Assembly (NCBI GenBank): GCA_020351995.1
Contig: CP070674.1
Coordinates: 3,299,747-3,363,746 of the forward strand
Direction of reading: 5' to 3'
DNA: 64,000 nt
Origin: Candidatus Zixiibacteriota bacterium
GTDB lineage: Bacteria; Zixibacteria; MSB-5A5; GN15; FEB-12
Positions 1-64,000 of this stretch are shown piece after piece. The position numbers and the translations under genes were made by a program. Each line of letters begins with the position of its first letter. The first letter of the stretch is position 1. The notes below the pieces were generated by a model. The model had not been told where the DNA came from. It saw only the letters and a program-made list of their open reading frames with translations, and made no database searches.

Positions 1-1
1 G

Positions 2-466
2 CGCATCAGCAGTGACCCAAGCGTCAGCCTCACGAATTTCGATTTGACCGTCAATCTGGCCATGACCGATCTGGAGAGTCTGACTCTTAGCGGTGTGGGT
101 ACCATCATCAGTCTCAGCCAGTTTGAAGTCGACAGCCTTGATATCGTACTCAGCGGCGTCGGGAATATAACGATGGGCCTACAGGCCGATTACCTTATGA
201 CGTCGCTCTCAGGCGTCGGGAGTCTTAATCTCAACGGCGCGGTTGCCTATCATGATTGCCTGCACGGCGCTGTCGGCAGTATCAGTTCGTTCCCGCTAAT
301 CTCGGATACCACTATCGCCATACTTAGCGGGGTAGGTAGCGCCGAGGTGTACGTAAACGACACTCTTGATGTTACTATCAGCGGTTCCGGGTCTTTATAT
401 TACAAGGGAGAACCGGTTGTTGTAGAGAATATATCGGGTACCGGCCAGGTGATCGACGCCAATTAG
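2..466 (+). CDS. C-terminal part of a DUF2807/GIN-domain (adhesin-head-like beta-helix) protein; the 5' end lies outside the window
   Basis: The frame is open from nt 2. Periodic strands LTLSGVGTI, IVLSGVGNI, TSLSGVGSL, AILSGVGSA and VTISGSGSLYYKG are typical of this repeat fold. Stop TAG at 464-466. Confidence 0.6.
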   Translation, partial: RISSDPSVSLTNFDLTVNLAMTDLESLTLSGVGTIISLSQFEVDSLDIVLSGVGNITMGLQADYLMTSLSGVGSLNLNGAVAYHDCLHGAVGSISSFPLISDTTIAILSGVGSAEVYVNDTLDVTISGSGSLYYKGEPVVVENISGTGQVIDAN

Positions 467-474
467 GTATTGTA

Positions 475-1305
475 GTGCCCACATACAGAGGAAAGAACAG
501 CTACCGGACATTTCTGAAAGCGGGCCGGTCAATTGCAGGAAAGATTGCTCGACTCGATGGTGTGATAGGTATTCTGGGAACAGGATCGATCGGCCGACGG
601 TTTGGCGACCGGTTCTCCGATCTGGACCTGGTAGTCTATGCCCACAGCGATTCGATTAAGCGCCTGAGACGACTTGTCTCAGTAGGATGGACCGGCTATA
701 AGGGCATGGAGTTTGACATCCCGGTGGAGTCGTTCGAACGAGCCCTGGCGGCACGAGTACCATCACGGTTCTGGACCCAGGTTCGCCGATGGGATCATCA
801 GATTTCGCAGATTCTCCACGATACAAATGGTCAAATAAAGAAACTTCTGAGAGATAAACTGGTCTATCCAGAGCGAGAGCAAAAGGAGCTTCTGGAACGC
901 TACCGCGGGGAAATACAAGAACACCTGGTATTCTTGCCCGAACTGTGGGCCAGTCGAGGCCGACCATACAATGTGAACCATGCGCTCATGCGGGCCGTCG
1001 AGAAAATCGTTCTCTGGATTTACGCCAGGAACAAGCTCTTTGAGCCATACACCGCCAAGTGGCTGTTCTACCATCTGGAAGTGAAGGCCGTTCCCGAACA
1101 CGTGCACCTCGGCGCCCTGACGGAAGTATTCACGCAACCGACAAGAAGCATCAGTGGCGCCTTGCGGCTCAGGCGCAAACTCTTAAGGCTGTGTGACCGA
1201 GTTGGTTTGAAATGGGAGATTAACAGCTACTCCGAGGCTCATAGGCGGGCAATCGAAAACTGGGCCAGGGTTTCCGAAGAAACCCGGAAGCTGCTGAAGT
1301 GGTAG
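475..1305 (+). CDS. Nucleotidyltransferase-fold (Pol-beta superfamily) protein
   Basis: GTGSIGRRFGDRFSDLDLVVY matches the minimal NTase G-S...D-x-D motif, followed by a helical C-terminal region. GTG start 8 nt after the preceding stop. Confidence 0.55.
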   Translation: MPTYRGKNSYRTFLKAGRSIAGKIARLDGVIGILGTGSIGRRFGDRFSDLDLVVYAHSDSIKRLRRLVSVGWTGYKGMEFDIPVESFERALAARVPSRFWTQVRRWDHQISQILHDTNGQIKKLLRDKLVYPEREQKELLERYRGEIQEHLVFLPELWASRGRPYNVNHALMRAVEKIVLWIYARNKLFEPYTAKWLFYHLEVKAVPEHVHLGALTEVFTQPTRSISGALRLRRKLLRLCDRVGLKWEINSYSEAHRRAIENWARVSEETRKLLKW

Positions 1306-1442
1306 CCAATTCACACCAAGCCCGGCTCCCAAGGCGACATAAGCATAGCTGAGTTTTGAAACATTGTCGGGGGTTGGTCCGTCTCATTGAGTATACCAAG
1401 TCAAACATCAGTATATATCTCAGTCCCAAAAAGGAGAACGTA

Positions 1443-2321
1443 TTGAATCTTTCTATAACCAAGCTCGGTAAAGCCTACCGAAGAGACTTTTGGGGTCTCA
1501 AAGATTTCAGTCTCGATTTCGATTGCGGTGTTCTGGGTCTACTGGGACCGAATGGGGCGGGAAAATCCACACTTATGCGCATTCTGGCTACCGTGACGCG
1601 GCCCACTGAAGGCAGTGCCAACTGGAACGGGTTCGACGTGGTAAAATCACCCAACAAAATAAGAGCCATTCTAGGCTACCTTCCCCAGGACTTCGGTATT
1701 TATCCCAATTTGAACTCGGTAGAATTTCTGACTTATCTTGCCGCGGCTCGGGGCATGGTCGGCGAGCCGGCAAGAAAGAGGATCAATCAGCTTCTGGAAG
1801 TTGTCAATCTTGCCGACGCCCGCAAGCGTCGACTCGGTTCGCTTTCGGGGGGAATGCGGCAACGGGTAGGAATTGCCCAGGCACTGCTCAATGACCCAAG
1901 ACTGCTCATCGTTGACGAACCAACGGCTGGCCTGGATCCGGAGGAACGAATACGTTTCAGGAATCTTCTGTCCGAGCTGGCCGGTGATCGCATTGTCATT
2001 CTCTCATCACACATCGTATCCGATCTCGAGGCAGTAGCCACGTCGATAGCAATAATGAACAAAGGACGCCTGATTGTTCACGCCATGCCGGAAGAATTGC
2101 TGCGGTCGGTGGAAGGAAAGGTATGGGAAGTCATTGTGGCAAGTTCAGAATTGCCCGGGCTCAAGGGCAGTCATGTGGTCGGAAGTACGACCAGAACTTC
2201 CGAAGGTGTTAAGGCCAGAATCGTGGGAAAGCAACCGACTAACTCTGATTCGAGGGCAGCAACGCCTACCTTAGAAGATGCTTACCTCTTTCTGCTCGCG
2301 GGTAACCAGAATGATCAATAA
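1443..2321 (+). CDS. ABC transporter ATP-binding protein
   Basis: Walker A GPNGAGKST, signature LSGGMRQR and Walker B LLIVDEPTAGLD. The ORF is open from 1356, but AAGGAG 6 nt before an in-frame TTG at 1443 is the likelier start. Confidence 0.9.
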   Translation: MNLSITKLGKAYRRDFWGLKDFSLDFDCGVLGLLGPNGAGKSTLMRILATVTRPTEGSANWNGFDVVKSPNKIRAILGYLPQDFGIYPNLNSVEFLTYLAAARGMVGEPARKRINQLLEVVNLADARKRRLGSLSGGMRQRVGIAQALLNDPRLLIVDEPTAGLDPEERIRFRNLLSELAGDRIVILSSHIVSDLEAVATSIAIMNKGRLIVHAMPEELLRSVEGKVWEVIVASSELPGLKGSHVVGSTTRTSEGVKARIVGKQPTNSDSRAATPTLEDAYLFLLAGNQNDQ

Positions 2322-3897
2322 GCTGCATGCCTACCTCCAGCTAAGCCTGGCCGATTTTCGCGAGAGAACCCGACGCTCAAGTTTTGTGGTGACAATGCTG
2401 GCCATTTTGTTTTTTGGATACCTTGTGATCACCGGTAAGTATGGTGTCCAGTTCGGTGAATATCGCACTTTCTATGACGCTCACTGGGCCGGCACCCTTA
2501 TGGCCATGAGTAGTGCCATCATGCTGGCGCTTTTCGGTTTCTATCTCATCAAAGGCTCTATTAAACGCGACCGGGTTACCGAAGTAGGTCAAATTATCGC
2601 CGCCACCCCGATGACGAAGCGGGCATATATTATTTCAAAGCTGGTCAGTAATACAATGGTCCTCTGGTTCATGGTTGCCGTTCTGGCTGTGATGGGCTTT
2701 TTGACCCTGCTTTATCGTAATGAGACTGGCAGTATAAACCTCTGGGCCTACGTCTTGCCATTTTTGCTGATAGCGTTACCAGCCATGATTTTTGTCGGAG
2801 CCATGGCAGTACTGTTCGATGCTTCCCGTTGGTTACGCGGCAGCGTGGGCAATGTCGTGTACCTGTTTGTCGCGGAGATGTGCATCGTACTGGCGATGTT
2901 TGAAAACCAGTACATGGATCTTGGCGCCGCGGTTCTTTTTACCGAGAGTGTTCGAGTGGCGGCCGAAGCCGCTTTTCCCGGAGAGAGCATACCGCTTATT
3001 ATGGGCTTTGTTATGTTCGACCCGCAAATGCAGGTGGAAGTGTTTAAGACATTTGTCTGGAACGGGATTGAATGGACAGGGACAGTAATACAGATAAGGC
3101 TATTCTGGATAGCGGCTGGTCTGGTTGTGGCCGCCATTGCGATTCCGTTTTTTGACCGATTCGACCCGGCCAAGGCACGGATAAAAACCAAAAGCAAGAA
3201 GAAGAGGATCAAAAAGGAGGTTGCCGATACTGAAGTATCGATAAAGCACTCCGTGTTGTCGTATACCGAGCTGGTGAAGCCGAGTATTGAATACAGTCTG
3301 CCGCGGATGATAGCGGCGGAACTCCGTGTGGCACTCAAGGGCTATCACTGGTTCTGGTATTTAGTTGCGGTCGGATTGATGGCGGCACAACTGGCCGCAC
3401 CCTTCGAGATAGCAAGGCAATATCTTACTCCAATGGCGATGGTCTGGCCGCTGGTCATATGGTCATCGATGGGCACGCGGGAGGCACAGTCTGGTACGCA
3501 TAATCTGCTTTTCTCGTCGCCGGAGCCGGTCCGGCGACAGTTTCCGGCAATATGGCTGTCCGGGCTTCTAGTGGCATTGATCTCTATCGGTGCCATGCTA
3601 ATTCGCTCGCTCGTCTCAGGCCATCTTTCTTATACGCTGGCTTTGCTAATAGGGGCCCTGTTTGTGCCGACTGCGGCTCTCGTCTTCGGCACGTTAAGCA
3701 AGAGTAAGCGACTGTTTGAGGTCAGCTACCTGATGTTCTGGTATGTGGGTTCGATTGAACATCTGGCGGCTATCGATATGTTGGGGACGACCGACGAAGC
3801 TATCACAGCCGGCAAGTTAGTCATCCTGATTCTCATGACCGGATCTTTCGCGTTGACTGCTTTCGCGGTGCGGTGGCAGCAGATACGGCATAGCTAG
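2311..3897 (+). CDS. Polytopic membrane protein, putative permease partner of the ABC ATPase
   Basis: Many hydrophobic segments. ATG 2311 overlaps the ATPase stop by 11 nt (ATGATCAATAA), which suggests translational coupling. No diagnostic motif was seen. Confidence 0.45.
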   Translation: MINKLHAYLQLSLADFRERTRRSSFVVTMLAILFFGYLVITGKYGVQFGEYRTFYDAHWAGTLMAMSSAIMLALFGFYLIKGSIKRDRVTEVGQIIAATPMTKRAYIISKLVSNTMVLWFMVAVLAVMGFLTLLYRNETGSINLWAYVLPFLLIALPAMIFVGAMAVLFDASRWLRGSVGNVVYLFVAEMCIVLAMFENQYMDLGAAVLFTESVRVAAEAAFPGESIPLIMGFVMFDPQMQVEVFKTFVWNGIEWTGTVIQIRLFWIAAGLVVAAIAIPFFDRFDPAKARIKTKSKKKRIKKEVADTEVSIKHSVLSYTELVKPSIEYSLPRMIAAELRVALKGYHWFWYLVAVGLMAAQLAAPFEIARQYLTPMAMVWPLVIWSSMGTREAQSGTHNLLFSSPEPVRRQFPAIWLSGLLVALISIGAMLIRSLVSGHLSYTLALLIGALFVPTAALVFGTLSKSKRLFEVSYLMFWYVGSIEHLAAIDMLGTTDEAITAGKLVILILMTGSFALTAFAVRWQQIRHS

Positions 3898-3919
3898 CCG
3901 ATGCCTCACAGGGTTGCCG

Positions 3920-4567
3920 TTATTTTCGCAGCCACATTTGGAGATTATCCGCACCAAAGACTTCCTCCGGGTAGAGACAGGTTTCGACCTGGGTGAATCC
4001 CGTTGCCGCGAGCAGATCACTCATTTCGAGAGCAGAGTAGTACGCAAAGTATCTCGGAGAACCAGCGTATGATTTGGGATTACTTTCGAGTCCCTCACCC
4101 TCACCCAACTTGAAGCTGATGCCGAGCACGCCGCCGGGTTTGAGCACCCTGTGAAATTGCGATAATACTGACCTCGCCTGTGCCTTGGTGACATGATATA
4201 TGCTTCCGCTGGACCATATACCATCGAAAAAAGAATCCTGAAACGAGAGTGAGCGCATGTCCATAAGACAAAAATCCCCTTCGGGATAGTTGAGCTTAGC
4301 TTCCCGAAGCATACCCTGCGAGAGATCAATACCGATCGCCTTCCCGCCTTCTTCGTCGATTATCCGACAGTGCCTGCCATCGCCACAACCAACATCCAGA
4401 ATGAGCGGGCCAGTGGAGCCGATGATCGCAATCAATTTTCTAACATATTCTCTCTCCCAGCGCAGGTATTTTTCCAGGCGAGTTTTTTCACAGTAGCGTG
4501 CGGCGATCCTGTCATAAGTGTTTATGGTTTGCATCGTTGTGCCGTGGTGGTCGGTTTCGTTTGTCAT
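3920..4567 (-). CDS. Class I SAM-dependent methyltransferase
   Basis: Motif I ILDVGCGDGRH, post-I IGIDLS and a LKPGGVL motif. Confidence 0.8.
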   Translation of the reverse strand: MTNETDHHGTTMQTINTYDRIAARYCEKTRLEKYLRWEREYVRKLIAIIGSTGPLILDVGCGDGRHCRIIDEEGGKAIGIDLSQGMLREAKLNYPEGDFCLMDMRSLSFQDSFFDGIWSSGSIYHVTKAQARSVLSQFHRVLKPGGVLGISFKLGEGEGLESNPKSYAGSPRYFAYYSALEMSDLLAATGFTQVETCLYPEEVFGADNLQMWLRK

Positions 4568-4586
4568 CGTTCAATATCTCATGGTT

Positions 4587-5339
4587 TTAGCTACGAATCT
4601 CAAAGTGCCTAAGATTTTCTCTCAAGGTATCTGAATACCAGATATCCACGAATTTCTCGATGGTTGCGGATTCATGTCGCATGGCCGTCTCGATGACGGG
4701 AAGACGGAGCATTTTTTTCATATGAGCATGGGCGACCAGGTTTCTCTCTCTGAAGCTGTCAGCGAGGGCTGTGGCTCTTTGAAGTAATTCCTCAGAGCTG
4801 ACGACACCGTCGATAAGGCCGAGGTCCCGGGCCTGGTCAGCACTGTACATATCTCCGGTGAACAGTATGTCCTGGGCGGTGCGTGGTCCCACCCAGTACT
4901 TGAGAATCTCGACGGCGCTCTGAAAGACGGTGGCTCCGAACGCGATTTCGTTCAGGGAAATCTTGGCCTTACCCGAAACCATCAGGCGATAATCACAGGC
5001 CGTGGCCAACATGCATCCACCGGCAATGGCGTGACCATTAATGGCCGCCACCAGCGGTTTAGGATACAGGAACAAATATCGATAGACGTCTGTGAATTTT
5101 ACCAGAAATTCAGTGAAGGCCTCTCGAGTCAAATCGTATAGACCGGGGATGTCAAAGCCGAAAGAGAAGAAGGCTCCACACCCGGTCAGCACGATTGAGC
5201 GCACCGTATCATCATCCTCAAGCTTTTCGAAATGGTCATGAACTTCATTGACTAGCTCATGATTCAAGGCGTTAACTTTGCCGCGGTTCAGTTTGATCAC
5301 TGCTATAGTGTTTTCGCGCTCTAAGTCAACGTAAGCCAT
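4587..5339 (-). CDS. Enoyl-CoA hydratase/isomerase (crotonase) family protein
   Basis: Crotonase-fold signatures: KVNALN, FFSFGFD and VAAINGHAIAGGCMLATACDYR. Confidence 0.8.
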   Translation of the reverse strand: MAYVDLERENTIAVIKLNRGKVNALNHELVNEVHDHFEKLEDDDTVRSIVLTGCGAFFSFGFDIPGLYDLTREAFTEFLVKFTDVYRYLFLYPKPLVAAINGHAIAGGCMLATACDYRLMVSGKAKISLNEIAFGATVFQSAVEILKYWVGPRTAQDILFTGDMYSADQARDLGLIDGVVSSEELLQRATALADSFRERNLVAHAHMKKMLRLPVIETAMRHESATIEKFVDIWYSDTLRENLRHFEIRS

Positions 5340-5546
5340 AATTCATTCCTCTCCCTTGCGGTTGCTGTGATTGTCCGCAGATTACATCTCCCCCAATTCC
5401 ATTCGAGCACAGTAATCGGGCTTCAAATGGATTATACGACAGACCGGACGCATCGTCCAATTTTATTGTGCTAGCCAACGACAATCTTCGTACTTAGCGG
5501 GCAACCATTGTTGCGTTGCCGGTCGCATGCATTTATAATATTCGCC

Positions 5547-6428
5547 ATGAACATGCTTCGGAGAATCATGAATCCTCTCCTGACCGGCCTGGCCTTCTCG
5601 GGAAGTTTCGTCGCCGCTAAGTACACCACGTCGGACCTCACGCCGCTGGTAACAACACTCCTGCGCTATGTGATCGCGGTAATCTTTTTTGGGATCATCA
5701 TGGCGACCAAGCGGGACAACTTCAGGATCAAGCCGCGTCATTTACTTGCCTTTGTTGCCCTCGGGCTCACCGGAATCGTCGGTTACCACTACTTCTTTTT
5801 CACCAGTCTCCATTATACCAGGGTGGCCAATACGGCTATTATCAATGGGCTCAGTCCAATCATCACCGGGATCATGGCAGCCCTTTTCATAAGAGAGCGT
5901 CTGAGTACAACGAATTGGGCGGGAATCATAATCGCCTTCGCGGGCGTGATGATCCTGGTGACGAAAGGCAGCGCCAGTTCCATCACCGGCATGGAATTCA
6001 ATCGGGGGGATCTTTTGATGCTGATAGCAGTAGTTTGTTGGGCGGTTTATTCTCTGATTGTAAAGCGGATCGTGGAACAGTATTCGGCCCTGACGATCAC
6101 ATTCATCTCGGCTCTTTTCGGCGTTCTCGCCCTTATGTTCCTCGTCATCCCAGAGAACTTATCCGATCAGGTAAGAACCATTTCAACCGAGTCGATTCTA
6201 TCGGTGCTGTATATGGGAGTGATAGCTTCCGGGCTGGGGTATCTATTCTATAATTTGAGCATCAAGCAACTCGGGCCCACGCGTACCTCGGGTTTTGTTT
6301 ACAGCACCGTCCCGCTTCTCACAGCGCTCCTGGCTTTTCTGTTCTTTTCCGAGCCGGTAACTGTGACCATGCTTATTAGTGCGGTCCTGGTGATAGCCGG
6401 TCTGCAGTTGGCGCTCAGGCAAAAGTGA
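5547..6428 (+). CDS. EamA/DMT family transporter
   Basis: About 10 hydrophobic helices in two EamA-like halves. The ORF is open from 5508; ATG 5547 is the likelier start. Confidence 0.7.
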   Translation: MNMLRRIMNPLLTGLAFSGSFVAAKYTTSDLTPLVTTLLRYVIAVIFFGIIMATKRDNFRIKPRHLLAFVALGLTGIVGYHYFFFTSLHYTRVANTAIINGLSPIITGIMAALFIRERLSTTNWAGIIIAFAGVMILVTKGSASSITGMEFNRGDLLMLIAVVCWAVYSLIVKRIVEQYSALTITFISALFGVLALMFLVIPENLSDQVRTISTESILSVLYMGVIASGLGYLFYNLSIKQLGPTRTSGFVYSTVPLLTALLAFLFFSEPVTVTMLISAVLVIAGLQLALRQK

Positions 6429-6552
6429 GCAGCTGACTTCCATTTTCCGAGGGCGACCCCCGCCAGTTATCTTCTTGCGTTGCCCCAACATACACGAATC
6501 GAGCAAAAAACCTTGCGCGATCGAAACAAAGTGTTATCTTTTTTCGTAAACT

Positions 6553-6569
6553 GGTCTGTATTACAGACC
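6553..6569 (+). promoter_or_regulatory. Perfect 8+1+8 palindrome GGTCTGTA-T-TACAGACC, candidate operator upstream of the membrane-protein/wHTH operon
   Basis: Read directly. It lies about 25-40 nt upstream of the operon start. The paralogous operon also carries an upstream inverted repeat containing TTACAGA. Confidence 0.35.
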
Positions 6570-6594
6570 GGTATGTAAAGCAGATTTAGATCTT

Positions 6595-7221
6595 ATGGAG
6601 GAATATATGGCAGAAGACCTTGATTTGAAGCAGATTGAACGCAAGACTTACATGGCCTATCATCAGGACGGGCTCTGGGACCTTCTTATTGGGCTGGCCA
6701 TGATGAGTGTAATCCTTGATGTCATTCTCGGTGAGAGCGGCATTTATATTGTGGTCATCGCGGGAGCGGCAGGCCTGGTGCCTATGCTGAAAAAGGTCGT
6801 CACGCTGCCGCGTCTGGGCTATGTCAAGTTCTCGCCTAAACGGCAGTCGCGGGAGAAGCTGAACATAATCTTGCTCACTGTTCTGCTAACTATGACAGCT
6901 TTACTTGGGGCAGTTATGATGTCGGCTTATAGTGGCGATGCTGGCTGGCAGCGATGGATCAGAGATTTGAGACTTATCCCGTTCGGAATCGTGCTGACGA
7001 GTGTGGCTGCCGCTCTGGGGTTGCTCTGGGGAATTTGGCGTTGCTGGATATATGCCTTGTTGTCACTGGCCGTATTTGTCATCGGTCATATTTTCGAGTG
7101 GCGAATGACAATTCACTTTGCAATTCTCGGCTCGGTTCTGTTCCTGGTTGGGCTCGTCATGCTGATTACGTTCATCAACAAATATCCCAAGAAGGCTCCG
7201 GAGGCAGGTAATGACATCTGA
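6595..7221 (+). CDS. Membrane protein (about 5 TM); module 1 of a duplicated membrane-protein + wHTH pair
   Basis: Hydrophobic segments. The N-terminus EDLDLKQIERKTYMAYHQDGLWD is homologous to the 33704-34354 product. The alternative start ATG 6607 is preceded by GGAGGA. Confidence 0.6.
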   Translation: MEEYMAEDLDLKQIERKTYMAYHQDGLWDLLIGLAMMSVILDVILGESGIYIVVIAGAAGLVPMLKKVVTLPRLGYVKFSPKRQSREKLNIILLTVLLTMTALLGAVMMSAYSGDAGWQRWIRDLRLIPFGIVLTSVAAALGLLWGIWRCWIYALLSLAVFVIGHIFEWRMTIHFAILGSVLFLVGLVMLITFINKYPKKAPEAGNDI

Positions 7222-7546
7222 CTCGAAGCCAAGAGATGATTCACAAGCGTTTCCTGACATCGACCGAATTATTCACGAACCGGCGCGATTGATGATTGTG
7301 GCACACCTTTACGTGGTAACCGAGGGTGATTTCCTTTTTCTGGAAAGGCAGACGGGTTTAACCCGCGGTAATCTATCGTCGCATCTGGGAAAACTGGAAA
7401 GTGCCGGGTATATCGATATCAGGAAAGAATTCATTGAGAAGATTCCTCATACTGTGGTTCGGTTGACCGACACCGGGAGGCAAGCCTTTGAATCCTACCG
7501 CTTGAGCATGAGGACGGTGCTTGACAGCGATTCCGGCAGTCATTGA
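7211..7546 (+). CDS. Winged-helix transcriptional regulator (ArsR/HTH_34-like)
   Basis: IHEPARLMIVAHL...GDFLFLERQTGLTRGNLSSHLGKLESAGYI is a classic wHTH. It overlaps the upstream gene by 11 nt (ATGACATCTGA). Confidence 0.7.
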   Translation: MTSDSKPRDDSQAFPDIDRIIHEPARLMIVAHLYVVTEGDFLFLERQTGLTRGNLSSHLGKLESAGYIDIRKEFIEKIPHTVVRLTDTGRQAFESYRLSMRTVLDSDSGSH

Positions 7547-7598
7547 GCCGACAAACTGACTTTTTCTGAGTAATCAGGCAACCGAAACGGGCTCTGGC

Positions 7599-8234
7599 GT
7601 GTCTAAGTTCAAAGCAACGTTGAGAACAGATATGCCAGAGCCGCAACTACAGACATCCGAACCCTTTCTCCCAACCAATAACCACCGATTCTGGGAGCTT
7701 CTCGAACCGGAGCATGCCCGGGCGGAAGCATTCTGCCGGCAGCTGGTGGGTAATCGTGATGAGGCGGATGATCTCTATCAAGACGGTTTGCTGGCGGCTA
7801 TGCGGAAGTTTCACACTCTCAAGGATCCCGGCTATTTTCGAACCTGGCTTTACCGGATACTGATTAATCGGTACCGTAATCGGTTCCGTCAGCCGTGGTG
7901 GCGCCGACGGGTTCCGTTGACTTCCCAGTCGGAGAGTGTCGAGGCAGGTGCGGATCCGACCGCGCTGCACACCGCTCGCCGCTGGCTCAACCGGGCGATG
8001 GCGGTTCTCGCGGTCGATGAACGCGCGCTGGTCAGCCTGTATGAACTTGAAGGCTGGTCGATTGGCGATTTGTCCGCCATGTACCGGCGTCCTCCGGGGA
8101 CGATAAAAGCCAGGCTCGCCCGCTCGCGCCGCAAGATGCGCCGTGAAATAGAGCGCTATCTTGCCAGACACGAAGAAACACAAACCAATGGAGCCGCCCA
8201 TGCTTTTTCGCAAAGCCAGCCGTCGCCGGATTGA
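7599..8234 (+). CDS. ECF-type RNA polymerase sigma-70 family factor
   Basis: Region 2: DLYQDGLLAAMRKF...FRTWLYRILINRYRN. Region 4: LYELEGWSIGDLSAMYRRPPGTIKARLARSRRKM. The exact start is uncertain (GTG 7599 or ATG 7632). Confidence 0.85.
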   Translation: MSKFKATLRTDMPEPQLQTSEPFLPTNNHRFWELLEPEHARAEAFCRQLVGNRDEADDLYQDGLLAAMRKFHTLKDPGYFRTWLYRILINRYRNRFRQPWWRRRVPLTSQSESVEAGADPTALHTARRWLNRAMAVLAVDERALVSLYELEGWSIGDLSAMYRRPPGTIKARLARSRRKMRREIERYLARHEETQTNGAAHAFSQSQPSPD

Positions 8235-8937
8235 TCCGGCCAAATCCGAACGGATACTGAGGCAATCGTTTGATACGCTGCGTGGGAGCGCCCCGCGCGC
8301 GGCCACGCCGCTGTCGTTTATCAAGACCCGGCTTGGGGCTAAAGCGGCCCAGAAGACCTCCCGGAAGGAATCTATCATGTCGCGAGCTATGCAGATATTG
8401 GCCTCCCGCCCGAAAACGGGCTTTACTTTTGCCGTGTTTGTCGCAGTCCTACTCTTTGTCACGCTGGTGCCTTTTTCCTACACCAAGACTGTCGGCTATA
8501 CTGTCTCTTTCACCGGGCCGGATCAGGAGATGGCCGGTGACCCAAACGAGATTGTCGCCGCGATAGCGGCACTGGGTTACGATAATGTCACGGCCAATTT
8601 TAACTCGGATGGTATCGAGACCGTCTGGGATATCAAAGGACTGCCCGATTATCAGGCAGCAGTGACCGCCGCGGCGGCTTTTCGCACCCTGACCGGCGCA
8701 GACATCGAGCCGACAATAACACCGGTCTTAAGGGAAGTATCAGGGACACTTTACGCGCAGGTCAGAGACCACCTGATAGAAATCAGCGTATCGGTTGATG
8801 AAGCCGCTTCTGCTGAAGAGATCGAAGCCCAGATAAGAGCTCAGTTGATAGCCCAGGGCTTCGAACCGGCCAACATAAATGTGATCACCAACCAGGTAGA
8901 TAGCACGGTTTATATTGACCTGGAGATTGGCGAGTAG
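8188..8937 (+). CDS. Single-pass membrane protein, putative anti-sigma factor
   Basis: It overlaps the 3' end of the sigma gene. Short cytoplasmic N-terminus, one TM (FTFAVFVAVLLFVTLVPF) and an extracytoplasmic C-terminal domain. No zinc-finger anti-sigma motif was seen. Confidence 0.4.
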   Translation: MEPPMLFRKASRRRIDPAKSERILRQSFDTLRGSAPRAATPLSFIKTRLGAKAAQKTSRKESIMSRAMQILASRPKTGFTFAVFVAVLLFVTLVPFSYTKTVGYTVSFTGPDQEMAGDPNEIVAAIAALGYDNVTANFNSDGIETVWDIKGLPDYQAAVTAAAAFRTLTGADIEPTITPVLREVSGTLYAQVRDHLIEISVSVDEAASAEEIEAQIRAQLIAQGFEPANINVITNQVDSTVYIDLEIGE

Positions 8938-8967
8938 CAGAAAGTACCGCTTGCACGGATGACAAAA

Positions 8968-8996
8968 GGCGTGATCGAACAAGGTCACGCCTTTTT
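8968..8996 (+). terminator. Rho-independent terminator
   Basis: Hairpin GGCGTGA-(10 nt loop)-TCACGCC followed by TTTTT. Confidence 0.6.
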
Positions 8997-9203
8997 CATG
9001 TTACCTCGATCCGGTAACCGGGCGAGAAAGATATCATTCCGGTATTATGGTTGACTTTGAGTTGCCGGAATCTGATAATAGAGTATTGTTCTGCTGAGTC
9101 GGGTCAGGGCCAATTGGCTGCCGCCATATCATCAGACCGTCAGTTCAAATTGGAGGATCACCGACTTACGCTACACACCCGCTGACCAGAAAGGTCGATT
9201 GCG

Positions 9204-9860
9204 TTGGAAAGCCACCATATGCCCTCAGCGCAGGCTGCTGTCCCGGAAGGCGATTTGCACAAATATGGAAGTACCGGTAATTCTGATACGAAAAAGAGGA
9301 AAAGCTCATGGATTTCCATTGCGATAACAGCCACCATAATGCTCGTCACCATGATTATCGCGGGTATTTTCAAAGAGCAAATAAGCCAATTCGGCGTAGA
9401 GCTAATCGCCCGATACGGTCGATACTGGGTTGACGGGATCCTTTTTCTGCTAACCGCTTTTTCCTGTACACCGTTGATGTTGCCGGTCTGGATTTACGCA
9501 TTGGCGGGGGTTTCGCTGGGCTATAACGTGTTTCGCCTCGCCGCGGTGATGGCTCTCGGTTCGGCCCTGGGTTCATTCGCGACCTTCGGTCTGGGTCGAT
9601 TCTTCGGCAACACCCGGTGGGTGAAGCGCAATTTTCCCAAACTCCTCAATCACCCGTGGACAGAAGGAAAATCAAAAAAACGAGTCTCATGGATCTTGTT
9701 TTTAGGAACTGCGTCTCCGATTCCATGCGATGCAATATATGCGGCCTGCGGCTTCAAACGCTACCCCGGAGTACCTTTCCTGATCATCATGATAGGGGGC
9801 AGATTGGCAAGGTATATGTACTTAGGTTATCTGTACCACTACTTCGGTGAGTATTTCTGA
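9204..9860 (+). CDS. DedA/TVP38 (VTT-domain) family membrane protein
   Basis: Multi-TM, with FGLGRFFG and a TASPIPCD segment typical of VTT-domain proteins. Start is TTG 9204 or ATG 9219. Confidence 0.55.
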   Translation: MESHHMPSAQAAVPEGDLHKYGSTGNSDTKKRKSSWISIAITATIMLVTMIIAGIFKEQISQFGVELIARYGRYWVDGILFLLTAFSCTPLMLPVWIYALAGVSLGYNVFRLAAVMALGSALGSFATFGLGRFFGNTRWVKRNFPKLLNHPWTEGKSKKRVSWILFLGTASPIPCDAIYAACGFKRYPGVPFLIIMIGGRLARYMYLGYLYHYFGEYF

Positions 9861-9905
9861 GTCATCGGCTAAATCATCAAAAAGGCATAGTTCAGTATTT
9901 TTATC

Positions 9906-10307
9906 TCAGCCGCTACTTTGACTTGCCGGGGCCTGCTCAGGGTCCATCCGAAGAAGCACCCAGAAGGTATATACCCCGAGTCCGGTGCCGAAGGGAAAAT
10001 CCACGAGACATAATACACCGATAATCGCAATTAGAACCCGGGCCCAGTGTTTCCGGAGGAGAAGTCCGATGGCACCGACAATTTGGGGAACACCGACAAA
10101 CACAGCCAGAATCGAGAAGAGCCAGATCGGCAGAGACCTCATTACGAAATCCGGTCCGAAAATGTACGCTTTCGAGTGGCCCATAATTACCTGACCCGGA
10201 TAAGAGGCGGCTAAGGAAGCCGCGATAGAAACCAGGAAGTTGATCGAGAGCAACGATAGACCGTAAAGTATATGAAGTATTGATAGTACTTTGATATGAG
10301 TTCGCAT
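9906..10307 (-). CDS. Small integral membrane protein (4 TM), function unknown
   Basis: Four hydrophobic helices; no recognisable motif. Confidence 0.5.
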   Translation of the reverse strand: MRTHIKVLSILHILYGLSLLSINFLVSIAASLAASYPGQVIMGHSKAYIFGPDFVMRSLPIWLFSILAVFVGVPQIVGAIGLLLRKHWARVLIAIIGVLCLVDFPFGTGLGVYTFWVLLRMDPEQAPASQSSG

Positions 10308-10575
10308 AGTATGATTCCTCCAAAGATCTTGAGCAGAGAATGTCCGATCCGGTTACATTAAACACGGAGCATCGGACGCACCTATGGATTGAATACGAGA
10401 AAAGCCGGATAATGTTTCCCTCTGCCCGGGTCGGGCTGACCGCGCAACTATCCCGGTGATCGGGGCGGACTATCCACTGTGTTTTTGATTGAGTTTTCGC
10501 AGGCAGTAGACTAAATTGGGCCGACGTGAGGAGCTTATATCGCTGCCATGAACGCGCAACCGAGAGGAGCCAATC

Positions 10576-11124
10576 ATGACCGACAGCAAAACACCCATGC
10601 ATTATGTTTGCACCTGGGATGAAGCGGCAGAGTTAGTAAAGAAATTCGCTCAATACTGGGTCTGCAACTGCGGATGTCGGGAAGGCAAAGGCAGGTGTAC
10701 CCGTTCTCGCATGGACGTTTGCCTGACATTTGCCTTCGAAGCAACGCTTACGGGTTCGGACCGAAAGCAGATCACGGCTGTCGAGGTAGGCGCGATTCTG
10801 GACGATGCGAGAGAGAAATACCTGGTGGCACGGCCGTTTCGGGATGATGCCACGAGAAGCAAGGTTGAAGGAATCTGCTTTTGCTGCGATGATTGCTGTG
10901 ACTATTTTCTCAACCCTGAAGAGATCTGTGACAAGGGCGCGTCCATCGAGCAGACCGACATGCGCCGGTGCACCCATTGCGGCGACTGTGAACCGGTGTG
11001 CTATTTTGGGGCACGGGTCATGGAAGACGACATCCTGATAATTGACAGCGAAAAGTGCTATGGCTGCGGGCTGTGCGTAGCCGCCTGTCCTGTTGACTGT
11101 ATCGAGATGGTCACCAGAAACTGA
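10576..11124 (+). CDS. Cys-rich 4Fe-4S dicluster-domain protein
   Basis: CTHCGDCEPVC and CYGCGLCVAACP ferredoxin motifs, plus N-terminal CNCGC and ICFCCDDCC clusters. Short paralogue of the 32125-33375 product. Confidence 0.75.
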   Translation: MTDSKTPMHYVCTWDEAAELVKKFAQYWVCNCGCREGKGRCTRSRMDVCLTFAFEATLTGSDRKQITAVEVGAILDDAREKYLVARPFRDDATRSKVEGICFCCDDCCDYFLNPEEICDKGASIEQTDMRRCTHCGDCEPVCYFGARVMEDDILIIDSEKCYGCGLCVAACPVDCIEMVTRN

Positions 11125-11175
11125 GACCCGGCCCCATCGAAGGCCGCCTCCAGCCTTTCACCGTCCAGTAATCAC

Positions 11176-12285
11176 TCAGAATTTGAATAAAGTGTTTAGA
11201 TAGAGTTCCGTTCTAGAGTCTGAATCATTTTGGAAACTGGTACCACGGAGATTCACTGACGCTTTGAATCCCTTGATGGGTGCGCATTCTATGCCGACGA
11301 TAACCAGTGTTTCGCCGTCGTCTTCATTATCAGTGTCGGGATCGTAAACGTCCATGCGGCCGAACAGATCAAGCGTCCTGAACGGAGAATCGGCAGCGAC
11401 CAGGGGCTCCAGATATAGCGCGCCGAAAAATGAATAGCCGGAACTGCTAATATCGTCGAGCACCTCACCATCAACAGAGCTGCGGCCCTGACCCGCTTTG
11501 TAGAAGTTAATGTCGGCACCGACATCGAAGCTGTTGCGGTAGGCCAGTAGTCCTCCCAGAGAAAACAGTCTGCGGTCATAATCGGAAGCCTCAAGTTGAA
11601 CTTCAGTATCCCCGTCGTCGAGTAGCAGCATTCCAAGTTCCTCGTTCTGGGTGCCGAGGTATACCTGGGCCTGCATGGCGGTAAGCTTAAAATCCGGGTC
11701 ATCGGCCAAGGGTGTCAGATAAAAGAAGCCACTGAAATCCTTCTGCTTGTTCATTTCTTCGATATCGCTGTAGCTGGTGCCATTCCAGATGTTGGCGGCG
11801 ACATAACCCGTTTTGCTTTTCTCCCCGAGACGGAAAACAACACCGGCCCCGATGTCGGAGGATGTGAGAAATTTCCTGTCATCACTGACGGTTTTAGCCA
11901 GATAGCGTCGGCCCCAGAGCTTGTTCATCATGTCGATATAATGGGTTGGCTGAATTCCCAGGCGTAGGGTGATGATGCCGTTGGCAAAAGCCGGTCTCCA
12001 GTCGACGTGAGCGTACTTAATTATGATGTTGTACACTTCGGAGCCATCGACGTCGGCACTTCGTAGATCTGTTGTGAGCCTGACAGAAGTGTAATCGGAC
12101 AGTGTCGACTTAATGTCGACGTAGGCGCGTTCAAGCGCAAATTCATTGAAGCTATCCGCTTCATCGGATAGATCCATCATCCAGTGGGCAAAAAGATTAC
12201 CGCCAATATTGGTTTCGGCGGCGTTGACTTTAGCGGTGATCAGCAGGACCACTATAGTCAGCAACGTATGAGCAGCATTTTTCAT
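11176..12285 (-). CDS. Outer-membrane beta-barrel (porin-like) protein
   Basis: Signal peptide MKNAAHTLLTIVVLLITAKVNAAE, alternating beta-strand pattern and a C-terminal aromatic residue (LFKF). ATG 12285 is preferred over the longer ORF start at 12321. Confidence 0.65.
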   Translation of the reverse strand: MKNAAHTLLTIVVLLITAKVNAAETNIGGNLFAHWMMDLSDEADSFNEFALERAYVDIKSTLSDYTSVRLTTDLRSADVDGSEVYNIIIKYAHVDWRPAFANGIITLRLGIQPTHYIDMMNKLWGRRYLAKTVSDDRKFLTSSDIGAGVVFRLGEKSKTGYVAANIWNGTSYSDIEEMNKQKDFSGFFYLTPLADDPDFKLTAMQAQVYLGTQNEELGMLLLDDGDTEVQLEASDYDRRLFSLGGLLAYRNSFDVGADINFYKAGQGRSSVDGEVLDDISSSGYSFFGALYLEPLVAADSPFRTLDLFGRMDVYDPDTDNEDDGETLVIVGIECAPIKGFKASVNLRGTSFQNDSDSRTELYLNTLFKF

Positions 12286-12672
12286 CTTTTTTTCCCCTTT
12301 CGGTGCTAATGTCGAAAACACCGGGTTCTGTTTGAGTTCGCTCGAAGCCCATTTCCAGCGAATATAATCGCCTCGGCAACAATGTCTAACAGTTAATTAT
12401 CAGGCATGTCTCGGGAATTTGAGGGGCTATCGTAATCCTGAGATTGTTTGACTACTGTGGCGGTCGACGAAAATAGGCCGGTCTGGGTACATAAGTTCAA
12501 CTCGTGAACATTCTTTCATAGGTTGGTCTAACGAATTGACTCTCAGCCATTTTTGGCTTGCTCGATGCCCAAATCACCCTTAAATTAGTGGCAATTGCCG
12601 GGAATGATCTGGAAAGCGGCCTACCCGTTCGGACCCGGCATTATTAGGATTGGCCGCATCTTGGCACATTAG

Positions 12673-15600
12673 TTGAAAGCCGGTAACATGCAAGATCGCT
12701 CCGCAGCCAGCACTGCTCACAGATTATCGCTTCTGATAATATTCTGCTTTTTCTTTTCGGGACTGTCCGGTCTCGTTTACGAAATTCTATGGACAAGAAT
12801 GACTGTTTCGGTTGTGGGCGGGGCGCCGTTTGCTGTGGCGACGATTCTGACCGTTTTCATGGGCGGCCTCGGTCTGGGCAGTTATATAGCCAGCCGGACA
12901 ATTGACAGGATCAAGCAACCGCTCAAGCTGGTAAGACTTTACGGTATCCTCGAATTGTTAATAGGCGTCTATGGTCTTGCCTTTCCCTTGCTACTGTTGG
13001 TCTTCAAACCCATCTATGCCGTAATATATAATCAGCTTTTCGAGCATTTCATGCTCTATAATCTGCTTACTTTTGTAGCCACGAGCATTCTGCTTCTGGT
13101 CCCAGTGACCCTCATGGGGGCCACCCTGCCTATTCTCTGCCGCTTTTATGTTACCAGGCTCGGCCATCTCGGCACGCATGCCGGGAGGCTGTACGGACTG
13201 AACACGATCGGAGCCGCGGCCGGTTCGCTTCTCTGCGGTTTCTGGCTTATCAGCCTGCTGGGTATCTGGGGTACACTAGCGGTGGCAGTAGTGATCAACG
13301 CAATAATAGGTATAGTGACGGTGCTGGCCAGCTACCGAATGGAGCTACCGGAGTTTGATTATGAAGGAAATAAGGATGGGCCCGATGGTGATCTCGCAAA
13401 GCCGCGGCAGGAGTATCGCGGAGCGGTAGTTGGAGCTCTGATTATCTTTGCCGTTTCGGGCTATTGCGCCATGGCCTACGAAGTGATCTGGACCAAGTTG
13501 CTGGGGTTGGTCGTCGGTCCAACAACCTATTCGTTTACAATTGTGCTGGTAACGTTCATTGTAGGCCTGGCTTTTGGAAGTATTTTTTTCGGCTGGCTGG
13601 CCGATCGCACCCGCAACACAATCAGGCTTCTGATAGGCACCCAGATCGCGGCGGCTCTCTTCGCCCTGGGCGCAAGCCAGGTACTTGGCAGCAGCCAGTT
13701 ATATTTCGCAAAACTGATTTTCGTTTTTCAGGATCAGTTTACCCTTCGCACCCTGCTGAAGGGTGTTTCCCTTTTCGTTTTCATGATACTGCCGACGCTC
13801 TGCCTGGGCGCGACCTTTCCGCTGGTGGGAAAAATATATACCCAGTCCATTAAGAAAGTCGGTCACTCTATTGGCCGGGCATACGCTATCAATACGATCG
13901 GGGCAGTGCTGGGTTCATTTATGGCCGGCTTCATACTCATTCCCCTAATCGGCAAACAGAACAGTCTGAGCCTGGTAATCGGTTTCCAACTTGTCACGAC
14001 CCTGGCAGTAGCGATCCTTATGATTGTGAAGAACCGGGAAAAGATTGCCAGGTGGACTCCGTACCTGGCGGTGGCCGTCATCGGAACCGTTTTATGTTTT
14101 CAATACCCGGTGTTCAACCGTCATCTGCTGTCTTTAGGAAAGGCTTATCGCGTTAATGATATCGCCGTTGTTCTTCGCGGTGGCGGCTGGATAGACGCGT
14201 TAATCAACGGTGAGGAGATTCTATCCCGGATAGAGCGCGGAGAGTTGCTGTTCTTTGGTGACGGTATTGGCGGTTTCACAACCGTTCTCAGGAGCGAATA
14301 CCAGATGGGTGACACCCACTTTATCATGGCCAACAGCGGCAAGGCGGATGCCAGCACGGTGTCAGATATGTGCACTCAGACGTTATCGGCGCAGTTACCT
14401 CTTATCTTTCATCCCAACGCCAGCCACGTTCTTGTGGTCGGGCTGGGTTCAGGGGTGACCGGGGGCGAGGTGTTGCTCTACCCCGTAGATCGGGTCGATA
14501 TGATAGAAATCAACGAACAGGTAGTTGCCGCCAGTGATTACTTCCGTCCGTGGAATTACAACGTTGTGGATGACCCGCGCATCAACATGATAATACAGGA
14601 TGGTCGGGCTCACCTGGAACTGTCCAAAGAGACTTATGATGCTATCATCTCCGAGCCATCCAACCCGTGGATGGCTGGTCTGGCGGCGCTTTTCACCAAG
14701 GAGTACTTTGAGCTGGCCAAAGAGGCTCTCAATGACGGGGGCATATTTGTCCAGTTCATTCACTCATATCGGATGGACTGGTCCGCATTCGCTCTCGTGG
14801 GGCGGACCTTCGCACGCGTGTTCCCCAACAGTATAATGGTGTCGACGGCTCCGTCGCGGCTGGGTCCTGATTATCTGCTGGTTGGATTCAAGGGATCCGG
14901 CGGTCACAGGTTGGAGGTTGCTCAAAAGAATCTCGGGTACGCGCAGCGTTCGACCAATATCGCGCTTTCGGACGCTCGCCTGATATACATGATGATCGTA
15001 GCTGAGAACCTGCCGCAGCTTTTCGGCGATGGCCCGATAAATTCCGACGCCTCGCCCCTTCTGGAATTCGCCGCACCGAAGCTGATGTACAGTCACGGGG
15101 AGGCTATCGAAAGCACCATACACCAGCGTGGCGAACTTGGCGCAGCTACAGAGGAGATTTTGCGGCAGGTTTCCACGGACGTTGAGCTTCAGCTTGGTTA
15201 TACCGAATACGCTCTATCACTATTTTCACCATTTGATGGGATGGTGAACCTGGCGGTGGCCACACCCGAACAGAGGGATCGGTTCTTAGAACTCACCGAC
15301 AATTTTTTTGCCAGTCACTCCACAGACCTCAATTTTACAGTCGATGAGGCGCTGAAGAAGAGATGGCGAGCTGTGCAGCGGACGGTCATAATGAGCGAAA
15401 TCGAGTCTCTCCCGAATAAGGCGTTATCGTATTCCTATCTTGGGGACATAAATAATGCTGATGATATGCTTGATGAAGCCGTCGCGTGCTATCTTAAATC
15501 GCTGGAGTATGATTCCGAGAATGAGGCGGTGCAGACCAATCTTGGAGTCGCCCTAATGAGACAGGGGCGGGCGACCGAGGCTGTCGAGCGTTTTGAGCGT

Positions 15601-15990
15601 GCCCTGTCGATCAACCCTAACCTGTCGGAGGCCTACAGCAATCTGGGTCATGCCAGGTCAGTGCTGGGGGATGCTGAGGCGGCCGCCGACAACTACCGGA
15701 AGGCCATTGAAATCGACCCGGCAAATCTTATGGCGCTGAATAATCTTGGGCTGGCCTTGATGCAGTCGTCAGACATGGATGGCGCTATTGAGCTTTTCCG
15801 GAAGGTCATCAGGGTGAATCCGTACTCTCCAGAAGCCCACTGTCATCTGGGAGCAGCCCTGACACAGACAGGCCAGTATGAAGAGGCCATAAAGCACTTC
15901 AACGAAGCTCTTCGTTTAAGACCCGATATGCAGCAGGCCAAGGAAGGGTTAGAAAGGGCCGAGTTTTTCAGAGAAGTGCGCGGTCAATGA
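12673..15990 (+). CDS. Fused polytopic membrane domain + spermidine-synthase-like methyltransferase-fold domain + TPR repeats
   Basis: About 12 N-terminal TM helices. SpeE-like VLVVGLGSGVTGGEVL, DMIEINEQVV and DAIISEPSNPWMAGLAALFTKEYF. The C-terminal roughly 200 aa are TPR repeats. Confidence 0.75.
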   Translation: MKAGNMQDRSAASTAHRLSLLIIFCFFFSGLSGLVYEILWTRMTVSVVGGAPFAVATILTVFMGGLGLGSYIASRTIDRIKQPLKLVRLYGILELLIGVYGLAFPLLLLVFKPIYAVIYNQLFEHFMLYNLLTFVATSILLLVPVTLMGATLPILCRFYVTRLGHLGTHAGRLYGLNTIGAAAGSLLCGFWLISLLGIWGTLAVAVVINAIIGIVTVLASYRMELPEFDYEGNKDGPDGDLAKPRQEYRGAVVGALIIFAVSGYCAMAYEVIWTKLLGLVVGPTTYSFTIVLVTFIVGLAFGSIFFGWLADRTRNTIRLLIGTQIAAALFALGASQVLGSSQLYFAKLIFVFQDQFTLRTLLKGVSLFVFMILPTLCLGATFPLVGKIYTQSIKKVGHSIGRAYAINTIGAVLGSFMAGFILIPLIGKQNSLSLVIGFQLVTTLAVAILMIVKNREKIARWTPYLAVAVIGTVLCFQYPVFNRHLLSLGKAYRVNDIAVVLRGGGWIDALINGEEILSRIERGELLFFGDGIGGFTTVLRSEYQMGDTHFIMANSGKADASTVSDMCTQTLSAQLPLIFHPNASHVLVVGLGSGVTGGEVLLYPVDRVDMIEINEQVVAASDYFRPWNYNVVDDPRINMIIQDGRAHLELSKETYDAIISEPSNPWMAGLAALFTKEYFELAKEALNDGGIFVQFIHSYRMDWSAFALVGRTFARVFPNSIMVSTAPSRLGPDYLLVGFKGSGGHRLEVAQKNLGYAQRSTNIALSDARLIYMMIVAENLPQLFGDGPINSDASPLLEFAAPKLMYSHGEAIESTIHQRGELGAATEEILRQVSTDVELQLGYTEYALSLFSPFDGMVNLAVATPEQRDRFLELTDNFFASHSTDLNFTVDEALKKRWRAVQRTVIMSEIESLPNKALSYSYLGDINNADDMLDEAVACYLKSLEYDSENEAVQTNLGVALMRQGRATEAVERFERALSINPNLSEAYSNLGHARSVLGDAEAAADNYRKAIEIDPANLMALNNLGLALMQSSDMDGAIELFRKVIRVNPYSPEAHCHLGAALTQTGQYEEAIKHFNEALRLRPDMQQAKEGLERAEFFREVRGQ

Positions 15991-16020
15991 CCCAGCTAGC
16001 AAAGATTAAAAGGGCAACCA

Positions 16021-16437
16021 TCAGAGCTTGCGAACACGGCAGTAAACTGCCCCGCTATACTCGGAGAAATCCAGAACAACTTTCCAGCTTCCCGGCGTAC
16101 CTGCCTGAGAGTATTCCGTACCGGTAGATTTCAGTTCACTTTGATAAACCTGGGTGCCATTGGCATCGAACAGATAAATTACTCCGGTACCGTTGCTACG
16201 TCCGGATGAATGTTCGATCGAGGCAGTTTGCCCGGTACAGTTCCAATCATAAGTTAACCGGGTTGTAACAAGATAGACGTTGCTGGCGCGGAAAGTGAAT
16301 AGATCCTCGCTGTTGGTTACCTGGGGATCGAAGGAATTGAGCGGGTTATCTTCACCGCATCCCGCCACAGTGGCGCTGGTGACAAGTATAAGCGCAATGG
16401 CAAGAAGATGTTGCGACGTTTTCATTCCTGGTCTCAC
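16021..16437 (-). CDS. Small lipoprotein, function unknown
   Basis: Lipobox LVTSATVAGC after a signal peptide. Lies directly downstream of, and on the same strand as, the AsnB-like gene. Confidence 0.55.
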   Translation of the reverse strand: MRPGMKTSQHLLAIALILVTSATVAGCGEDNPLNSFDPQVTNSEDLFTFRASNVYLVTTRLTYDWNCTGQTASIEHSSGRSNGTGVIYLFDANGTQVYQSELKSTGTEYSQAGTPGSWKVVLDFSEYSGAVYCRVRKL

Positions 16438-16530
16438 ATGGTTGCGTTATTGGCTGCTAATTCCAATACAAGTATAACTCTTATACATCTTATATGCAAG
16501 TACGACTCGCTCGGAGATAACGGAGGAAGA

Positions 16531-18357
16531 TTATTGTGGCGAGTCACTCTGGCGGCACCAGATTTCGAAGCTGCCGATCTTAATGATTTCCGGGGTGTAA
16601 TTGGCCTTGCCGGAAAAGTGAAGGTTCATCATCTTCTCAAGAGCGGAGCCGTTATAATAATGCCGGCCACGGGTAGTGGGGTCCAGAATGAGGTTTCGAG
16701 CGAAATCTTTCAACTCGCCGGTAAACCATTTCCGGTGATGGATCCATTCGCTTCTTCCGACAAAGATCCTGCTTATCCCTGTCAGGTCTCCTGAGCGGCA
16801 CACCGGCAAGGCCCAGCGAGGCAGTTTCTCCCAATTGTAGACGGAATCGACAAAGTTGAGCGTTTTGTAATATAGTTTTGCCAGATTGAGACCTCCGCCA
16901 GCCAGCTCGCCCCGGTTGGTGGGGATTCCGGCAAGGTGTGGAGTGTTCTTGAGATATATTTTTTTCTGAAGCAGGGCGGTATCTTCAATACGAGGCGCCC
17001 GGAGGGTGACGTCAATTAAGCGATTGTCCATATAGGGCGTACGTACGGTCAGGGCGGTCATTTCCTGGGTGTGCCGGGCACCTTCGAGCTGCGGGAGCTC
17101 CTCGCGCAAGAGCGCTGAACGGTCCTTCCACCGAATTTCACTAACGGTGTTATGATAGTGCCGTTTGAAATCGGTGCTGAAGATACCAAGATTCGGTGAA
17201 CGGTCCTTTAGCATGGTTACGCCCCGGATGATCTGAGAGCCGTATTTCCCGGTCAGACGTACCCGGCCAAAGTCCCTGGCCGCCAAGTTGAGGTAATACT
17301 CATGACAGGTGTTCAGGCGGGCAATGCCATCGGACACATAGATGGCCTTTGTTGCCCAGCGTTCGAAGTTATCCAGAAAATCTCTACCCAGCCGAATAAC
17401 GCCCCAGGAGTTGCCGTTCATTGCGGCGAGTCTGCGGGCGATTTTGACATCGTGGCTGTCACGATACATGCCCCCGAAGGTAAACAGGGGTGGTGATAGA
17501 CCCCGGTGCGAGAGGACGCTGAGAATGGCCCGCGTATCCAGCCCCCCGGTGAATGACAGCGCTGTTATCTGAGGTGTATAGTAGTCGGCCACGACAGACT
17601 CAAAGACGCCAATGACGCTATCGAGAAACTCGTTCGGAGCCAGACGTGGTTTCTCGAGCTCAGATTCGGGACCCCAATACTCGCACGATAGACAATCCCC
17701 ACCCTTTAACCTGAACGAGGTGGAAATAGGGAATCTCCGAACTTCCTTATAGAATGTGGCATTGTTGAGAAGGCAGTCGTGTCGGAATGAGTGCACCACA
17801 GCGGTGGTATCAAGAGTCAGTTTGAGGTCCGGTATTAGTTTGAAACATTTTACCTCGGGGGCAAACATCATTCCGCCATCGGGCAACCGGGCGTGATAGA
17901 ATCTCTGCATCCCGAACCTGTCGTTGGCCACAAGGACGGAACGGTCCCGTTTGTCGATTATGAGCAGGTTAAAGTAGCCGTTCAGCCAACGGAGCATGGT
18001 TTCGCCGTGCTGTTCATAGAGTCGGGCGGCGATTTCACTGTGGTTGTGCGGATCGCAAAGACTACTATGGGCGTCTCCCAGCTTGCCGAGCAGCTCCCTC
18101 ATCCCAAACAACTCGCCGCTGAGCAGGCACTGGATAGTGCCGTCACCGTTGCTTCCGATAACATCGGCAGCGTAGTCATGGTCAAGGTAAACACGGCAGG
18201 CCTGAAGTCCCAACTCGGGAGATTCCATGAAACGAGTTCGATAGAACGGCTCATGGGAGATGAGCTCTGCCATTTTTCGGACAAGCTCGCGGTTGCGGTC
18301 GAACACATGGGGATTGTCCTGGACAATTACGATAAGGCCCGGCATAATAGCCCCCAC
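16531..18357 (-). CDS. Asparagine-synthetase (AsnB) family protein with a degenerate glutaminase N-terminus
   Basis: NGYFNLLIIDKRDRSVLVANDRFGMQRFYH (Ntn domain) and ALSFTGGLDTRAILS (variant PP-loop). The N-terminus reads MPGLIVIV where AsnB has MCGI, so the nucleophile Cys is missing. Start is GTG 18357 or ATG 18345. Confidence 0.75.
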   Translation of the reverse strand: MGAIMPGLIVIVQDNPHVFDRNRELVRKMAELISHEPFYRTRFMESPELGLQACRVYLDHDYAADVIGSNGDGTIQCLLSGELFGMRELLGKLGDAHSSLCDPHNHSEIAARLYEQHGETMLRWLNGYFNLLIIDKRDRSVLVANDRFGMQRFYHARLPDGGMMFAPEVKCFKLIPDLKLTLDTTAVVHSFRHDCLLNNATFYKEVRRFPISTSFRLKGGDCLSCEYWGPESELEKPRLAPNEFLDSVIGVFESVVADYYTPQITALSFTGGLDTRAILSVLSHRGLSPPLFTFGGMYRDSHDVKIARRLAAMNGNSWGVIRLGRDFLDNFERWATKAIYVSDGIARLNTCHEYYLNLAARDFGRVRLTGKYGSQIIRGVTMLKDRSPNLGIFSTDFKRHYHNTVSEIRWKDRSALLREELPQLEGARHTQEMTALTVRTPYMDNRLIDVTLRAPRIEDTALLQKKIYLKNTPHLAGIPTNRGELAGGGLNLAKLYYKTLNFVDSVYNWEKLPRWALPVCRSGDLTGISRIFVGRSEWIHHRKWFTGELKDFARNLILDPTTRGRHYYNGSALEKMMNLHFSGKANYTPEIIKIGSFEIWCRQSDSPQ

Positions 18358-18456
18358 TATTTTACAGGATTGAACCCATCTTCGCCGAAAGGGGACGGGG
18401 TTCCTGCGTCACCTGGCAATTTAAGGAACGGACCGGGTTTGGGCAATGGTTTTTCT
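18316..18456. repeat. Direct repeat copy A (leader plus first codons of the AsnB-like gene)
   Basis: Hand alignment to 20198-20333. The core 18361-18456 vs 20241-20333 is about 74/93 nt identical. It includes a perfect 22-mer GGTTCCTGCGTCACCTGGCAAT (18399-18420). Confidence 0.8.
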
Positions 18457-18540
18457 ATAGATATCTCTTTCTCATTGTTTGTACAGAAGTTGTCGAGTAT
18501 AATTGGAGTAATTCAATTCCGGCAAGTTGGGAGGAATACC

Positions 18541-19968
18541 ATGAAATCCACCGTGTTTGTAATCACTTTGATACTTTCAGTGCTTCTGCTTAGCGCCTCA
18601 ACAGCTACCTCGCAAGAATGGGGAGAAGTCACCGATGCTGAGTGGCAAATCGGTCCGCCTCCAGATTACCCCCAATCAGGGGCAGTTGTTATTTTCGATA
18701 TCGGACAGGCTACGGCCGAAATTAGGGGGCTTACACTGGAGCGGCATGTCCGGATGAAAGTTTTCAGTGATGACGGTGTCAAGGATATTGAGAAGGTCGA
18801 GATCGAGCACTTCTATTATGACAAGCTGTTCGACTTAAAGGCTCAGGTTATTCGGCCGGATGGTTCATCAGTTAAGTTTGACAAGGATGACTTCGAGATC
18901 ACCAAGAAAGGCGCCGTGAGAATCGCGACGTTCCGCTTTTCCAATGTTAGGGCCGGTGACATCTTGGAGTACCAATACAAAATTGATTACTATGGAGGTT
19001 TCGACAAACTTGGCCCGGAAAAGTACTTTCTGTTCAGCCAGGAAGTACGCTACTCCCAGTACCGGGCAAGAAAAGAGCGCGTCATGTACGTCTGGGACAG
19101 TGATAAGTTAAAGAACGTGTCCAATATTCCCACATGGTTTTTCGACCATCCAGTATTCTGCCTCTCGTCGACGTTTTCTGCAAAGCTGGGTTCCGATCTC
19201 GACTATGTATTTTTCACCACCAATGTCCCGGCAAACAAAGTGGAACCGGTGAGCAAGCGCATCAAGTTCATGACGGCAACTGCCTATAAGAGGCATACAT
19301 GGCAATTGGAGAATATCAGGCCATTTATCCCGGACAGCTCGGACATTTATAGCGAGGAGGTTCGGCGTAGCGCCCTATACTTCCAATTATTATCGACTCA
19401 AGGACAAAATCGCGTAATCCATGCGGTGTGTGCCGATAAACATCTACAGTATCTGGGCGAGAGCTTCCAGGGGTACTTGCACGAGTATGTAGCAACGACC
19501 AAGAAAATGCGAAATCTCGCGAGAAAGCTTGCCGGAGCAGGCGAGACACCAAGGCAGAAGGCCGAGATAATATATGACTGGGTTGTTTCAAACTATAGCG
19601 TCGATAGCAGCGGCTACGTACTTCGTCCTACGCAGAAAAATCTAAAGAAGGTTTTCACAGACAAGGAGGCCGCGCCTTTTGAATTGAATATATTGCTGGT
19701 GGAGATGCTCAAGATCGTCGGGTTTGACGCCTGGCAGGTATTGATCAGCACGCGCGACAAGCTCCCTTTCAGATATACAGGCAAGTTTAACCACATGCTG
19801 GCGCTGGTGGATATCGAAGGTGAGAGAGTGCTACTGGACGCCTCGGGCAAAGGATGTCCGTTCGGGCTGCTTCCTTCACCGTCAGTGGTGGCCAAAGGCG
19901 TTCTGGTGGATTATAATAACTCCCGGCCGATCGGCATATCCGGACAGGAGTGCAAGACGGAGATGTAG
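18541..19968 (+). CDS. Secreted DUF3857-like / transglutaminase-like domain protein
   Basis: GGGAGGA RBS and signal peptide MKSTVFVITLILSVLLLSASTATSQ at ATG 18541; the track ORF from 17893 is an antisense run-on. C-terminal IYDWVVSNY...FNHMLALVDIEGERVLLDAS resembles the transglutaminase core His/Asp, but the Cys position reads EAAPFE. Confidence 0.55.
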   Translation: MKSTVFVITLILSVLLLSASTATSQEWGEVTDAEWQIGPPPDYPQSGAVVIFDIGQATAEIRGLTLERHVRMKVFSDDGVKDIEKVEIEHFYYDKLFDLKAQVIRPDGSSVKFDKDDFEITKKGAVRIATFRFSNVRAGDILEYQYKIDYYGGFDKLGPEKYFLFSQEVRYSQYRARKERVMYVWDSDKLKNVSNIPTWFFDHPVFCLSSTFSAKLGSDLDYVFFTTNVPANKVEPVSKRIKFMTATAYKRHTWQLENIRPFIPDSSDIYSEEVRRSALYFQLLSTQGQNRVIHAVCADKHLQYLGESFQGYLHEYVATTKKMRNLARKLAGAGETPRQKAEIIYDWVVSNYSVDSSGYVLRPTQKNLKKVFTDKEAAPFELNILLVEMLKIVGFDAWQVLISTRDKLPFRYTGKFNHMLALVDIEGERVLLDASGKGCPFGLLPSPSVVAKGVLVDYNNSRPIGISGQECKTEM

Positions 19969-20197
19969 GATACGTCAACACCGTGTATCGTTCTAGTTCC
20001 GCTTCGGCTTGGGATCCTACCTGGATTCTCCGGTTACGGTACTACCTATAATTGCCTGCCGCCCCGTCCGCTTGAGAAGGGCGAGACGATGATCAGCGTG
20101 GCTGGGCACTTTGATCTGCGCATGATACGTTCCCTGGAAATGCATTCTGATACCAAAGCAAATATCGGAGCCGGCGGCAATTGCGAGGCCGTGACGC

Positions 20198-20333
20198 AGC
20201 CCGGACAGCCACGGTATGGCCTGGCAAAACAGGCCACGGCTTCACAGGACTAAACCCATCCACGCCCACAGCGCTGGTTCCTGCGTCACCTGGCAATCTA
20301 AGTAACGCGCCGGGAGTGGGCACTGGTTTTTCA
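20198..20333. repeat. Direct repeat copy B, starting about 20 nt after the radical SAM stop codon; carries a relic of the AsnB-like 5' end
   Basis: Same orientation as copy A, with the identical 22-mer at 20276-20297. On the minus strand LPGHTVAV aligns with MPGLIVIV of the AsnB-like N-terminus. Confidence 0.75.
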
Positions 20334-20353
20334 GCTTTTAGTATGGTGGCTAC

Positions 20354-21412
20354 CTAACCCGACACAGAAGAGTCAGAAGGTGGTGAAGCACCGCAGATGG
20401 CTACGAAGGGGTCGATTCTTTCCCGCGTGCCATAGCATTCATCGGCGGCCGCCGGGCAGCCACCGCGACACAGCTTTGCCATTGGATGCCGGCAACGGCG
20501 GCATTCCTTCGGCTCCGGCGCCCAGAAGTCGGTTGTCCTGGCACTATTGACAATATCAGCGAATGTTTCCCTGCACAGATCACCCAGCACCACCGAGGAA
20601 TGATTGCAAGGTCGCACCAGACTATTCCAGCCAATCGTGTAATAAGATTCTGAGCCTCCCCTTGGGCACCATCCAAAACTAAGCTTCCGGTATCGCTGGG
20701 GGTCCACCAGGCAGGGCGGGATTGGAACTGAGACAGCCACAGATATATCGTACTTTTCTGCCGTTTTCTCCGCCGCATCAAGGCTGGCCTGGAGCATGGT
20801 TGCGTCCGGAACAATCTGATCCGCCAGTGGAAGACACCGACGGCTCAGATTTACGCGATTCAACATTATGCCTTCGGCACCAAGTGCCAGTCCGAGTTCA
20901 ATTGTACGGCTTACGTCATGAGCGTTAAGCCGGGTTACCACCAGAGCCAGTACGAACCGTCCGCCATGCCGCTCCAGGCGCACGAGTCCGTCCAGAATGC
21001 TATCAAAAACGACCCGACCGGCAAGCCGGTTGTGCAGGTCGGCATCGGCACTGAAAAGCGTGACCTCAAACGCCGTACCAGTCGGAAATCTCTTAAGGCG
21101 AGCCTCGCCCAGCAGGGTTCCGTTGGTAATTACGACTGCGTTGAGACCGTCATCAGCCAGATCGCAGACGATCTCAGGCAGTTCTTCGTGAAGAAACGGC
21201 TCGCCGCCGGAGATCGCTACGGTGCTGAGCGGTGCGTCGTCCCTGACCTTACTGACCAGGTCACGGACTTCGCACCGCTCTAACCTACGGGGTTGATTTG
21301 CCTTGTCGGAATTGTGTTGCCAGTAATTGTAACAGTGGGCGCAACTGTTGTTACAGGCAGCGACAAGCTCAACGACAACCCGGTTGATGTCGCACTTAGC
21401 CTCTGATTGCAC
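20354..21412 (-). CDS. Radical SAM enzyme with C-terminal SPASM domain
   Basis: CX3CX2C (CNNSCAHC) at residues 20-27, and GGEP. The C-terminal Cys pattern C...GW..C...C...CRRCRHPMAKLCRGGCPA is typical of auxiliary SPASM clusters. Confidence 0.85.
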   Translation of the reverse strand: MQSEAKCDINRVVVELVAACNNSCAHCYNYWQHNSDKANQPRRLERCEVRDLVSKVRDDAPLSTVAISGGEPFLHEELPEIVCDLADDGLNAVVITNGTLLGEARLKRFPTGTAFEVTLFSADADLHNRLAGRVVFDSILDGLVRLERHGGRFVLALVVTRLNAHDVSRTIELGLALGAEGIMLNRVNLSRRCLPLADQIVPDATMLQASLDAAEKTAEKYDISVAVSVPIPPCLVDPQRYRKLSFGWCPRGGSESYYTIGWNSLVRPCNHSSVVLGDLCRETFADIVNSARTTDFWAPEPKECRRCRHPMAKLCRGGCPAAADECYGTRERIDPFVAICGASPPSDSSVSG

Positions 21413-21818
21413 CCCGGATCTTTCTTGCGAACTGTGGGGAGATGATCTTTTCGCGGACCATGTTTCGTATCAACGCCAGTCGCATTTCGTCTCCAAGCCT
21501 TCTCATCAGATCCGGTGCCGGGATGTAGCAGACTATAATCGGCCATCGTATCAGCCGTCTTTCCGGGGTGGGCCAGGTGCCGATGGCGACAATTTCAGTT
21601 TTTCGCCGTCTGGAGAACACAACAACTACATCTTTACCCACCAGCCGAGCGATTTCGGCCCTTGATGCGAAGGTTCCGATCGGTATTTCAGATCGGCGTC
21701 GCCCTACGATCACGTAGTACTTGCCGCGCTGGTACAGCACTTTGCCCCGCTTGGCTGTCCTCTCGGGCATCGGAACGGTGTCAATCGCAACGCTCGGACG
21801 TTTCCGCTTCAGTTTCAT
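21396..21818 (-). CDS. Basic 140-aa protein with an internal tandem repeat, function unknown; translationally coupled to the radical SAM gene
   Basis: GGAGGAG lies 6 nt upstream of the ATG, and the 3' end overlaps the rSAM start by 17 nt. Repeats are VIVGRRRSEIPIGTF and VVFSRRRKTEIVAIGTW. Confidence 0.6.
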   Translation of the reverse strand: MKLKRKRPSVAIDTVPMPERTAKRGKVLYQRGKYYVIVGRRRSEIPIGTFASRAEIARLVGKDVVVVFSRRRKTEIVAIGTWPTPERRLIRWPIIVCYIPAPDLMRRLGDEMRLALIRNMVREKIISPQFARKIRGAIRG

Positions 21819-22226
21819 AATGCGCTCCTCCTTTTTTAGGATCTTAAGTACCCGCCTTGACTTTCTTGTTTACTCTCCGCCGAGCGAAGCGAAAACTTCC
21901 TTAGAAAGAATGTGAGCGGGTACTTTATCCGGGTCGCTGAAAAAGTTGTTTCCGAGAGCGAAGCCAATTGCTCATATCCGGTCTTCGGCGGAAACCCCCG
22001 CACCTGGTGCAGTCCGATGTTTACCTGGTGCTCAGCAATGTTTGAAAGGGCGCTGTTGATTCTTAAGGCGAGTTGAAATTATTCCCCTGCCCGGAAGTTA
22101 AACCGACGTTCGCGCATGTCAAGCTGTTTTTTCCTCTATCACCGGGGGCCCAAGGAGACCCATCAATAACCGGACGTAACAGTTACCAGCACTTCAGGCG
22201 ACAATAGGTTATCAAAGTCCGGGACG

Positions 22227-23015
22227 TCAAAAGTGTTCTTTAAGCCAAGCGATGCGGTCGGGTGGTCCCGAGAGTTTCTCCGGCCAGTTCTCCCCCATGT
22301 TTTTCCGCGAAACCACGCATCGCACGCTAACGATATTCTCCAGCGAGTCAAAAGTCTCAATACCGCCGTACTGCTTCTCAAAAAAGATCGGGTAGTTGTA
22401 GCGGCTGGGCAGAGGTTTCATGTTCATGCGAGGTATCAGAAGCAGGGCACCGGTGAGGGCGGTCTGATGCAAAAAGATTCGCTTGTTGGCATCAGACTGG
22501 CACATCTCAGTCAGGCTCGGGTCGTTGTAAAGTATCTCGAAATCCTTGACCCAGCGGCGCAGGATTCCTTTTTCGGGCCGGGCCACAATCAGCCCGCAGT
22601 GGAAGTAGGCGCGAATGGTTTGCTTGTCGGCCGGTGTTACCATGGGAAAGAGCATATCCTCGTCAATCGACAGCAGTCCGTAAATGCGCTCCCAGAAGGG
22701 GTCCGGGGATTTTTCGAGAAGAGAACCCGAACGGTTGTGCATGACCGGGACGTAGGCGAAATCGACATCATCGGAAAGGTTGAAATGTGAGGGTTCGTCA
22801 ATTATAACGGTATCTTCATCCAGCCAGATAAGAATCTCGGTTTGCCCCTCGGCGGCGGTTTCCGCCTCGCCGGCGGCATATACTTTTCCCGCATAATAGA
22901 ACCACTTTGCTTCCTTCGGCACGGGCACCATTCTGATGTCAACTCCCTGAGAGCCAACCATCTCGAGCATTGGGATGTCACCCAGTTTCAGGCTGCTGGG
23001 GATATACAGCCGCAC
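22227..23015 (-). CDS. Hypothetical protein, possibly a GT-A-fold nucleotide-sugar transferase-like protein; true start probably upstream
   Basis: IWLDEDTVII is a DxD-like motif after a beta-strand. The frame stays open and protein-like to about 23168. AAGGGAGG at 23139-23146 precedes ATT/CTG at 23135/23132. Confidence 0.4.
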   Translation of the reverse strand: MRLYIPSSLKLGDIPMLEMVGSQGVDIRMVPVPKEAKWFYYAGKVYAAGEAETAAEGQTEILIWLDEDTVIIDEPSHFNLSDDVDFAYVPVMHNRSGSLLEKSPDPFWERIYGLLSIDEDMLFPMVTPADKQTIRAYFHCGLIVARPEKGILRRWVKDFEILYNDPSLTEMCQSDANKRIFLHQTALTGALLLIPRMNMKPLPSRYNYPIFFEKQYGGIETFDSLENIVSVRCVVSRKNMGENWPEKLSGPPDRIAWLKEHF

Positions 23016-23198
23016 TGGCGCTTGACTGAGGGCACCGGCGAAAGTCCGGACGCTTTTTGTTAAACGAGAAACATTTGCGAGGTCGTCGGCCGACTCGATG
23101 TAAGTGGCAAAGACATACTTGTGAGGGTCCAGAATGTCCTCCCTTCGTTCTCTACCCCTTGAACCATTCTAACTTTACGAAACTGAGGGCGGAGAGTT

Positions 23199-24392
23199 TC
23201 AGGCCGAGACGAGCCGATGGACCGTTATCTCGGACTTTGCCCCAATTCTGATTTGCGGGCCCCAATAACCGGTACCCCGACTGACATATATGAGGGTGTC
23301 ATCATGTTTATGAAGCCCGGAGATATACGGTTGAGTCATGGCGGCCAGGACATGATAAGGGAAGTATTGTCCGCCGTGGGTGTGACCTGATATTACAAAA
23401 TCGTAGCCCGCCCGCGCGGCCTCGAAAATGCTCTTCGGCTGGTGGGCTAACAGGATCTTTGGGCTGGAGTTGGCAGCCCCCTCGATAGCCTTACGCGGGT
23501 CGGAAAGGTGTTGCGCAGAGAAGCCACCGCCGGAATAGTCGGTGACCCCGGCCAAGACTATCTGCGCTTCTCCCTTACTTATTATCCGATGCTCATTAAG
23601 CAGGACATCGAAGCCCAATCGTGCGGTTTCCTCTAACCACGGCTGGACGCCGGAATAATATTCGTGGTTACCGGTGATGAAATACCGGCCATATGGAGCT
23701 TTGAGATCAGCCAGTGGCGCGACATCTCCCCCGAGTTGCCTGACCGAACCATCGACCAGATCGCCGGTCAGGGCAATCAGGTCAGGTTTGAGTTCGTTGA
23801 CAGCCCTGACAACCGTTTCGATGAATGGCCGTCTGACGGTGTGACTGACATGCAGATCGGTTATTTGGACAATTCGAAATCCTTCGAACTGTTCCGGGAG
23901 GCCTTTAATCGGGATATCCAGTTCGATGACATCGGGACGCCGCATCGCCTGATACATGCCATAACCGATTAATCCGGAAGTAACCCCCAGGAGGCCGAGG
24001 TTAATTGAATTCACCAGTATCCGGCGCCGCTGAGGATCAACGGTTTCGGAGACAGTATCTCCACTTCCGAGGGTCTGGCCGGCGAAGAAGATGCTTTTCT
24101 TAATGGCCATATAAATGAGCCAGCCGACGTCCTTGAACAGAAGCAGAGCGAAAAGCAGCGTGAGAAACCCGAAACTCAGATAGCCGACCCACGCAGCGAT
24201 GTCCACCGCAGTACCTTCAATTCCGTTGAAGCGCATGATTACAGGTACGAACGGCAGAAGGGCAAATATCACTAACACCACCCAGAGGATAAGACTCCAG
24301 GGCATTCCGAGCGCCGCCGGGATGATCATCCGCCACCCAATGTAGCCGTACATCAGGGACAAAACCGTTATGACCACGAAGAAAAACGACAT
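23199..24392 (-). CDS. Membrane-anchored metallophosphoesterase (calcineurin-like)
   Basis: N-terminal TM helices, then ITDLHVSH, LTGDLVDG, GNHEYY and GHTHGGQ. Confidence 0.85.
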   Translation of the reverse strand: MSFFFVVITVLSLMYGYIGWRMIIPAALGMPWSLILWVVLVIFALLPFVPVIMRFNGIEGTAVDIAAWVGYLSFGFLTLLFALLLFKDVGWLIYMAIKKSIFFAGQTLGSGDTVSETVDPQRRRILVNSINLGLLGVTSGLIGYGMYQAMRRPDVIELDIPIKGLPEQFEGFRIVQITDLHVSHTVRRPFIETVVRAVNELKPDLIALTGDLVDGSVRQLGGDVAPLADLKAPYGRYFITGNHEYYSGVQPWLEETARLGFDVLLNEHRIISKGEAQIVLAGVTDYSGGGFSAQHLSDPRKAIEGAANSSPKILLAHQPKSIFEAARAGYDFVISGHTHGGQYFPYHVLAAMTQPYISGLHKHDDTLIYVSRGTGYWGPQIRIGAKSEITVHRLVSA

Positions 24393-24456
24393 GTAAACTT
24401 TAGAGAAGTAAACACATTATATCCGGGTGCTGTTCCGCGGCCATAGTGGCGATCGG

Positions 24457-25203
24457 CTAAAAGCTCCAGACGGTGCCGACCAGAATGTAGTGCACCATGG
24501 TAAAGTTGTACACTTCGTCGTTGTCGGCCCCGCCCTCCAAGAGACGGTAGCCGACCTTTAGAGCTGCCCGTTCGGAATATTTTGTCATAAAGGCCAGGAA
24601 CACATCCTCAGCTCTTCCTTGCGGGGCAGCCAGGGCATCGCCTTCGAGCAGAATGTAAGTCCGTCTTCCGAGTTGAAGCTCAAGTTTGAAATTTATTAGT
24701 GGCACGAAGCCGGTATTAGTTTTCTCACCGACTTTTCCGTCGCCCCTGAGGATAATGGCGGCATCGCGGACTTTGGCCGTGACTCCAAGGCCCAGATTCA
24801 GTTTCTCCCTCTTTATGATATCATACCGATAGGTGAGCCGGTAAGAGTCGAAGCGGTAGGTTGCCTCGAGTTCGGAGCCTGCGTCAAAGATCTGATTCTG
24901 GAATATTATCGCACGATTCACGGTTCCGTCGGAGCGCAGCCGCAGAGGAGCAAAAAGTACGGAGAGGGTATGGCGCTCAGCGGGCATATAGCCTAAGCGA
25001 ACTCGTCCAACGATCCGGGGGTGTGAGTTAAGATCGTCTGTCAACGAGATATCAGTACCGGTGTCGCCTGGTATCCGAACATCATTGTATCCATTGAGCG
25101 CAACCCCGGTTTCGAAGTCGATTGACCAGGTCATTTTGGATTGAACCGGGATCACCGCCAGAGCCAGCATGGCAACAGTCATTAGAGAAATGCGAGCTAA
25201 CAT
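24457..25203 (-). CDS. Outer-membrane beta-barrel protein
   Basis: Signal peptide, amphipathic strand periodicity and a C-terminus of VWSF. Confidence 0.6.
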   Translation of the reverse strand: MLARISLMTVAMLALAVIPVQSKMTWSIDFETGVALNGYNDVRIPGDTGTDISLTDDLNSHPRIVGRVRLGYMPAERHTLSVLFAPLRLRSDGTVNRAIIFQNQIFDAGSELEATYRFDSYRLTYRYDIIKREKLNLGLGVTAKVRDAAIILRGDGKVGEKTNTGFVPLINFKLELQLGRRTYILLEGDALAAPQGRAEDVFLAFMTKYSERAALKVGYRLLEGGADNDEVYNFTMVHYILVGTVWSF

Positions 25204-25393
25204 AATAACCTCCCGGTGTGATGATAGCTCTTTTTGCGCCTAAACACAACGCCGCAATTTGCCATCGATGGCACTCCCCCAAGAATCCAACCGGCCCACG
25301 ACAACCGCGATAATCCATTAGTGACGAATGACTTACGGTCACACCTCGATATTGTGTTGAACAGGTTTGCCTTACGAGTAAATATGACGTATC

Positions 25394-26914
25394 TTGCGAA
25401 AGCTGTTTCAAGCGCTCCCTGGAAGACTCAACGTGGCAACGAACATTGACAAACCGGAGTGGACAAGAGCGACCGTAATGGAAGCACCCACCGTTCGAGA
25501 TTTGCCTAAACAATCCTTCCTAGCGTCGGCCCGGGCCGAGAAGGACCTGAACTTCCGGGCTATCATCCTGCGTCGGACCAGGTCAAGCATGATCGGCGTC
25601 GGCATTATCGGTTTGACAATCCCTCTCATATATATCATCGCTCTACTATTCATACTGGACCAGACTGTCTTTGTCTTTTCCGCTCCATCAGGATTCGCGA
25701 ACGCCATGATGCTCTGGGACAAAATGCTGATTATGATGATGGGCGCTGCCTCACTCATATTGTCAAAAACGCGTACCGGTCCACGCTGGGGGCGTTTGAT
25801 AATCGGGGGCATTATAGTCTCGGCCTGTTCAGCCACGCTTTCTGATGACCTTGCCCGGGGTGATTTATCGCTGTCGGTGGCCTGGTTGGCTCTTATCATG
25901 TTTGTCTCGCTTACTGTTCCCTATCGCGCCTGGCAGACACTGACGATTGGAGCCTGCGTGATAGCCGTCTTCGCCCTAGGTGTTCCCATCCTTCCCGCGG
26001 TGATCGGTTGGGAACCGGCTGTTGTCAGAGCCGAACATGTGATTTTCCTGGTTCTTGTGGCACTGGCATGCGCCATTATCAGCGGGTTATTGTATGGCGG
26101 TCTATACAATCAGTACCGCTCGCAACTTCTGCTGGCAGCGGCCAATCGCAAACTTCGAGAAGCACAGGCGCAGTTGGTGCAGTCGGCCAAGATGGCCTCC
26201 CTGGGCAACCTGGTTGCGGGAATCGCGCACGAAATCAACAATCCCCTGGGCGTAATTCACTCCAATGCCAATCTTACGGCAAGGGCAGTTGAAAAAGTAA
26301 GGTCCATCCTCGTTTCAGACACTGACAGGTCTGACGATGGCCCCCGCGGGGACATTCAACGATCATTAAAGCTTGTTACCGATATCACCTCAGCTACTTG
26401 CGAAGCTTCGAGCCGCATCGACAGTGTCATTCGGGCGTTGCGCAACTTTGCCCGACTTGATGAAGCTGACCTTAAGGAAGTCAACATACATGAGGGAATT
26501 GAGAGTGTAGTGACGATCCTGCCGCAATTTCCCCAGAAGAACATTGAGATAGTGAAGAACTTCGGCGAAGTGCCGCCTGTAACATGCTACCCCGGTCAGC
26601 TAAATCAAGTAATAATGAATCTTATCCAGAACGCCGTTGAAGCGATTGCCGAGGAAGGTACTATTACGATAAGCACGGGGATGGAAGGTGATTGGGTTGT
26701 TCTGAGTGTGGCCGACAACGGACGCGGTATTCCCGATGACGTAAAAGCGAAGGTTTTTGACCCGGGTTATACAACCAAAGGCGTCGGCGTAGGCACCGGT
26801 CTGGGGCTTTCTATATGTTATCGGATTGTAGAAAACCACGGGGGGCAAATCGATTTGTCAAGTTCCCCGGGTGAGGGAACACTGGTGACAGTGCGGCTTC
26901 CGGCGCAGGGTTGA
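25394..26914 (+). CDS. Membrane-bound sensor histidine kinase
   Basis: About 6 TM helices. H-box GIAHEINNPLG, N-box QNAVEA, G1 DNGRGIP and G2 GTGLGLSI. The start is uncertain (TTG 25394). Confidence 0.85.
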   Translation: MRKLFQALPGRLNVATNIDKPEWTRATVMEAPTVRDLPKQSFLASARAEKDLNFRAIILRRTRSSMIGVGIIGLTIPLIYIIALLFILDQTVFVFSAPSGFANAMMLWDKMLIMMMGAASLILSKTRTGPRWGRLIIGGIIVSACSATLSDDLARGDLSLSVAWLALIMFVSLTVPYRAWQTLTIGACVIAVFALGVPILPAVIGWEPAVVRAEHVIFLVLVALACAIISGLLYGGLYNQYRSQLLLAAANRKLREAQAQLVQSAKMASLGNLVAGIAHEINNPLGVIHSNANLTARAVEKVRSILVSDTDRSDDGPRGDIQRSLKLVTDITSATCEASSRIDSVIRALRNFARLDEADLKEVNIHEGIESVVTILPQFPQKNIEIVKNFGEVPPVTCYPGQLNQVIMNLIQNAVEAIAEEGTITISTGMEGDWVVLSVADNGRGIPDDVKAKVFDPGYTTKGVGVGTGLGLSICYRIVENHGGQIDLSSSPGEGTLVTVRLPAQG

Positions 26915-26931
26915 CGGCAGGCAGTATCACA

Positions 26932-28614
26932 TCATTGCAGGATGAGTTCGACAGACAGTCCTTTCACGGTAGTCTCAAGGTAGAACCACTGATATTTCAA
27001 TCTCAAGCTGAATCCCAGGTTAGTGTCTCCAATCGGCCAGGTCCGGCTATCAAGGCCGAGAGCAAGTGTCGGGCCGATATTGTTATATTCGGAACGCAGT
27101 CCGAAGGCCATGCCTCCTTCCACGCGCAGGGCTCGCAGTTCAGCGATTTCGATCGGAATGCCGCCACCCACAGACGGCACCAGCAGAGACCGCTTCTGTT
27201 CTGAGTTCGACGGCAGCAGATAGATACTGAATGAAACGTTTCTCAAGACCATCAAATCGTCCCAGAACCCATAGCCTGTCCCGATCAAGCCCCCGGCCTG
27301 CTCCTGGCCATCCGCAAACAGGAGCTGCGCCCCGAAATGCAGCAAGACACCTTTGTAGCTCGGATGGTAATACCGATCCTGAATCCATCGTACCGATGCC
27401 CAGTCGGGATCATTTCTAATCAGGTCGTCCGGAGAAGCCAGCGGGATGGCCACAAACGGGGCGGGTATAAGCCAGTCAGGCACGGCCGAGGGTGGATATA
27501 GAAAATCGGCGTCTATACCATCCGGATCCGGATCGCGCATATTCTCGTCGCGCAACTGGGGGTAGTGGAAGCGTTTGCTGATACCGAAGTTATCCCGTTC
27601 TGAGGTACGAAAGCTCCAGGTAGCCGCAACCGGCATAGGAATGAGAAGCAGAGTCGGTAACACGCGATCATTGTAATATTCAGCACCATCCTCATCCGAA
27701 AGCCATGAGGAGACAATATCGGGGAGTGTGACACCGGGAGTGGTTGAATCCATCCATGCTCCGAGCGCTGTTGGCATAGTATATTCGCGCGCGATGAAAA
27801 ACGCCGCCAGAACCTCCTTAAGAGAACATCGGCAGGCTTCCGATACCGCCCGGCGGGTAGGGGCGTACCAGTGCAGCACCCCGTCACCGAAGGCTTGCCA
27901 GGCGTCACCGCGAGAGTTTATCACATACACACCCCGGTGGGCATAGTGATTGTGTGCTTCGATATTGTTTCGTCGCACCAGCCTTGTCAACAGCCCGGAG
28001 CCGGGCACCAGCATGTGACCGGAGGAGAAGCCATCCGCCAGATAGCCCTGTGCCGTCGCTTCCAACCGCAGGGACGCTCGCAGGGTCTGATTCTCGTCCA
28101 GGCCAAGCTCATGACCATAAGCGGCCACACGAAGGGCCATGAGATGATAAATAAGATAAGCGCCGACGACGTTGCGGGCTTTCAGCCCTCGAATTCGCGC
28201 GGTGGTTGAAAGAGAGTCGATCGCTGAAAACCCCTCCCGCCCGCTTATAATGGCGTTCCAGGTTTCAACAACTTCTTCTTTCGTAACCCAGCGGAGTTGG
28301 TCCAGAAGAGAGCTACCGCGTTCGTGAAAACGGTCCCGGGCAAGATCATCGGCCGCATCCTCGGCGCTCAATTCTCCGAAATTGAGTCCGCCACTCAGCT
28401 TATGAGGAAAGGTGAAGCCGGCTGTCTCACCACCCACCGCATACGCCGTGTCAGCGAGGCGCCGGGCACAATCCCGCATTGTCTGGTGGTAAGTTGAATC
28501 TCCGAGAATTCGGTGTTCGTTTTTCTCCCAGGCGAGCGCCGTCTTTGCCGCACTTCCCATGAGCAGGAGTGAAAGAACTCCCCCGGACATTATCTTTCTT
28601 ATAATTTCAGACAC
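26932..28614 (-). CDS. Secreted 560-aa protein, unknown function; possible phospholipase C / P1-nuclease-like N-terminal domain and beta-rich C-terminus
   Basis: Signal peptide ending ALA, then WEKNEH (Trp1...His6 spacing as in S1/P1 and zinc PLC enzymes). YLADGFSSGH follows later. It overlaps the dipeptidase stop by 8 nt. The domain call is tentative. Confidence 0.3.
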   Translation of the reverse strand: MSEIIRKIMSGGVLSLLLMGSAAKTALAWEKNEHRILGDSTYHQTMRDCARRLADTAYAVGGETAGFTFPHKLSGGLNFGELSAEDAADDLARDRFHERGSSLLDQLRWVTKEEVVETWNAIISGREGFSAIDSLSTTARIRGLKARNVVGAYLIYHLMALRVAAYGHELGLDENQTLRASLRLEATAQGYLADGFSSGHMLVPGSGLLTRLVRRNNIEAHNHYAHRGVYVINSRGDAWQAFGDGVLHWYAPTRRAVSEACRCSLKEVLAAFFIAREYTMPTALGAWMDSTTPGVTLPDIVSSWLSDEDGAEYYNDRVLPTLLLIPMPVAATWSFRTSERDNFGISKRFHYPQLRDENMRDPDPDGIDADFLYPPSAVPDWLIPAPFVAIPLASPDDLIRNDPDWASVRWIQDRYYHPSYKGVLLHFGAQLLFADGQEQAGGLIGTGYGFWDDLMVLRNVSFSIYLLPSNSEQKRSLLVPSVGGGIPIEIAELRALRVEGGMAFGLRSEYNNIGPTLALGLDSRTWPIGDTNLGFSLRLKYQWFYLETTVKGLSVELILQ

Positions 28615-29854
28615 CGGTTTTCCAGTTCGTTTTCAGAAACTCCATGGCGTTATTTGCCATGATATCTTCGACCACATCGGAATTGCCGAACTCACTCTCA
28701 AGCATGTTCGAGAGCCGATGGATCTGGCTGATTCGATTCATATCCCTGGGCGCCCCGATATAACCGGAGAAATCACTGCCGATACCTACATGCTTGTGAG
28801 TGCCGCACACTTTGACAAGGTGAAGCACCTGGCGTACGACATCGCGCAGGGAACCTTCCTTTTCGGCTAAGCTGGCTGTCGTATAATTGCCAAGAAGGTA
28901 GGGGTCGATAATGACGCCCATGATACCGCCGTCGGAGACTATTTGTTGAACCTGGTCGTCGTAAACAGCGTAGGGGTGTTCGGACAGGGTCCTCGATGAG
29001 GCGTGACTAACTGCCAGCGGCCTGGTTGCGACTTTGATGATGTCGTCGATAGCGGTTGCCGTTGCGTGCGTTACATCGACGATCATACCCAACCGCTCCA
29101 TCTCATGAATAACATCTCGTCCGAACTCACTTAAGCCCAGATGCGGCCGCCGGTTGTTTCCATCCGGAAAGAAGGGATACGAATTGGCCGCCGACGCTAT
29201 GTCCTTGCTAAAGAAGTGGGTAACATCGAGCATGGCCACGCCCCGCCGGGCAAGTTGCTCGAGGGGATCAATGCTTCCCCCGAGAGCATGGCCGCCTTCA
29301 ACCGTGTGGACGACTGCTATCCTGTAGTCCGCACTTGTCTTAGGGATACTCGTCAGCTTTTGCAGCATGGTGGCATTTTTGGCCAGGGTAGCGTAAGGTC
29401 GGGCCGGACCGCTCAACTGTTCCTGCAATTGATCCATCATCCGGAAGGTGTTCACGGGTGCTTCAGGGTTAGGATCGGTCGGCATCGATAGCCACTCATC
29501 GAAAACGTTGAAGTGTGCCACACAGATAACGTCAACACCGGCCCTGTGACAGTCTTCCCATTCCATGCCGGTTCGATTGAAAAACTTTTCTGCCAGCCAG
29601 ACGAGGGCAGGGAATCTGAGACCCAGAGGTGTCTGTCGATTCCAATCATTTATAACGGAGTGACAATGAAGGTCGGCGAGAACGCGACGAGTGGGACGAG
29701 GCACCAGGGACGGACGCCGGGTGGCACAACCCAGCGCCGAGAGGACCGAACCGGTCCCCAATAGACCGACTGATGCGCGAAGCGAATTACTCAAGAAGTC
29801 CCTGCGCGTAAATTTGCTGATATCAAACTCCCTGTTGGCAAGCGTTATTGTCAT
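28607..29854 (-). CDS. Tat-signal lipoprotein, membrane dipeptidase (peptidase M19) family
   Basis: TRRDFLS twin-arginine motif and LSALGC lipobox. DLHCHS, VHTVEGGHAL, VDVTHAT, SHASS and IGSDFSG match the M19 metal-ligand pattern. Confidence 0.65.
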   Translation of the reverse strand: MTITLANREFDISKFTRRDFLSNSLRASVGLLGTGSVLSALGCATRRPSLVPRPTRRVLADLHCHSVINDWNRQTPLGLRFPALVWLAEKFFNRTGMEWEDCHRAGVDVICVAHFNVFDEWLSMPTDPNPEAPVNTFRMMDQLQEQLSGPARPYATLAKNATMLQKLTSIPKTSADYRIAVVHTVEGGHALGGSIDPLEQLARRGVAMLDVTHFFSKDIASAANSYPFFPDGNNRRPHLGLSEFGRDVIHEMERLGMIVDVTHATATAIDDIIKVATRPLAVSHASSRTLSEHPYAVYDDQVQQIVSDGGIMGVIIDPYLLGNYTTASLAEKEGSLRDVVRQVLHLVKVCGTHKHVGIGSDFSGYIGAPRDMNRISQIHRLSNMLESEFGNSDVVEDIMANNAMEFLKTNWKTGV

Positions 29855-30054
29855 AGTGAGATTTCATATGATGTCTAAGATGCTGCCAGATGCTGTAAAC
29901 AAAGTAATGGCCGGGAGCATTAACGTCAAGTGCTATCAATATGGCCCTCCGCCTCAGCCTATAACCTGACTCCCACACAAATGACTTGATGTCGCCGCTG
30001 CCGTGGGCTAAATTTGGTTATATCAGCGTTGAATATCAATTGAATTAGCCGGAC

Positions 30055-31365
30055 ATGAATATCATGAAACAGCCTGATGATCTGCAGGTTCATCGCCTTA
30101 AGCGTGCTGTGGAGGAGCTTTCGGTCCTCAACGATATCGCCACGGCTGTGAACATCACGATGTCCATCGAGGAGGTCTCGCGCATCATTGTGAGCCGCTG
30201 TACCCGGCACCTTGGGGCCGAGCAGGGAGCTATCTTCATACTTGCCGGAGAAGACCGATTGTCGGATAGTTTCAAAACATATGTCAGGTCGCAAGATTCC
30301 CGGATTGACCGGCTCCCGATTCATCTCGACCAACAATTGAAAGGGTGGATGTTGAAGAATCGGAAGGTCCTCATATGCAACGACCCCAACGAAGACAGGC
30401 GATTTGCCGGTAAGGATTTCATCAAGCGGGGGGTTCGATCAATCCTTGCCGTTCCCCTGCTGGAACGCCGGGAGCTTATCGGAATGTTAACAGTGTTCAA
30501 CAAACAGGCGGAAGAAGACTTCGATGACGATGATGGGCGCTTTCTTTCGATTGTTGGAGCGCAGGCGGCTACTACCTTAGAAAAGGCGCGTCTATTTCAG
30601 CGAGAAGCGCAGTTCGTACGACAGGTTCAGGGCCGAAGGATGCAGTCGCTGGCTCAGCTTGTGGCCGGTGTCGCTCACGAAGTTAACAATCCTATTGGAG
30701 CCGTGGCCGGCACATCCGAGTTGCTTAGACGAGCCGTGGCCAAACTGGCCAGGGCTATTGAGGACAGCGACGTACAGAACCTTGGTGACTTCGCTGAAAT
30801 TCGAAATGCTTTGACCGCCATTGAGAAGGCCGCCAGCGTTATAGAATCGGGCAGCTTACGCGTAGCAGAGATTGTCAGGAGACTAAAGAGTTTTGCTCAA
30901 CTCGATCAGTCCGAACTCCAGACTATCGATGTTCACATGCTGATGGAGGATTGCCTCGCACTCCTGGAGACACGGTTCAAAGACAGAATCAAGATAGAGA
31001 AGAATCTCGGGTCGCTTCCGAAGATACGCTGTTATTCGGCGGCACTCAACCAGGTGTTTTTCCATGTTCTCTTGAATGCCACCGAGGCCATCACCGGTCG
31101 CGGCCACATAGGCATCGTCACCCGCAGCCAGGATGAATTCGCTGTCATCGAGATATCGGATTCCGGAAAAGGGATTCCGCACGATGCCCTGTCGCGAGTT
31201 TTCGACCCCGGGTTTACCACCAAGGGAGTGGGAGTGGGTACCGGGCTGGGCCTGCCAATCTGTTACCAGATTATACAGTCTCATAACGGGGAAATAGACA
31301 TTCAGAGTGAAATCGATAGAGGAACAAAAGTAACCATTCGAATCCCGGTTGAATACTCTACCTGA
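30055..31365 (+). CDS. Cytoplasmic GAF-domain sensor histidine kinase
   Basis: N-terminal GAF-like region. H-box GVAHEVNNPIG; HATPase motifs SDSGKGIP and GTGLGLPICY. Confidence 0.85.
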   Translation: MNIMKQPDDLQVHRLKRAVEELSVLNDIATAVNITMSIEEVSRIIVSRCTRHLGAEQGAIFILAGEDRLSDSFKTYVRSQDSRIDRLPIHLDQQLKGWMLKNRKVLICNDPNEDRRFAGKDFIKRGVRSILAVPLLERRELIGMLTVFNKQAEEDFDDDDGRFLSIVGAQAATTLEKARLFQREAQFVRQVQGRRMQSLAQLVAGVAHEVNNPIGAVAGTSELLRRAVAKLARAIEDSDVQNLGDFAEIRNALTAIEKAASVIESGSLRVAEIVRRLKSFAQLDQSELQTIDVHMLMEDCLALLETRFKDRIKIEKNLGSLPKIRCYSAALNQVFFHVLLNATEAITGRGHIGIVTRSQDEFAVIEISDSGKGIPHDALSRVFDPGFTTKGVGVGTGLGLPICYQIIQSHNGEIDIQSEIDRGTKVTIRIPVEYST

Positions 31366-31373
31366 GACACAGG

Positions 31374-32102
31374 GTGGGCACATTGAAAATCAGTGCCAGT
31401 ATAATTAGTAGGCTACATCAGGAAATTGCCCGAAATGACAAGCCCGAGAACCGCATCAACTATCAGCAATTCTTCAAAGAGAAGCTGAAAGAACCAGTGG
31501 GCCTTAAGGCGCCGGTCCTTCGCAAAATCTCAAACAATGTTTTCAAAGAAATCAAGAGTCTTTCCCCGAAGGAGATTCTGGACTTGTGCGATGATCTGCT
31601 GGCTTCGGGCCGTCGGTATATGAGGTTTTTCGCGTTTGAATGGGCCCTTAAGATAAAGGGCAGGTATACCAAAGGTGATTTCAAGAGATTTGAGAGGTGG
31701 TTGAAGGACTATGTCGAGGGTTGGGGAAGTTGCGACCACCTTTGCTGCGGGCCGCTGGGGCACCTAATCCTGCAGTTTCCTGAACTGGTCAAGAAGACCA
31801 AGCTGTGGACGCGGTCGAAGAACCAGTGGGTGCGCCGGGCGTCTGCGGTCAGCTTGATTGTACCGGTGAGGAAGGGCCTTTTGCTGAGTGAAGTCTTTGC
31901 CACGGCGGATAAGTTAATGATGGATTCTGAGGATTTGGTGCAAAAAGGTTATGGCTGGATGTTGAAAGAAGCGAGTAACACTTTTCGCCAGGACGTCTTC
32001 GTATATGTAATGAAGCATAAAGCGCGAATGCCACGGACGGCCCTGCGCTACGCCATCGAGAAAATGCCTGTCGACCTGCGTAAGAGGGCCATGGCAAAAT
32101 AG
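31374..32102 (+). CDS. DNA alkylation repair (AlkD-like HEAT-repeat) family protein
   Basis: QQFFKEKLKEPVGLKAPVLRKI and WVRRASAVSLIV helical-repeat signatures, recalled from the PF08713 family. Confidence 0.55.
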   Translation: MGTLKISASIISRLHQEIARNDKPENRINYQQFFKEKLKEPVGLKAPVLRKISNNVFKEIKSLSPKEILDLCDDLLASGRRYMRFFAFEWALKIKGRYTKGDFKRFERWLKDYVEGWGSCDHLCCGPLGHLILQFPELVKKTKLWTRSKNQWVRRASAVSLIVPVRKGLLLSEVFATADKLMMDSEDLVQKGYGWMLKEASNTFRQDVFVYVMKHKARMPRTALRYAIEKMPVDLRKRAMAK

Positions 32103-32124
32103 CACGTCAAAACAGGGGTATAAC

Positions 32125-33375
32125 ATGGGACATACAGTAGCCAAAGATATCTATCGCAAGCTGGGCAAAAAGATCGACGGCCTCAGAATGCGGGCTCCCT
32201 GGAACGAAACCTTCCGCGCCATCCTCAAGGAATTATACACAACCGAGGAAGCGGATCTGATAGTCAAGATGCCATACAGCCTCGCCGACTTTGACCGCAT
32301 TCAGAAAGTCACTAATTATGAACCAACCAAACTGCGGAAACTTCTCGATGGTCTGTGTTCCAAAGGCTTGGTGATGGATATGTGGATGATGGGCGGCTAC
32401 CGGTATATGGTATCACCGCTGATCATCGGGATTTTCGAGTTCACCATGATGCGAACCCGGGGCGAGTTGAAAACGAAAGAATGGGCGAAGCTGTTTCACG
32501 AGTACATGCAAGACCAGAGAACCTTCTATTCCGCCAATTTTGGTCATAACGAAAAAGTGTCGGTACTGAGGGCTTTGCCGTGGGAGGAAACTATCGACGA
32601 CTCAGATTACGTGGAGGTACTCGATTACGAAAAGGCTTCGGCTATACTGGACAGCCACAAGAAGTTCGCCATTGGAATCTGCTCGTGCAGGCACGAAAAA
32701 CTGCACCTGGGTGAGAAAAAATGCGACGTACCATTGGAGACCTGTTCGACGTTTGGCCTGTCCGTAGATTACATGGTCAAGAATGGATTCGCCAAAGAAG
32801 TGTCAAAGTCGGAAATGCAGGAGAACCTTGCTCGCTCAAGAGAATTGGGGCTAGTTCTCTGCGCGGACAATAACAAGAAGAATATATCGTTTATCTGCCA
32901 CTGCTGCGGCTGTTGCTGTAACATATTACTGGGTATAAGCAAATTTGGCTACCCCGGCATCCTGGTAACATCAACGTTTATAGCCAGCCATGATGAAGAC
33001 AACTGCACCGATTGCGGAGACTGCATCGAGGCCTGTCCCATCAACGCTATTGACGAGCATGTGGACAATGGGCCCGTGATCAATGAATCCATCTGTGTAG
33101 GGTGTGGTGTTTGCGCTCTTAAGTGTCCATCGGAGGCACTGCGACTCGTAAAGCGTAAACAGCGGGTATTACACCCCGAGGATACTTTCGAGAGAATAAT
33201 ACTTCAGTGTCTTGAAAAAGGAACTCTTCAAAACCTTCTTTTTGACGAACCAGAGCGTCTCTCACACAAGTTTTTGCGGGGATTCGTAGGCGGGTTTCTG
33301 AAACTTCCCCCGGTGAAAAAGTCACTGATGAGCGACCGGCTAAGATCCTCGTTCCTCAGCACCCTCAGAAAATAA
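32125..33375 (+). CDS. Cys-rich 4Fe-4S dicluster-domain protein (long paralogue)
   Basis: ICSCRHEK...C...C, ICHCCGCCCN, CTDCGDCIEACP and CVGCGVCALKCP. Confidence 0.75.
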   Translation: MGHTVAKDIYRKLGKKIDGLRMRAPWNETFRAILKELYTTEEADLIVKMPYSLADFDRIQKVTNYEPTKLRKLLDGLCSKGLVMDMWMMGGYRYMVSPLIIGIFEFTMMRTRGELKTKEWAKLFHEYMQDQRTFYSANFGHNEKVSVLRALPWEETIDDSDYVEVLDYEKASAILDSHKKFAIGICSCRHEKLHLGEKKCDVPLETCSTFGLSVDYMVKNGFAKEVSKSEMQENLARSRELGLVLCADNNKKNISFICHCCGCCCNILLGISKFGYPGILVTSTFIASHDEDNCTDCGDCIEACPINAIDEHVDNGPVINESICVGCGVCALKCPSEALRLVKRKQRVLHPEDTFERIILQCLEKGTLQNLLFDEPERLSHKFLRGFVGGFLKLPPVKKSLMSDRLRSSFLSTLRK

Positions 33376-33387
33376 AAAAGGCCGCCG

Positions 33388-33714
33388 TTACTGTTTTTTC
33401 GTAAGACTGCCCAGAGCACCGATCATTTTCTGCCTGTATGTCTCGAAGTTGCTTCTTCCCTCGGCGGTCAGCGTCAAATCCGTCCGGGGGAAATTACCGG
33501 CGAAGCCCTTTTCAACCTTGAGGTAACCGGCGGCGGCCAGCTTACGTATGTGAGCCGAGAGATTGCCCGGTGTGAGACCCGTCTGTTTCTGGACAAATAC
33601 AAAGTCGGCACTCTGGAGAACATATAGCAAGGCCATGATGTTGTACCGGGCCGGCTCATGTATCAGCAGGTCAACGCCATCGATCAGATTGGGCCGATAC
33701 CTTTCAGATACCAT
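33388..33714 (-). CDS. Winged-helix transcriptional regulator (module 2)
   Basis: IHEPARYNIMALLYVLQSADFVFVQKQTGLTPGNLSAHIRKLAAAGYL is clearly paralogous to the 7211-7546 product. It has the same 11-nt overlap (ATGGTATCTGA) with the upstream gene. Confidence 0.7.
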   Translation of the reverse strand: MVSERYRPNLIDGVDLLIHEPARYNIMALLYVLQSADFVFVQKQTGLTPGNLSAHIRKLAAAGYLKVEKGFAGNFPRTDLTLTAEGRSNFETYRQKMIGALGSLTKKQ

Positions 33715-34354
33715 TGGCCACCTCGCGCTCGGGGAGGGGATTGTTCTTGAGGAAACTAACCAGAAATACCACGCCCACGATGATTATTCCAACAGCCGGA
33801 ATCCCAAAGGCAATCAACTCGTCGGCCGGGGTTCCGACCTGGGAGTATAAGATCTCGGCAAGGGGAATGCCTCCCGCAAAGAAGACAGCGTAAATGTAAA
33901 GCCGCTTGAATTCAGAGAAGTATGCGAGAACCGAGACGCCCACAAAGATAGCAAGACTTTCGATCAGGGGTACCGTCATGCCGCCGGGCCCGTTGAAACC
34001 TGATATCCTCACTCCCCACACCGACACTATGACAATCAAGGCGTAAGTAATCGCCAGTGACACGACACCGAAGCCGAACATTTTGGTCCCGCGACTGAGC
34101 CGTTCTTTACCATATCGGGCTGAGCCGAGTCTCGGTGCCGTAATGTATTTCTTACCTGCCAACAGGAGAACGGCCGGGATGGCCAGAAACGGCAGTGCCG
34201 CCAGAAACATCGATATTCCGGCATCCCTCACAACTGGTACCACTGCCCAGGCCAGCAGAAAAATGCCGTAGCATATGTCATAAAGGCCATCTTGGTAGGT
34301 GGCGCGAAACGCTTTTTGCTCAATCTTCTTTAAATCTTCATTCTGATTCACCAA
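33704..34354 (-). CDS. Membrane protein (module 2 of the duplicated pair)
   Basis: EDLKKIEQKAFRATYQDGLYD, TAPRLG and YIYA match the 6595-7221 product. About 5 TM helices. Confidence 0.6.
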   Translation of the reverse strand: MVNQNEDLKKIEQKAFRATYQDGLYDICYGIFLLAWAVVPVVRDAGISMFLAALPFLAIPAVLLLAGKKYITAPRLGSARYGKERLSRGTKMFGFGVVSLAITYALIVIVSVWGVRISGFNGPGGMTVPLIESLAIFVGVSVLAYFSEFKRLYIYAVFFAGGIPLAEILYSQVGTPADELIAFGIPAVGIIIVGVVFLVSFLKNNPLPEREVANGI

Positions 34355-34367
34355 AAGTACTCCTTTC

Positions 34368-34400
34368 CGTAAAGTAGTGTGCGTTACAGAATACTTTACG
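34368..34400 (-). promoter_or_regulatory. Inverted repeat CGTAAAGTA-N15-TACTTTACG upstream of the module 2 operon, candidate operator
   Basis: Read directly. It lies 14-46 nt upstream of the start codon. The spacer contains TTACAGA, which is also present in the module 1 palindrome. Confidence 0.3.
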
Positions 34401-34497
34401 ACAATAACCGCAAAAAGTTTAGTTATTTCAAGAGCTTTTTTCGAGTTTTCCGTGGTTGTGCCCCGGCCTTGTCGTACAAGGGCTTACGCGCAAGGCT

Positions 34498-35439
34498 TCA
34501 CTCGAACGGCTCCCGGAAATGTGAGTTGGGCCTGATGAAAAGCCGCGAATGGGCATAGTCGAATACGATGTTGAAGCGTCTGATAGCATCACCGCCGAGA
34601 ATACCGTCGGCTCCCTCCTGTTTCGAGCGTACGGTTGCCGGAGCAAATGAAGTGGCCACGTCGAACAAATCGTAACCCTCTAGACAAAGACGGTGGCTTC
34701 TTCCGCGATGGCCGGTGATATCGCCGCTCAGCCCGGTACCCAGGTAGCCTTGTTCGAGGTCGTCCGGCATTGAGAACTTCTGGTCGTCTCTCACCAACAA
34801 CTCGAGAGCATCTCCGGAGGCCAGGTCAATGTACATAGTAGCAGAGACTGTGTCCCCCGGTATGACCTCCAACTCGCATTGGAGGAAAGGCATGTCTTTT
34901 TTCATCACGACAGGGACGCGCCGCCAGGTTGTATCGGCCTGAAAGGAGCCAGTTTCGTGCAGGACGATGGTCCTGGTGTCATAGTCGATCTCGACGGTAT
35001 AGTGTCCAAAGAAATTCCATCCGATGACACCATCGGTAGGGAAATTCTGGGTGTGGGGACTGCTGGAGATAAGCACTCTCTGACTGTCCACTGTCACATC
35101 GCCGAACACCAGCCGACCAGTTTCGATCATGATAGCGGTTGAGGGTTCTCCGGCACCGGCTCCCGGTACCTTGACTTCAATGGCACCCGTGGTATCGATT
35201 TCGGCTGCCAACTCCTTATGGAACAGATAGACTCCATCGAAGCGCATGCCTGTATCGAGGATCAGATTCAGCGGGCTGGAACCGTTGACGGAGGTCGGGA
35301 CAATCACCCGGTTGCGATCGAGCTTGAAAGGAACTCTCTCAGGTTTTTCACCGACCTTCGGGTTGGCAAAGGCCGGAGCACCAGTCGCCATGGCAAAGCA
35401 TAAGACTGATGAAATGGTTAGCGTTCTTAGATTGAGCAT
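34498..35439 (-). CDS. Secreted retropepsin-like aspartyl protease
   Basis: Signal peptide, catalytic LILDTGM (D-T-G) and a second pseudo-half DGILGGDAI. Confidence 0.7.
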   Translation of the reverse strand: MLNLRTLTISSVLCFAMATGAPAFANPKVGEKPERVPFKLDRNRVIVPTSVNGSSPLNLILDTGMRFDGVYLFHKELAAEIDTTGAIEVKVPGAGAGEPSTAIMIETGRLVFGDVTVDSQRVLISSSPHTQNFPTDGVIGWNFFGHYTVEIDYDTRTIVLHETGSFQADTTWRRVPVVMKKDMPFLQCELEVIPGDTVSATMYIDLASGDALELLVRDDQKFSMPDDLEQGYLGTGLSGDITGHRGRSHRLCLEGYDLFDVATSFAPATVRSKQEGADGILGGDAIRRFNIVFDYAHSRLFIRPNSHFREPFE

Positions 35440-35586
35440 GAGTATACTTCCTTTCCGCGGCTAATGACTACCCTGACTGACGAAGTCATGCCAGTTCTGT
35501 TCAATGTGCTGTAAATTTAGCACTTCAGGTGTGATAAGTGTCAATAGAAAAATTTGACCGTGGCGGGTCGCAGTCGCCGGTTGGCA

Positions 35587-35617
35587 TAAAAAAAGAGACT
35601 GGAACGAACCAGCCTCT
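35587..35617 (-). terminator. Rho-independent terminator of the RRM gene
   Basis: On the minus strand AGAGGCUGG-UUCGUU-CCAGUCUCU (one G-U pair) is followed by UUUUUUU. Confidence 0.65.
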
Positions 35618-35640
35618 TCAAATCTCAGTGGGTTTTGATA

Positions 35641-35949
35641 TTACCCGCCGCCACGACCGCCGCCACGTCCTCCGCCGCCGCGACCACCGCGACCGCCACC
35701 CCTTTCGGTCCGCGGACGGGCTTCGTTGACATTCAGCGCCCGTCCGTTCAGCTCCTGGCCATTGAGGCCGCTGATAGCTGCGGTGGCCGCATCCTGACTC
35801 GCCATCTCCACAAAACCGAATCCTCTGGATTCGCCCGAGTATCTGTCGGTAATAATGTTCACGCTTGAGACTTCGCCGAAGCTCTCAAAAGCCTGACGTA
35901 ACTGCTCTTCTGTCGTATCGAACGACAGGTTTCCTACGTAGATATTCAT
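35641..35949 (-). CDS. RRM-type RNA-binding protein with Arg/Gly-rich tail
   Basis: RNP2 IYVGNL and RNP1 RGFGFVEM. The C-terminus reads RGGGRGGRGGGGRGGGRGGG. Confidence 0.9.
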   Translation of the reverse strand: MNIYVGNLSFDTTEEQLRQAFESFGEVSSVNIITDRYSGESRGFGFVEMASQDAATAAISGLNGQELNGRALNVNEARPRTERGGGRGGRGGGGRGGGRGGG

Positions 35950-36354
35950 TCTACACCTTCGTCTTGTCTATCCCCGCTTCCAGCTTTCTCCATTAGGGTG
36001 CGGAGGCATTGGGATAAACCGGTTCATGCGCACTATTGCGCTTCGGTCCCGAGATTCAGCTTTTTGAGAGATTCTTAGAGTCTATAAGATCAACAAAGCC
36101 TTCATAAAAGCAGTGACGGAAACCAATTCTGACACCTAATTATATCGGTTGATATTGATGTTGTCCACAGAAAATATTAACAAGTTTTGAGTTACACAGT
36201 TCCAGGACCGGGATAGTCCCGGATTCGCCGACAGGGGGCAAACCGGAGATGCCTATCTTACAACAGAATTGGGCTTTACGTATCAATTAAAAACTTTTAA
36301 GCGAAAGTTAAATTATTTTGCTGACTAATTAAAACAAGATACTATATTCCGCTT

Positions 36355-36561
36355 ATGGCAATAAAGATAAACCTCGATTTGATGTTGGTTAAAAGAAGTA
36401 TATCGCTGACCGAGCTTTCCGGCCGCATTGGCCTGTCTTTGACGGCGCTATCACTGTTCAAGACAGGAAAACTCAAGGGACTGCGGTTTAATTCGCTGGA
36501 TTCTATCTGTCGAGAGCTTCAATGTCAACCTGGCGACATACTCGAACACATCCCTGACTGA
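36355..36561 (+). CDS. Small Cro/C1-type HTH transcriptional regulator (YozG-like)
   Basis: 68 aa. LMLVKRSISLTELSGRIGLSLTALSLFKTGKLKGLRFNSLDSICRELQCQPGDIL matches the short XRE/YozG architecture. Confidence 0.7.
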   Translation: MAIKINLDLMLVKRSISLTELSGRIGLSLTALSLFKTGKLKGLRFNSLDSICRELQCQPGDILEHIPD

Positions 36562-36694
36562 TACAAGTTGGGACGACATCATGTAATCAGGAAGCGATTA
36601 GAACCGGTCGTTCCGATTATAATCAACATCGTATGCTTCGTCCGTTTCCAATTTGGATTGCGCGCTGGGAATCGGAGTGCGTTATTAGAGCGTT

Positions 36695-38503
36695 ATGGCT
36701 AATACAGAAAAGAGCCGTCCAATCTGGGAGCGTCCCACTTTCGCCCTGACAGCTCTTCCCCTGCTGGCCTTTCTTTTGAACATATCCTTTCTCAAAGCTG
36801 GTTTCTACGCCGATGATTTCTTTTTTCTCAACATATTCGGCAATCATCCTCAGCCTTTCTCATGGTGGAAAGGCTTGTGGTCTATCGAAAGTTACCCCGG
36901 CTTTGAACAACTCTGGTGGTTTGAGCCGGGCTGGACGGCCTCTTTCTGGAGGCCGCTTCCGAGCCTGATAATACAAGGTTCTATCCTTCTGTTCGGCCCG
37001 AATCCGTTTCCGCTGCATCTGCTGTCCCTTTTGCTTCACGCGGGCGTCACAGTGTCGCTTTACTGGTTGGTGAGGCGTTTGACAGGCCGACATCTGTTTG
37101 CCTTCCTGGTCGGACTCGTTTACGTGACCTGTGAAGATCACCCCCTGACTGTAGGGTGGATCGCGACCATCACGGACCTGCTGGCGGTTCAGTTTATCCT
37201 TATTTCGCTGTTGTGTCATATTCGATGGCTGAAGCGCCGGAGCAAATCGGCACTGATTGGATCGCTGGTGGCCATAGTGGTAGCTCTGGGATGCAAGGAA
37301 ACGGCGTCGGTGGCACCTCTGGCTATATTTATCCTGACTTTTCTGATGCCGACCGGCCAGGAGGATTATGACGTTAATTCAGCCGCACTACGAGACCGTT
37401 TAACGCGCGCGGCAAAGGACTGGTTATCGTGGCTCCCGCCGGCAGCAGTGCTGGTGTGTTACCTCGTGTTTTACCGGGCTCTTGGTTTCGGCAATATGAA
37501 CACTCTGCTGTACACCAATCCTCTCACCCACTTCAATGAGTATCTCGGTCATCTGGCCCTACACCTTCCGATCATGTGGTTGGGGACGTTCTCCGTGTGG
37601 CCACCTTTCGTGCTGATTATCTTTCGTGATATCATCCCACCGATGGCCATCGCTGGCGGGGTTCTCTTTCTTGTTTGGCTGGGAGCTTTGTGGCCATTCA
37701 GGTACAGGCCGGTGGCATTATGGGCCTTTGTGTTATACTTGTTGGCCCTGCTACCACAGTTGAGTACTGATGCCAGCGAGCGTGGCCTGTATTTTCCGAT
37801 GATCTTTGCCAGTATCCTTATCGCGTGCGTGCTCAGCAGCATCGGCCCAATGGCGCGAAGGATTTATCCTGACCTGCCCGTCCATCCACGGTTGACCCGA
37901 ATAGTCGGATGGATGGCTGTCGGGACGATCTTGATTCCCGGCATTATAATCTCGATTATCAGGCCTGCGCTGATGGATGAGGCGTTTGCCCGGACCGAAC
38001 GGGAACTCGTTACCGCTATACCGCACGTGGAACAGCGACAGCCAGAGGATATTATCATATTGAACGCTTCCGGTTTTGGACCGGCTCTTTACTCGTGGGA
38101 TATTCTCAACTACCATGCTCAGGGACCTCTTGACGTCTGGCTGCTGTCGGCAGCAAATGGGGTGTTCAGTCTTCAACGCGAAGATGATTCCTCCTTTGTC
38201 ATTCAAACCGATCGACATGGATGGATCGATAACTGGTTTGCGCGGGTGATGCGGACCGGGGAACCTCTTTATGCCGGAAGAGAATATGAAACCCGTGTTT
38301 TCACGGCCACGATACTAGAATTGGTCGACGACGGCAGCGATGTTCTGTCGGTTCGCTTCGATCTCAAGCGCAGTCTGGACGATCCGGGCTGGCTGTTCCT
38401 GCGCTGGAACGGCAAAGCGTTTGAGCCGCTTGATATCGCCGGGCTCAAGGTGGGAGAGACGATAGAACTGGCCGATACATCCGATATCTGGAAGTCCATG
38501 TAG
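36695..38503 (+). CDS. Polytopic membrane protein, putative GT-C-fold glycosyltransferase (ArnT/PMT-like)
   Basis: More than 10 TM helices, acidic YADDFFF in the first loop and a soluble C-terminal domain. Assignment rests on architecture only. Confidence 0.35.
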   Translation: MANTEKSRPIWERPTFALTALPLLAFLLNISFLKAGFYADDFFFLNIFGNHPQPFSWWKGLWSIESYPGFEQLWWFEPGWTASFWRPLPSLIIQGSILLFGPNPFPLHLLSLLLHAGVTVSLYWLVRRLTGRHLFAFLVGLVYVTCEDHPLTVGWIATITDLLAVQFILISLLCHIRWLKRRSKSALIGSLVAIVVALGCKETASVAPLAIFILTFLMPTGQEDYDVNSAALRDRLTRAAKDWLSWLPPAAVLVCYLVFYRALGFGNMNTLLYTNPLTHFNEYLGHLALHLPIMWLGTFSVWPPFVLIIFRDIIPPMAIAGGVLFLVWLGALWPFRYRPVALWAFVLYLLALLPQLSTDASERGLYFPMIFASILIACVLSSIGPMARRIYPDLPVHPRLTRIVGWMAVGTILIPGIIISIIRPALMDEAFARTERELVTAIPHVEQRQPEDIIILNASGFGPALYSWDILNYHAQGPLDVWLLSAANGVFSLQREDDSSFVIQTDRHGWIDNWFARVMRTGEPLYAGREYETRVFTATILELVDDGSDVLSVRFDLKRSLDDPGWLFLRWNGKAFEPLDIAGLKVGETIELADTSDIWKSM

Positions 38504-38602
38504 GTGCTCTGCCCCTTCAAACAAAACAGTTGCGTGCCTCACCCAAAATGATTAGTAAATAGAACATTTAACGACTTGACCGCAACGGCAGGAGATACGA
38601 AA

Positions 38603-39508
38603 ATGAAAACTACCAAACTTATAACGCTGGCAATCATTATACTGGCTGTTGTCGCTGCCTCGTGCGGTGACAAGAAAAAGGCAAAAAAGCCTGTCGGCAC
38701 GGCTGACTACCTGGTGGCGACGGTTGACTCTATCGGTTTAGAAAGGACCACGGACCCGGAGCTGTATGTCGGTGATTCTCTCTGGGAATACATAAACGGC
38801 GGCGCCGAGCTATATCATCTGTACAATTTTGTCGAGGTAGCCACAGCTTATTACAATAAGCAGGGCGTGGAGATGGTGGTGGATATATACAAGTTTGACA
38901 GCCCCGAATACGCTTTTGGTCTTTATTCCATGCTCCGGCCGGAGAAGGCCAACCCGGTGGAGTTAGGTGTGGAAGGATTTGGCTCGGTGACCAATCTGGT
39001 ATTCGTCAAAGGCCAATATGTTGTGATGCTGACCGGTTTCGACCAGTCTGAGGAAGTAGCTACGGCAATCAGCAGCACCGGACCCGTCTTCGAAGAGATT
39101 GTTCCCGGTATTCTGGCGCGCCCGGCGGTGTTCGATATCTTTCCCGCCGATAATGCTATCGACGGCTCCGCCAAACTGTTCGCGGAGTCATTCCTTGGGC
39201 AGGCGTTTCTGCGTAATGTTTACACGGTATCATACGCCCTGGCGGAAGACACGCTCAGGTTGTTTCTCACGTATGACCAGGGGGGGGCGAAGTTTATCGA
39301 ATGGAAAGACATATCCGGAACCCAGCCCCACGCGGCGGCATCGACTCTTCCGTACGATGACGGACTGGTAATACTCCTGACAGACAGTTATTATGGCACC
39401 ATCGTGGCCGGTTTGAAAGCCGGAATGCTGGTAGGAGCAGTTGGCTACAAGCAAGGGAACGAAGAGTTTCTACGCAACTGGCTGAATTCAATTACGCCGA
39501 CGTCTTAG
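38603..39508 (+). CDS. Lipoprotein, function unknown
   Basis: MKTTKLITLAIIILAVVAASC lipobox. ATG 38603 is preceded by GGAGAT. Confidence 0.55.
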   Translation: MKTTKLITLAIIILAVVAASCGDKKKAKKPVGTADYLVATVDSIGLERTTDPELYVGDSLWEYINGGAELYHLYNFVEVATAYYNKQGVEMVVDIYKFDSPEYAFGLYSMLRPEKANPVELGVEGFGSVTNLVFVKGQYVVMLTGFDQSEEVATAISSTGPVFEEIVPGILARPAVFDIFPADNAIDGSAKLFAESFLGQAFLRNVYTVSYALAEDTLRLFLTYDQGGAKFIEWKDISGTQPHAAASTLPYDDGLVILLTDSYYGTIVAGLKAGMLVGAVGYKQGNEEFLRNWLNSITPTS

Positions 39509-39533
39509 TCGCTGGTGGCCACCCGCCGATTAA

Positions 39534-40778
39534 CTACGCGTAAATCGTTTTCAACTCGTCGACACGATGAGTTATATCAACTGTGCTGGCACATCTCGCC
39601 TGACAGGAGGAACAGCGGGCACATGCCTTAAGGCCAGATGCCGACGGAATTCCGTCGATAGTAGCTCGCGCTTTATAGAAATCCCCGTACTGAGCCGCAT
39701 ACATATGCGTCCGCATCAAGGTGGGGATATCGACGCCCTCGGGGCAGCTGGCCAGGCATTTACGGCACTGGCGACAGAAGCCTATTCCAAGCTTGATGCC
39801 GTTATCAGAAACGAATTTTGCTTCCTCTTCGGTGTATTCCAGGTCATAAGCGACGGAAAGATCCTGGCGCATGTGCTCGAAGTTGACAAAACCCGGGATA
39901 CAGGTCGCTATGTTTTCGTTGCGCATGACCCATTTGAGGCAGGCTTTGGCGATAGTCGAACTCGAGTAGTTTTTTCTGGACTCCGGGTTGGGCCAGCGGG
40001 TTCCCCCGGCCATGACTTTCATGCCCACAACTGCCACGCCTTTGGCAGCGGCGTCGCTGATAGCCTTGAGAAGTTTAGTGTCATCGGCCATAGTGAAGTT
40101 AATAGATGTCAGCACCAGGTCGAAAAATCCATTCCGCGTCACGCCTTCTATTACGTGCGCCATATTGGAGTGGGTAGTTACGCCGGTGTAGCGGATCTTA
40201 CCCTGATCTTTCAGGGCCATCAGACTCTCGATCACCGCCTGGTCGTTAATGTCGCGGGGGTTATCCGCCTCGTATACGTAGAATATGTCGATATAGTCGG
40301 TACCCAAACGGCGCAGGCTTCCCTCGCAGGATGTTATCATTTTTCGTTTGACTTCCACCGGGGATATTCCGCGCAGTTTGTTATAGTCAAATTCGCTGGT
40401 GGCAATCACGACTTTGTCCCGAATTTTCAACCGATTGACCGCGCGGCCGAGGTGTTCCTCAATGCGACCAAACTGGTAACCGGCGGAGGCATTGAAATAG
40501 CGCACACCGGCTTCACAAGCAGCGTGAACCAGTTCAGGGTTGCTGGCGTTCATTATGCCGAAGCCTACGATGGGAACTTCGTACCCGGTGCGACCGAGCT
40601 TGCGGCAGATCATTTCCTTGCCGGAATCGTCGTCAGCCGGCGTTTCCTGCTTGGCCTCCGAGCAGGAAGGAACCAGTTTTACCAGCCCCGCGGACACCAA
40701 ACCAGCGGTAGTCGCCGATAGGAACTTCCGCCTGTTTAAATCCGGACCTCTGTTCGTCACCCCATCCTCCTTTATCAT
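39534..40778 (-). CDS. Tat-signal aldo/keto reductase fused to a C-terminal 2x[4Fe-4S]-type Cys motif domain (COG1453-like)
   Basis: NRRKFLSATTAGLVSAGLV, an AKR core, and C-terminal CRQCRKCLASCP plus CARCSSCQARC. Confidence 0.75.
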   Translation of the reverse strand: MIKEDGVTNRGPDLNRRKFLSATTAGLVSAGLVKLVPSCSEAKQETPADDDSGKEMICRKLGRTGYEVPIVGFGIMNASNPELVHAACEAGVRYFNASAGYQFGRIEEHLGRAVNRLKIRDKVVIATSEFDYNKLRGISPVEVKRKMITSCEGSLRRLGTDYIDIFYVYEADNPRDINDQAVIESLMALKDQGKIRYTGVTTHSNMAHVIEGVTRNGFFDLVLTSINFTMADDTKLLKAISDAAAKGVAVVGMKVMAGGTRWPNPESRKNYSSSTIAKACLKWVMRNENIATCIPGFVNFEHMRQDLSVAYDLEYTEEEAKFVSDNGIKLGIGFCRQCRKCLASCPEGVDIPTLMRTHMYAAQYGDFYKARATIDGIPSASGLKACARCSSCQARCASTVDITHRVDELKTIYA

Positions 40779-40798
40779 CTGCGGACACTTAGTACAAA

Positions 40799-42025
40799 TC
40801 AGCAGTACATAGCTTTCAGCTCATCAATGCGGCGGGCAATGTCAACAGTATTGGCGCATTGGGCCCCGCATTCGAGACAATCTCTGCACACGTTGATGCT
40901 GGACCTTGCCGGAATACCGTCCAGAGTGCCGCGTGCGATCTTGAAGTTGGCGTACTGGGCCGCATACATGTGCACGCGCATAAGAGTTGGAACATCAACG
41001 CCGTCGGGGCAGGTGGCCAGACATTTGTTACACTGGCGGCAATAACCCATACTGAGTTTGATATTGTTGTCAGAAAGGAGTTTCTTCTCCTGCTCGGTAT
41101 ATTCCAGATTGTAGGCGACAGAGAAATCCTCGCGCATGTGCTCGTAGTTAGTGTAGCCGGGAATGCTGGTGCTTATGCTCTCATTACGCAGAACCCATTT
41201 CAGGGCCGCGGTGGCTATGGTAGAACTGGTATAATCCCTGCGCGATTGAGGGTTGGGCCAGCGGGCACCGCCGGCAAGCGCTTTCATGGCCACAATGCCA
41301 ACTCCATTGGCGGCCGCGTTTTTGATAGCTTCCAGCAGACCGGCGTCATCCGCCATCGTGAAGTTTATGGCCGTCAAGACTACATCATAGAAGCCACCGC
41401 TTACGGCTGCATTTATGACGTCGGCCATGGCCGCGTGGGTGGCAAGTCCGGTAGACCTGACTTTGCCCTGCTGTTTGAGAGTTTTCAGCCCTTCGATGAT
41501 GCCCTGGTCAGCAACGGTCTCCGCGTCGCGAACGTCATGGATATACATGATATCGACATAGTCGGTTCCCAACCGGCTCAAGCTGGCCTCGCAGGCCTCG
41601 ATCAGCTTTGTTTTGGATTGTTCCGGCGTCAAGCCGCGCCTTTGCTGGGGGATGAAATTTTTGGTGCCGATGACGACTTTGTCGCGGACCTTCAGTTTGT
41701 TAATAACACTCCCGACCATCTGCTCGTTGCGACCGAATTGATAATAAGCGGCCGTGTCGAAGTGGCGAATACCTTCTTCGTATGACGCCTGAACAATCTC
41801 GGGATTATTGCTGTTCATCACACCCATGCTTACAATCGGTACCTTGAGGCCAGTTCGGCCGATGGTACGATAGATGAGCTTCTTTTCTTTAGTACCTTCT
41901 GGAGTTTCGGTTTCCTGTGCGAACACTTTTCCCGGCGTGAAATTTACTAACCCTGCCGACACCAGCCCGGTGGCGGCCGTGGATATGAAACTACGCCTGG
42001 TATAATCTGAGCCCTTGCCTGACAT
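40799..42025 (-). CDS. Tat-signal aldo/keto reductase-ferredoxin fusion, tandem paralogue
   Basis: TRRSFISTAATGLVSAGLV, CRQCNKCLATCP and CRDCLECGAQC. Collinear with the downstream paralogue. ATG 42025 follows AAGGAGA, and the longer ORF start at 42100 would overlap the next gene. Confidence 0.75.
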   Translation of the reverse strand: MSGKGSDYTRRSFISTAATGLVSAGLVNFTPGKVFAQETETPEGTKEKKLIYRTIGRTGLKVPIVSMGVMNSNNPEIVQASYEEGIRHFDTAAYYQFGRNEQMVGSVINKLKVRDKVVIGTKNFIPQQRRGLTPEQSKTKLIEACEASLSRLGTDYVDIMYIHDVRDAETVADQGIIEGLKTLKQQGKVRSTGLATHAAMADVINAAVSGGFYDVVLTAINFTMADDAGLLEAIKNAAANGVGIVAMKALAGGARWPNPQSRRDYTSSTIATAALKWVLRNESISTSIPGYTNYEHMREDFSVAYNLEYTEQEKKLLSDNNIKLSMGYCRQCNKCLATCPDGVDVPTLMRVHMYAAQYANFKIARGTLDGIPARSSINVCRDCLECGAQCANTVDIARRIDELKAMYC

Positions 42026-42065
42026 TACTTTCTCCTTCACTGTTATTCCAAATACGTCACTTGCT

Positions 42066-43634
42066 TTACTTCTGAAGGTCCTGCAGACCCTGAGTGGCAT
42101 TGTTTAAAAGTATCTCTTGCACCGCAGGGTCAATCAGCGAATCCGCCGGTAGCACCTCGAGTACCCTCTGGTAACACATGATCGCCGTTTCGGTATCCCC
42201 ACTGGCAATGCAGGCGTCGGCGTAACTGTCCCAGACGTTAGCGGAATTGGGGAACGCTTCGGTGTTTATCTTGAAAATCATGCGAGCTTCCTCGAGTTGA
42301 TTTGCCTGAAGCAGTCCATAACCGGCGGCATTCAATGTTGCCTCTTGAAAGAATACGTAGCCCGGCCTGGATTTCTTGAAAGCTTCATAAATCTCGACGG
42401 CCCGGTCAATTCGGTCTGCCTGGATCATTTCCATGAACTGGGCTTCGGTGGGAGGTGCTGTTTCATTCTCGAGAATGGTGAGCTCAAACTTTCTTTCCGC
42501 CGCCGGCATAAGCCCGGCGCTCAATCCCTCTTTCTTGAGAAGCAGGTGAACTTCCAGAAAGTCCCTGGTTAGCTCACATATAGTCCGGTAATTTGACAGG
42601 CTCCCGAGGGCCGGTGTGACCATGCTGTCGGGAACGATACTCGAAGTGATAGTGTACTGGGTAAAGTCGTTGCTTACAAATCCGGGCATTCCCGCCAGAT
42701 ATCGGAGGGAGTATAAGAGCGAATCGGTAAGGCTGAGATCAAGGTTTTCATGTGCGGAGATGTAGATCTGAAGAAGCGGAACGTCGGCTCCAATGACATT
42801 GAATGACGGAAAGGTAGCCGCCAAATCGATTCCATCTTTATGAGCCTGGGTTCCGTCAAGGACCACAACCGCCTCGATATCGGTGTTGCGCATTTGCATG
42901 AGCAGGGCCGATAGGCCGCCCATGCCGCAGCCTACCACAGCCGGTCTGGACATGTCAACGTGGGGATACTGATACATTGAGCCGTAAACTAACTCACGGT
43001 CCCTAACCATGGTTTCCAGATTAGCAGCGTTCACCATTACCGGTAAGTCTGCGGTGCCGAAGGTGTGGCTGGTGGCGACGATGTAACCGTGGCTGGCAAG
43101 ATATTCGCAGAGGGCGGCGTTTTCGCAATAGGCGCGGTTAACATCGGGATGATAGATAATCAGGGGAAAGGAACCCTCAGCCCGTTCTGCTTTCTTGGTT
43201 GCCCCCACCCTTAGATTCATCATATCGGCCAGCAGGTTTAAGCTACCCAACAGCGGTACCAGATAATTCGCTTCCCTTGCCTGAAGTCCCGAGAGGAGAT
43301 CGTAGAAGCGGGGGTCCTCGGGAGCGGGAAAGGCGTATTCTCCATATACCATGGGTCGGTCGGTTGGATTCGCCTTCGCCGGATACCAGACACATAACTG
43401 AATCGGCCTGGCAGTCTGGCGCTCCCGGAGATTTCCGTCGTAATCGTACTTATCACGAAAAGTGCGCGAATAGTCGAACTTCTCAATGGTCTCGAAACCG
43501 ACGGCATACTGACCCGGTTCCAATCCGCCCCAGAACACAGAGGGTATATCGCCAACAGCAGGATTGGCCGACATCAGAATACTCAGCCAAATAAGACCAA
43601 AGGCACGCATAGCTTTCTGTACTGTATTAGGCAT
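42066..43634 (-). CDS. Secreted alpha/beta-hydrolase-fold-like protein with C-terminal TPR-like region
   Basis: Signal peptide and a PAF-acetylhydrolase/dienelactone-hydrolase-like layout. The nucleophile-elbow position reads VVGCGMGGLS rather than G-x-S-x-G. Helical repeats at the C-terminus. Confidence 0.4.
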   Translation of the reverse strand: MPNTVQKAMRAFGLIWLSILMSANPAVGDIPSVFWGGLEPGQYAVGFETIEKFDYSRTFRDKYDYDGNLRERQTARPIQLCVWYPAKANPTDRPMVYGEYAFPAPEDPRFYDLLSGLQAREANYLVPLLGSLNLLADMMNLRVGATKKAERAEGSFPLIIYHPDVNRAYCENAALCEYLASHGYIVATSHTFGTADLPVMVNAANLETMVRDRELVYGSMYQYPHVDMSRPAVVGCGMGGLSALLMQMRNTDIEAVVVLDGTQAHKDGIDLAATFPSFNVIGADVPLLQIYISAHENLDLSLTDSLLYSLRYLAGMPGFVSNDFTQYTITSSIVPDSMVTPALGSLSNYRTICELTRDFLEVHLLLKKEGLSAGLMPAAERKFELTILENETAPPTEAQFMEMIQADRIDRAVEIYEAFKKSRPGYVFFQEATLNAAGYGLLQANQLEEARMIFKINTEAFPNSANVWDSYADACIASGDTETAIMCYQRVLEVLPADSLIDPAVQEILLNNATQGLQDLQK

Positions 43635-43951
43635 GCTTATCTCCCTTGAATTAGAACGAAATGTTCATAATTGTTAACGTTATACTACTCAATGAACAGC
43701 GGGCATGTCAAGTAATGGCGACTCTACATTGGGATAGCTTACATTACGTGAGAATCGACTGGGTGTTGCCCGGTCATGCCCCGGATATTGTGAGAGCCGG
43801 CTGGCCGGCGCCGGTGCGCCCGGTTAGAAAATCCTTGTGGAATCGATAAACGTAATGTAGATTTCAACTTAGGCTATATTCACACGTCCTTCATGTGCGG
43901 GGGTAGTTCCAGACGCACCCCATTGACCCCTTGCTTACAGGGTTAAAAGTG

Positions 43952-46900
43952 ATGAAGCGAAAGAATACCTCACATTTCGGGCCTGATTCGGGCCAGCGCG
44001 CGGGGCAAGACCTTCAGCGGAAACTCCAGTTGTTAGATACCGCTCTGCACCATCTTGTTCATCCGTTTTGTGTTATCGATGCCAAGGACTACACAGTTCT
44101 GCTGGATAATTCGCAACCGGATCTTCTCCCGTCAAAACCCGGCATTAAGTGTTACGCCTCCATCCACGGCGGCACCAAGCCATGTAGTCAGTCAGGGGAG
44201 CTCTGTCCGCTTGAGCTCGTCAGGAAAACGGGGCAACCGACAGTGGTTGAGCACATCCATCGCGGCAGTGACGACGAGCCACGGTACTTCGAAGTACACG
44301 GCTATCCCGTGCTCGGCGAAGGCGGCGAAGTTGTCAGTATCATAGAATTTTCTTTCGATATCACCGAACGGAAGCGGTCCGATGCCCGGCAGCAGTTCGC
44401 CATGAAACTGCTGGGTGTGCTTAACCAGTCCTCTGAGAAGACAGACTCCATCAGTGCGATCTTGTATTCGGTCAAAGATTTCACCGGTGTTGAGGCCGTG
44501 GGGATTCGGCTCAAGGAGGGTGATGATTACCCGTATTATGAGACTTCCGGATTCCCAGCCGTATTTGTTGAAAAGGAGAACTTTCTTTGTGTGAGGGACC
44601 ACGAAGGCAACGTGGTTATCGATGAGAACGGACAGGCCGAGCTGGAATGCATGTGCGGAAACGTCATTCGCGGGCGCACGGATCCTTCCCAGCCGTTTTT
44701 CACCAAAGGGGGTAGTTTTTGGAGCAACTGTACGACCGACCTGCTGGCTTCGACAACAGAGACCGAGCGGCAGGGACATACTCGCAATATATGCAATGCC
44801 AGCGGGTACGAATCGGTTGCGCTCATCCCTTTGACTTCTATCGATGAGACCGTGGGCCTGTTGCAGTTGAACGACAAGCGTAAGAACACGTTTACGCTGG
44901 ACATGATAGAGTTTTTCGAGGGCATCGGGGCCAGCGTGGGAATCGCCCTGGCGCGAAACCGGGCCGAGGAGGCCCTGCGACGGGCACATGATGAACTGGA
45001 GAAACGGGTCGAAGAGCGAACGGCAGCCCTGGCTGCCAGCAACGAACGACTCAAGACCGAGATTGCCGAGCATCAACAGACTACTCTTACGTTGCGTCGC
45101 ACCGCTCGAGCTCTCGAAGTCTTGAGTGAAAGCAACCAGGCCCTGGTACGGGCCAAAAGCGAATCGGAACTACTCGAGAAAATCTGTGAAATAATTGTAG
45201 GTATCGGTCGCTACAGACTGGTCTGGGTCGGTTACGCCGAGAGCGGCCCCGACAAACGCGTGCGTCCGGTCAGCCAGGCGGGCTTCGAAGAGGGCTATCT
45301 TGATACGCTTAACATCAGTTGGGATGATGTTGAACGAGGTCGTGGTCCGACCGGCACCGCCATTCGCACCGGAGAGCCATCGATATCAAAAGACATAATG
45401 ACAGATCCCCGTTTTAGCCTGTGGCGCGCCGAGGCTTCGAAGCGCGGCTACGCCTCGTCGATCGCCTTGCCTCTTCGTTCAGGCGAAAAAGTTCTGGGCG
45501 CACTAAACATATATGCCGCAGAGCCCGACGCCTTCGATGAGAATGAGGTGGAGTTGTTGAAAGAACTTGGCGATGATCTCACCTTTGGCATTATGTCGCT
45601 GCGTACCGAGGCCAAGCGCCTTGCCGCCGAGGAGGCTCTTGGTGAGAGCGAAGCCAGGTATCGTCAACTGGTTGAAGGGACGGACAACCTGGTCGCCCAA
45701 TTGAACGCCGAGGGTATAATTACGTTCGTCAACGCTACTGCTGAAAAGCTCCTGGGACTTTCACCACAAGAATGCCTCGGATTAAGCTGGTTCGATCTAA
45801 TTCCCCAGGAAGACAAGAAGCGGGCGACGGAAACGTATGCGGAGTGGGTGCGATCAGGAGTCCGGCATACAACAATTGAAAACCGGGTTATCGGCAAGTC
45901 AGGTGCGATTATTGATATGGTCTGGGCTATCGACTTCCACCGTGACGAAGACGGCACTTTGCTGTTTGTAAACGGCATTGCCCGGGACATAACCGAACGC
46001 AAGCGAACCGAGAAAGCCCTGCACTATCGCCTGGAGTTTGAGCGGCTGATCACCAACCTGAGTACCAGCTTCATACACCTGAGCGCAGACGATATCAGCG
46101 CCGGCATCAATCGCGCCCTCAAGGCCATCGGACGCTTCGCCGCCATAGACAGAAGTTACATTTTCGATTTCTCCGATGATGGGACAACGATGGACAACAC
46201 CTACGAGTGGTGCCACGAAGGAATCAAACCGCAGATCGATACTTTGCAGAATCTGTCAACCGGTGACTTCCCGTGGAGTATGACGAAGCTGAGAAGATTC
46301 AAGGCGATCCCGATTTCACGGGTGGCCGATCTTCCACCTGAAGCCGCCGCCGAGAAGGAGATTTTTGTCAAGCAGAGTATCCAGTCTCTCATATTGGTAC
46401 CGCTGGTATACGGTGCGCGTCTTCTTGGTTTTGTTGGACTTGACGCTGTCAGGGAAGAACGTAAATGGGACGAGAACATTGAGTCTCTGCTCAAGATAGC
46501 CGGCGACATGTTTGTTAATGCCATCGTCAGAGCTCGCAGTGAGAAAGAGCTACGACGGGCCCACGAGGACCTTCTTGCTGAGCGCAAGGCATTGGAAGCC
46601 AAGAACATTGCTTTGCGCGAGGTTCTATCCAGCTTCGAAGACGAGAAGAAGGCAACCCGTACCCAGATCACGACCAATGTGGAAGAATCGCTGCTACCGC
46701 TGCTGGAGCGCATAAAAGAGCGCAGCCGTGGTCCCCAACTTCAACTGGTGGGACTCCTTGAGCAATATCTAATGGACATTGCCTCCCCATTTATCGACAA
46801 ACTCAAGAGCCAATTCTCCAGACTCACACCGCGGGAACTGGAAATCTGCACTATGATAAAGGCCGGTCGCCCGTCGAAGGATATTGCAGCTGCGCTCAAT

Positions 46901-47041
46901 GTTTCCATTCTTACCGTCCACAAACATCGTGAGCAGATCCGCGAAAAGCTGGGACTTAAGAACTCCAACATTAACCTCAACTCGTTTCTCCAGACTTTCC
47001 CCCAAGAGGACTCCTCATCGAGATCGGGCCGGGGCAGTTGA
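43952..47041 (+). CDS. Multi-domain PAS/GAF sensor with C-terminal LuxR-type HTH (one-component regulator)
   Basis: Cys-motif PAS, GAF-like (ELECMCG), coiled coils, GAF, PAS and GAF. C-terminal LTPRELEICTMIKAGRPSKDIAAALNVSILTVHKHREQIREKLG. Confidence 0.85.
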   Translation: MKRKNTSHFGPDSGQRAGQDLQRKLQLLDTALHHLVHPFCVIDAKDYTVLLDNSQPDLLPSKPGIKCYASIHGGTKPCSQSGELCPLELVRKTGQPTVVEHIHRGSDDEPRYFEVHGYPVLGEGGEVVSIIEFSFDITERKRSDARQQFAMKLLGVLNQSSEKTDSISAILYSVKDFTGVEAVGIRLKEGDDYPYYETSGFPAVFVEKENFLCVRDHEGNVVIDENGQAELECMCGNVIRGRTDPSQPFFTKGGSFWSNCTTDLLASTTETERQGHTRNICNASGYESVALIPLTSIDETVGLLQLNDKRKNTFTLDMIEFFEGIGASVGIALARNRAEEALRRAHDELEKRVEERTAALAASNERLKTEIAEHQQTTLTLRRTARALEVLSESNQALVRAKSESELLEKICEIIVGIGRYRLVWVGYAESGPDKRVRPVSQAGFEEGYLDTLNISWDDVERGRGPTGTAIRTGEPSISKDIMTDPRFSLWRAEASKRGYASSIALPLRSGEKVLGALNIYAAEPDAFDENEVELLKELGDDLTFGIMSLRTEAKRLAAEEALGESEARYRQLVEGTDNLVAQLNAEGIITFVNATAEKLLGLSPQECLGLSWFDLIPQEDKKRATETYAEWVRSGVRHTTIENRVIGKSGAIIDMVWAIDFHRDEDGTLLFVNGIARDITERKRTEKALHYRLEFERLITNLSTSFIHLSADDISAGINRALKAIGRFAAIDRSYIFDFSDDGTTMDNTYEWCHEGIKPQIDTLQNLSTGDFPWSMTKLRRFKAIPISRVADLPPEAAAEKEIFVKQSIQSLILVPLVYGARLLGFVGLDAVREERKWDENIESLLKIAGDMFVNAIVRARSEKELRRAHEDLLAERKALEAKNIALREVLSSFEDEKKATRTQITTNVEESLLPLLERIKERSRGPQLQLVGLLEQYLMDIASPFIDKLKSQFSRLTPRELEICTMIKAGRPSKDIAAALNVSILTVHKHREQIREKLGLKNSNINLNSFLQTFPQEDSSSRSGRGS

Positions 47042-47186
47042 CACCGACCCCTTCCGCTTATCTCTTATGGCATTGTTAGATAGTAGCTTAGTGGTCGCGC
47101 AGCATTCCCGGCCCATGCAAATCGGGACTATTTACATATATTTTTTGCGTATTTTTAGTACGTAATATCACCCCAACTTACCCTCA

Positions 47187-47215
47187 TTGACAGACTATAA
47201 TAGTCGGGTTATGAT
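47187..47215 (+). promoter_or_regulatory. Sigma-70-like promoter candidate: TTGACA-N17-TATGAT
   Basis: Read directly: TTGACA 47187-47192, a 17-nt spacer and TATGAT 47210-47215, about 60 nt upstream of the ECF sigma gene. Confidence 0.4.
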
Positions 47216-47277
47216 AGGTGTAGATTTCGCAGGATCTAAGACTACTCCGTCACTTTTAAACAGGAGAGGGTGATTTT

Positions 47278-47853
47278 TTGAGAAGTGCAGCTGACAGAAA
47301 GAGATTTGAGTTCGAGGCTTTGCCGGCCATGGATTCTTTGTACCGGTCAGCTTTGCGGCTGACCCGCAATTCGTCGGATGCCGAAGACCTCGTTCAGGAG
47401 ACTTTCGTGAAGGCCTACCGGTTCTGGGACAAGTTTGAACCGGGGTCGAATTGTCGCGCCTGGCTGTTTAGAATCATGACTAACGTATTCATCAACGAAT
47501 ATCGTTCTCGCTCCAGATCACCAGTTTCGGCGAGCACTGATGAACTGGATGACAGGTTTCTTTATGGAGCGGGCGATGTGGCGAACCAGATGTCGGACCC
47601 GGAGAGAGATCTCGCCTCGCGCGTTCTAATGCAGGATGTGCACCGCGCCATAGATAGCTTACCGGATGACTTCCGGCTGGTGATCGTGCTGTCGTTTATT
47701 GAGCGCTTTTCTTACAAGGAAATCGCGGATATAACGGGGCTGCATCTTGGAACAGTGAAGTCGCGGCTTCATCGCGGCCGCAAGCTTTGCCAGCGCCGAC
47801 TTCTTCGATACGCCCGGGAATACGGATATCCGACCGAGCTGGCGGCAAGTTGA
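47278..47853 (+). CDS. ECF-type RNA polymerase sigma factor
   Basis: AEDLVQETFVKAYRFWDKF...AWLFRIMTNVFINEYR (region 2) and FSYKEIADITGLHLGTVKSRLHRGRKL (region 4). TTG start after AGGAGAGGG. Confidence 0.85.
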   Translation: MRSAADRKRFEFEALPAMDSLYRSALRLTRNSSDAEDLVQETFVKAYRFWDKFEPGSNCRAWLFRIMTNVFINEYRSRSRSPVSASTDELDDRFLYGAGDVANQMSDPERDLASRVLMQDVHRAIDSLPDDFRLVIVLSFIERFSYKEIADITGLHLGTVKSRLHRGRKLCQRRLLRYAREYGYPTELAAS

Positions 47854-47998
47854 GAGAGCGTGAGCCAAGGCGAGGACAGGATTACAGCAAGGGAACAGGA
47901 CAAATTAGAGCGAAAGCTTGAAATAGAAAAATGGTAGAAGGGGACTGCAGGTAGAGTCGACTAACCTCCCGGGGAGTCGCAGGTGTTCACATAGGAAA

Positions 47999-48028
47999 GG
48001 GCGGTTTGTAACCGCCCTTTTTCTTTTG
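47999..48028 (+). terminator. Rho-independent terminator
   Basis: GGGCGGTT-TGTA-AACCGCCC followed by TTTTTCTTTT. Confidence 0.7.
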
Positions 48029-48251
48029 CAGTGGTGGCCGGCTGGCCAGTTTATGCCGCAGATTTATTCCGTACCCGGACTGTATCAGTCCTGACAATAA
48101 TTGTTGAATTGCTATTGACCACATTGGTAAATTGGTGGCATCGGGCAGGCTCAATCAATTTAGACCAACAAGAAATGCCAGCCTGCGTACGTTCGTATAG
48201 TACATCTGTATAGATGATGATCATTTGCTGGTAAATAGAAAAGGAGTGACA

Positions 48252-48848
48252 ATGAAGAAGCTTTTAGTATTTGCCTTGCTCGCCATCGTGCCGCTGGGAT
48301 GCGGCGGGGGTAAAACGGTAACCCGGCTCGACACCGAGACTGTCACCGACCTAAGCGGTAAGTGGAACGACACCGATTCGCGCCTGGTGGCTGAAGAGAT
48401 GATATCCGATTGTCTTTCCCGTCCATGGCTGACCGACTTCGCGGCCACCGCGGGGGCCAAGCCGGTGGTTACTGTTGGCACCATACGTAATCTTTCCAGC
48501 GAGCATATAGCCATGGAGACCTTCATTTCCGACTTTGAGCGGGAGCTGATAAACTCGAACCAAATTCGCTTCGTAGCCAGCAAGGAAGCCCGGGCGGAGG
48601 TTCGGGAGGAGCGCTTCGATCAGCAGGAATTCGCCTCCCGCGAGACAGCCAAGCGACTGCGCGAGGAAACCGGGGCCGACTTTATGCTTCAGGGCGCAAT
48701 TAAGACCATCACTGATCAGGAGGAAGGACGGCAGGTTGTTTTCTACCAGACTGATCTCGAGCTGATAAATATCGAGAGTATGGAAAAAGTCTGGATCGGT
48801 ACCAAGAAGATAAAGAAAGGAATCGCACAGAGCGGAACGAAATGGTAA
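48252..48848 (+). CDS. LpoB-like (penicillin-binding-protein-activator family) lipoprotein
   Basis: AAGGAG RBS and MKKLLVFALLAIVPLGC lipobox. DLSGKWNDTDSRLVAEEMISDCL resembles the LpoB/COG3417 family as recalled. Confidence 0.5.
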   Translation: MKKLLVFALLAIVPLGCGGGKTVTRLDTETVTDLSGKWNDTDSRLVAEEMISDCLSRPWLTDFAATAGAKPVVTVGTIRNLSSEHIAMETFISDFERELINSNQIRFVASKEARAEVREERFDQQEFASRETAKRLREETGADFMLQGAIKTITDQEEGRQVVFYQTDLELINIESMEKVWIGTKKIKKGIAQSGTKW

Positions 48849-48854
48849 GGGCCG

Positions 48855-50252
48855 GTGAGATTTAGAACTGGCATACTAAACTGCGCCATCGTAACGGCCC
48901 TGACTCTGCTCTGCGGCTGTGGGTCCGTTTCCACGAAGCGGAAGTTCTACGAGCCGATCACGGCTGAGTTGCATTCGGGCAAACCCGGGTCATCAGCGGC
49001 CATGCTTGAGCGGGCTCGCGAGGAAGACGAGTACGGCGAAAAAGACCGCCTGGTGTATTTTCTCGATGCCGGCCTTCTTAATCACTATGCTGACAGTTAT
49101 CAGGTCAGCATCGACAAACTTCAGCTGGCCGAAGCCGCGGCCGAGGAGCTATTTACCAAGAGCATCTCAAAAGCGGCCCTGTCCCTACTGCTGAACGACA
49201 ATGTCCTGGACTATTCCGGCGAAGACTACGAGATTCTGTACGCCAACCTGATCAATGCTCTCAACTACATACATCAGGATAGATTTGACGATGCCTTTGT
49301 TGAGATTCGCCGGGCCAATCTCAAGTTAGACCTGCTGGAGCAGAAGTACGGTGATGCCGCGGCCGAATTCCAGCGGGGGTTGGAACAGGACACTCACCAG
49401 GTTAACATAACTTTTGAAGCGGAGAAAGTGCGTTTCCAGAATGACGCTTTTGCCCGGTATTTGAGCATGCATATGTATGCCGCCGACGGCAAGATGGACG
49501 ATGCCCGCATAGACCATGAGTATCTAACCAAAGCCTTTCAGACCCAGCCACATATTTATGATTTCCCCATGCCGGAGGTTAAGTATTACTCCGAGGATAA
49601 ATCTGTATTGAGCATTGTCGGTCTGGCCGGCCTTTGCCCTATCAAAGAGCCGCTCCGCCTAAGAATAAGGACCGACAAACAGCTTAATCTCGTGCAGGTT
49701 CTTTACGATGGCCCGGAGAAAGAGGATGTCGAGTACGGGCATCTGCCGATGAGAGTATCCGAAGATTACTATTTCAAGTTCGCTATTCCGGTTCTGGTTC
49801 AAAGACCTTCGAGAGTTGGCCGAATAAAGGTTCTTGTGAACGGCGAATCCATCGGCCAGCTGCAGCTTTTGGAGGATATCGGAAAGGTGGCGGAGGAGAC
49901 CTTCAGCGCCAAGAAATCGCTCATTTACCTGCGGTCGCTCGCTCGGGCTGTAGTGAAGGGCTTAGCCGCACATAGAATGAAAGAAAAGAATGATGACGGC
50001 AATTTCGGAGGCTGGTTGAAAAAAGTGGCCATTGATGTGGCCACCGATATCACCGAGGACGCGGATCTGCGTTGCGGCCATTTTCTGCCGGGAATGATCT
50101 ACGTAGGTGATTTCGAAATTGAACCGGGGACCTACGACATAACCATCGAGTTTTACGACACTTACGGCAACTTCATAGAGCGTACCGACTACGAGGCCTA
50201 TCAGTTGCAGGAACGCGGACTGAATATGCTGCGGGCGTATTCGGTAAAATAA
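48855..50252 (+). CDS. Lipoprotein, function unknown (465 aa)
   Basis: Lipobox LTLLCGC. Adjacent to and probably co-transcribed with the LpoB-like gene. Confidence 0.5.
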   Translation: MRFRTGILNCAIVTALTLLCGCGSVSTKRKFYEPITAELHSGKPGSSAAMLERAREEDEYGEKDRLVYFLDAGLLNHYADSYQVSIDKLQLAEAAAEELFTKSISKAALSLLLNDNVLDYSGEDYEILYANLINALNYIHQDRFDDAFVEIRRANLKLDLLEQKYGDAAAEFQRGLEQDTHQVNITFEAEKVRFQNDAFARYLSMHMYAADGKMDDARIDHEYLTKAFQTQPHIYDFPMPEVKYYSEDKSVLSIVGLAGLCPIKEPLRLRIRTDKQLNLVQVLYDGPEKEDVEYGHLPMRVSEDYYFKFAIPVLVQRPSRVGRIKVLVNGESIGQLQLLEDIGKVAEETFSAKKSLIYLRSLARAVVKGLAAHRMKEKNDDGNFGGWLKKVAIDVATDITEDADLRCGHFLPGMIYVGDFEIEPGTYDITIEFYDTYGNFIERTDYEAYQLQERGLNMLRAYSVK

Positions 50253-50255
50253 GAA

Positions 50256-51992
50256 CTACCAGCTTCCGCCGCCGCCGCCTCCACCACCGCCGCCGGAGAA
50301 CCCACCTCCACCACCGCCGCCGCTTCCACGCGGCGACGAAAAGGTAGCCGCACCCAGACTGCTGGTGACCTGTCCGATAGTACGCGAAAAGGCGGCCGGA
50401 CTGAACGATCGGAACCCGCCCGGAGAGACATACCACTGAGGCGGCTCACCGTATATACCCTCGAAAGCCTCCGCCCAGTGATCGACAACATCGAGCGCGA
50501 TGGCATAGGGCATGTACTTATAAAAAATGTCCTTGCCCATGCGCTCGAGGCGGTCTTTGTCGGCACGGTTCATGAATTCCTGAAAGCCGAGCACGTGAAA
50601 GTGTGCCCGCGCGCCGGCCCTGGTTTTAACCGGCATGGCCCTGGAAAAGGCCAGAACAATTCCGCCGACCAATACCGAGACGATCACGCCGCGCATGCCA
50701 AGCTCCCCCAGGCTGAATTTCGCGATCAGGCCGGCGGCGACGAAGAATGCGATGGCTATGGTCACATACGTAGAGCGCACGGTGGCAGGGCTTATGTCGA
50801 AATACTTCTTTGCCTTGAGACCCGACCAAAGGGTCTTGCGAAGGGATTTCAGATTCTTATAGAACTTGTTTTTCAGTTTCGACACCATTACAATTGTACC
50901 GTAACCGGTAAACAGCGCCTCCATCAGCTGCTTTTCAAACGGGCTGATCTCACTGTCGGGTTCTTTCAGCTTGATGAGTTTGTAGTCGATGGAGTCGAAG
51001 AGTGAAATGAAGCCCTCCTTTTTTGTCTCTTCTATCTGCAGGTAGCCTTTAACGGCCAGTCCGATAAGCGCACCCGTCAGGTCCCGGGCGTCCATCCTTT
51101 CATCGATCAGCGAACCCACTTCGGCAGCGGACAGTTCCTTTCCATCAAATATGGGTGGTTCATACATCACCACCACTGACTCCCGCACCTGAGGGTCGCG
51201 GCCCTTGCGATACCATTGATTGAACATGAAAATCAGGACTATGACCGGAATGATATAGATCCAGTTTTCGGCGAGATTGTATCGTATGAGAAACTGTTGC
51301 CACGCCGAAGGCGGTCTGACAATGCCTTTGTCCCATCCGAAGGCCACCGTCAGACCCTCGCGGGCTCTCAATGGACGAAGGGCCGTAAAGGTGGCACTGT
51401 TGCCGACACTTTCGTAGTCACAGTCGGATTCGCGGCGTCCGTAAGAACCGGTATAGCAGTTAGTAAGTAACTGACTGCTCAGTACTTCCGATACCAGGTT
51501 TAGCGTCGCAGTGGCCTGTTCAATAGGCACGTCCCAGTAGTTGCCGGTAATATTCCAGTATAGCTCATCGTGGTCCTCGAAAAACATCAGCGCATTCTCG
51601 ACGCGGTAATAGATAACATATATTTGTTTGCCCCGGACATAAACATCGGGGTCGCCTATGCGAACATTGACAACGCTCCCCTTTCGGCTCACCTTATATT
51701 TCCACTTGCTGTCATCTTCCTTCCTGACATCGAGGATCTTTATGGGCATACGGACGGTCCGGCCCAGTTCGTTTTCGTACTTATATGGAATTTCGCGGTA
51801 AATTCCATGCCGCTGCCGGTCGAAGGTCAGTTCAATCGTTTCCCTGACGACTATGGAACCATCTTCGTGAATGTTTATGTCAGCGTGGAAATTATTTATG
51901 ATGAAATATTCACGCGCGCCGGCCCGCGATGATAACCCGACTGTGATCACCAAGGCAACAGCGGATAGCCAAAGGAGTAACTTCTTGGACAA
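50256..51992 (-). CDS. DUF2207-family membrane protein with poly-Gly C-terminal tail
   Basis: Signal peptide, extracytoplasmic N-terminal domain and central TM helices. The C-terminus reads GSGGGGGGGFSGGGGGGGGGGSW, typical of this family. It pairs with LemA. Confidence 0.7.
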   Translation of the reverse strand: MSKKLLLWLSAVALVITVGLSSRAGAREYFIINNFHADINIHEDGSIVVRETIELTFDRQRHGIYREIPYKYENELGRTVRMPIKILDVRKEDDSKWKYKVSRKGSVVNVRIGDPDVYVRGKQIYVIYYRVENALMFFEDHDELYWNITGNYWDVPIEQATATLNLVSEVLSSQLLTNCYTGSYGRRESDCDYESVGNSATFTALRPLRAREGLTVAFGWDKGIVRPPSAWQQFLIRYNLAENWIYIIPVIVLIFMFNQWYRKGRDPQVRESVVVMYEPPIFDGKELSAAEVGSLIDERMDARDLTGALIGLAVKGYLQIEETKKEGFISLFDSIDYKLIKLKEPDSEISPFEKQLMEALFTGYGTIVMVSKLKNKFYKNLKSLRKTLWSGLKAKKYFDISPATVRSTYVTIAIAFFVAAGLIAKFSLGELGMRGVIVSVLVGGIVLAFSRAMPVKTRAGARAHFHVLGFQEFMNRADKDRLERMGKDIFYKYMPYAIALDVVDHWAEAFEGIYGEPPQWYVSPGGFRSFSPAAFSRTIGQVTSSLGAATFSSPRGSGGGGGGGFSGGGGGGGGGGSW

Positions 51993-52010
51993 GGTTTCCC
52001 CCTTTGTATT

Positions 52011-52568
52011 TCAGCTCGAAAAATCGGGCTTGATTGGTTTTCTCTCTTCGACGGAATCGAGCTGGAAAAACTCTTCCTGTTTGAATCCGAACATTGACGC
52101 AATAATATTGGACGGAAACGACTCCACCGCGATATTGAGGTCGCGGACCACCGCATTATAGTACCGGCGAGCGGATTCGATACCGTTTTCAAGATCCTGA
52201 AACTGTGCTTGAAGTTTGACGAAATTCTCGTTGGCTTTAAGTTCGGGGTAAGCTTCAGCCACGGCAAACAGACTTTTGAGGGTTTGGCTGAACATGTTGT
52301 CTTTCTCGGCGGCTTCTCGGGGAGAGCCGGCCTTCATAGCCTGAGAGCGCGCCTCCGTCACCTTTTCGAAAACGGATTTCTCGTGCGCGGCATAGCCCTT
52401 GACAGTCTCGACCAGGCTGGGGACCAGATCAAAGCGTTTCTTGAGCTGAACATCAATGTCTGACCACGATGACCGGGCCGTGTTTCTGAGTTTTACCAGC
52501 CGGTTGTATATAGTGGCGACAATGATTACGATTAGCGCGATAATAGCAACAATGATAATCAGTTCCAT
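52011..52568 (-). CDS. lemA: LemA family protein
   Basis: N-terminal TM, then YNRLVKLRN...AHEKSVFEKVTEAR...AEAYPELKANENFVKLQ. Confidence 0.85.
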   Translation of the reverse strand: MELIIIVAIIALIVIIVATIYNRLVKLRNTARSSWSDIDVQLKKRFDLVPSLVETVKGYAAHEKSVFEKVTEARSQAMKAGSPREAAEKDNMFSQTLKSLFAVAEAYPELKANENFVKLQAQFQDLENGIESARRYYNAVVRDLNIAVESFPSNIIASMFGFKQEEFFQLDSVEERKPIKPDFSS

Positions 52569-52677
52569 GGATTCCTCCGGGGTGTGGGATTATTCTGAAG
52601 GCTATGCTTTTCAAACCTGTTTGTCAAGGAGTCTGTGCGGCGACACCGATCAGAAGCTGGATGGTGCCATAGGTCGA

Positions 52678-52959
52678 CTAAGGAAGTATTTCTACACCTT
52701 TCCAGAAGGCGATGTAGTCTTTGATATCGCTGGCGGCATCTTTCGGCTGCGGGTAGTACCAGGCGGCGTCACGGTTCTCCTGTCCCCCGACAACAACAGA
52801 GTGGTAATAGGCTTTTCCCTTCCATGGGCAGAGCGACTGGGTGTCGCTGGGGACAAGATATTCTCTCTTGATTGACTCGGGTGGGAAATAATGATTGCCT
52901 TCAACAGCAACGGTTCTATTTGATTCGGCTATCACGACGCCGTTCCATACGGCTTTCAT
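52678..52959 (-). CDS. DUF427 domain protein
   Basis: GGAGGA RBS before ATG 52959. MKAVWNGVVIAESNRTVAVEGNHYFPPESI...CPWKGKAYYH is the DUF427 pattern. The longer track ORF (to 53112) is an upstream run-on. Confidence 0.7.
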   Translation of the reverse strand: MKAVWNGVVIAESNRTVAVEGNHYFPPESIKREYLVPSDTQSLCPWKGKAYYHSVVVGGQENRDAAWYYPQPKDAASDIKDYIAFWKGVEILP

Positions 52960-53085
52960 CGGTCCTCCTTTGTGTATCCTGCGTGTCCGAATAAATACGT
53001 CGCAATTTTGACAGACGTTTAAACCTCTGTATGCCGATGAATCACAATATGGAACAAGCCGTGACCCGCCGCGGGACGACCGACA

Positions 53086-53124
53086 ATTAAGAAACCCCCG
53101 CGATCTTAACAAAACCGCGGGGGT
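53086..53124 (-). terminator. Rho-independent terminator after the FG-GAP gene
   Basis: ACCCCCGCG (53094-53102) pairs with CGCGGGGGT (53116-53124). On the minus strand the hairpin is followed by UUUCUUAAUU. Confidence 0.55.
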
Positions 53125-53150
53125 TGGATTTCATTCTGTGACAGGGGAAA

Positions 53151-55634
53151 TCATTTCAGCAGAAGCATCTTTTTGGCCTCGAGATAATCACCGGCCTTGA
53201 GCTGGTAGAAATAGATTCCGGTCGAAACCGGTTGTCCGCTGTCGGTGCGGCCATCCCAGACCACCTGATGAGTTCCCGCAGGCCGGACACCTTCTTGAAA
53301 CAGCCTTACCCTCTGGCCGAGCAGATTGTACACGGTAATCGTGACGTCGGCCTTCGACGGCAGGTTGTACTGGATAGTCGTGAACGGGTTGAACGGATTG
53401 GGGTAGTTCTGTGAAAGGCCGTACTGGCCGGGTAGATTGTCGACAACCCATGGTTCAACAACGTCGACGGCCAGCAGGCGATTGGGAAACACGGAAATAT
53501 TGTCGTGGTTATAGTTCGACACGGCAACATCGGGGTAAGTGTCGCCATCGAAATCGGCGATAGCCAGACCTTCGGAATCATCGCTGGTAATGCCGTAGTG
53601 TTTGGCCGGAGCGAAACCTCCGAGTCCGTCGCCGAAGAGGATCGAGAAGCTGTATGACTCGGTGTTGAGCACCACGATATCTTTGGCACCGTCGGCATCA
53701 AAGTCCGACACGCCGATTTCATACTGCTCATTGCCAGCGTAGAAGTAGGCGTCGGGGTGAAAGCCTGTGCCGCCGTTGTTCATTATGACACAGACTTCGT
53801 GGGTATCGTAGCTGCCCGCGATGATATCCGGGAAACCATCGTTGTCGAGATCGTCGACACAGACCTGGTAAGGGTCATACATAGTACCACCGCCAACCGG
53901 TACACCGGGTGCGAAGGTCCCGCCATTGTTGTAAAACACCTCAGTGCAGTTGGCGGAGCCGTTGGGGACCACGAGGTCGACCCAGCCGTTATTGTCAAAA
54001 TCACCACCGTCGATGGCACTGTGATTAACAGCAGTCGCGGTAGCATAATTGGCCGGGGGCTGAAAAGTCCCGTTGCCATTATTGAACAACACGGAGATGG
54101 TCTGGCCGGTCCAGTTAACGGTGGCGATGTCATTGCTTCCATCATTGTTAAGGTCCTGAACAAAGATGCCCACGGGTCTGGTGCCGGCTGGGTATGTGAG
54201 CGGGGGGGCAAATAATCCGCCACCGACGCCGTGATAGACGGAGATAGAGGTACCAGCGACATCAGAGTAACCGACTATCAGGTCATCCCCAGGCTGCCCA
54301 TCAACATCCATGGCAACGATTTCACATGGGGAGTTGAGCGTGCCCCAACGGTAGACGCTGGTAAAGTGGCCCATGCCATCACCCAGATAGACAAGAACGC
54401 TGTCGTTTACCCAGTCAAGAGTCGCTACGTCCATGTTGCCGTCATTATCGAAGTCGGACCGGCATAACGACACGGGACCGTTCCAATAGGGCCCGGTGCC
54501 GGTCTGAATGGGATATAAGAATTGCCCGTTGCCGTTCGGGTTAAGCATGACGGCGATATAATCTCCGGCATCGTCGGAACTGCCGGCACGACCGACGACC
54601 GCCAGATCGTCGTTACCGTCATTATCAAGGTCGCCCACTGCGAGTCCCTCGCTATATTCCCCCACCCAGTAAACGTTAACGCCGGTGAAGGCACCGCTGC
54701 CATTGTTGAAGTAAACGTATGTCGAGTCGTCTGATATGACTATGTCGGGGCCGTTGGCGCCGTCAAAATCGGAGGCGGTCGGGCAGTAGCCGTTGCCCAG
54801 GGTGCCAACCCCGCCGCCGGTGCTAAAATTTCCCGAGCCATCGTTGGTGTAGAGGGTGAGAGCCTGGTAAAGGGTTATAACGATTTCAATATCCCCGCCA
54901 CCATCAAAGTCAGCGGCACACATGCCGCGAGGAGCGCTGGCAAGCAGACTGGGAGAACCCACGGTATAGCCGCCGGAGCCATCGTTGAGCAGGACCCTCC
55001 AGTTGGGCGCCGCGGTACCTACGGCAATGTCCGGGCCGTTAGTACCGTCGAAATCGGCCACAGCCATTACGCTCTGAGAAGTACCCACTGTATATGAGTT
55101 GTCGAAAGTGAAATTGCCCGAACCGTCGTTTTCCCATACCGAAAGATCGGTATACGACCCATCGTTATGAGCCACGATCAGATCCAAATCGGCGTCGCCG
55201 TCGACAAGGGCCAGTCTTATCGTCTGGGGAGAATTAACCAGACCGGAAACCTGGGCTGCTGTGGCGAAGGTCCCGTCTCCATTATTGTCGAGGGTATAGA
55301 CATTGTTCCCGGTGGCAACTAGGAGCTCAATGTCGGCATCACCATCGATATTGGCAGCCTGGATATCGTACTGGTAGGTGCCGATGGTGTAGAACGCGGC
55401 GGGCTGGTAGTCACCGCCGCCCTTACCGATGAGAACAGCTATACTGTCCCCGGTATAATGAGCGCAAGCCATGTCATTGATATTGTCGCCGTTGAAATCG
55501 GCGATGGCGATTCGATACGGTTCAAACGCGACGTTGTAGTGAGCGCTGGCCTGGAACAGCACCCCATCGATGGCCGCACTGGCGCCAAATGCCAGCAGGG
55601 CGCAAATCACCGCTGCCATTAACAACGTTTTCAT
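53151..55634 (-). CDS. Secreted FG-GAP/VCBS repeat protein with C-terminal T9SS-type (FlgD-Ig-like) sorting domain
   Basis: AGGAGG RBS and signal peptide MKTLLMAAVICALLAFGASAA. Many DFDGDG/DxDxDGxxD FG-GAP repeats. C-terminal LSQNYPNPFNP...GIYFYQLKAGDYLEAKKMLLLK. Confidence 0.8.
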   Translation of the reverse strand: MKTLLMAAVICALLAFGASAAIDGVLFQASAHYNVAFEPYRIAIADFNGDNINDMACAHYTGDSIAVLIGKGGGDYQPAAFYTIGTYQYDIQAANIDGDADIELLVATGNNVYTLDNNGDGTFATAAQVSGLVNSPQTIRLALVDGDADLDLIVAHNDGSYTDLSVWENDGSGNFTFDNSYTVGTSQSVMAVADFDGTNGPDIAVGTAAPNWRVLLNDGSGGYTVGSPSLLASAPRGMCAADFDGGGDIEIVITLYQALTLYTNDGSGNFSTGGGVGTLGNGYCPTASDFDGANGPDIVISDDSTYVYFNNGSGAFTGVNVYWVGEYSEGLAVGDLDNDGNDDLAVVGRAGSSDDAGDYIAVMLNPNGNGQFLYPIQTGTGPYWNGPVSLCRSDFDNDGNMDVATLDWVNDSVLVYLGDGMGHFTSVYRWGTLNSPCEIVAMDVDGQPGDDLIVGYSDVAGTSISVYHGVGGGLFAPPLTYPAGTRPVGIFVQDLNNDGSNDIATVNWTGQTISVLFNNGNGTFQPPANYATATAVNHSAIDGGDFDNNGWVDLVVPNGSANCTEVFYNNGGTFAPGVPVGGGTMYDPYQVCVDDLDNDGFPDIIAGSYDTHEVCVIMNNGGTGFHPDAYFYAGNEQYEIGVSDFDADGAKDIVVLNTESYSFSILFGDGLGGFAPAKHYGITSDDSEGLAIADFDGDTYPDVAVSNYNHDNISVFPNRLLAVDVVEPWVVDNLPGQYGLSQNYPNPFNPFTTIQYNLPSKADVTITVYNLLGQRVRLFQEGVRPAGTHQVVWDGRTDSGQPVSTGIYFYQLKAGDYLEAKKMLLLK

Positions 55635-56148
55635 GGTTCCTCCTAAACCTCTTGTTTTATTGAATATCTCATAGATTTCTCGATTGTTGTCAGTCATCAG
55701 CGTCGTTGGGACAGCCCCTGCAGAGTTGGGGTGAAATCATTCACAATTTGGCGAAACGACCCGGTATTGTCAACCAGAATCATCCCGAACGGGGATTCCG
55801 GCCCATCGGCGGCACTTTCGAACTCTCAAGAGGCTTTTCGAAGGGCGCGACCGCGGGTCAAATGCGACCGGCAGGGATCTGCATTGCGAAAAAACAGGGA
55901 ACATCCCTCGACGGTAGCCGTTATGAACTAAATTTTTACCTTGCTTTTATGGGAAGTTTAAGCGATATTTGGGGATAGGTGTGCCCACAGCACGTAAGAG
56001 CAAATCAATTATTACACACATAAATAGACTTTTGTTTAACCAGTCATAAAATACGTCACGGGAGGTGATATAGGGCCTAATTGTAATCGTTTATGCAATC
56101 AAGAATTTAGATTGCGTCGAACTTTCAATAGTGTGCACAGGAGGAAAA

Positions 56149-58542
56149 ATGAAAAAACTCGGTCTAATTCTCCTGGCGGTATTGTTAGCATTTGGTAGCT
56201 TCGCCGCCGCCGAGAATGCCCACCAACTCAATCGCATTGACGGTGACCCACCCACCGAGGGATACATACCCAATGCGATAATCGTTCAGCTTGACGAGAA
56301 TTTCATCCCATCGCTCAACAAGGAAGCCTTCAAGTCAGCAAACGCGCTTCGCGGTGTTGCCGAATTCGATTTTATCGCACAGCGTTTCGGCATTACTCGT
56401 GTTGACAAGAAGTTTCCGGGGGTTACTTACAACGCCACTGACTCTCCCGAGAGACAGGCCCTGACGCGGTTTTTCAGGGTTCATGTTGAGGATGCCGATC
56501 TCGATGCGGTTATAGCGGCCTACGAGCGCCTGCCGATGGTGACGCAGGCTTACAAGATTCCGCTTGAAGCGATGGACGCCACACCCAACGATCCATTATA
56601 TACGACTCAGTGGAACTACTATAATACCTATGGGATTGACGCCAACCTGGCGTGGGATACCCAGACCGGCGACGCTACGGTTGTGGTCGGCATTCTGGAT
56701 TCCGGTGTCAAGTACGACCACACGGATCTGGGCGGGAGCAATCCCCCCGGGCCGGCTGACAACAGCACCAACGGTAATATCTTTGTCAATGACCAGGAAA
56801 TTCCGGGCAACAGCACCGACGATGACGACAACGGCTTTGTAGATGACGTAATCGGTTGGGACTTTGTAGAAGCCGGTATGCCCTGTAACGACGTTGACTG
56901 CAGTGGCGCCGACAACGACCCGATGGACGGTGTTGGCCACGGGACGCACGTATCGGGGACAGTAGCAGCAATCAACAATAACGGCGTGACCGTGTGTGGT
57001 GTTGCCGGGGGTTGGAATGACGGTACCACCGGAAGCACGGCTAACGGCGTTAAGATTCTGCCCTGCCGAATCGGCTGGAAGAGAGGCTCCAGCGGTGTTG
57101 TCTCCATGGATTATGCCGCAGAGGCCATGGTCTATGTGGGCGATCTCAAGGCGGCCGGTGTTAACGTTGCTGCCATCAACTGCTCATGGGGTTCGCGGGA
57201 GACTGCCGATCTGGCGGCCGCTGCGACTTACCTTACCAGTCAGGATGTACAGATTGTTTGTTCCGCCGGAAATGACAATACGGATGTTCCGAAGTATCTT
57301 CCCAGTCGGCCCGACTGCATGGCCGTGGGTTCCATCGATATCAATGGAAACCCGTCCTCGTTCTCCAACTGGGGTACCTGGGTTGAGGTAGCCGCTCCCG
57401 GGTCAAATATTCTCAGCCTCTATGGCGGCACCGGCGATCGGACAGCGACCATCTCAGGTACCTCCATGGCGGCCCCTCATGCGGTCGGCGTGCTAGCTCT
57501 CCTGGAGTCGGCTGATCCTTCACTGACCAGGCAGGACAAATGGGATATTATCTGCGATCCAGATAACGTCAAGCCTTACAACATGACCAAGTATGTGGGT
57601 GTTGGCATTGTCAGCGCCAAGAAGTGTCTTGATGCTTTAAGCAGCGGACCTTGCACCGACCCGCCGGTAGCCAATTTTTCGGGCACACCCACCTATGGCC
57701 TGGCCCCGCTCGAAGTGTCTTTCACCGATCTGTCATCCTGCGAGCCGACTTCGTGGGAATGGGATTTCGGCGACGGCAGCCCCGTCTCGTATGAAGAGAA
57801 CCCGACCCACACGTATACCGTTGCGGATGTCTACACGGTAACACTCACCGTATCCAATGCCTACGGCGAGGACACGGAGGTAAAGGTTGATTACATCACT
57901 GCCTATGAGCCGGGTGAGAATGAAATTCACGTGGATTCGATCTACGTATGGCGCGATAACATCGGCCGTAACTGTCGCGGTGTGGGAAGAATCTGGATAT
58001 TTGACCAGAACGAGCAGCCAGTGGCAGGTGCCGATGTGTACGTTACGGCCACCGGACCGGTGGGCGGCTCCGGAAATGCCCTTACAAATGACTCAGGGTA
58101 TGTGACGTTCAACACAGGTGCCACCAAGAGTTGCGATGGTGAGTGGTGCTTCGAGGTCACCAATGTCATTCTCGCGGGTTACGTCTATAACGAGGCTGCT
58201 AACGATATGACGTTAGTGTGCGAGAGCGGCATCGTCTATAAGGACAATCCGCTGGCTGGCACGCAGTCGCTGGTTCCGAACGAGTATGGACTTTCACAGA
58301 ACTATCCTAACCCGTTCAACCCAGGGACGGAGGTATCCTTCTCTCTCAAGGCGCCGGGACATGTAAGTCTCGTCGTATACAACATCCGCGGTCAGAAAGT
58401 GGCCACGCTGGCAGACCGTGAATACAGTGCCGGAATACACAGCGTTATGTGGGATGCGTCGAAGATGCCTTCGGGGGTTTATCTCTATCGACTTGAAACC
58501 ACCGACTTCAAAGAAACCAAGAAGATGATTCTATTGAAGTGA
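56149..58542 (+). CDS. Secreted subtilisin-like serine protease (S8) with PKD domain and T9SS-type C-terminal sorting domain
   Basis: Catalytic triad motifs GILDSGV, HGTHVSGT and GTSMAAPH. PKD WEWDFGDG. C-terminal LSQNYPNPFNP...GVYLYRLETTDFKETKKMILLK. GGAGGA RBS before ATG 56149. Confidence 0.9.
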   Translation: MKKLGLILLAVLLAFGSFAAAENAHQLNRIDGDPPTEGYIPNAIIVQLDENFIPSLNKEAFKSANALRGVAEFDFIAQRFGITRVDKKFPGVTYNATDSPERQALTRFFRVHVEDADLDAVIAAYERLPMVTQAYKIPLEAMDATPNDPLYTTQWNYYNTYGIDANLAWDTQTGDATVVVGILDSGVKYDHTDLGGSNPPGPADNSTNGNIFVNDQEIPGNSTDDDDNGFVDDVIGWDFVEAGMPCNDVDCSGADNDPMDGVGHGTHVSGTVAAINNNGVTVCGVAGGWNDGTTGSTANGVKILPCRIGWKRGSSGVVSMDYAAEAMVYVGDLKAAGVNVAAINCSWGSRETADLAAAATYLTSQDVQIVCSAGNDNTDVPKYLPSRPDCMAVGSIDINGNPSSFSNWGTWVEVAAPGSNILSLYGGTGDRTATISGTSMAAPHAVGVLALLESADPSLTRQDKWDIICDPDNVKPYNMTKYVGVGIVSAKKCLDALSSGPCTDPPVANFSGTPTYGLAPLEVSFTDLSSCEPTSWEWDFGDGSPVSYEENPTHTYTVADVYTVTLTVSNAYGEDTEVKVDYITAYEPGENEIHVDSIYVWRDNIGRNCRGVGRIWIFDQNEQPVAGADVYVTATGPVGGSGNALTNDSGYVTFNTGATKSCDGEWCFEVTNVILAGYVYNEAANDMTLVCESGIVYKDNPLAGTQSLVPNEYGLSQNYPNPFNPGTEVSFSLKAPGHVSLVVYNIRGQKVATLADREYSAGIHSVMWDASKMPSGVYLYRLETTDFKETKKMILLK

Positions 58543-58575
58543 TACCGCCTTATCGCATCTTTTCATAGGCTCATG

Positions 58576-58603
58576 GGGCGGCCCGAAAGGGTCGCCCTTT
58601 CTT
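58576..58603 (+). terminator. Rho-independent terminator
   Basis: GGGCGGCCC-GAAA-GGGTCGCCC (one G-U pair) followed by TTTCTT. Confidence 0.65.
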
Positions 58604-58664
58604 ATTCACCCGAAATGCCCGAAAAAACGTTGTCGTGCGACCGGTGGTGACATAGATTGGTGTC

Positions 58665-59651
58665 ATGCGAGCCATGATTCTCGAAAAGCCAGGGACGCTT
58701 TTGCGGCTAACCGAACTTGCCGACCCGACACCAAAACCACACCAAGTATTGATTCGGGTTAGCGCCTGTGGGGTCTGCCGAACTGACCTTCATGTGGTTG
58801 ATGGCGATCTGACAGAAGCCAAACTGCCAGTTGTTCCCGGTCATCAAATTGTGGGACGGATCGAGCAAATTGGCTCTGCGGTTTCCGCATTACGGCCGGG
58901 TGACCGTGTGGGCGTACCGTGGCTTGGTGGTAGCTGTGGACATTGTGACTACTGCCAATCCGGGCAGGAGAACCTGTGCGACCAATCGAAATACACCGGT
59001 TATCAGATGGACGGCGGTTTAGCCGAGCGGTGTGTGGCCGACGAGCGTTTCTGTTTTCCGATACCGGAGGGGTATCCCGATCTTCAGGCGGCTCCACTTC
59101 TGTGCGCCGGGCTGATCGGTTACCGTTCACTCCGGATGGCGGGTGACGGTAAGCGGTTGGGCTTTTATGGTTTTGGCGCGGCGGCTCACATCCTGATACA
59201 GGTGGCGCATTATCAAAAGCGCGAGGTGTTCGCTTTCACGCGAGAGGGTGATTCTGAGAGTCAGGCGTTCGCGCTCAAATTGGGAGCTAAGTGGGCGGGT
59301 AAATCGGAAGACTCGCCGCCGGAATTACTGGACGCCGCGATAATATTCGCGCCCGTCGGATCGCTGGTACCCGCAGCGCTCAGAGCCGTCCGCAAAGGAG
59401 GCACTGTTGTTTGCGCCGGAATTCACATGAGCGATATTCCCTCTTTTCCGTATTCGATTCTCTGGGGAGAGAGGGTGGTGCGCTCGGTGGCCAATCTTAC
59501 CCGGCGGGACGGCGAGGAGTTTTTGGCACTGGCTCCGAAGGTGCCCGTGAAGACTGTGGCGCACCCATATCCACTTGAAAGAGCCAACGAGGCACTTGGT
59601 GATCTAAGGGCGGGCCGTTTTACCGGCGCCGCCGTTATTGTGGTTGATTAA
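58665..59651 (+). CDS. Zinc-dependent alcohol dehydrogenase (MDR) family
   Basis: GVCRTDLH, PGHQIVG and the structural-Zn motif CGHCDYCQSGQENLC. Confidence 0.85.
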   Translation: MRAMILEKPGTLLRLTELADPTPKPHQVLIRVSACGVCRTDLHVVDGDLTEAKLPVVPGHQIVGRIEQIGSAVSALRPGDRVGVPWLGGSCGHCDYCQSGQENLCDQSKYTGYQMDGGLAERCVADERFCFPIPEGYPDLQAAPLLCAGLIGYRSLRMAGDGKRLGFYGFGAAAHILIQVAHYQKREVFAFTREGDSESQAFALKLGAKWAGKSEDSPPELLDAAIIFAPVGSLVPAALRAVRKGGTVVCAGIHMSDIPSFPYSILWGERVVRSVANLTRRDGEEFLALAPKVPVKTVAHPYPLERANEALGDLRAGRFTGAAVIVVD

Positions 59652-59673
59652 TGGAAGAGCATTTGGCCGCCGG

Positions 59674-61407
59674 TCACTGCGCCCTTACGGCCTTCAGATT
59701 CCCGCCTTCACCCAGAATGGTCATGCTGGAGTCATCGAAAGTTACCCGGATGTTTCGTGCTGCCCCGATGTCATAGGTAAAGAACTGATGATCCCCTATC
59801 GGCAGCAAGGTTAAGGGACCGATGTTGGGAGCCATAGTCGGCGCGATGCCAATCATATTGCCATCTTTCCAGATCATCAGGTAAAAGAAGCCGCTCTTCT
59901 GTCCTTGAATTTCCATTACCGTTTCGGTGGCGCCGGGTTCGTAGCCGGACGGCCACGAAAATTTTGCCACCGCCTCGGTGAGCGGTCCGGTCATTTCCGC
60001 ATAGCGGTTAAGTCTCATGTACCAGAGTCGTTTGATACGCTCCAGACGTTGGTCATCGTTGATCAAGACACGGAACGGTTCAAAATCTTCTTTTATCGCG
60101 GCCGAAAGAACCCCTGTTGAGCGCTTTTCATTATTCTTTACTTCGTTTAGCAGGCTATCGCCGGTTATGTATAGTCCGGTAATGGCATCTTTGCCATACG
60201 GTGTAATCTGCAGGCCACTTTCGGCGGAGGTCACGAGATACGCGGCGTCGTTTTCCAGCAAGAAATTGCCCTCATGGGCGATAAGATTGATCGATTGATT
60301 TGAAGCGCGGAGCGGCAGGTCAAACTCACCGCCAAAGACAAGGTCGGCGACCCTGTTACGTACGCCCTTGTCCATCAGGAACTCGGAGCCCGACCGATTG
60401 GAGAAAAGCACTATGGTGACACTCGAATCCACGTACCGTTTAAAATCGGCGGCACAGCCGAGCATACTTCCGCCATCATGCTGAATAAGTGTTCCCCGTT
60501 CAGTATCGAGCACGTCCCAGCCATAGGCGTAGTCATTGAGAAAGGGTGTATAAAGCTTGGCCCTGGCCTCGGCTGAGAGTACCTTATCGCCGGTGAGTGC
60601 CAGATGCCACTTCAGCATATCACCGGCGGTGGAGAGAATTCCGCCATTGCCAATGTAATTCCAATAAGGGTAATCCTTGTCCAGCGGAATGCCGTTGTCA
60701 ATGTCCCCGGCGTACCAGTGAGCAACGGTTACCCCGGACCAATCGGGGAGACGGTAGCCGGTGTATTCCATCCCGGCTGGCTTGAAGAGATGCTCCTGCA
60801 GGAATTCCTCATAGGTCATTTCCGAAGCGAGTTCGACTATAGCGGCCAGCATCGAGTATCCGCAATTGGAGTACCCGAATTCCTCTCCGGGAGGAAACTT
60901 CAGCGGAGCTTCCAGAATTCGCTTCATCATTTCCTCGCGGTCCACAATCTCAAAGTCCGAACCGAGGGCACCGGGAAAACCGGCCGTGTGGGTAAGAAGG
61001 TGGTGGAGGCGAATGCTTTGTTTTTCTTCGGGGACATTTTCAAAGTATTTTGATATCGGGTCGTCGGTGTTGAGCTTGCCCATCATTTCGAGTTTCATAA
61101 TCGCCGCCGCCGTAAACTGCTTGGTAATCGACCCGGTACTGAAAATGGTGCGTGAGTCATTGGGGGTACTGTCCGCGACAATGGCCAACCCATAGCCCTT
61201 GTTCAAAAGCACTTTGTCACCTCTGGCCACCAGCGCCGCGCCGGAAAATCCAAAGGGTACCAAGCGGGTCAGGTAGTCATCTACTTTTTGTGCAATCTCA
61301 CCGTTTACGACATCGCCCGACCGCCCGGCATCCCGGCTGACACAACCGCCGATAACAAGAATGACCATCGCCAATACCGTTATAAGTTTTCTTGTCAAAC
61401 TGCTCAT
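59674..61407 (-). CDS. Lipoprotein serine hydrolase of the beta-lactamase / PBP (class C-like) family with an extra C-terminal domain
   Basis: Lipobox VIGGC, S-x-x-K (STGSITKQ) and Y-x-N (YSNCGY). AGGAGC RBS before ATG 61407. Confidence 0.75.
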   Translation of the reverse strand: MSSLTRKLITVLAMVILVIGGCVSRDAGRSGDVVNGEIAQKVDDYLTRLVPFGFSGAALVARGDKVLLNKGYGLAIVADSTPNDSRTIFSTGSITKQFTAAAIMKLEMMGKLNTDDPISKYFENVPEEKQSIRLHHLLTHTAGFPGALGSDFEIVDREEMMKRILEAPLKFPPGEEFGYSNCGYSMLAAIVELASEMTYEEFLQEHLFKPAGMEYTGYRLPDWSGVTVAHWYAGDIDNGIPLDKDYPYWNYIGNGGILSTAGDMLKWHLALTGDKVLSAEARAKLYTPFLNDYAYGWDVLDTERGTLIQHDGGSMLGCAADFKRYVDSSVTIVLFSNRSGSEFLMDKGVRNRVADLVFGGEFDLPLRASNQSINLIAHEGNFLLENDAAYLVTSAESGLQITPYGKDAITGLYITGDSLLNEVKNNEKRSTGVLSAAIKEDFEPFRVLINDDQRLERIKRLWYMRLNRYAEMTGPLTEAVAKFSWPSGYEPGATETVMEIQGQKSGFFYLMIWKDGNMIGIAPTMAPNIGPLTLLPIGDHQFFTYDIGAARNIRVTFDDSSMTILGEGGNLKAVRAQ

Positions 61408-61525
61408 TTGAAGCTCCTCTTCCAGCACGTTTCAAACATTGGTTGGAACCTGGTGCTACGACAACACAATGTTACAAAGTTCTACAGACTATTCAAATAT
61501 TTGTTGCAGTGATATTTAGAATCAT

Positions 61526-64000
61526 TTAGGCCGGTGTATCGGTGGTATCGGGGACGTCGGCGCGAAATAAGGAGTAGATTCTGGTAAAACCGGGCAGGTC
61601 CTTGAAATTCGCCCGGGAATGTTTGTGGATATCACCGAGCTCATATTCGGAGGCTCCACAGTTGACCATTACGAAAGGCACTTTCTGTTCCCTACAGGCG
61701 TCGACCATTCTGAGTAGTTCCAGCTTGCCCGTAAATTGAGAATCGCAGATGACGATATCGGCCACCGAAGACAGGTCATGGGGCACGTTGACTATGTTAT
61801 CAACCGCGAGCAATCGTGTGTTGAGGCGACACGCGTCGGGATAGTATTTTTTGATGATAGACGTTTCAAGGGTAAAAATGAGAATCTGGAGGGCATCCCC
61901 GGGTTGCCGCGCCGGAGGCAGGTGCGATGCGTCTGATCGCGACAAAGGTAATGTCAGGGTAAATGTCGTGCCGATACCGACGATCGACTCGACGCTGAGT
62001 TCGCCACCGAACTCGTTGGCTATGTTCCGGCAAATCGACAGGCCGATTCCGGTGCCGGTGACTTCGTCTTTACCCCACACCCCCTTGGTGGAAAAGAAGG
62101 GGTCGAAAATTCTCTCGAGATTATCTTTAGGTATTCCCGTACCGGTGTCGCCGACGCGTATTTCCACGTAATCATCTGCGGCGAACAGGGCCACGGTTAT
62201 CACCCCATGTGATCTAATGGCCTGTCTCGCGTTGATGAGCAGATTCAACAGCAGTTGCTGCAATTTGCTCGCGGAAATCTCGACCGGCGGAGTATCCTCG
62301 AAATGCGTTACCAGCTCAATGGACTGGTTGTGCAATTCCTTCTCCACGAGTCGGACTGACTTTTCGATCAGCACCCGCAAGTTCTCCGGCTGCATTTCAT
62401 CCGGCCGGGCGCGCGAGTAAGTCAGGAGAGACATGGTCACGTCATTGGCTCTTTCCCCCATTTCAATTATCTTATGGAGGGTTTCCGCGGCCGTGGCCAA
62501 TCCATCTTTCCGGTCAAGCTGGTCCAGAGCAAAGGAAGCGTTACCGATGATCCCGCCGAGATAGTTCTTGAATTCATGGGCCACGCCGCCGGCCAGGGTA
62601 CCTATGGCTGAAAGTTTATCGGCTTCTATCAGCTTCTGCTGGGTTTTGAGCTCATGGGTAATATCGTTGCTAACCGAGAGGAAACTGACAATTTCACCTT
62701 CATCATTGTGGATGGGCGTGATTGTTTTTCTCTCCCAGTACAGGTCACCGCTGCGTTTTCGATTCTTGACGTTGCCCGTCCAGCTTTTGCCGGCAGTGAT
62801 AGTCCCCCACATCTCGGCATAGAATTCCTGGTCGTGTTCGCCTGATTTGAGAATGCCTATCGGTTGTCCGACAATAACGGGAAGGAGATAACCCGTCACC
62901 TGAGTGAAGTAAGGGTTAACATATTCCACAATTCCGCTGGTGTCGGTTATGCATATCATCGTCGATGATTGGTTGACCGCCGCCGAGAGCTTACGCACCT
63001 CTTTTTCGTGCCGAATAAGCTCGGTTATATCGGTGGCGTAGCAATGGATAAGATTCCGTCCGGCGACCGGGTGGAATGACCAGGTCCACGTTCTACCGTG
63101 GACCTCATTGACGATATTCTGCACGCCCTTTTCCGACTCCAGACACCGGGCGATTATCTTTTTGACCTGGGGAGGAAGACACTGATCGGCATCCTTGGGG
63201 CTTATGCCGATGTTACGCAGACGCTCAGCGGTAGCCGCATTCATATACAGCACCTCGCCGCTACTGTTAAGACTCATCACGACATTGGGATTGTTCGCCG
63301 GGAAGGCAGCCAGTTCGCCGAGTTTGTGCTCCGTCAACTTGCGCTCGGTTATGTCAAACATGTATTCGATGACCTGTACCACCTCTCCGCTTTCGTCCGT
63401 CAGCGGATAGCCGTGAACCTCGTGGTATCTTCTATCGCCGTTCCGGTCGAAGTGGATGTGTTCGACGACGCAGTGACTCCCGGTTCTCCTGACCGTATCG
63501 ACCGGACAGGGGTGGCTCTCGGACGAGCACGGGCTTTCGCGCTGGTGAGTAAGCTGGTAGCATTTGAGACTACCGGTCGACAAATCAGCTCCCGAGGTTG
63601 TATTGGCCATTCTTATGGTGTAGTCTCTGGCATCGAGGACATAGAAAGGATAAGTCAGAGAATCCAGGATCGAGCCCAGGAAACGGCCGTGCCGTTTAAT
63701 TTCTTTTTCCGCCCTTTGCCGCTCGAGGTTTCCGCTAATTTCCCTGGCGAGAGCATTGATCAGATACCGTTCCTCCTGCAGAAACGGTCCTTCGAACGAT
63801 TTTGGTTTCTCATCGATATAATAGACTTCAATGGCACCTACTTTTTCTCCGGCCAGATTGATATCGGCACTCTGTTTCCACAGGGTCGGCTTGAAGCCAG
63901 GCTTAGTATAAGTCTTTCCCTTAAAAGTAATACAGGCCTGGGTAACGTCGGGGTACTGCCACGACATTTCAATCAAATCGACAATTTCCGAGAAGGTTTT
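61526..64000 (-). CDS. Multi-PAS sensor histidine kinase with C-terminal receiver-like domain; the 5' end runs off the window
   Basis: The frame is open to nt 64000. Cys-motif PAS plus two more PAS domains. H-box GVAHEFKNYLGG; HATPase motifs GDTGTGIP and GTGIGLSICRNI. Degenerate REC-like tail. Confidence 0.85.
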   Translation of the reverse strand, partial: KTFSEIVDLIEMSWQYPDVTQACITFKGKTYTKPGFKPTLWKQSADINLAGEKVGAIEVYYIDEKPKSFEGPFLQEERYLINALAREISGNLERQRAEKEIKRHGRFLGSILDSLTYPFYVLDARDYTIRMANTTSGADLSTGSLKCYQLTHQRESPCSSESHPCPVDTVRRTGSHCVVEHIHFDRNGDRRYHEVHGYPLTDESGEVVQVIEYMFDITERKLTEHKLGELAAFPANNPNVVMSLNSSGEVLYMNAATAERLRNIGISPKDADQCLPPQVKKIIARCLESEKGVQNIVNEVHGRTWTWSFHPVAGRNLIHCYATDITELIRHEKEVRKLSAAVNQSSTMICITDTSGIVEYVNPYFTQVTGYLLPVIVGQPIGILKSGEHDQEFYAEMWGTITAGKSWTGNVKNRKRSGDLYWERKTITPIHNDEGEIVSFLSVSNDITHELKTQQKLIEADKLSAIGTLAGGVAHEFKNYLGGIIGNASFALDQLDRKDGLATAAETLHKIIEMGERANDVTMSLLTYSRARPDEMQPENLRVLIEKSVRLVEKELHNQSIELVTHFEDTPPVEISASKLQQLLLNLLINARQAIRSHGVITVALFAADDYVEIRVGDTGTGIPKDNLERIFDPFFSTKGVWGKDEVTGTGIGLSICRNIANEFGGELSVESIVGIGTTFTLTLPLSRSDASHLPPARQPGDALQILIFTLETSIIKKYYPDACRLNTRLLAVDNIVNVPHDLSSVADIVICDSQFTGKLELLRMVDACREQKVPFVMVNCGASEYELGDIHKHSRANFKDLPGFTRIYSLFRADVPDTTDTPA

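Follow-up and report, generated by a model that had tools for sequence, protein, structure and literature searches.

Gene content of the locus

The window analysed here is a stretch of 64,000 nucleotides from a Candidatus Zixiibacteriota bacterium. Within it, an AsnB-like gene and a radical SAM (rSAM) gene with a small partner lie on the minus strand. Between them are a plus-strand DUF3857 gene, the relic of a second plus-strand gene and two similar stretches of DNA, referred to as copy A and copy B, see Table 1. The fragment of AsnB-like coding sequence within copy B is referred to as AsnB'.

Table 1. Features of the locus, in window coordinates.
Feature	Position	Strand	Remarks
AsnB-like gene	16531..18345	-	604 aa; GATase_7 and Asn_synthase domains
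Copy A	18318..18455	-	promoter-like region and 5'UTR of the AsnB-like gene, with its first 9-10 codons; aligned to copy B
Copy A, A-rich box	18455-18447	-	
Copy A, -35-like TTGCCC	18446-18441	-	followed by a 17-nt spacer
Copy A, -10-like TAAATT	18423-18418	-	
Copy A, 5'UTR and ATG	to 18346; ATG 18345-18343	-	
DUF3857/transglutaminase-like secreted protein gene	18541..19968	+	475 aa; divergent from the AsnB-like gene; Pfam
374-aa gene relic	20008..20181	+	codons ~13-68; lipoprotein-like; between DUF3857 and copy B
Junction of gene relic and AsnB' fragment	20179..20199	.	
Copy B	20200..20332	-	pseudo-copy of the AsnB-like promoter, leader and first codons
Copy B, A-rich box	20332-20324	-	
Copy B, GTGCCC	20323-20318	-	
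Copy B, TAGATT	20300-20295	-	
Copy B, exact 22-mer	20297-20276	-	
Copy B, degenerate start TTG	20227-20225	-	reads LPGHTVAVR
Two-gene module	20354..21818	-	140-aa gene (21396-21818) overlaps the radical SAM/SPASM gene (20354-21412) by 17 nt; Pfam
262-aa gene	22227..23015	-	right-hand synteny anchor; homology to L005 resumes

The AsnB-like protein scores well short of the cut-off for each of the named NCBIfam families. Leaving aside the genome of the window itself, the named homologue nearest to the DUF3857 protein (51%) carries the label Zixiibacteriota. The best homologues of the rSAM protein are ~60% identical, and the named ones are labelled Terriglobia, Blastocatellia or other Acidobacteria. 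A scan of genome contigs with the rSAM protein returned distant rSAM proteins only (26-42%), which were not informative.

Alignment of the two repeat copies

A BLASTN comparison of the two regions places the repeat where the preliminary description had put it, and the alignment reaches well beyond the 22-mer. Copies A and B form one co-linear alignment with 103 of 138 columns identical (75%) and five gap columns, i.e., one 3-nt and one 2-nt indel. The E-value is 6e-24 in a pairwise search and 4e-22 against the whole window, and the stricter default scoring retains 18361-18455 against 20241-20332 (80% over 95 columns, E 2e-11). The exact 22-mer is held in an ungapped core, 18399-18455 against 20276-20332, which is 88% identical. 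The leftward extension described earlier and its translations, MPGLIVIVQD in copy A and LPGHTVAVRA in copy B, are correct.

Runner-up matches to the repeat within the window have E-values of at least 0.5, and a degenerate promoter pattern matches copy A and copy B only, with 0 matches expected. Thus, this is a two-copy repeat and not a dispersed element. A metagenome scan with the same pattern gave 0 matches. The copies are spaced by 1877-1882 bp, and no similarity between them was found past 18318/20200 or 18455/20332; to the right of copy B, beyond 20332, lies the 3' end of the rSAM gene.

At the junction, 20179..20199, part of the 22-mer core seems to recur in inverted orientation (17/21, with one gap of 3 nt). 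The corresponding minus-strand match has an E-value of 0.36 in a 360 x 360 nt search and is suggestive only.

The leader of the AsnB-like gene

The pattern AAAAC-n-GTTGC / 17 nt / TAnnTT is present in the leaders of the window, L005, L006, L007 and L014, and in looser forms in L008 and L009/L010. The motif, its spacing and an SD-like GGGG box are found upstream of seven orthologous AsnB-like genes. The boxes and the spacing of copy A are kept across the orthologues while the intervening sequence varies freely; the spacer between the boxes is saturated (4/17 between copy A and L005, by eye). DNA homology between the window and L005 stops at 18456. We interpret copy A as the leader native to the AsnB-like gene, comprising a promoter-like region, the 5'UTR and the gene start, where its promoter status is read from conservation. 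Backed by seven orthologous loci, it is a candidate promoter/leader architecture for an uncultured phylum, the Zixibacteria.

The boxes TTGCCC / 17 nt / TAAATT agree with the sigma-70 consensus at 8 of 12 positions and were not called by a promoter scan with a threshold of 9/12. The scan did call another site on this strand, 18525-18496, a short way upstream of copy A; it matches at 9/12 positions and by eye is not conserved in L014. A sigma-54-type reading of TGGCA/TTGC was rejected, as its spacing is wrong (by eye). A terminator scan found none.

The repeats could also be read as two copies of a small peptide gene, for example for an rSAM substrate (MPKPGPFLKLPGDAGTPSPFGEDGFNPVK), or of a structured regulatory RNA, and this we regard as very improbable. 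One minus-strand frame is open in copy A, copy B and L005, and the 3-nt indel keeps this frame. However, the frame closes early in L014, its putative start codon is the -35 box itself, and copy A and L005 share 72% of their DNA but ~41% of the amino acids (by eye), which is not a coding pattern. On both strands, small-peptide frames were found not to be conserved in L014, L005 or L006. For RNA, an Rfam search of 15500-23500 at a permissive threshold gave no match at E <= 5. The consensus fold of five leaders (alifold) reaches -4.1 kcal/mol with no meaningful covariation, and single-sequence folds of the two copies are no better than shuffles (z -0.4 and +0.7).

Synteny and the probable ancestral locus

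The closest syntenic relative is L005. Both sides of the locus are syntenic; five of the seven shared genes are 81-84% identical at the amino acid level and the other two 60% and 75%. The slot between them is filled by a 374-aa and a 187-aa gene in L005, and by DUF3857, rSAM and the 140-aa gene in the window. The syntenic locus of L007, like that of L005, has no rSAM gene.

A remnant of the 374-aa gene is still present in the window. In L005 the intact orthologue, the 374-aa gene, runs divergently from the AsnB-like gene; the remnant, located between DUF3857 and copy B, matches it with 58% identity over 48 aa (tblastn, E 9e-12), 55% over 58 aa in a relaxed search (E 3e-15) and 72% over 150 nt of DNA (E 6e-22). 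The first in-frame start codon of the remnant does not come before 20089. Divergence from L005 at third positions is 0.39, against 0.42-0.56 in intact genes. A search of 19900-22400 for a relic of the 187-aa gene or for further AsnB-like sequence gave nothing above noise.

On the related contig L014, a DUF3857 gene of 73% identity likewise lies divergently beside the AsnB-like gene, and the contig's DNA is continuously homologous to window 18089-19958 (70%). The order is AsnB-like / leader / DUF3857 / 187-aa gene, with one leader copy on the contig and 97 nt available 3' of DUF3857, where the 187-aa gene begins. Since L014 has this arrangement without rSAM, DUF3857 is, judged by synteny, native at its position and was not inserted between duplicated junctions, as had been proposed.

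Based on three lineages, one of which (L014) is a 2-kb contig, the ancestral order would have been AsnB-like(-) / leader / DUF3857(+) / 374-aa lipoprotein gene(+) / 187-aa PuhB-like gene(+) / 262-aa gene(-). The position of the relic between DUF3857 and copy B places the breakpoint inside the 374-aa gene and makes the AsnB'/copy B/rSAM/140-aa block the newcomer.

The same comparison bears on whether the repeats are ends or attachment sites of a mobile element carrying DUF3857 (attL/attR, a long target duplication or a MITE-like element). Direct repeats with an identical 22-bp core do flank one gene, whose GC content is 47-49% against 52-57% in the flanks. However, no integrase, transposase or terminal inverted repeats occur between or beside them, and the flanked segment consists of DUF3857 and the gene relic only, with no recombinase gene. 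The window has two copies only, the metagenome pattern scan found none, and in L014 DUF3857 is in place with a single leader on the contig. The repeat is instead the orthologous leader of a chromosomal gene, so a mobile origin is very improbable. That the repeats are not target-site duplications had been noted before, and it holds: they are ~135 bp long and 75% identical, without inverted-repeat termini or a transposase domain between them.

Probable decay of copy B

Among the leaders, that of copy A is nearest to copy B (76%; L005, 58%; L014, 50%), as expected for a copy that arose within the lineage of the window and decayed afterwards. The SD-like GGGG box is lost, and six of the eight coding differences are non-synonymous, in a motif, PGLI[VI][IL]VQ, that is almost unchanged among the orthologues. 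The earlier reading of copy B as a relic of an AsnB-like leader and 5' end is thereby supported.

The decay is, however, uneven. In the promoter elements, i.e., the boxes and the first 19 transcribed nt, 38 of 40 positions are identical to copy A, compared with 33/49 across the SD box and the codons (post hoc, Fisher p = 0.001) and 65/98 in the rest of the alignment as a whole (p = 0.0002). A dead relic should decay evenly, so this counts against a purely dead one. It can be speculated that copy B is alive, as an orphan promoter under selection that is co-regulated with the AsnB-like promoter. The predicted minus-strand transcript would be antisense to the gene relic and DUF3857, and possibly reads into the AsnB-like gene, for which copy B would be a distal second promoter. 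Consistent with this, five of the seven differences in the promoter half fall in the spacer, a perfect 22-nt run inside an alignment of such identity has a permutation p of 0.03, and the interrupted identity suits selection better than one gene-conversion tract. However, the single -35 change strikes the TTGC kept by every orthologue (GTGC in copy B), no intact ORF lies downstream and there is no special RNA structure (z = -0.4). Moreover, the partition was made post hoc on 138 columns, and ortholog-conserved and variable columns do not differ significantly in copy B (78% vs 70%, p = 0.34). A live copy B, which would be a duplicated promoter that has survived the gene it belonged to, therefore seems unlikely to us. 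As part of the history favoured below, copy B is probably a non-coding, decaying duplicate of the same ~135 bp.

The radical SAM module and the AsnB-like gene

The 140-aa gene and the rSAM gene are a self-contained two-gene module, found among the syntenic relatives in the window only. A homologous partner protein (48% and 29%) is identically placed in L011, L012 and L013, while L097 and L098 have small upstream genes of 127 and 103 aa in its place, matched by position. None of these five homologous modules, which lie in unrelated contexts, has an AsnB-like neighbour, and none of 89 AsnB-like loci (9 closer loci and 80 metagenome loci) has an rSAM homologue. The undisrupted rSAM-AsnB arrangement, for which a search of relatives had been proposed, was found in neither set, and the repeat is no evidence for the functional link that the preliminary description drew between the two enzymes.

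The proposed history started from an ancestral 140-aa-rSAM-leader-AsnB-like operon of linked enzymes, into which ~1.8 kb with DUF3857 was inserted with duplication of the junction. Copy B does set rSAM right upstream of a leader and the first AsnB-like codons, and an rSAM gene older than the duplication or crossover would mean that this arrangement was present in a donor allele at the least. However, L014 has DUF3857 in the same position without rSAM, L005 and L007 are syntenic without rSAM, and the L005 slot holds other genes. An insertion of DUF3857 also leaves the surviving 374-aa relic between it and copy B unexplained. The AsnB-like gene owns a conserved promoter-like element, and what separates rSAM from the AsnB' fragment is likewise a promoter-like element; the absence of co-occurrence adds to this. 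As the ancestral state this operon is largely refuted, and the history built on it is improbable. There is likewise little chance that a 140-aa/rSAM-SPASM/leader/AsnB-like block was once a working unit, in this lineage or a donor, with copy B as its fossil. If it was, the AsnB-like amidotransferase, the radical SAM enzyme and the small partner would act in an undescribed modification pathway. The findings leave current understanding unchanged, and their main value is corrective: the repeat is unfit as evidence of cooperation between the radical SAM and AsnB-like enzymes.

Proposed history of the rearrangement

Along the window, the relic (codons 13-68) comes first, then AsnB' from codon 10 back to codon 1, and then the leader. 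In the L005 reference order the leader comes first and the 374-aa gene after it, so the window order is a circular permutation with a head-to-tail join. Distal before proximal sequence is the signature of a segmental duplication junction or of an unequal or one-ended crossover.

We suggest that, in the window lineage, an illegitimate join fused the 374-aa gene, at codon ~68, to a copy of the AsnB-like gene, at its codon ~10. Such a join could have formed where two units of a ~1.88-kb segmental duplication met head to tail, or two alleles could have exchanged DNA in an unequal or one-ended (homology-facilitated illegitimate) crossover. The horizontally acquired 140-aa/rSAM-SPASM module would have taken the place of all that once lay beyond copy B, namely the remainder of the 374-aa gene and the 187-aa gene. 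The order of events and the recombination mechanism are what we infer from this arrangement; microhomology at the join of relic and AsnB' was not established. The 374-aa relic looks younger than the AsnB' fragment, and one event that produced everything at once may be an oversimplification.

As the sequence is a metagenome-assembled genome, an assembly chimera with its join at the repeats was considered. However, an assembler cannot be misled by copies of 75% identity whose longest identical stretch is 22 bases, the contig spans 3.6 Mb and both sides of each junction are backed by independent homology, which makes a chimera highly implausible. Taken as a whole, a native leader in copy A, a decaying duplicate in copy B, an illegitimate join and replacement by the module are probably the correct explanation, and the repeat pair is an ordinary genomic scar of an old local rearrangement.

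Comparison with known systems

Like bacterial promoters of the sigma-70/sigma-A kind, copy A has two short boxes, GTTGC and TAnnTT, with a spacing fixed at 17 nt, and an A-tract upstream of them; further similarities are a 5'UTR of ~70 nt and a G-rich box that precedes the start codon by 6-8 nt. The Bacteroidota-type variant of these promoters has TTTG at -33 and TAnnTTTG at -7. Copy A differs in that it matches either consensus poorly (8/12 to TTGACA/TATAAT).

The relic left by the join at codons ~68 and ~10 is like the novel joins of segmental (tandem) duplications in bacterial chromosomes. The repeat spacing equals the unit length, and the duplicated promoter and 5' fragment decay afterwards. 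However, two complete adjacent copies of the unit are not present: A/B similarity ends at 18455/20332, of the second unit no more than the initial 133 bp are left, with foreign genes in place of the remainder. Tandem duplications described so far are mostly recent and unstable, whereas the copies in the window are old and 25% diverged.

Homology-facilitated illegitimate recombination, with one homologous and one illegitimate end, is described from naturally competent bacteria and from E. coli conjugation (PMC3240628). It would give the structure of the window in one step, with a homologous anchor at the 262-aa/Metallophos side, an illegitimate join in the 374-aa gene, the 140-aa/rSAM genes as foreign cargo and a stretch of donor leader between. 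The window differs from the described cases in that no donor allele with rSAM upstream of the leader was observed.

In a study of T6SS clusters in Vibrio cholerae, an incoming module reportedly recombines beside a conserved gene and leaves fragments of resident genes or duplicated conserved stretches as a record. Orphan immunity genes in such clusters (PMC5361080) are an example of sequential displacement arrays. Unlike these arrays, the window retains a promoter and a 5' fragment rather than a functional orphan gene, and it records one round and no array. It is a dated example of a two-gene rSAM module entering a variable slot between conserved genes.

The diverged repeat and its surroundings

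The two copies of the repeat, copy A at the 5' end of the AsnB-like gene (18318-18455) and copy B next to the radical SAM/SPASM (rSAM) gene (20200-20332), form one co-linear BLASTN alignment with 103/138 identities and five gap columns. The E-value is 6e-24 in the pairwise comparison and 4e-22 when the search covers all 64 kb of the window. An ungapped core (18399-18455 and 20276-20332) is 88% identical and includes an exact 22-mer. When the sequence was read directly and aligned, the coordinates, indel, 22-mer and translations of the preliminary description were all correct. There is no third copy in the 64-kb window, where the next BLASTN matches have E-values of at least 0.5, and a degenerate pattern made from both copies matches only at copies A and B, with zero sites expected.

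Comparing the window with itself also returns a longer diverged direct repeat, 39686-40100 versus 40951-41365 (423 columns, 73%, E 2e-30), probably two paralogous genes or domains, and a 40-nt inverted repeat, 53386-53425 versus 58283-58322, which is 87.5% identical with its arms about 4.9 kb apart.

Genes around the repeat in the window, which comes from a Candidatus Zixiibacteriota MAG (contig of 3.6 Mb), and location of the 140-aa/rSAM module in the window and at five other loci
Locus	Feature	Coordinates	Strand	Remark
Window	TPR / spermine-synthase protein	12673-15990	+	
Window	138-aa protein	16021-16437	-	
Window	AsnB-like, GATase_7 + Asn_synthase	16531-18345	-	far below every NCBIfam family cut-off
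Window	DUF3857 / transglutaminase-like secreted protein	18541-19968	+	
Window	radical SAM / SPASM	20354-21412	-	
Window	140-aa protein	21396-21818	-	17-nt overlap with rSAM
Window	262-aa protein	22227-23015	-	
Window	Metallophos	23199-24392	-	
Window	248-aa protein	24457-25203	-	
Window	module	20354-21818	-	
L011	module	468-1914		
L012	module	1062-2583		
L013	module	7679-9047		
L097	module	1673-3080		
L098	module	5681-7041		

Copy A is a candidate promoter and leader

The AsnB-like gene was compared with its orthologues in L005, the closest syntenic relative (84% amino acid identity), L006 (75%), L007 (66%), L008 (65%), L009/L010 (56%) and L014. A common architecture precedes the start codon of every orthologue: an A-rich box with GTTGC, a 17-nt spacer and TAnnTT, the two sites reading TTGCCC and TAAATT in the window. 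The 5'UTR that follows, about 70 nt long, is poorly conserved, and the ATG/GTG/TTG start is preceded at 6-8 nt by a TGAAAyAGyGGGGC box. The window and L005 have kept the boxes, while their spacers are saturated (4/17 identical, by eye). From this conservation we infer that copy A is a candidate promoter and leader of the AsnB-like gene. Its hexamers match the sigma-70 consensus at 8/12 positions, and the promoter scan made no call there.

A coding element was also considered, but the single frame that stays open in all of A, B and L005 is interrupted in L014. In that frame A and L005 are 72% identical in DNA and about 41% in amino acids (by eye), and the repeat does not appear to be coding. 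Nor is it a known or structured RNA.

Within the 85 nt that separate copy A from DUF3857, a 9/12 match to the sigma-70 consensus lies on the minus strand (18525-18496), not kept in L014 (by eye). On the plus strand, TTGTTT and TATAAT separated by 17 nt (18476-18505, by eye) could be the DUF3857 promoter.

Copy B is a decayed duplicate

Copy B is 76% identical to A, 58% to L005 and 50% to L014, while A and L005 are 72% identical. As it is closest to copy A, copy B arose within the window's own lineage once this had split from L005, and then decayed. With the orthologues as outgroups, the changes between A and B fall on B's side: TTGCCC became GTGCCC, TAAATT became TAGATT and the GGGG box was lost. 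In the first nine codons 6/8 differences are non-synonymous, within a PGLI[VI][IL]VQ motif that is nearly invariant among the AsnB-like orthologues, and no gene follows copy B. The first proposal, that copy B is a relic of an AsnB-like leader and 5' end, is supported.

The decay is uneven. Copy B retains 9/9 positions of the A-box, 5/6 of the -35 box, 12/17 of the spacer, 5/6 of the -10 box and 19/19 of the first predicted transcribed nucleotides. The promoter elements without the spacer (38/40) differ from the Shine-Dalgarno and coding part (33/49, Fisher p = 0.001) and from all the rest (65/98, p = 0.0002), in a post hoc partition of a small sample. The perfect 22-nt run has a permutation p of 0.03, and ortholog-conserved and variable columns do not differ significantly in copy B (p = 0.34). 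Judged by this pattern, a live orphan promoter under residual or continuing selection would fit better than a single conversion tract.

DUF3857 is native and a second gene has left a relic

L005 shares its gene order with the window on either side, through the 248-aa, Metallophos and 262-aa genes and through the AsnB-like, 138-aa and TPR genes. Amino acid identity is 81-84% for five of the seven genes in common, 60% for the 138-aa gene and 75% for a partial 131-aa gene. Between the 262-aa and AsnB-like genes, L005 lacks rSAM, the 140-aa gene and DUF3857, and instead has two genes divergent from the AsnB-like gene, one for a 374-aa lipoprotein-like and one for a 187-aa PuhB-like protein. DNA homology covers 16020-18456, up to the outer end of copy A, and starts again at 22227. 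The only island in between, 20025-20174, corresponds to codons 17-66 of the 374-aa gene (72%, E 6e-22), and the protein-level match spans 20008-20181 (E 3e-15). Thus, a plus-strand relic of the 374-aa gene follows the DUF3857 stop codon and precedes copy B. No start codon occurs in its frame before 20089, and its third-position divergence is 0.39, versus 0.42-0.56 in intact genes. It seems less decayed than the AsnB-like fragment in copy B, and the two relics may have arisen at different times.

From the TAG that ends DUF3857 (19966-19968) to the end of this relic (20181, plus strand), gene and relic share one reading frame, which stays open for about 94 codons. This is probably a coincidence, but more distant DUF3857 homologues have about 670 aa, versus 475 aa here.

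L014, a 1969-nt contig from another relative, carries the AsnB-like gene (-), leader, DUF3857 (+, 73% amino acid identity) and the start of the 187-aa gene (+), with continuous DNA homology (70%) to 18089-19958. DUF3857 is therefore native in its position divergent from the AsnB-like gene, and this equivalent position in L014 contradicts the earlier proposal that it was inserted between duplicated junctions. Most parsimoniously, the ancestor of the three lineages would have had the AsnB-like gene, leader, DUF3857, 374-aa, 187-aa and 262-aa genes. Another sign of plasticity upstream of the AsnB-like gene is seen in L010, a single metagenome contig, where two transposase genes (IS1595-like and ISL3-like, 450-2122) lie directly upstream of the orthologue; the otherwise identical L009 lacks them.

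No support for a tie between the rSAM module and the AsnB-like gene

The closest rSAM homologues are only about 60% identical, and the named ones are labelled Terriglobia, Blastocatellia or other Acidobacteria. In each of the five contexts examined, a small gene (103-169 aa) stands just before the rSAM gene, with a 17-nt overlap in four and adjacent in L098. In the three loci tested (L011, L012 and L013) its product is homologous to the 140-aa protein of the window (48%, 48% and 29%). The small protein has no Pfam or NCBIfam match; it could be a putative substrate or partner of the rSAM.

The flanks of the module differ in every locus. None of the five contexts has an AsnB-like gene nearby, and no rSAM or 140-aa homologue is found in nine closer AsnB-like loci or in 80 metagenome AsnB-like loci (about 0.8 Mb). 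The 140-aa/rSAM pair forms a module of its own, which has entered a variable slot, and the sequence between rSAM and the AsnB-like fragment is the AsnB-like gene's own promoter-like element. Therefore, the repeat is not the independent evidence of a functional link between the two genes that had been suggested, and the inference of such a link is not supported (co-occurrence in 0/5 module contexts and 0/89 AsnB-like loci).

Between the 140-aa and 262-aa genes, a 408-nt stretch has no counterpart in L005; it contains a 21-nt tandem duplication at 22002-22043 (ACCTGGTGCAGTCCGATGTTT / ACCTGGTGCTCAGCAATGTTT, 76%). Inside the rSAM coding region lies a 23-nt inverted repeat with an 8-nt loop (21227-21280, 87% complementary).

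Possible origin of the repeat

The inferred ancestral plus-strand order is AsnB codons 10 to 1 and leader, followed at a distance by codons 1 to 68 of the 374-aa gene. At copy B, codons ~13 to 68 of the 374-aa gene come first, then AsnB codons 10 to 1 and leader. The order at copy B is circularly permuted, and the novel join lies at ~20182-20199. Such a join could have arisen through a head-to-tail segmental duplication of 18318-20199, a unit of ~1.88 kb that agrees with the spacing of the copies (1877-1882 bp), or from two alleles through a crossover that was unequal or one-ended (homology-facilitated illegitimate recombination, PMC3240628). On the far side of copy B, the 140-aa/rSAM pair stands in place of the remainder of the second unit and of the 374-aa and 187-aa genes. 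If the duplication preceded the arrival of rSAM, the latter would never have adjoined an intact AsnB-like gene; in the other order, a DUF3857-bearing allele would have recombined with a donor allele in which rSAM lay immediately upstream of the leader. At the join, about 20 nt look like part of the 22-mer core in inverted orientation, a weak match (E 0.36, 360 x 360 search) that would fit template switching. The repeat pair is the scar of a rearrangement that duplicated a candidate promoter.
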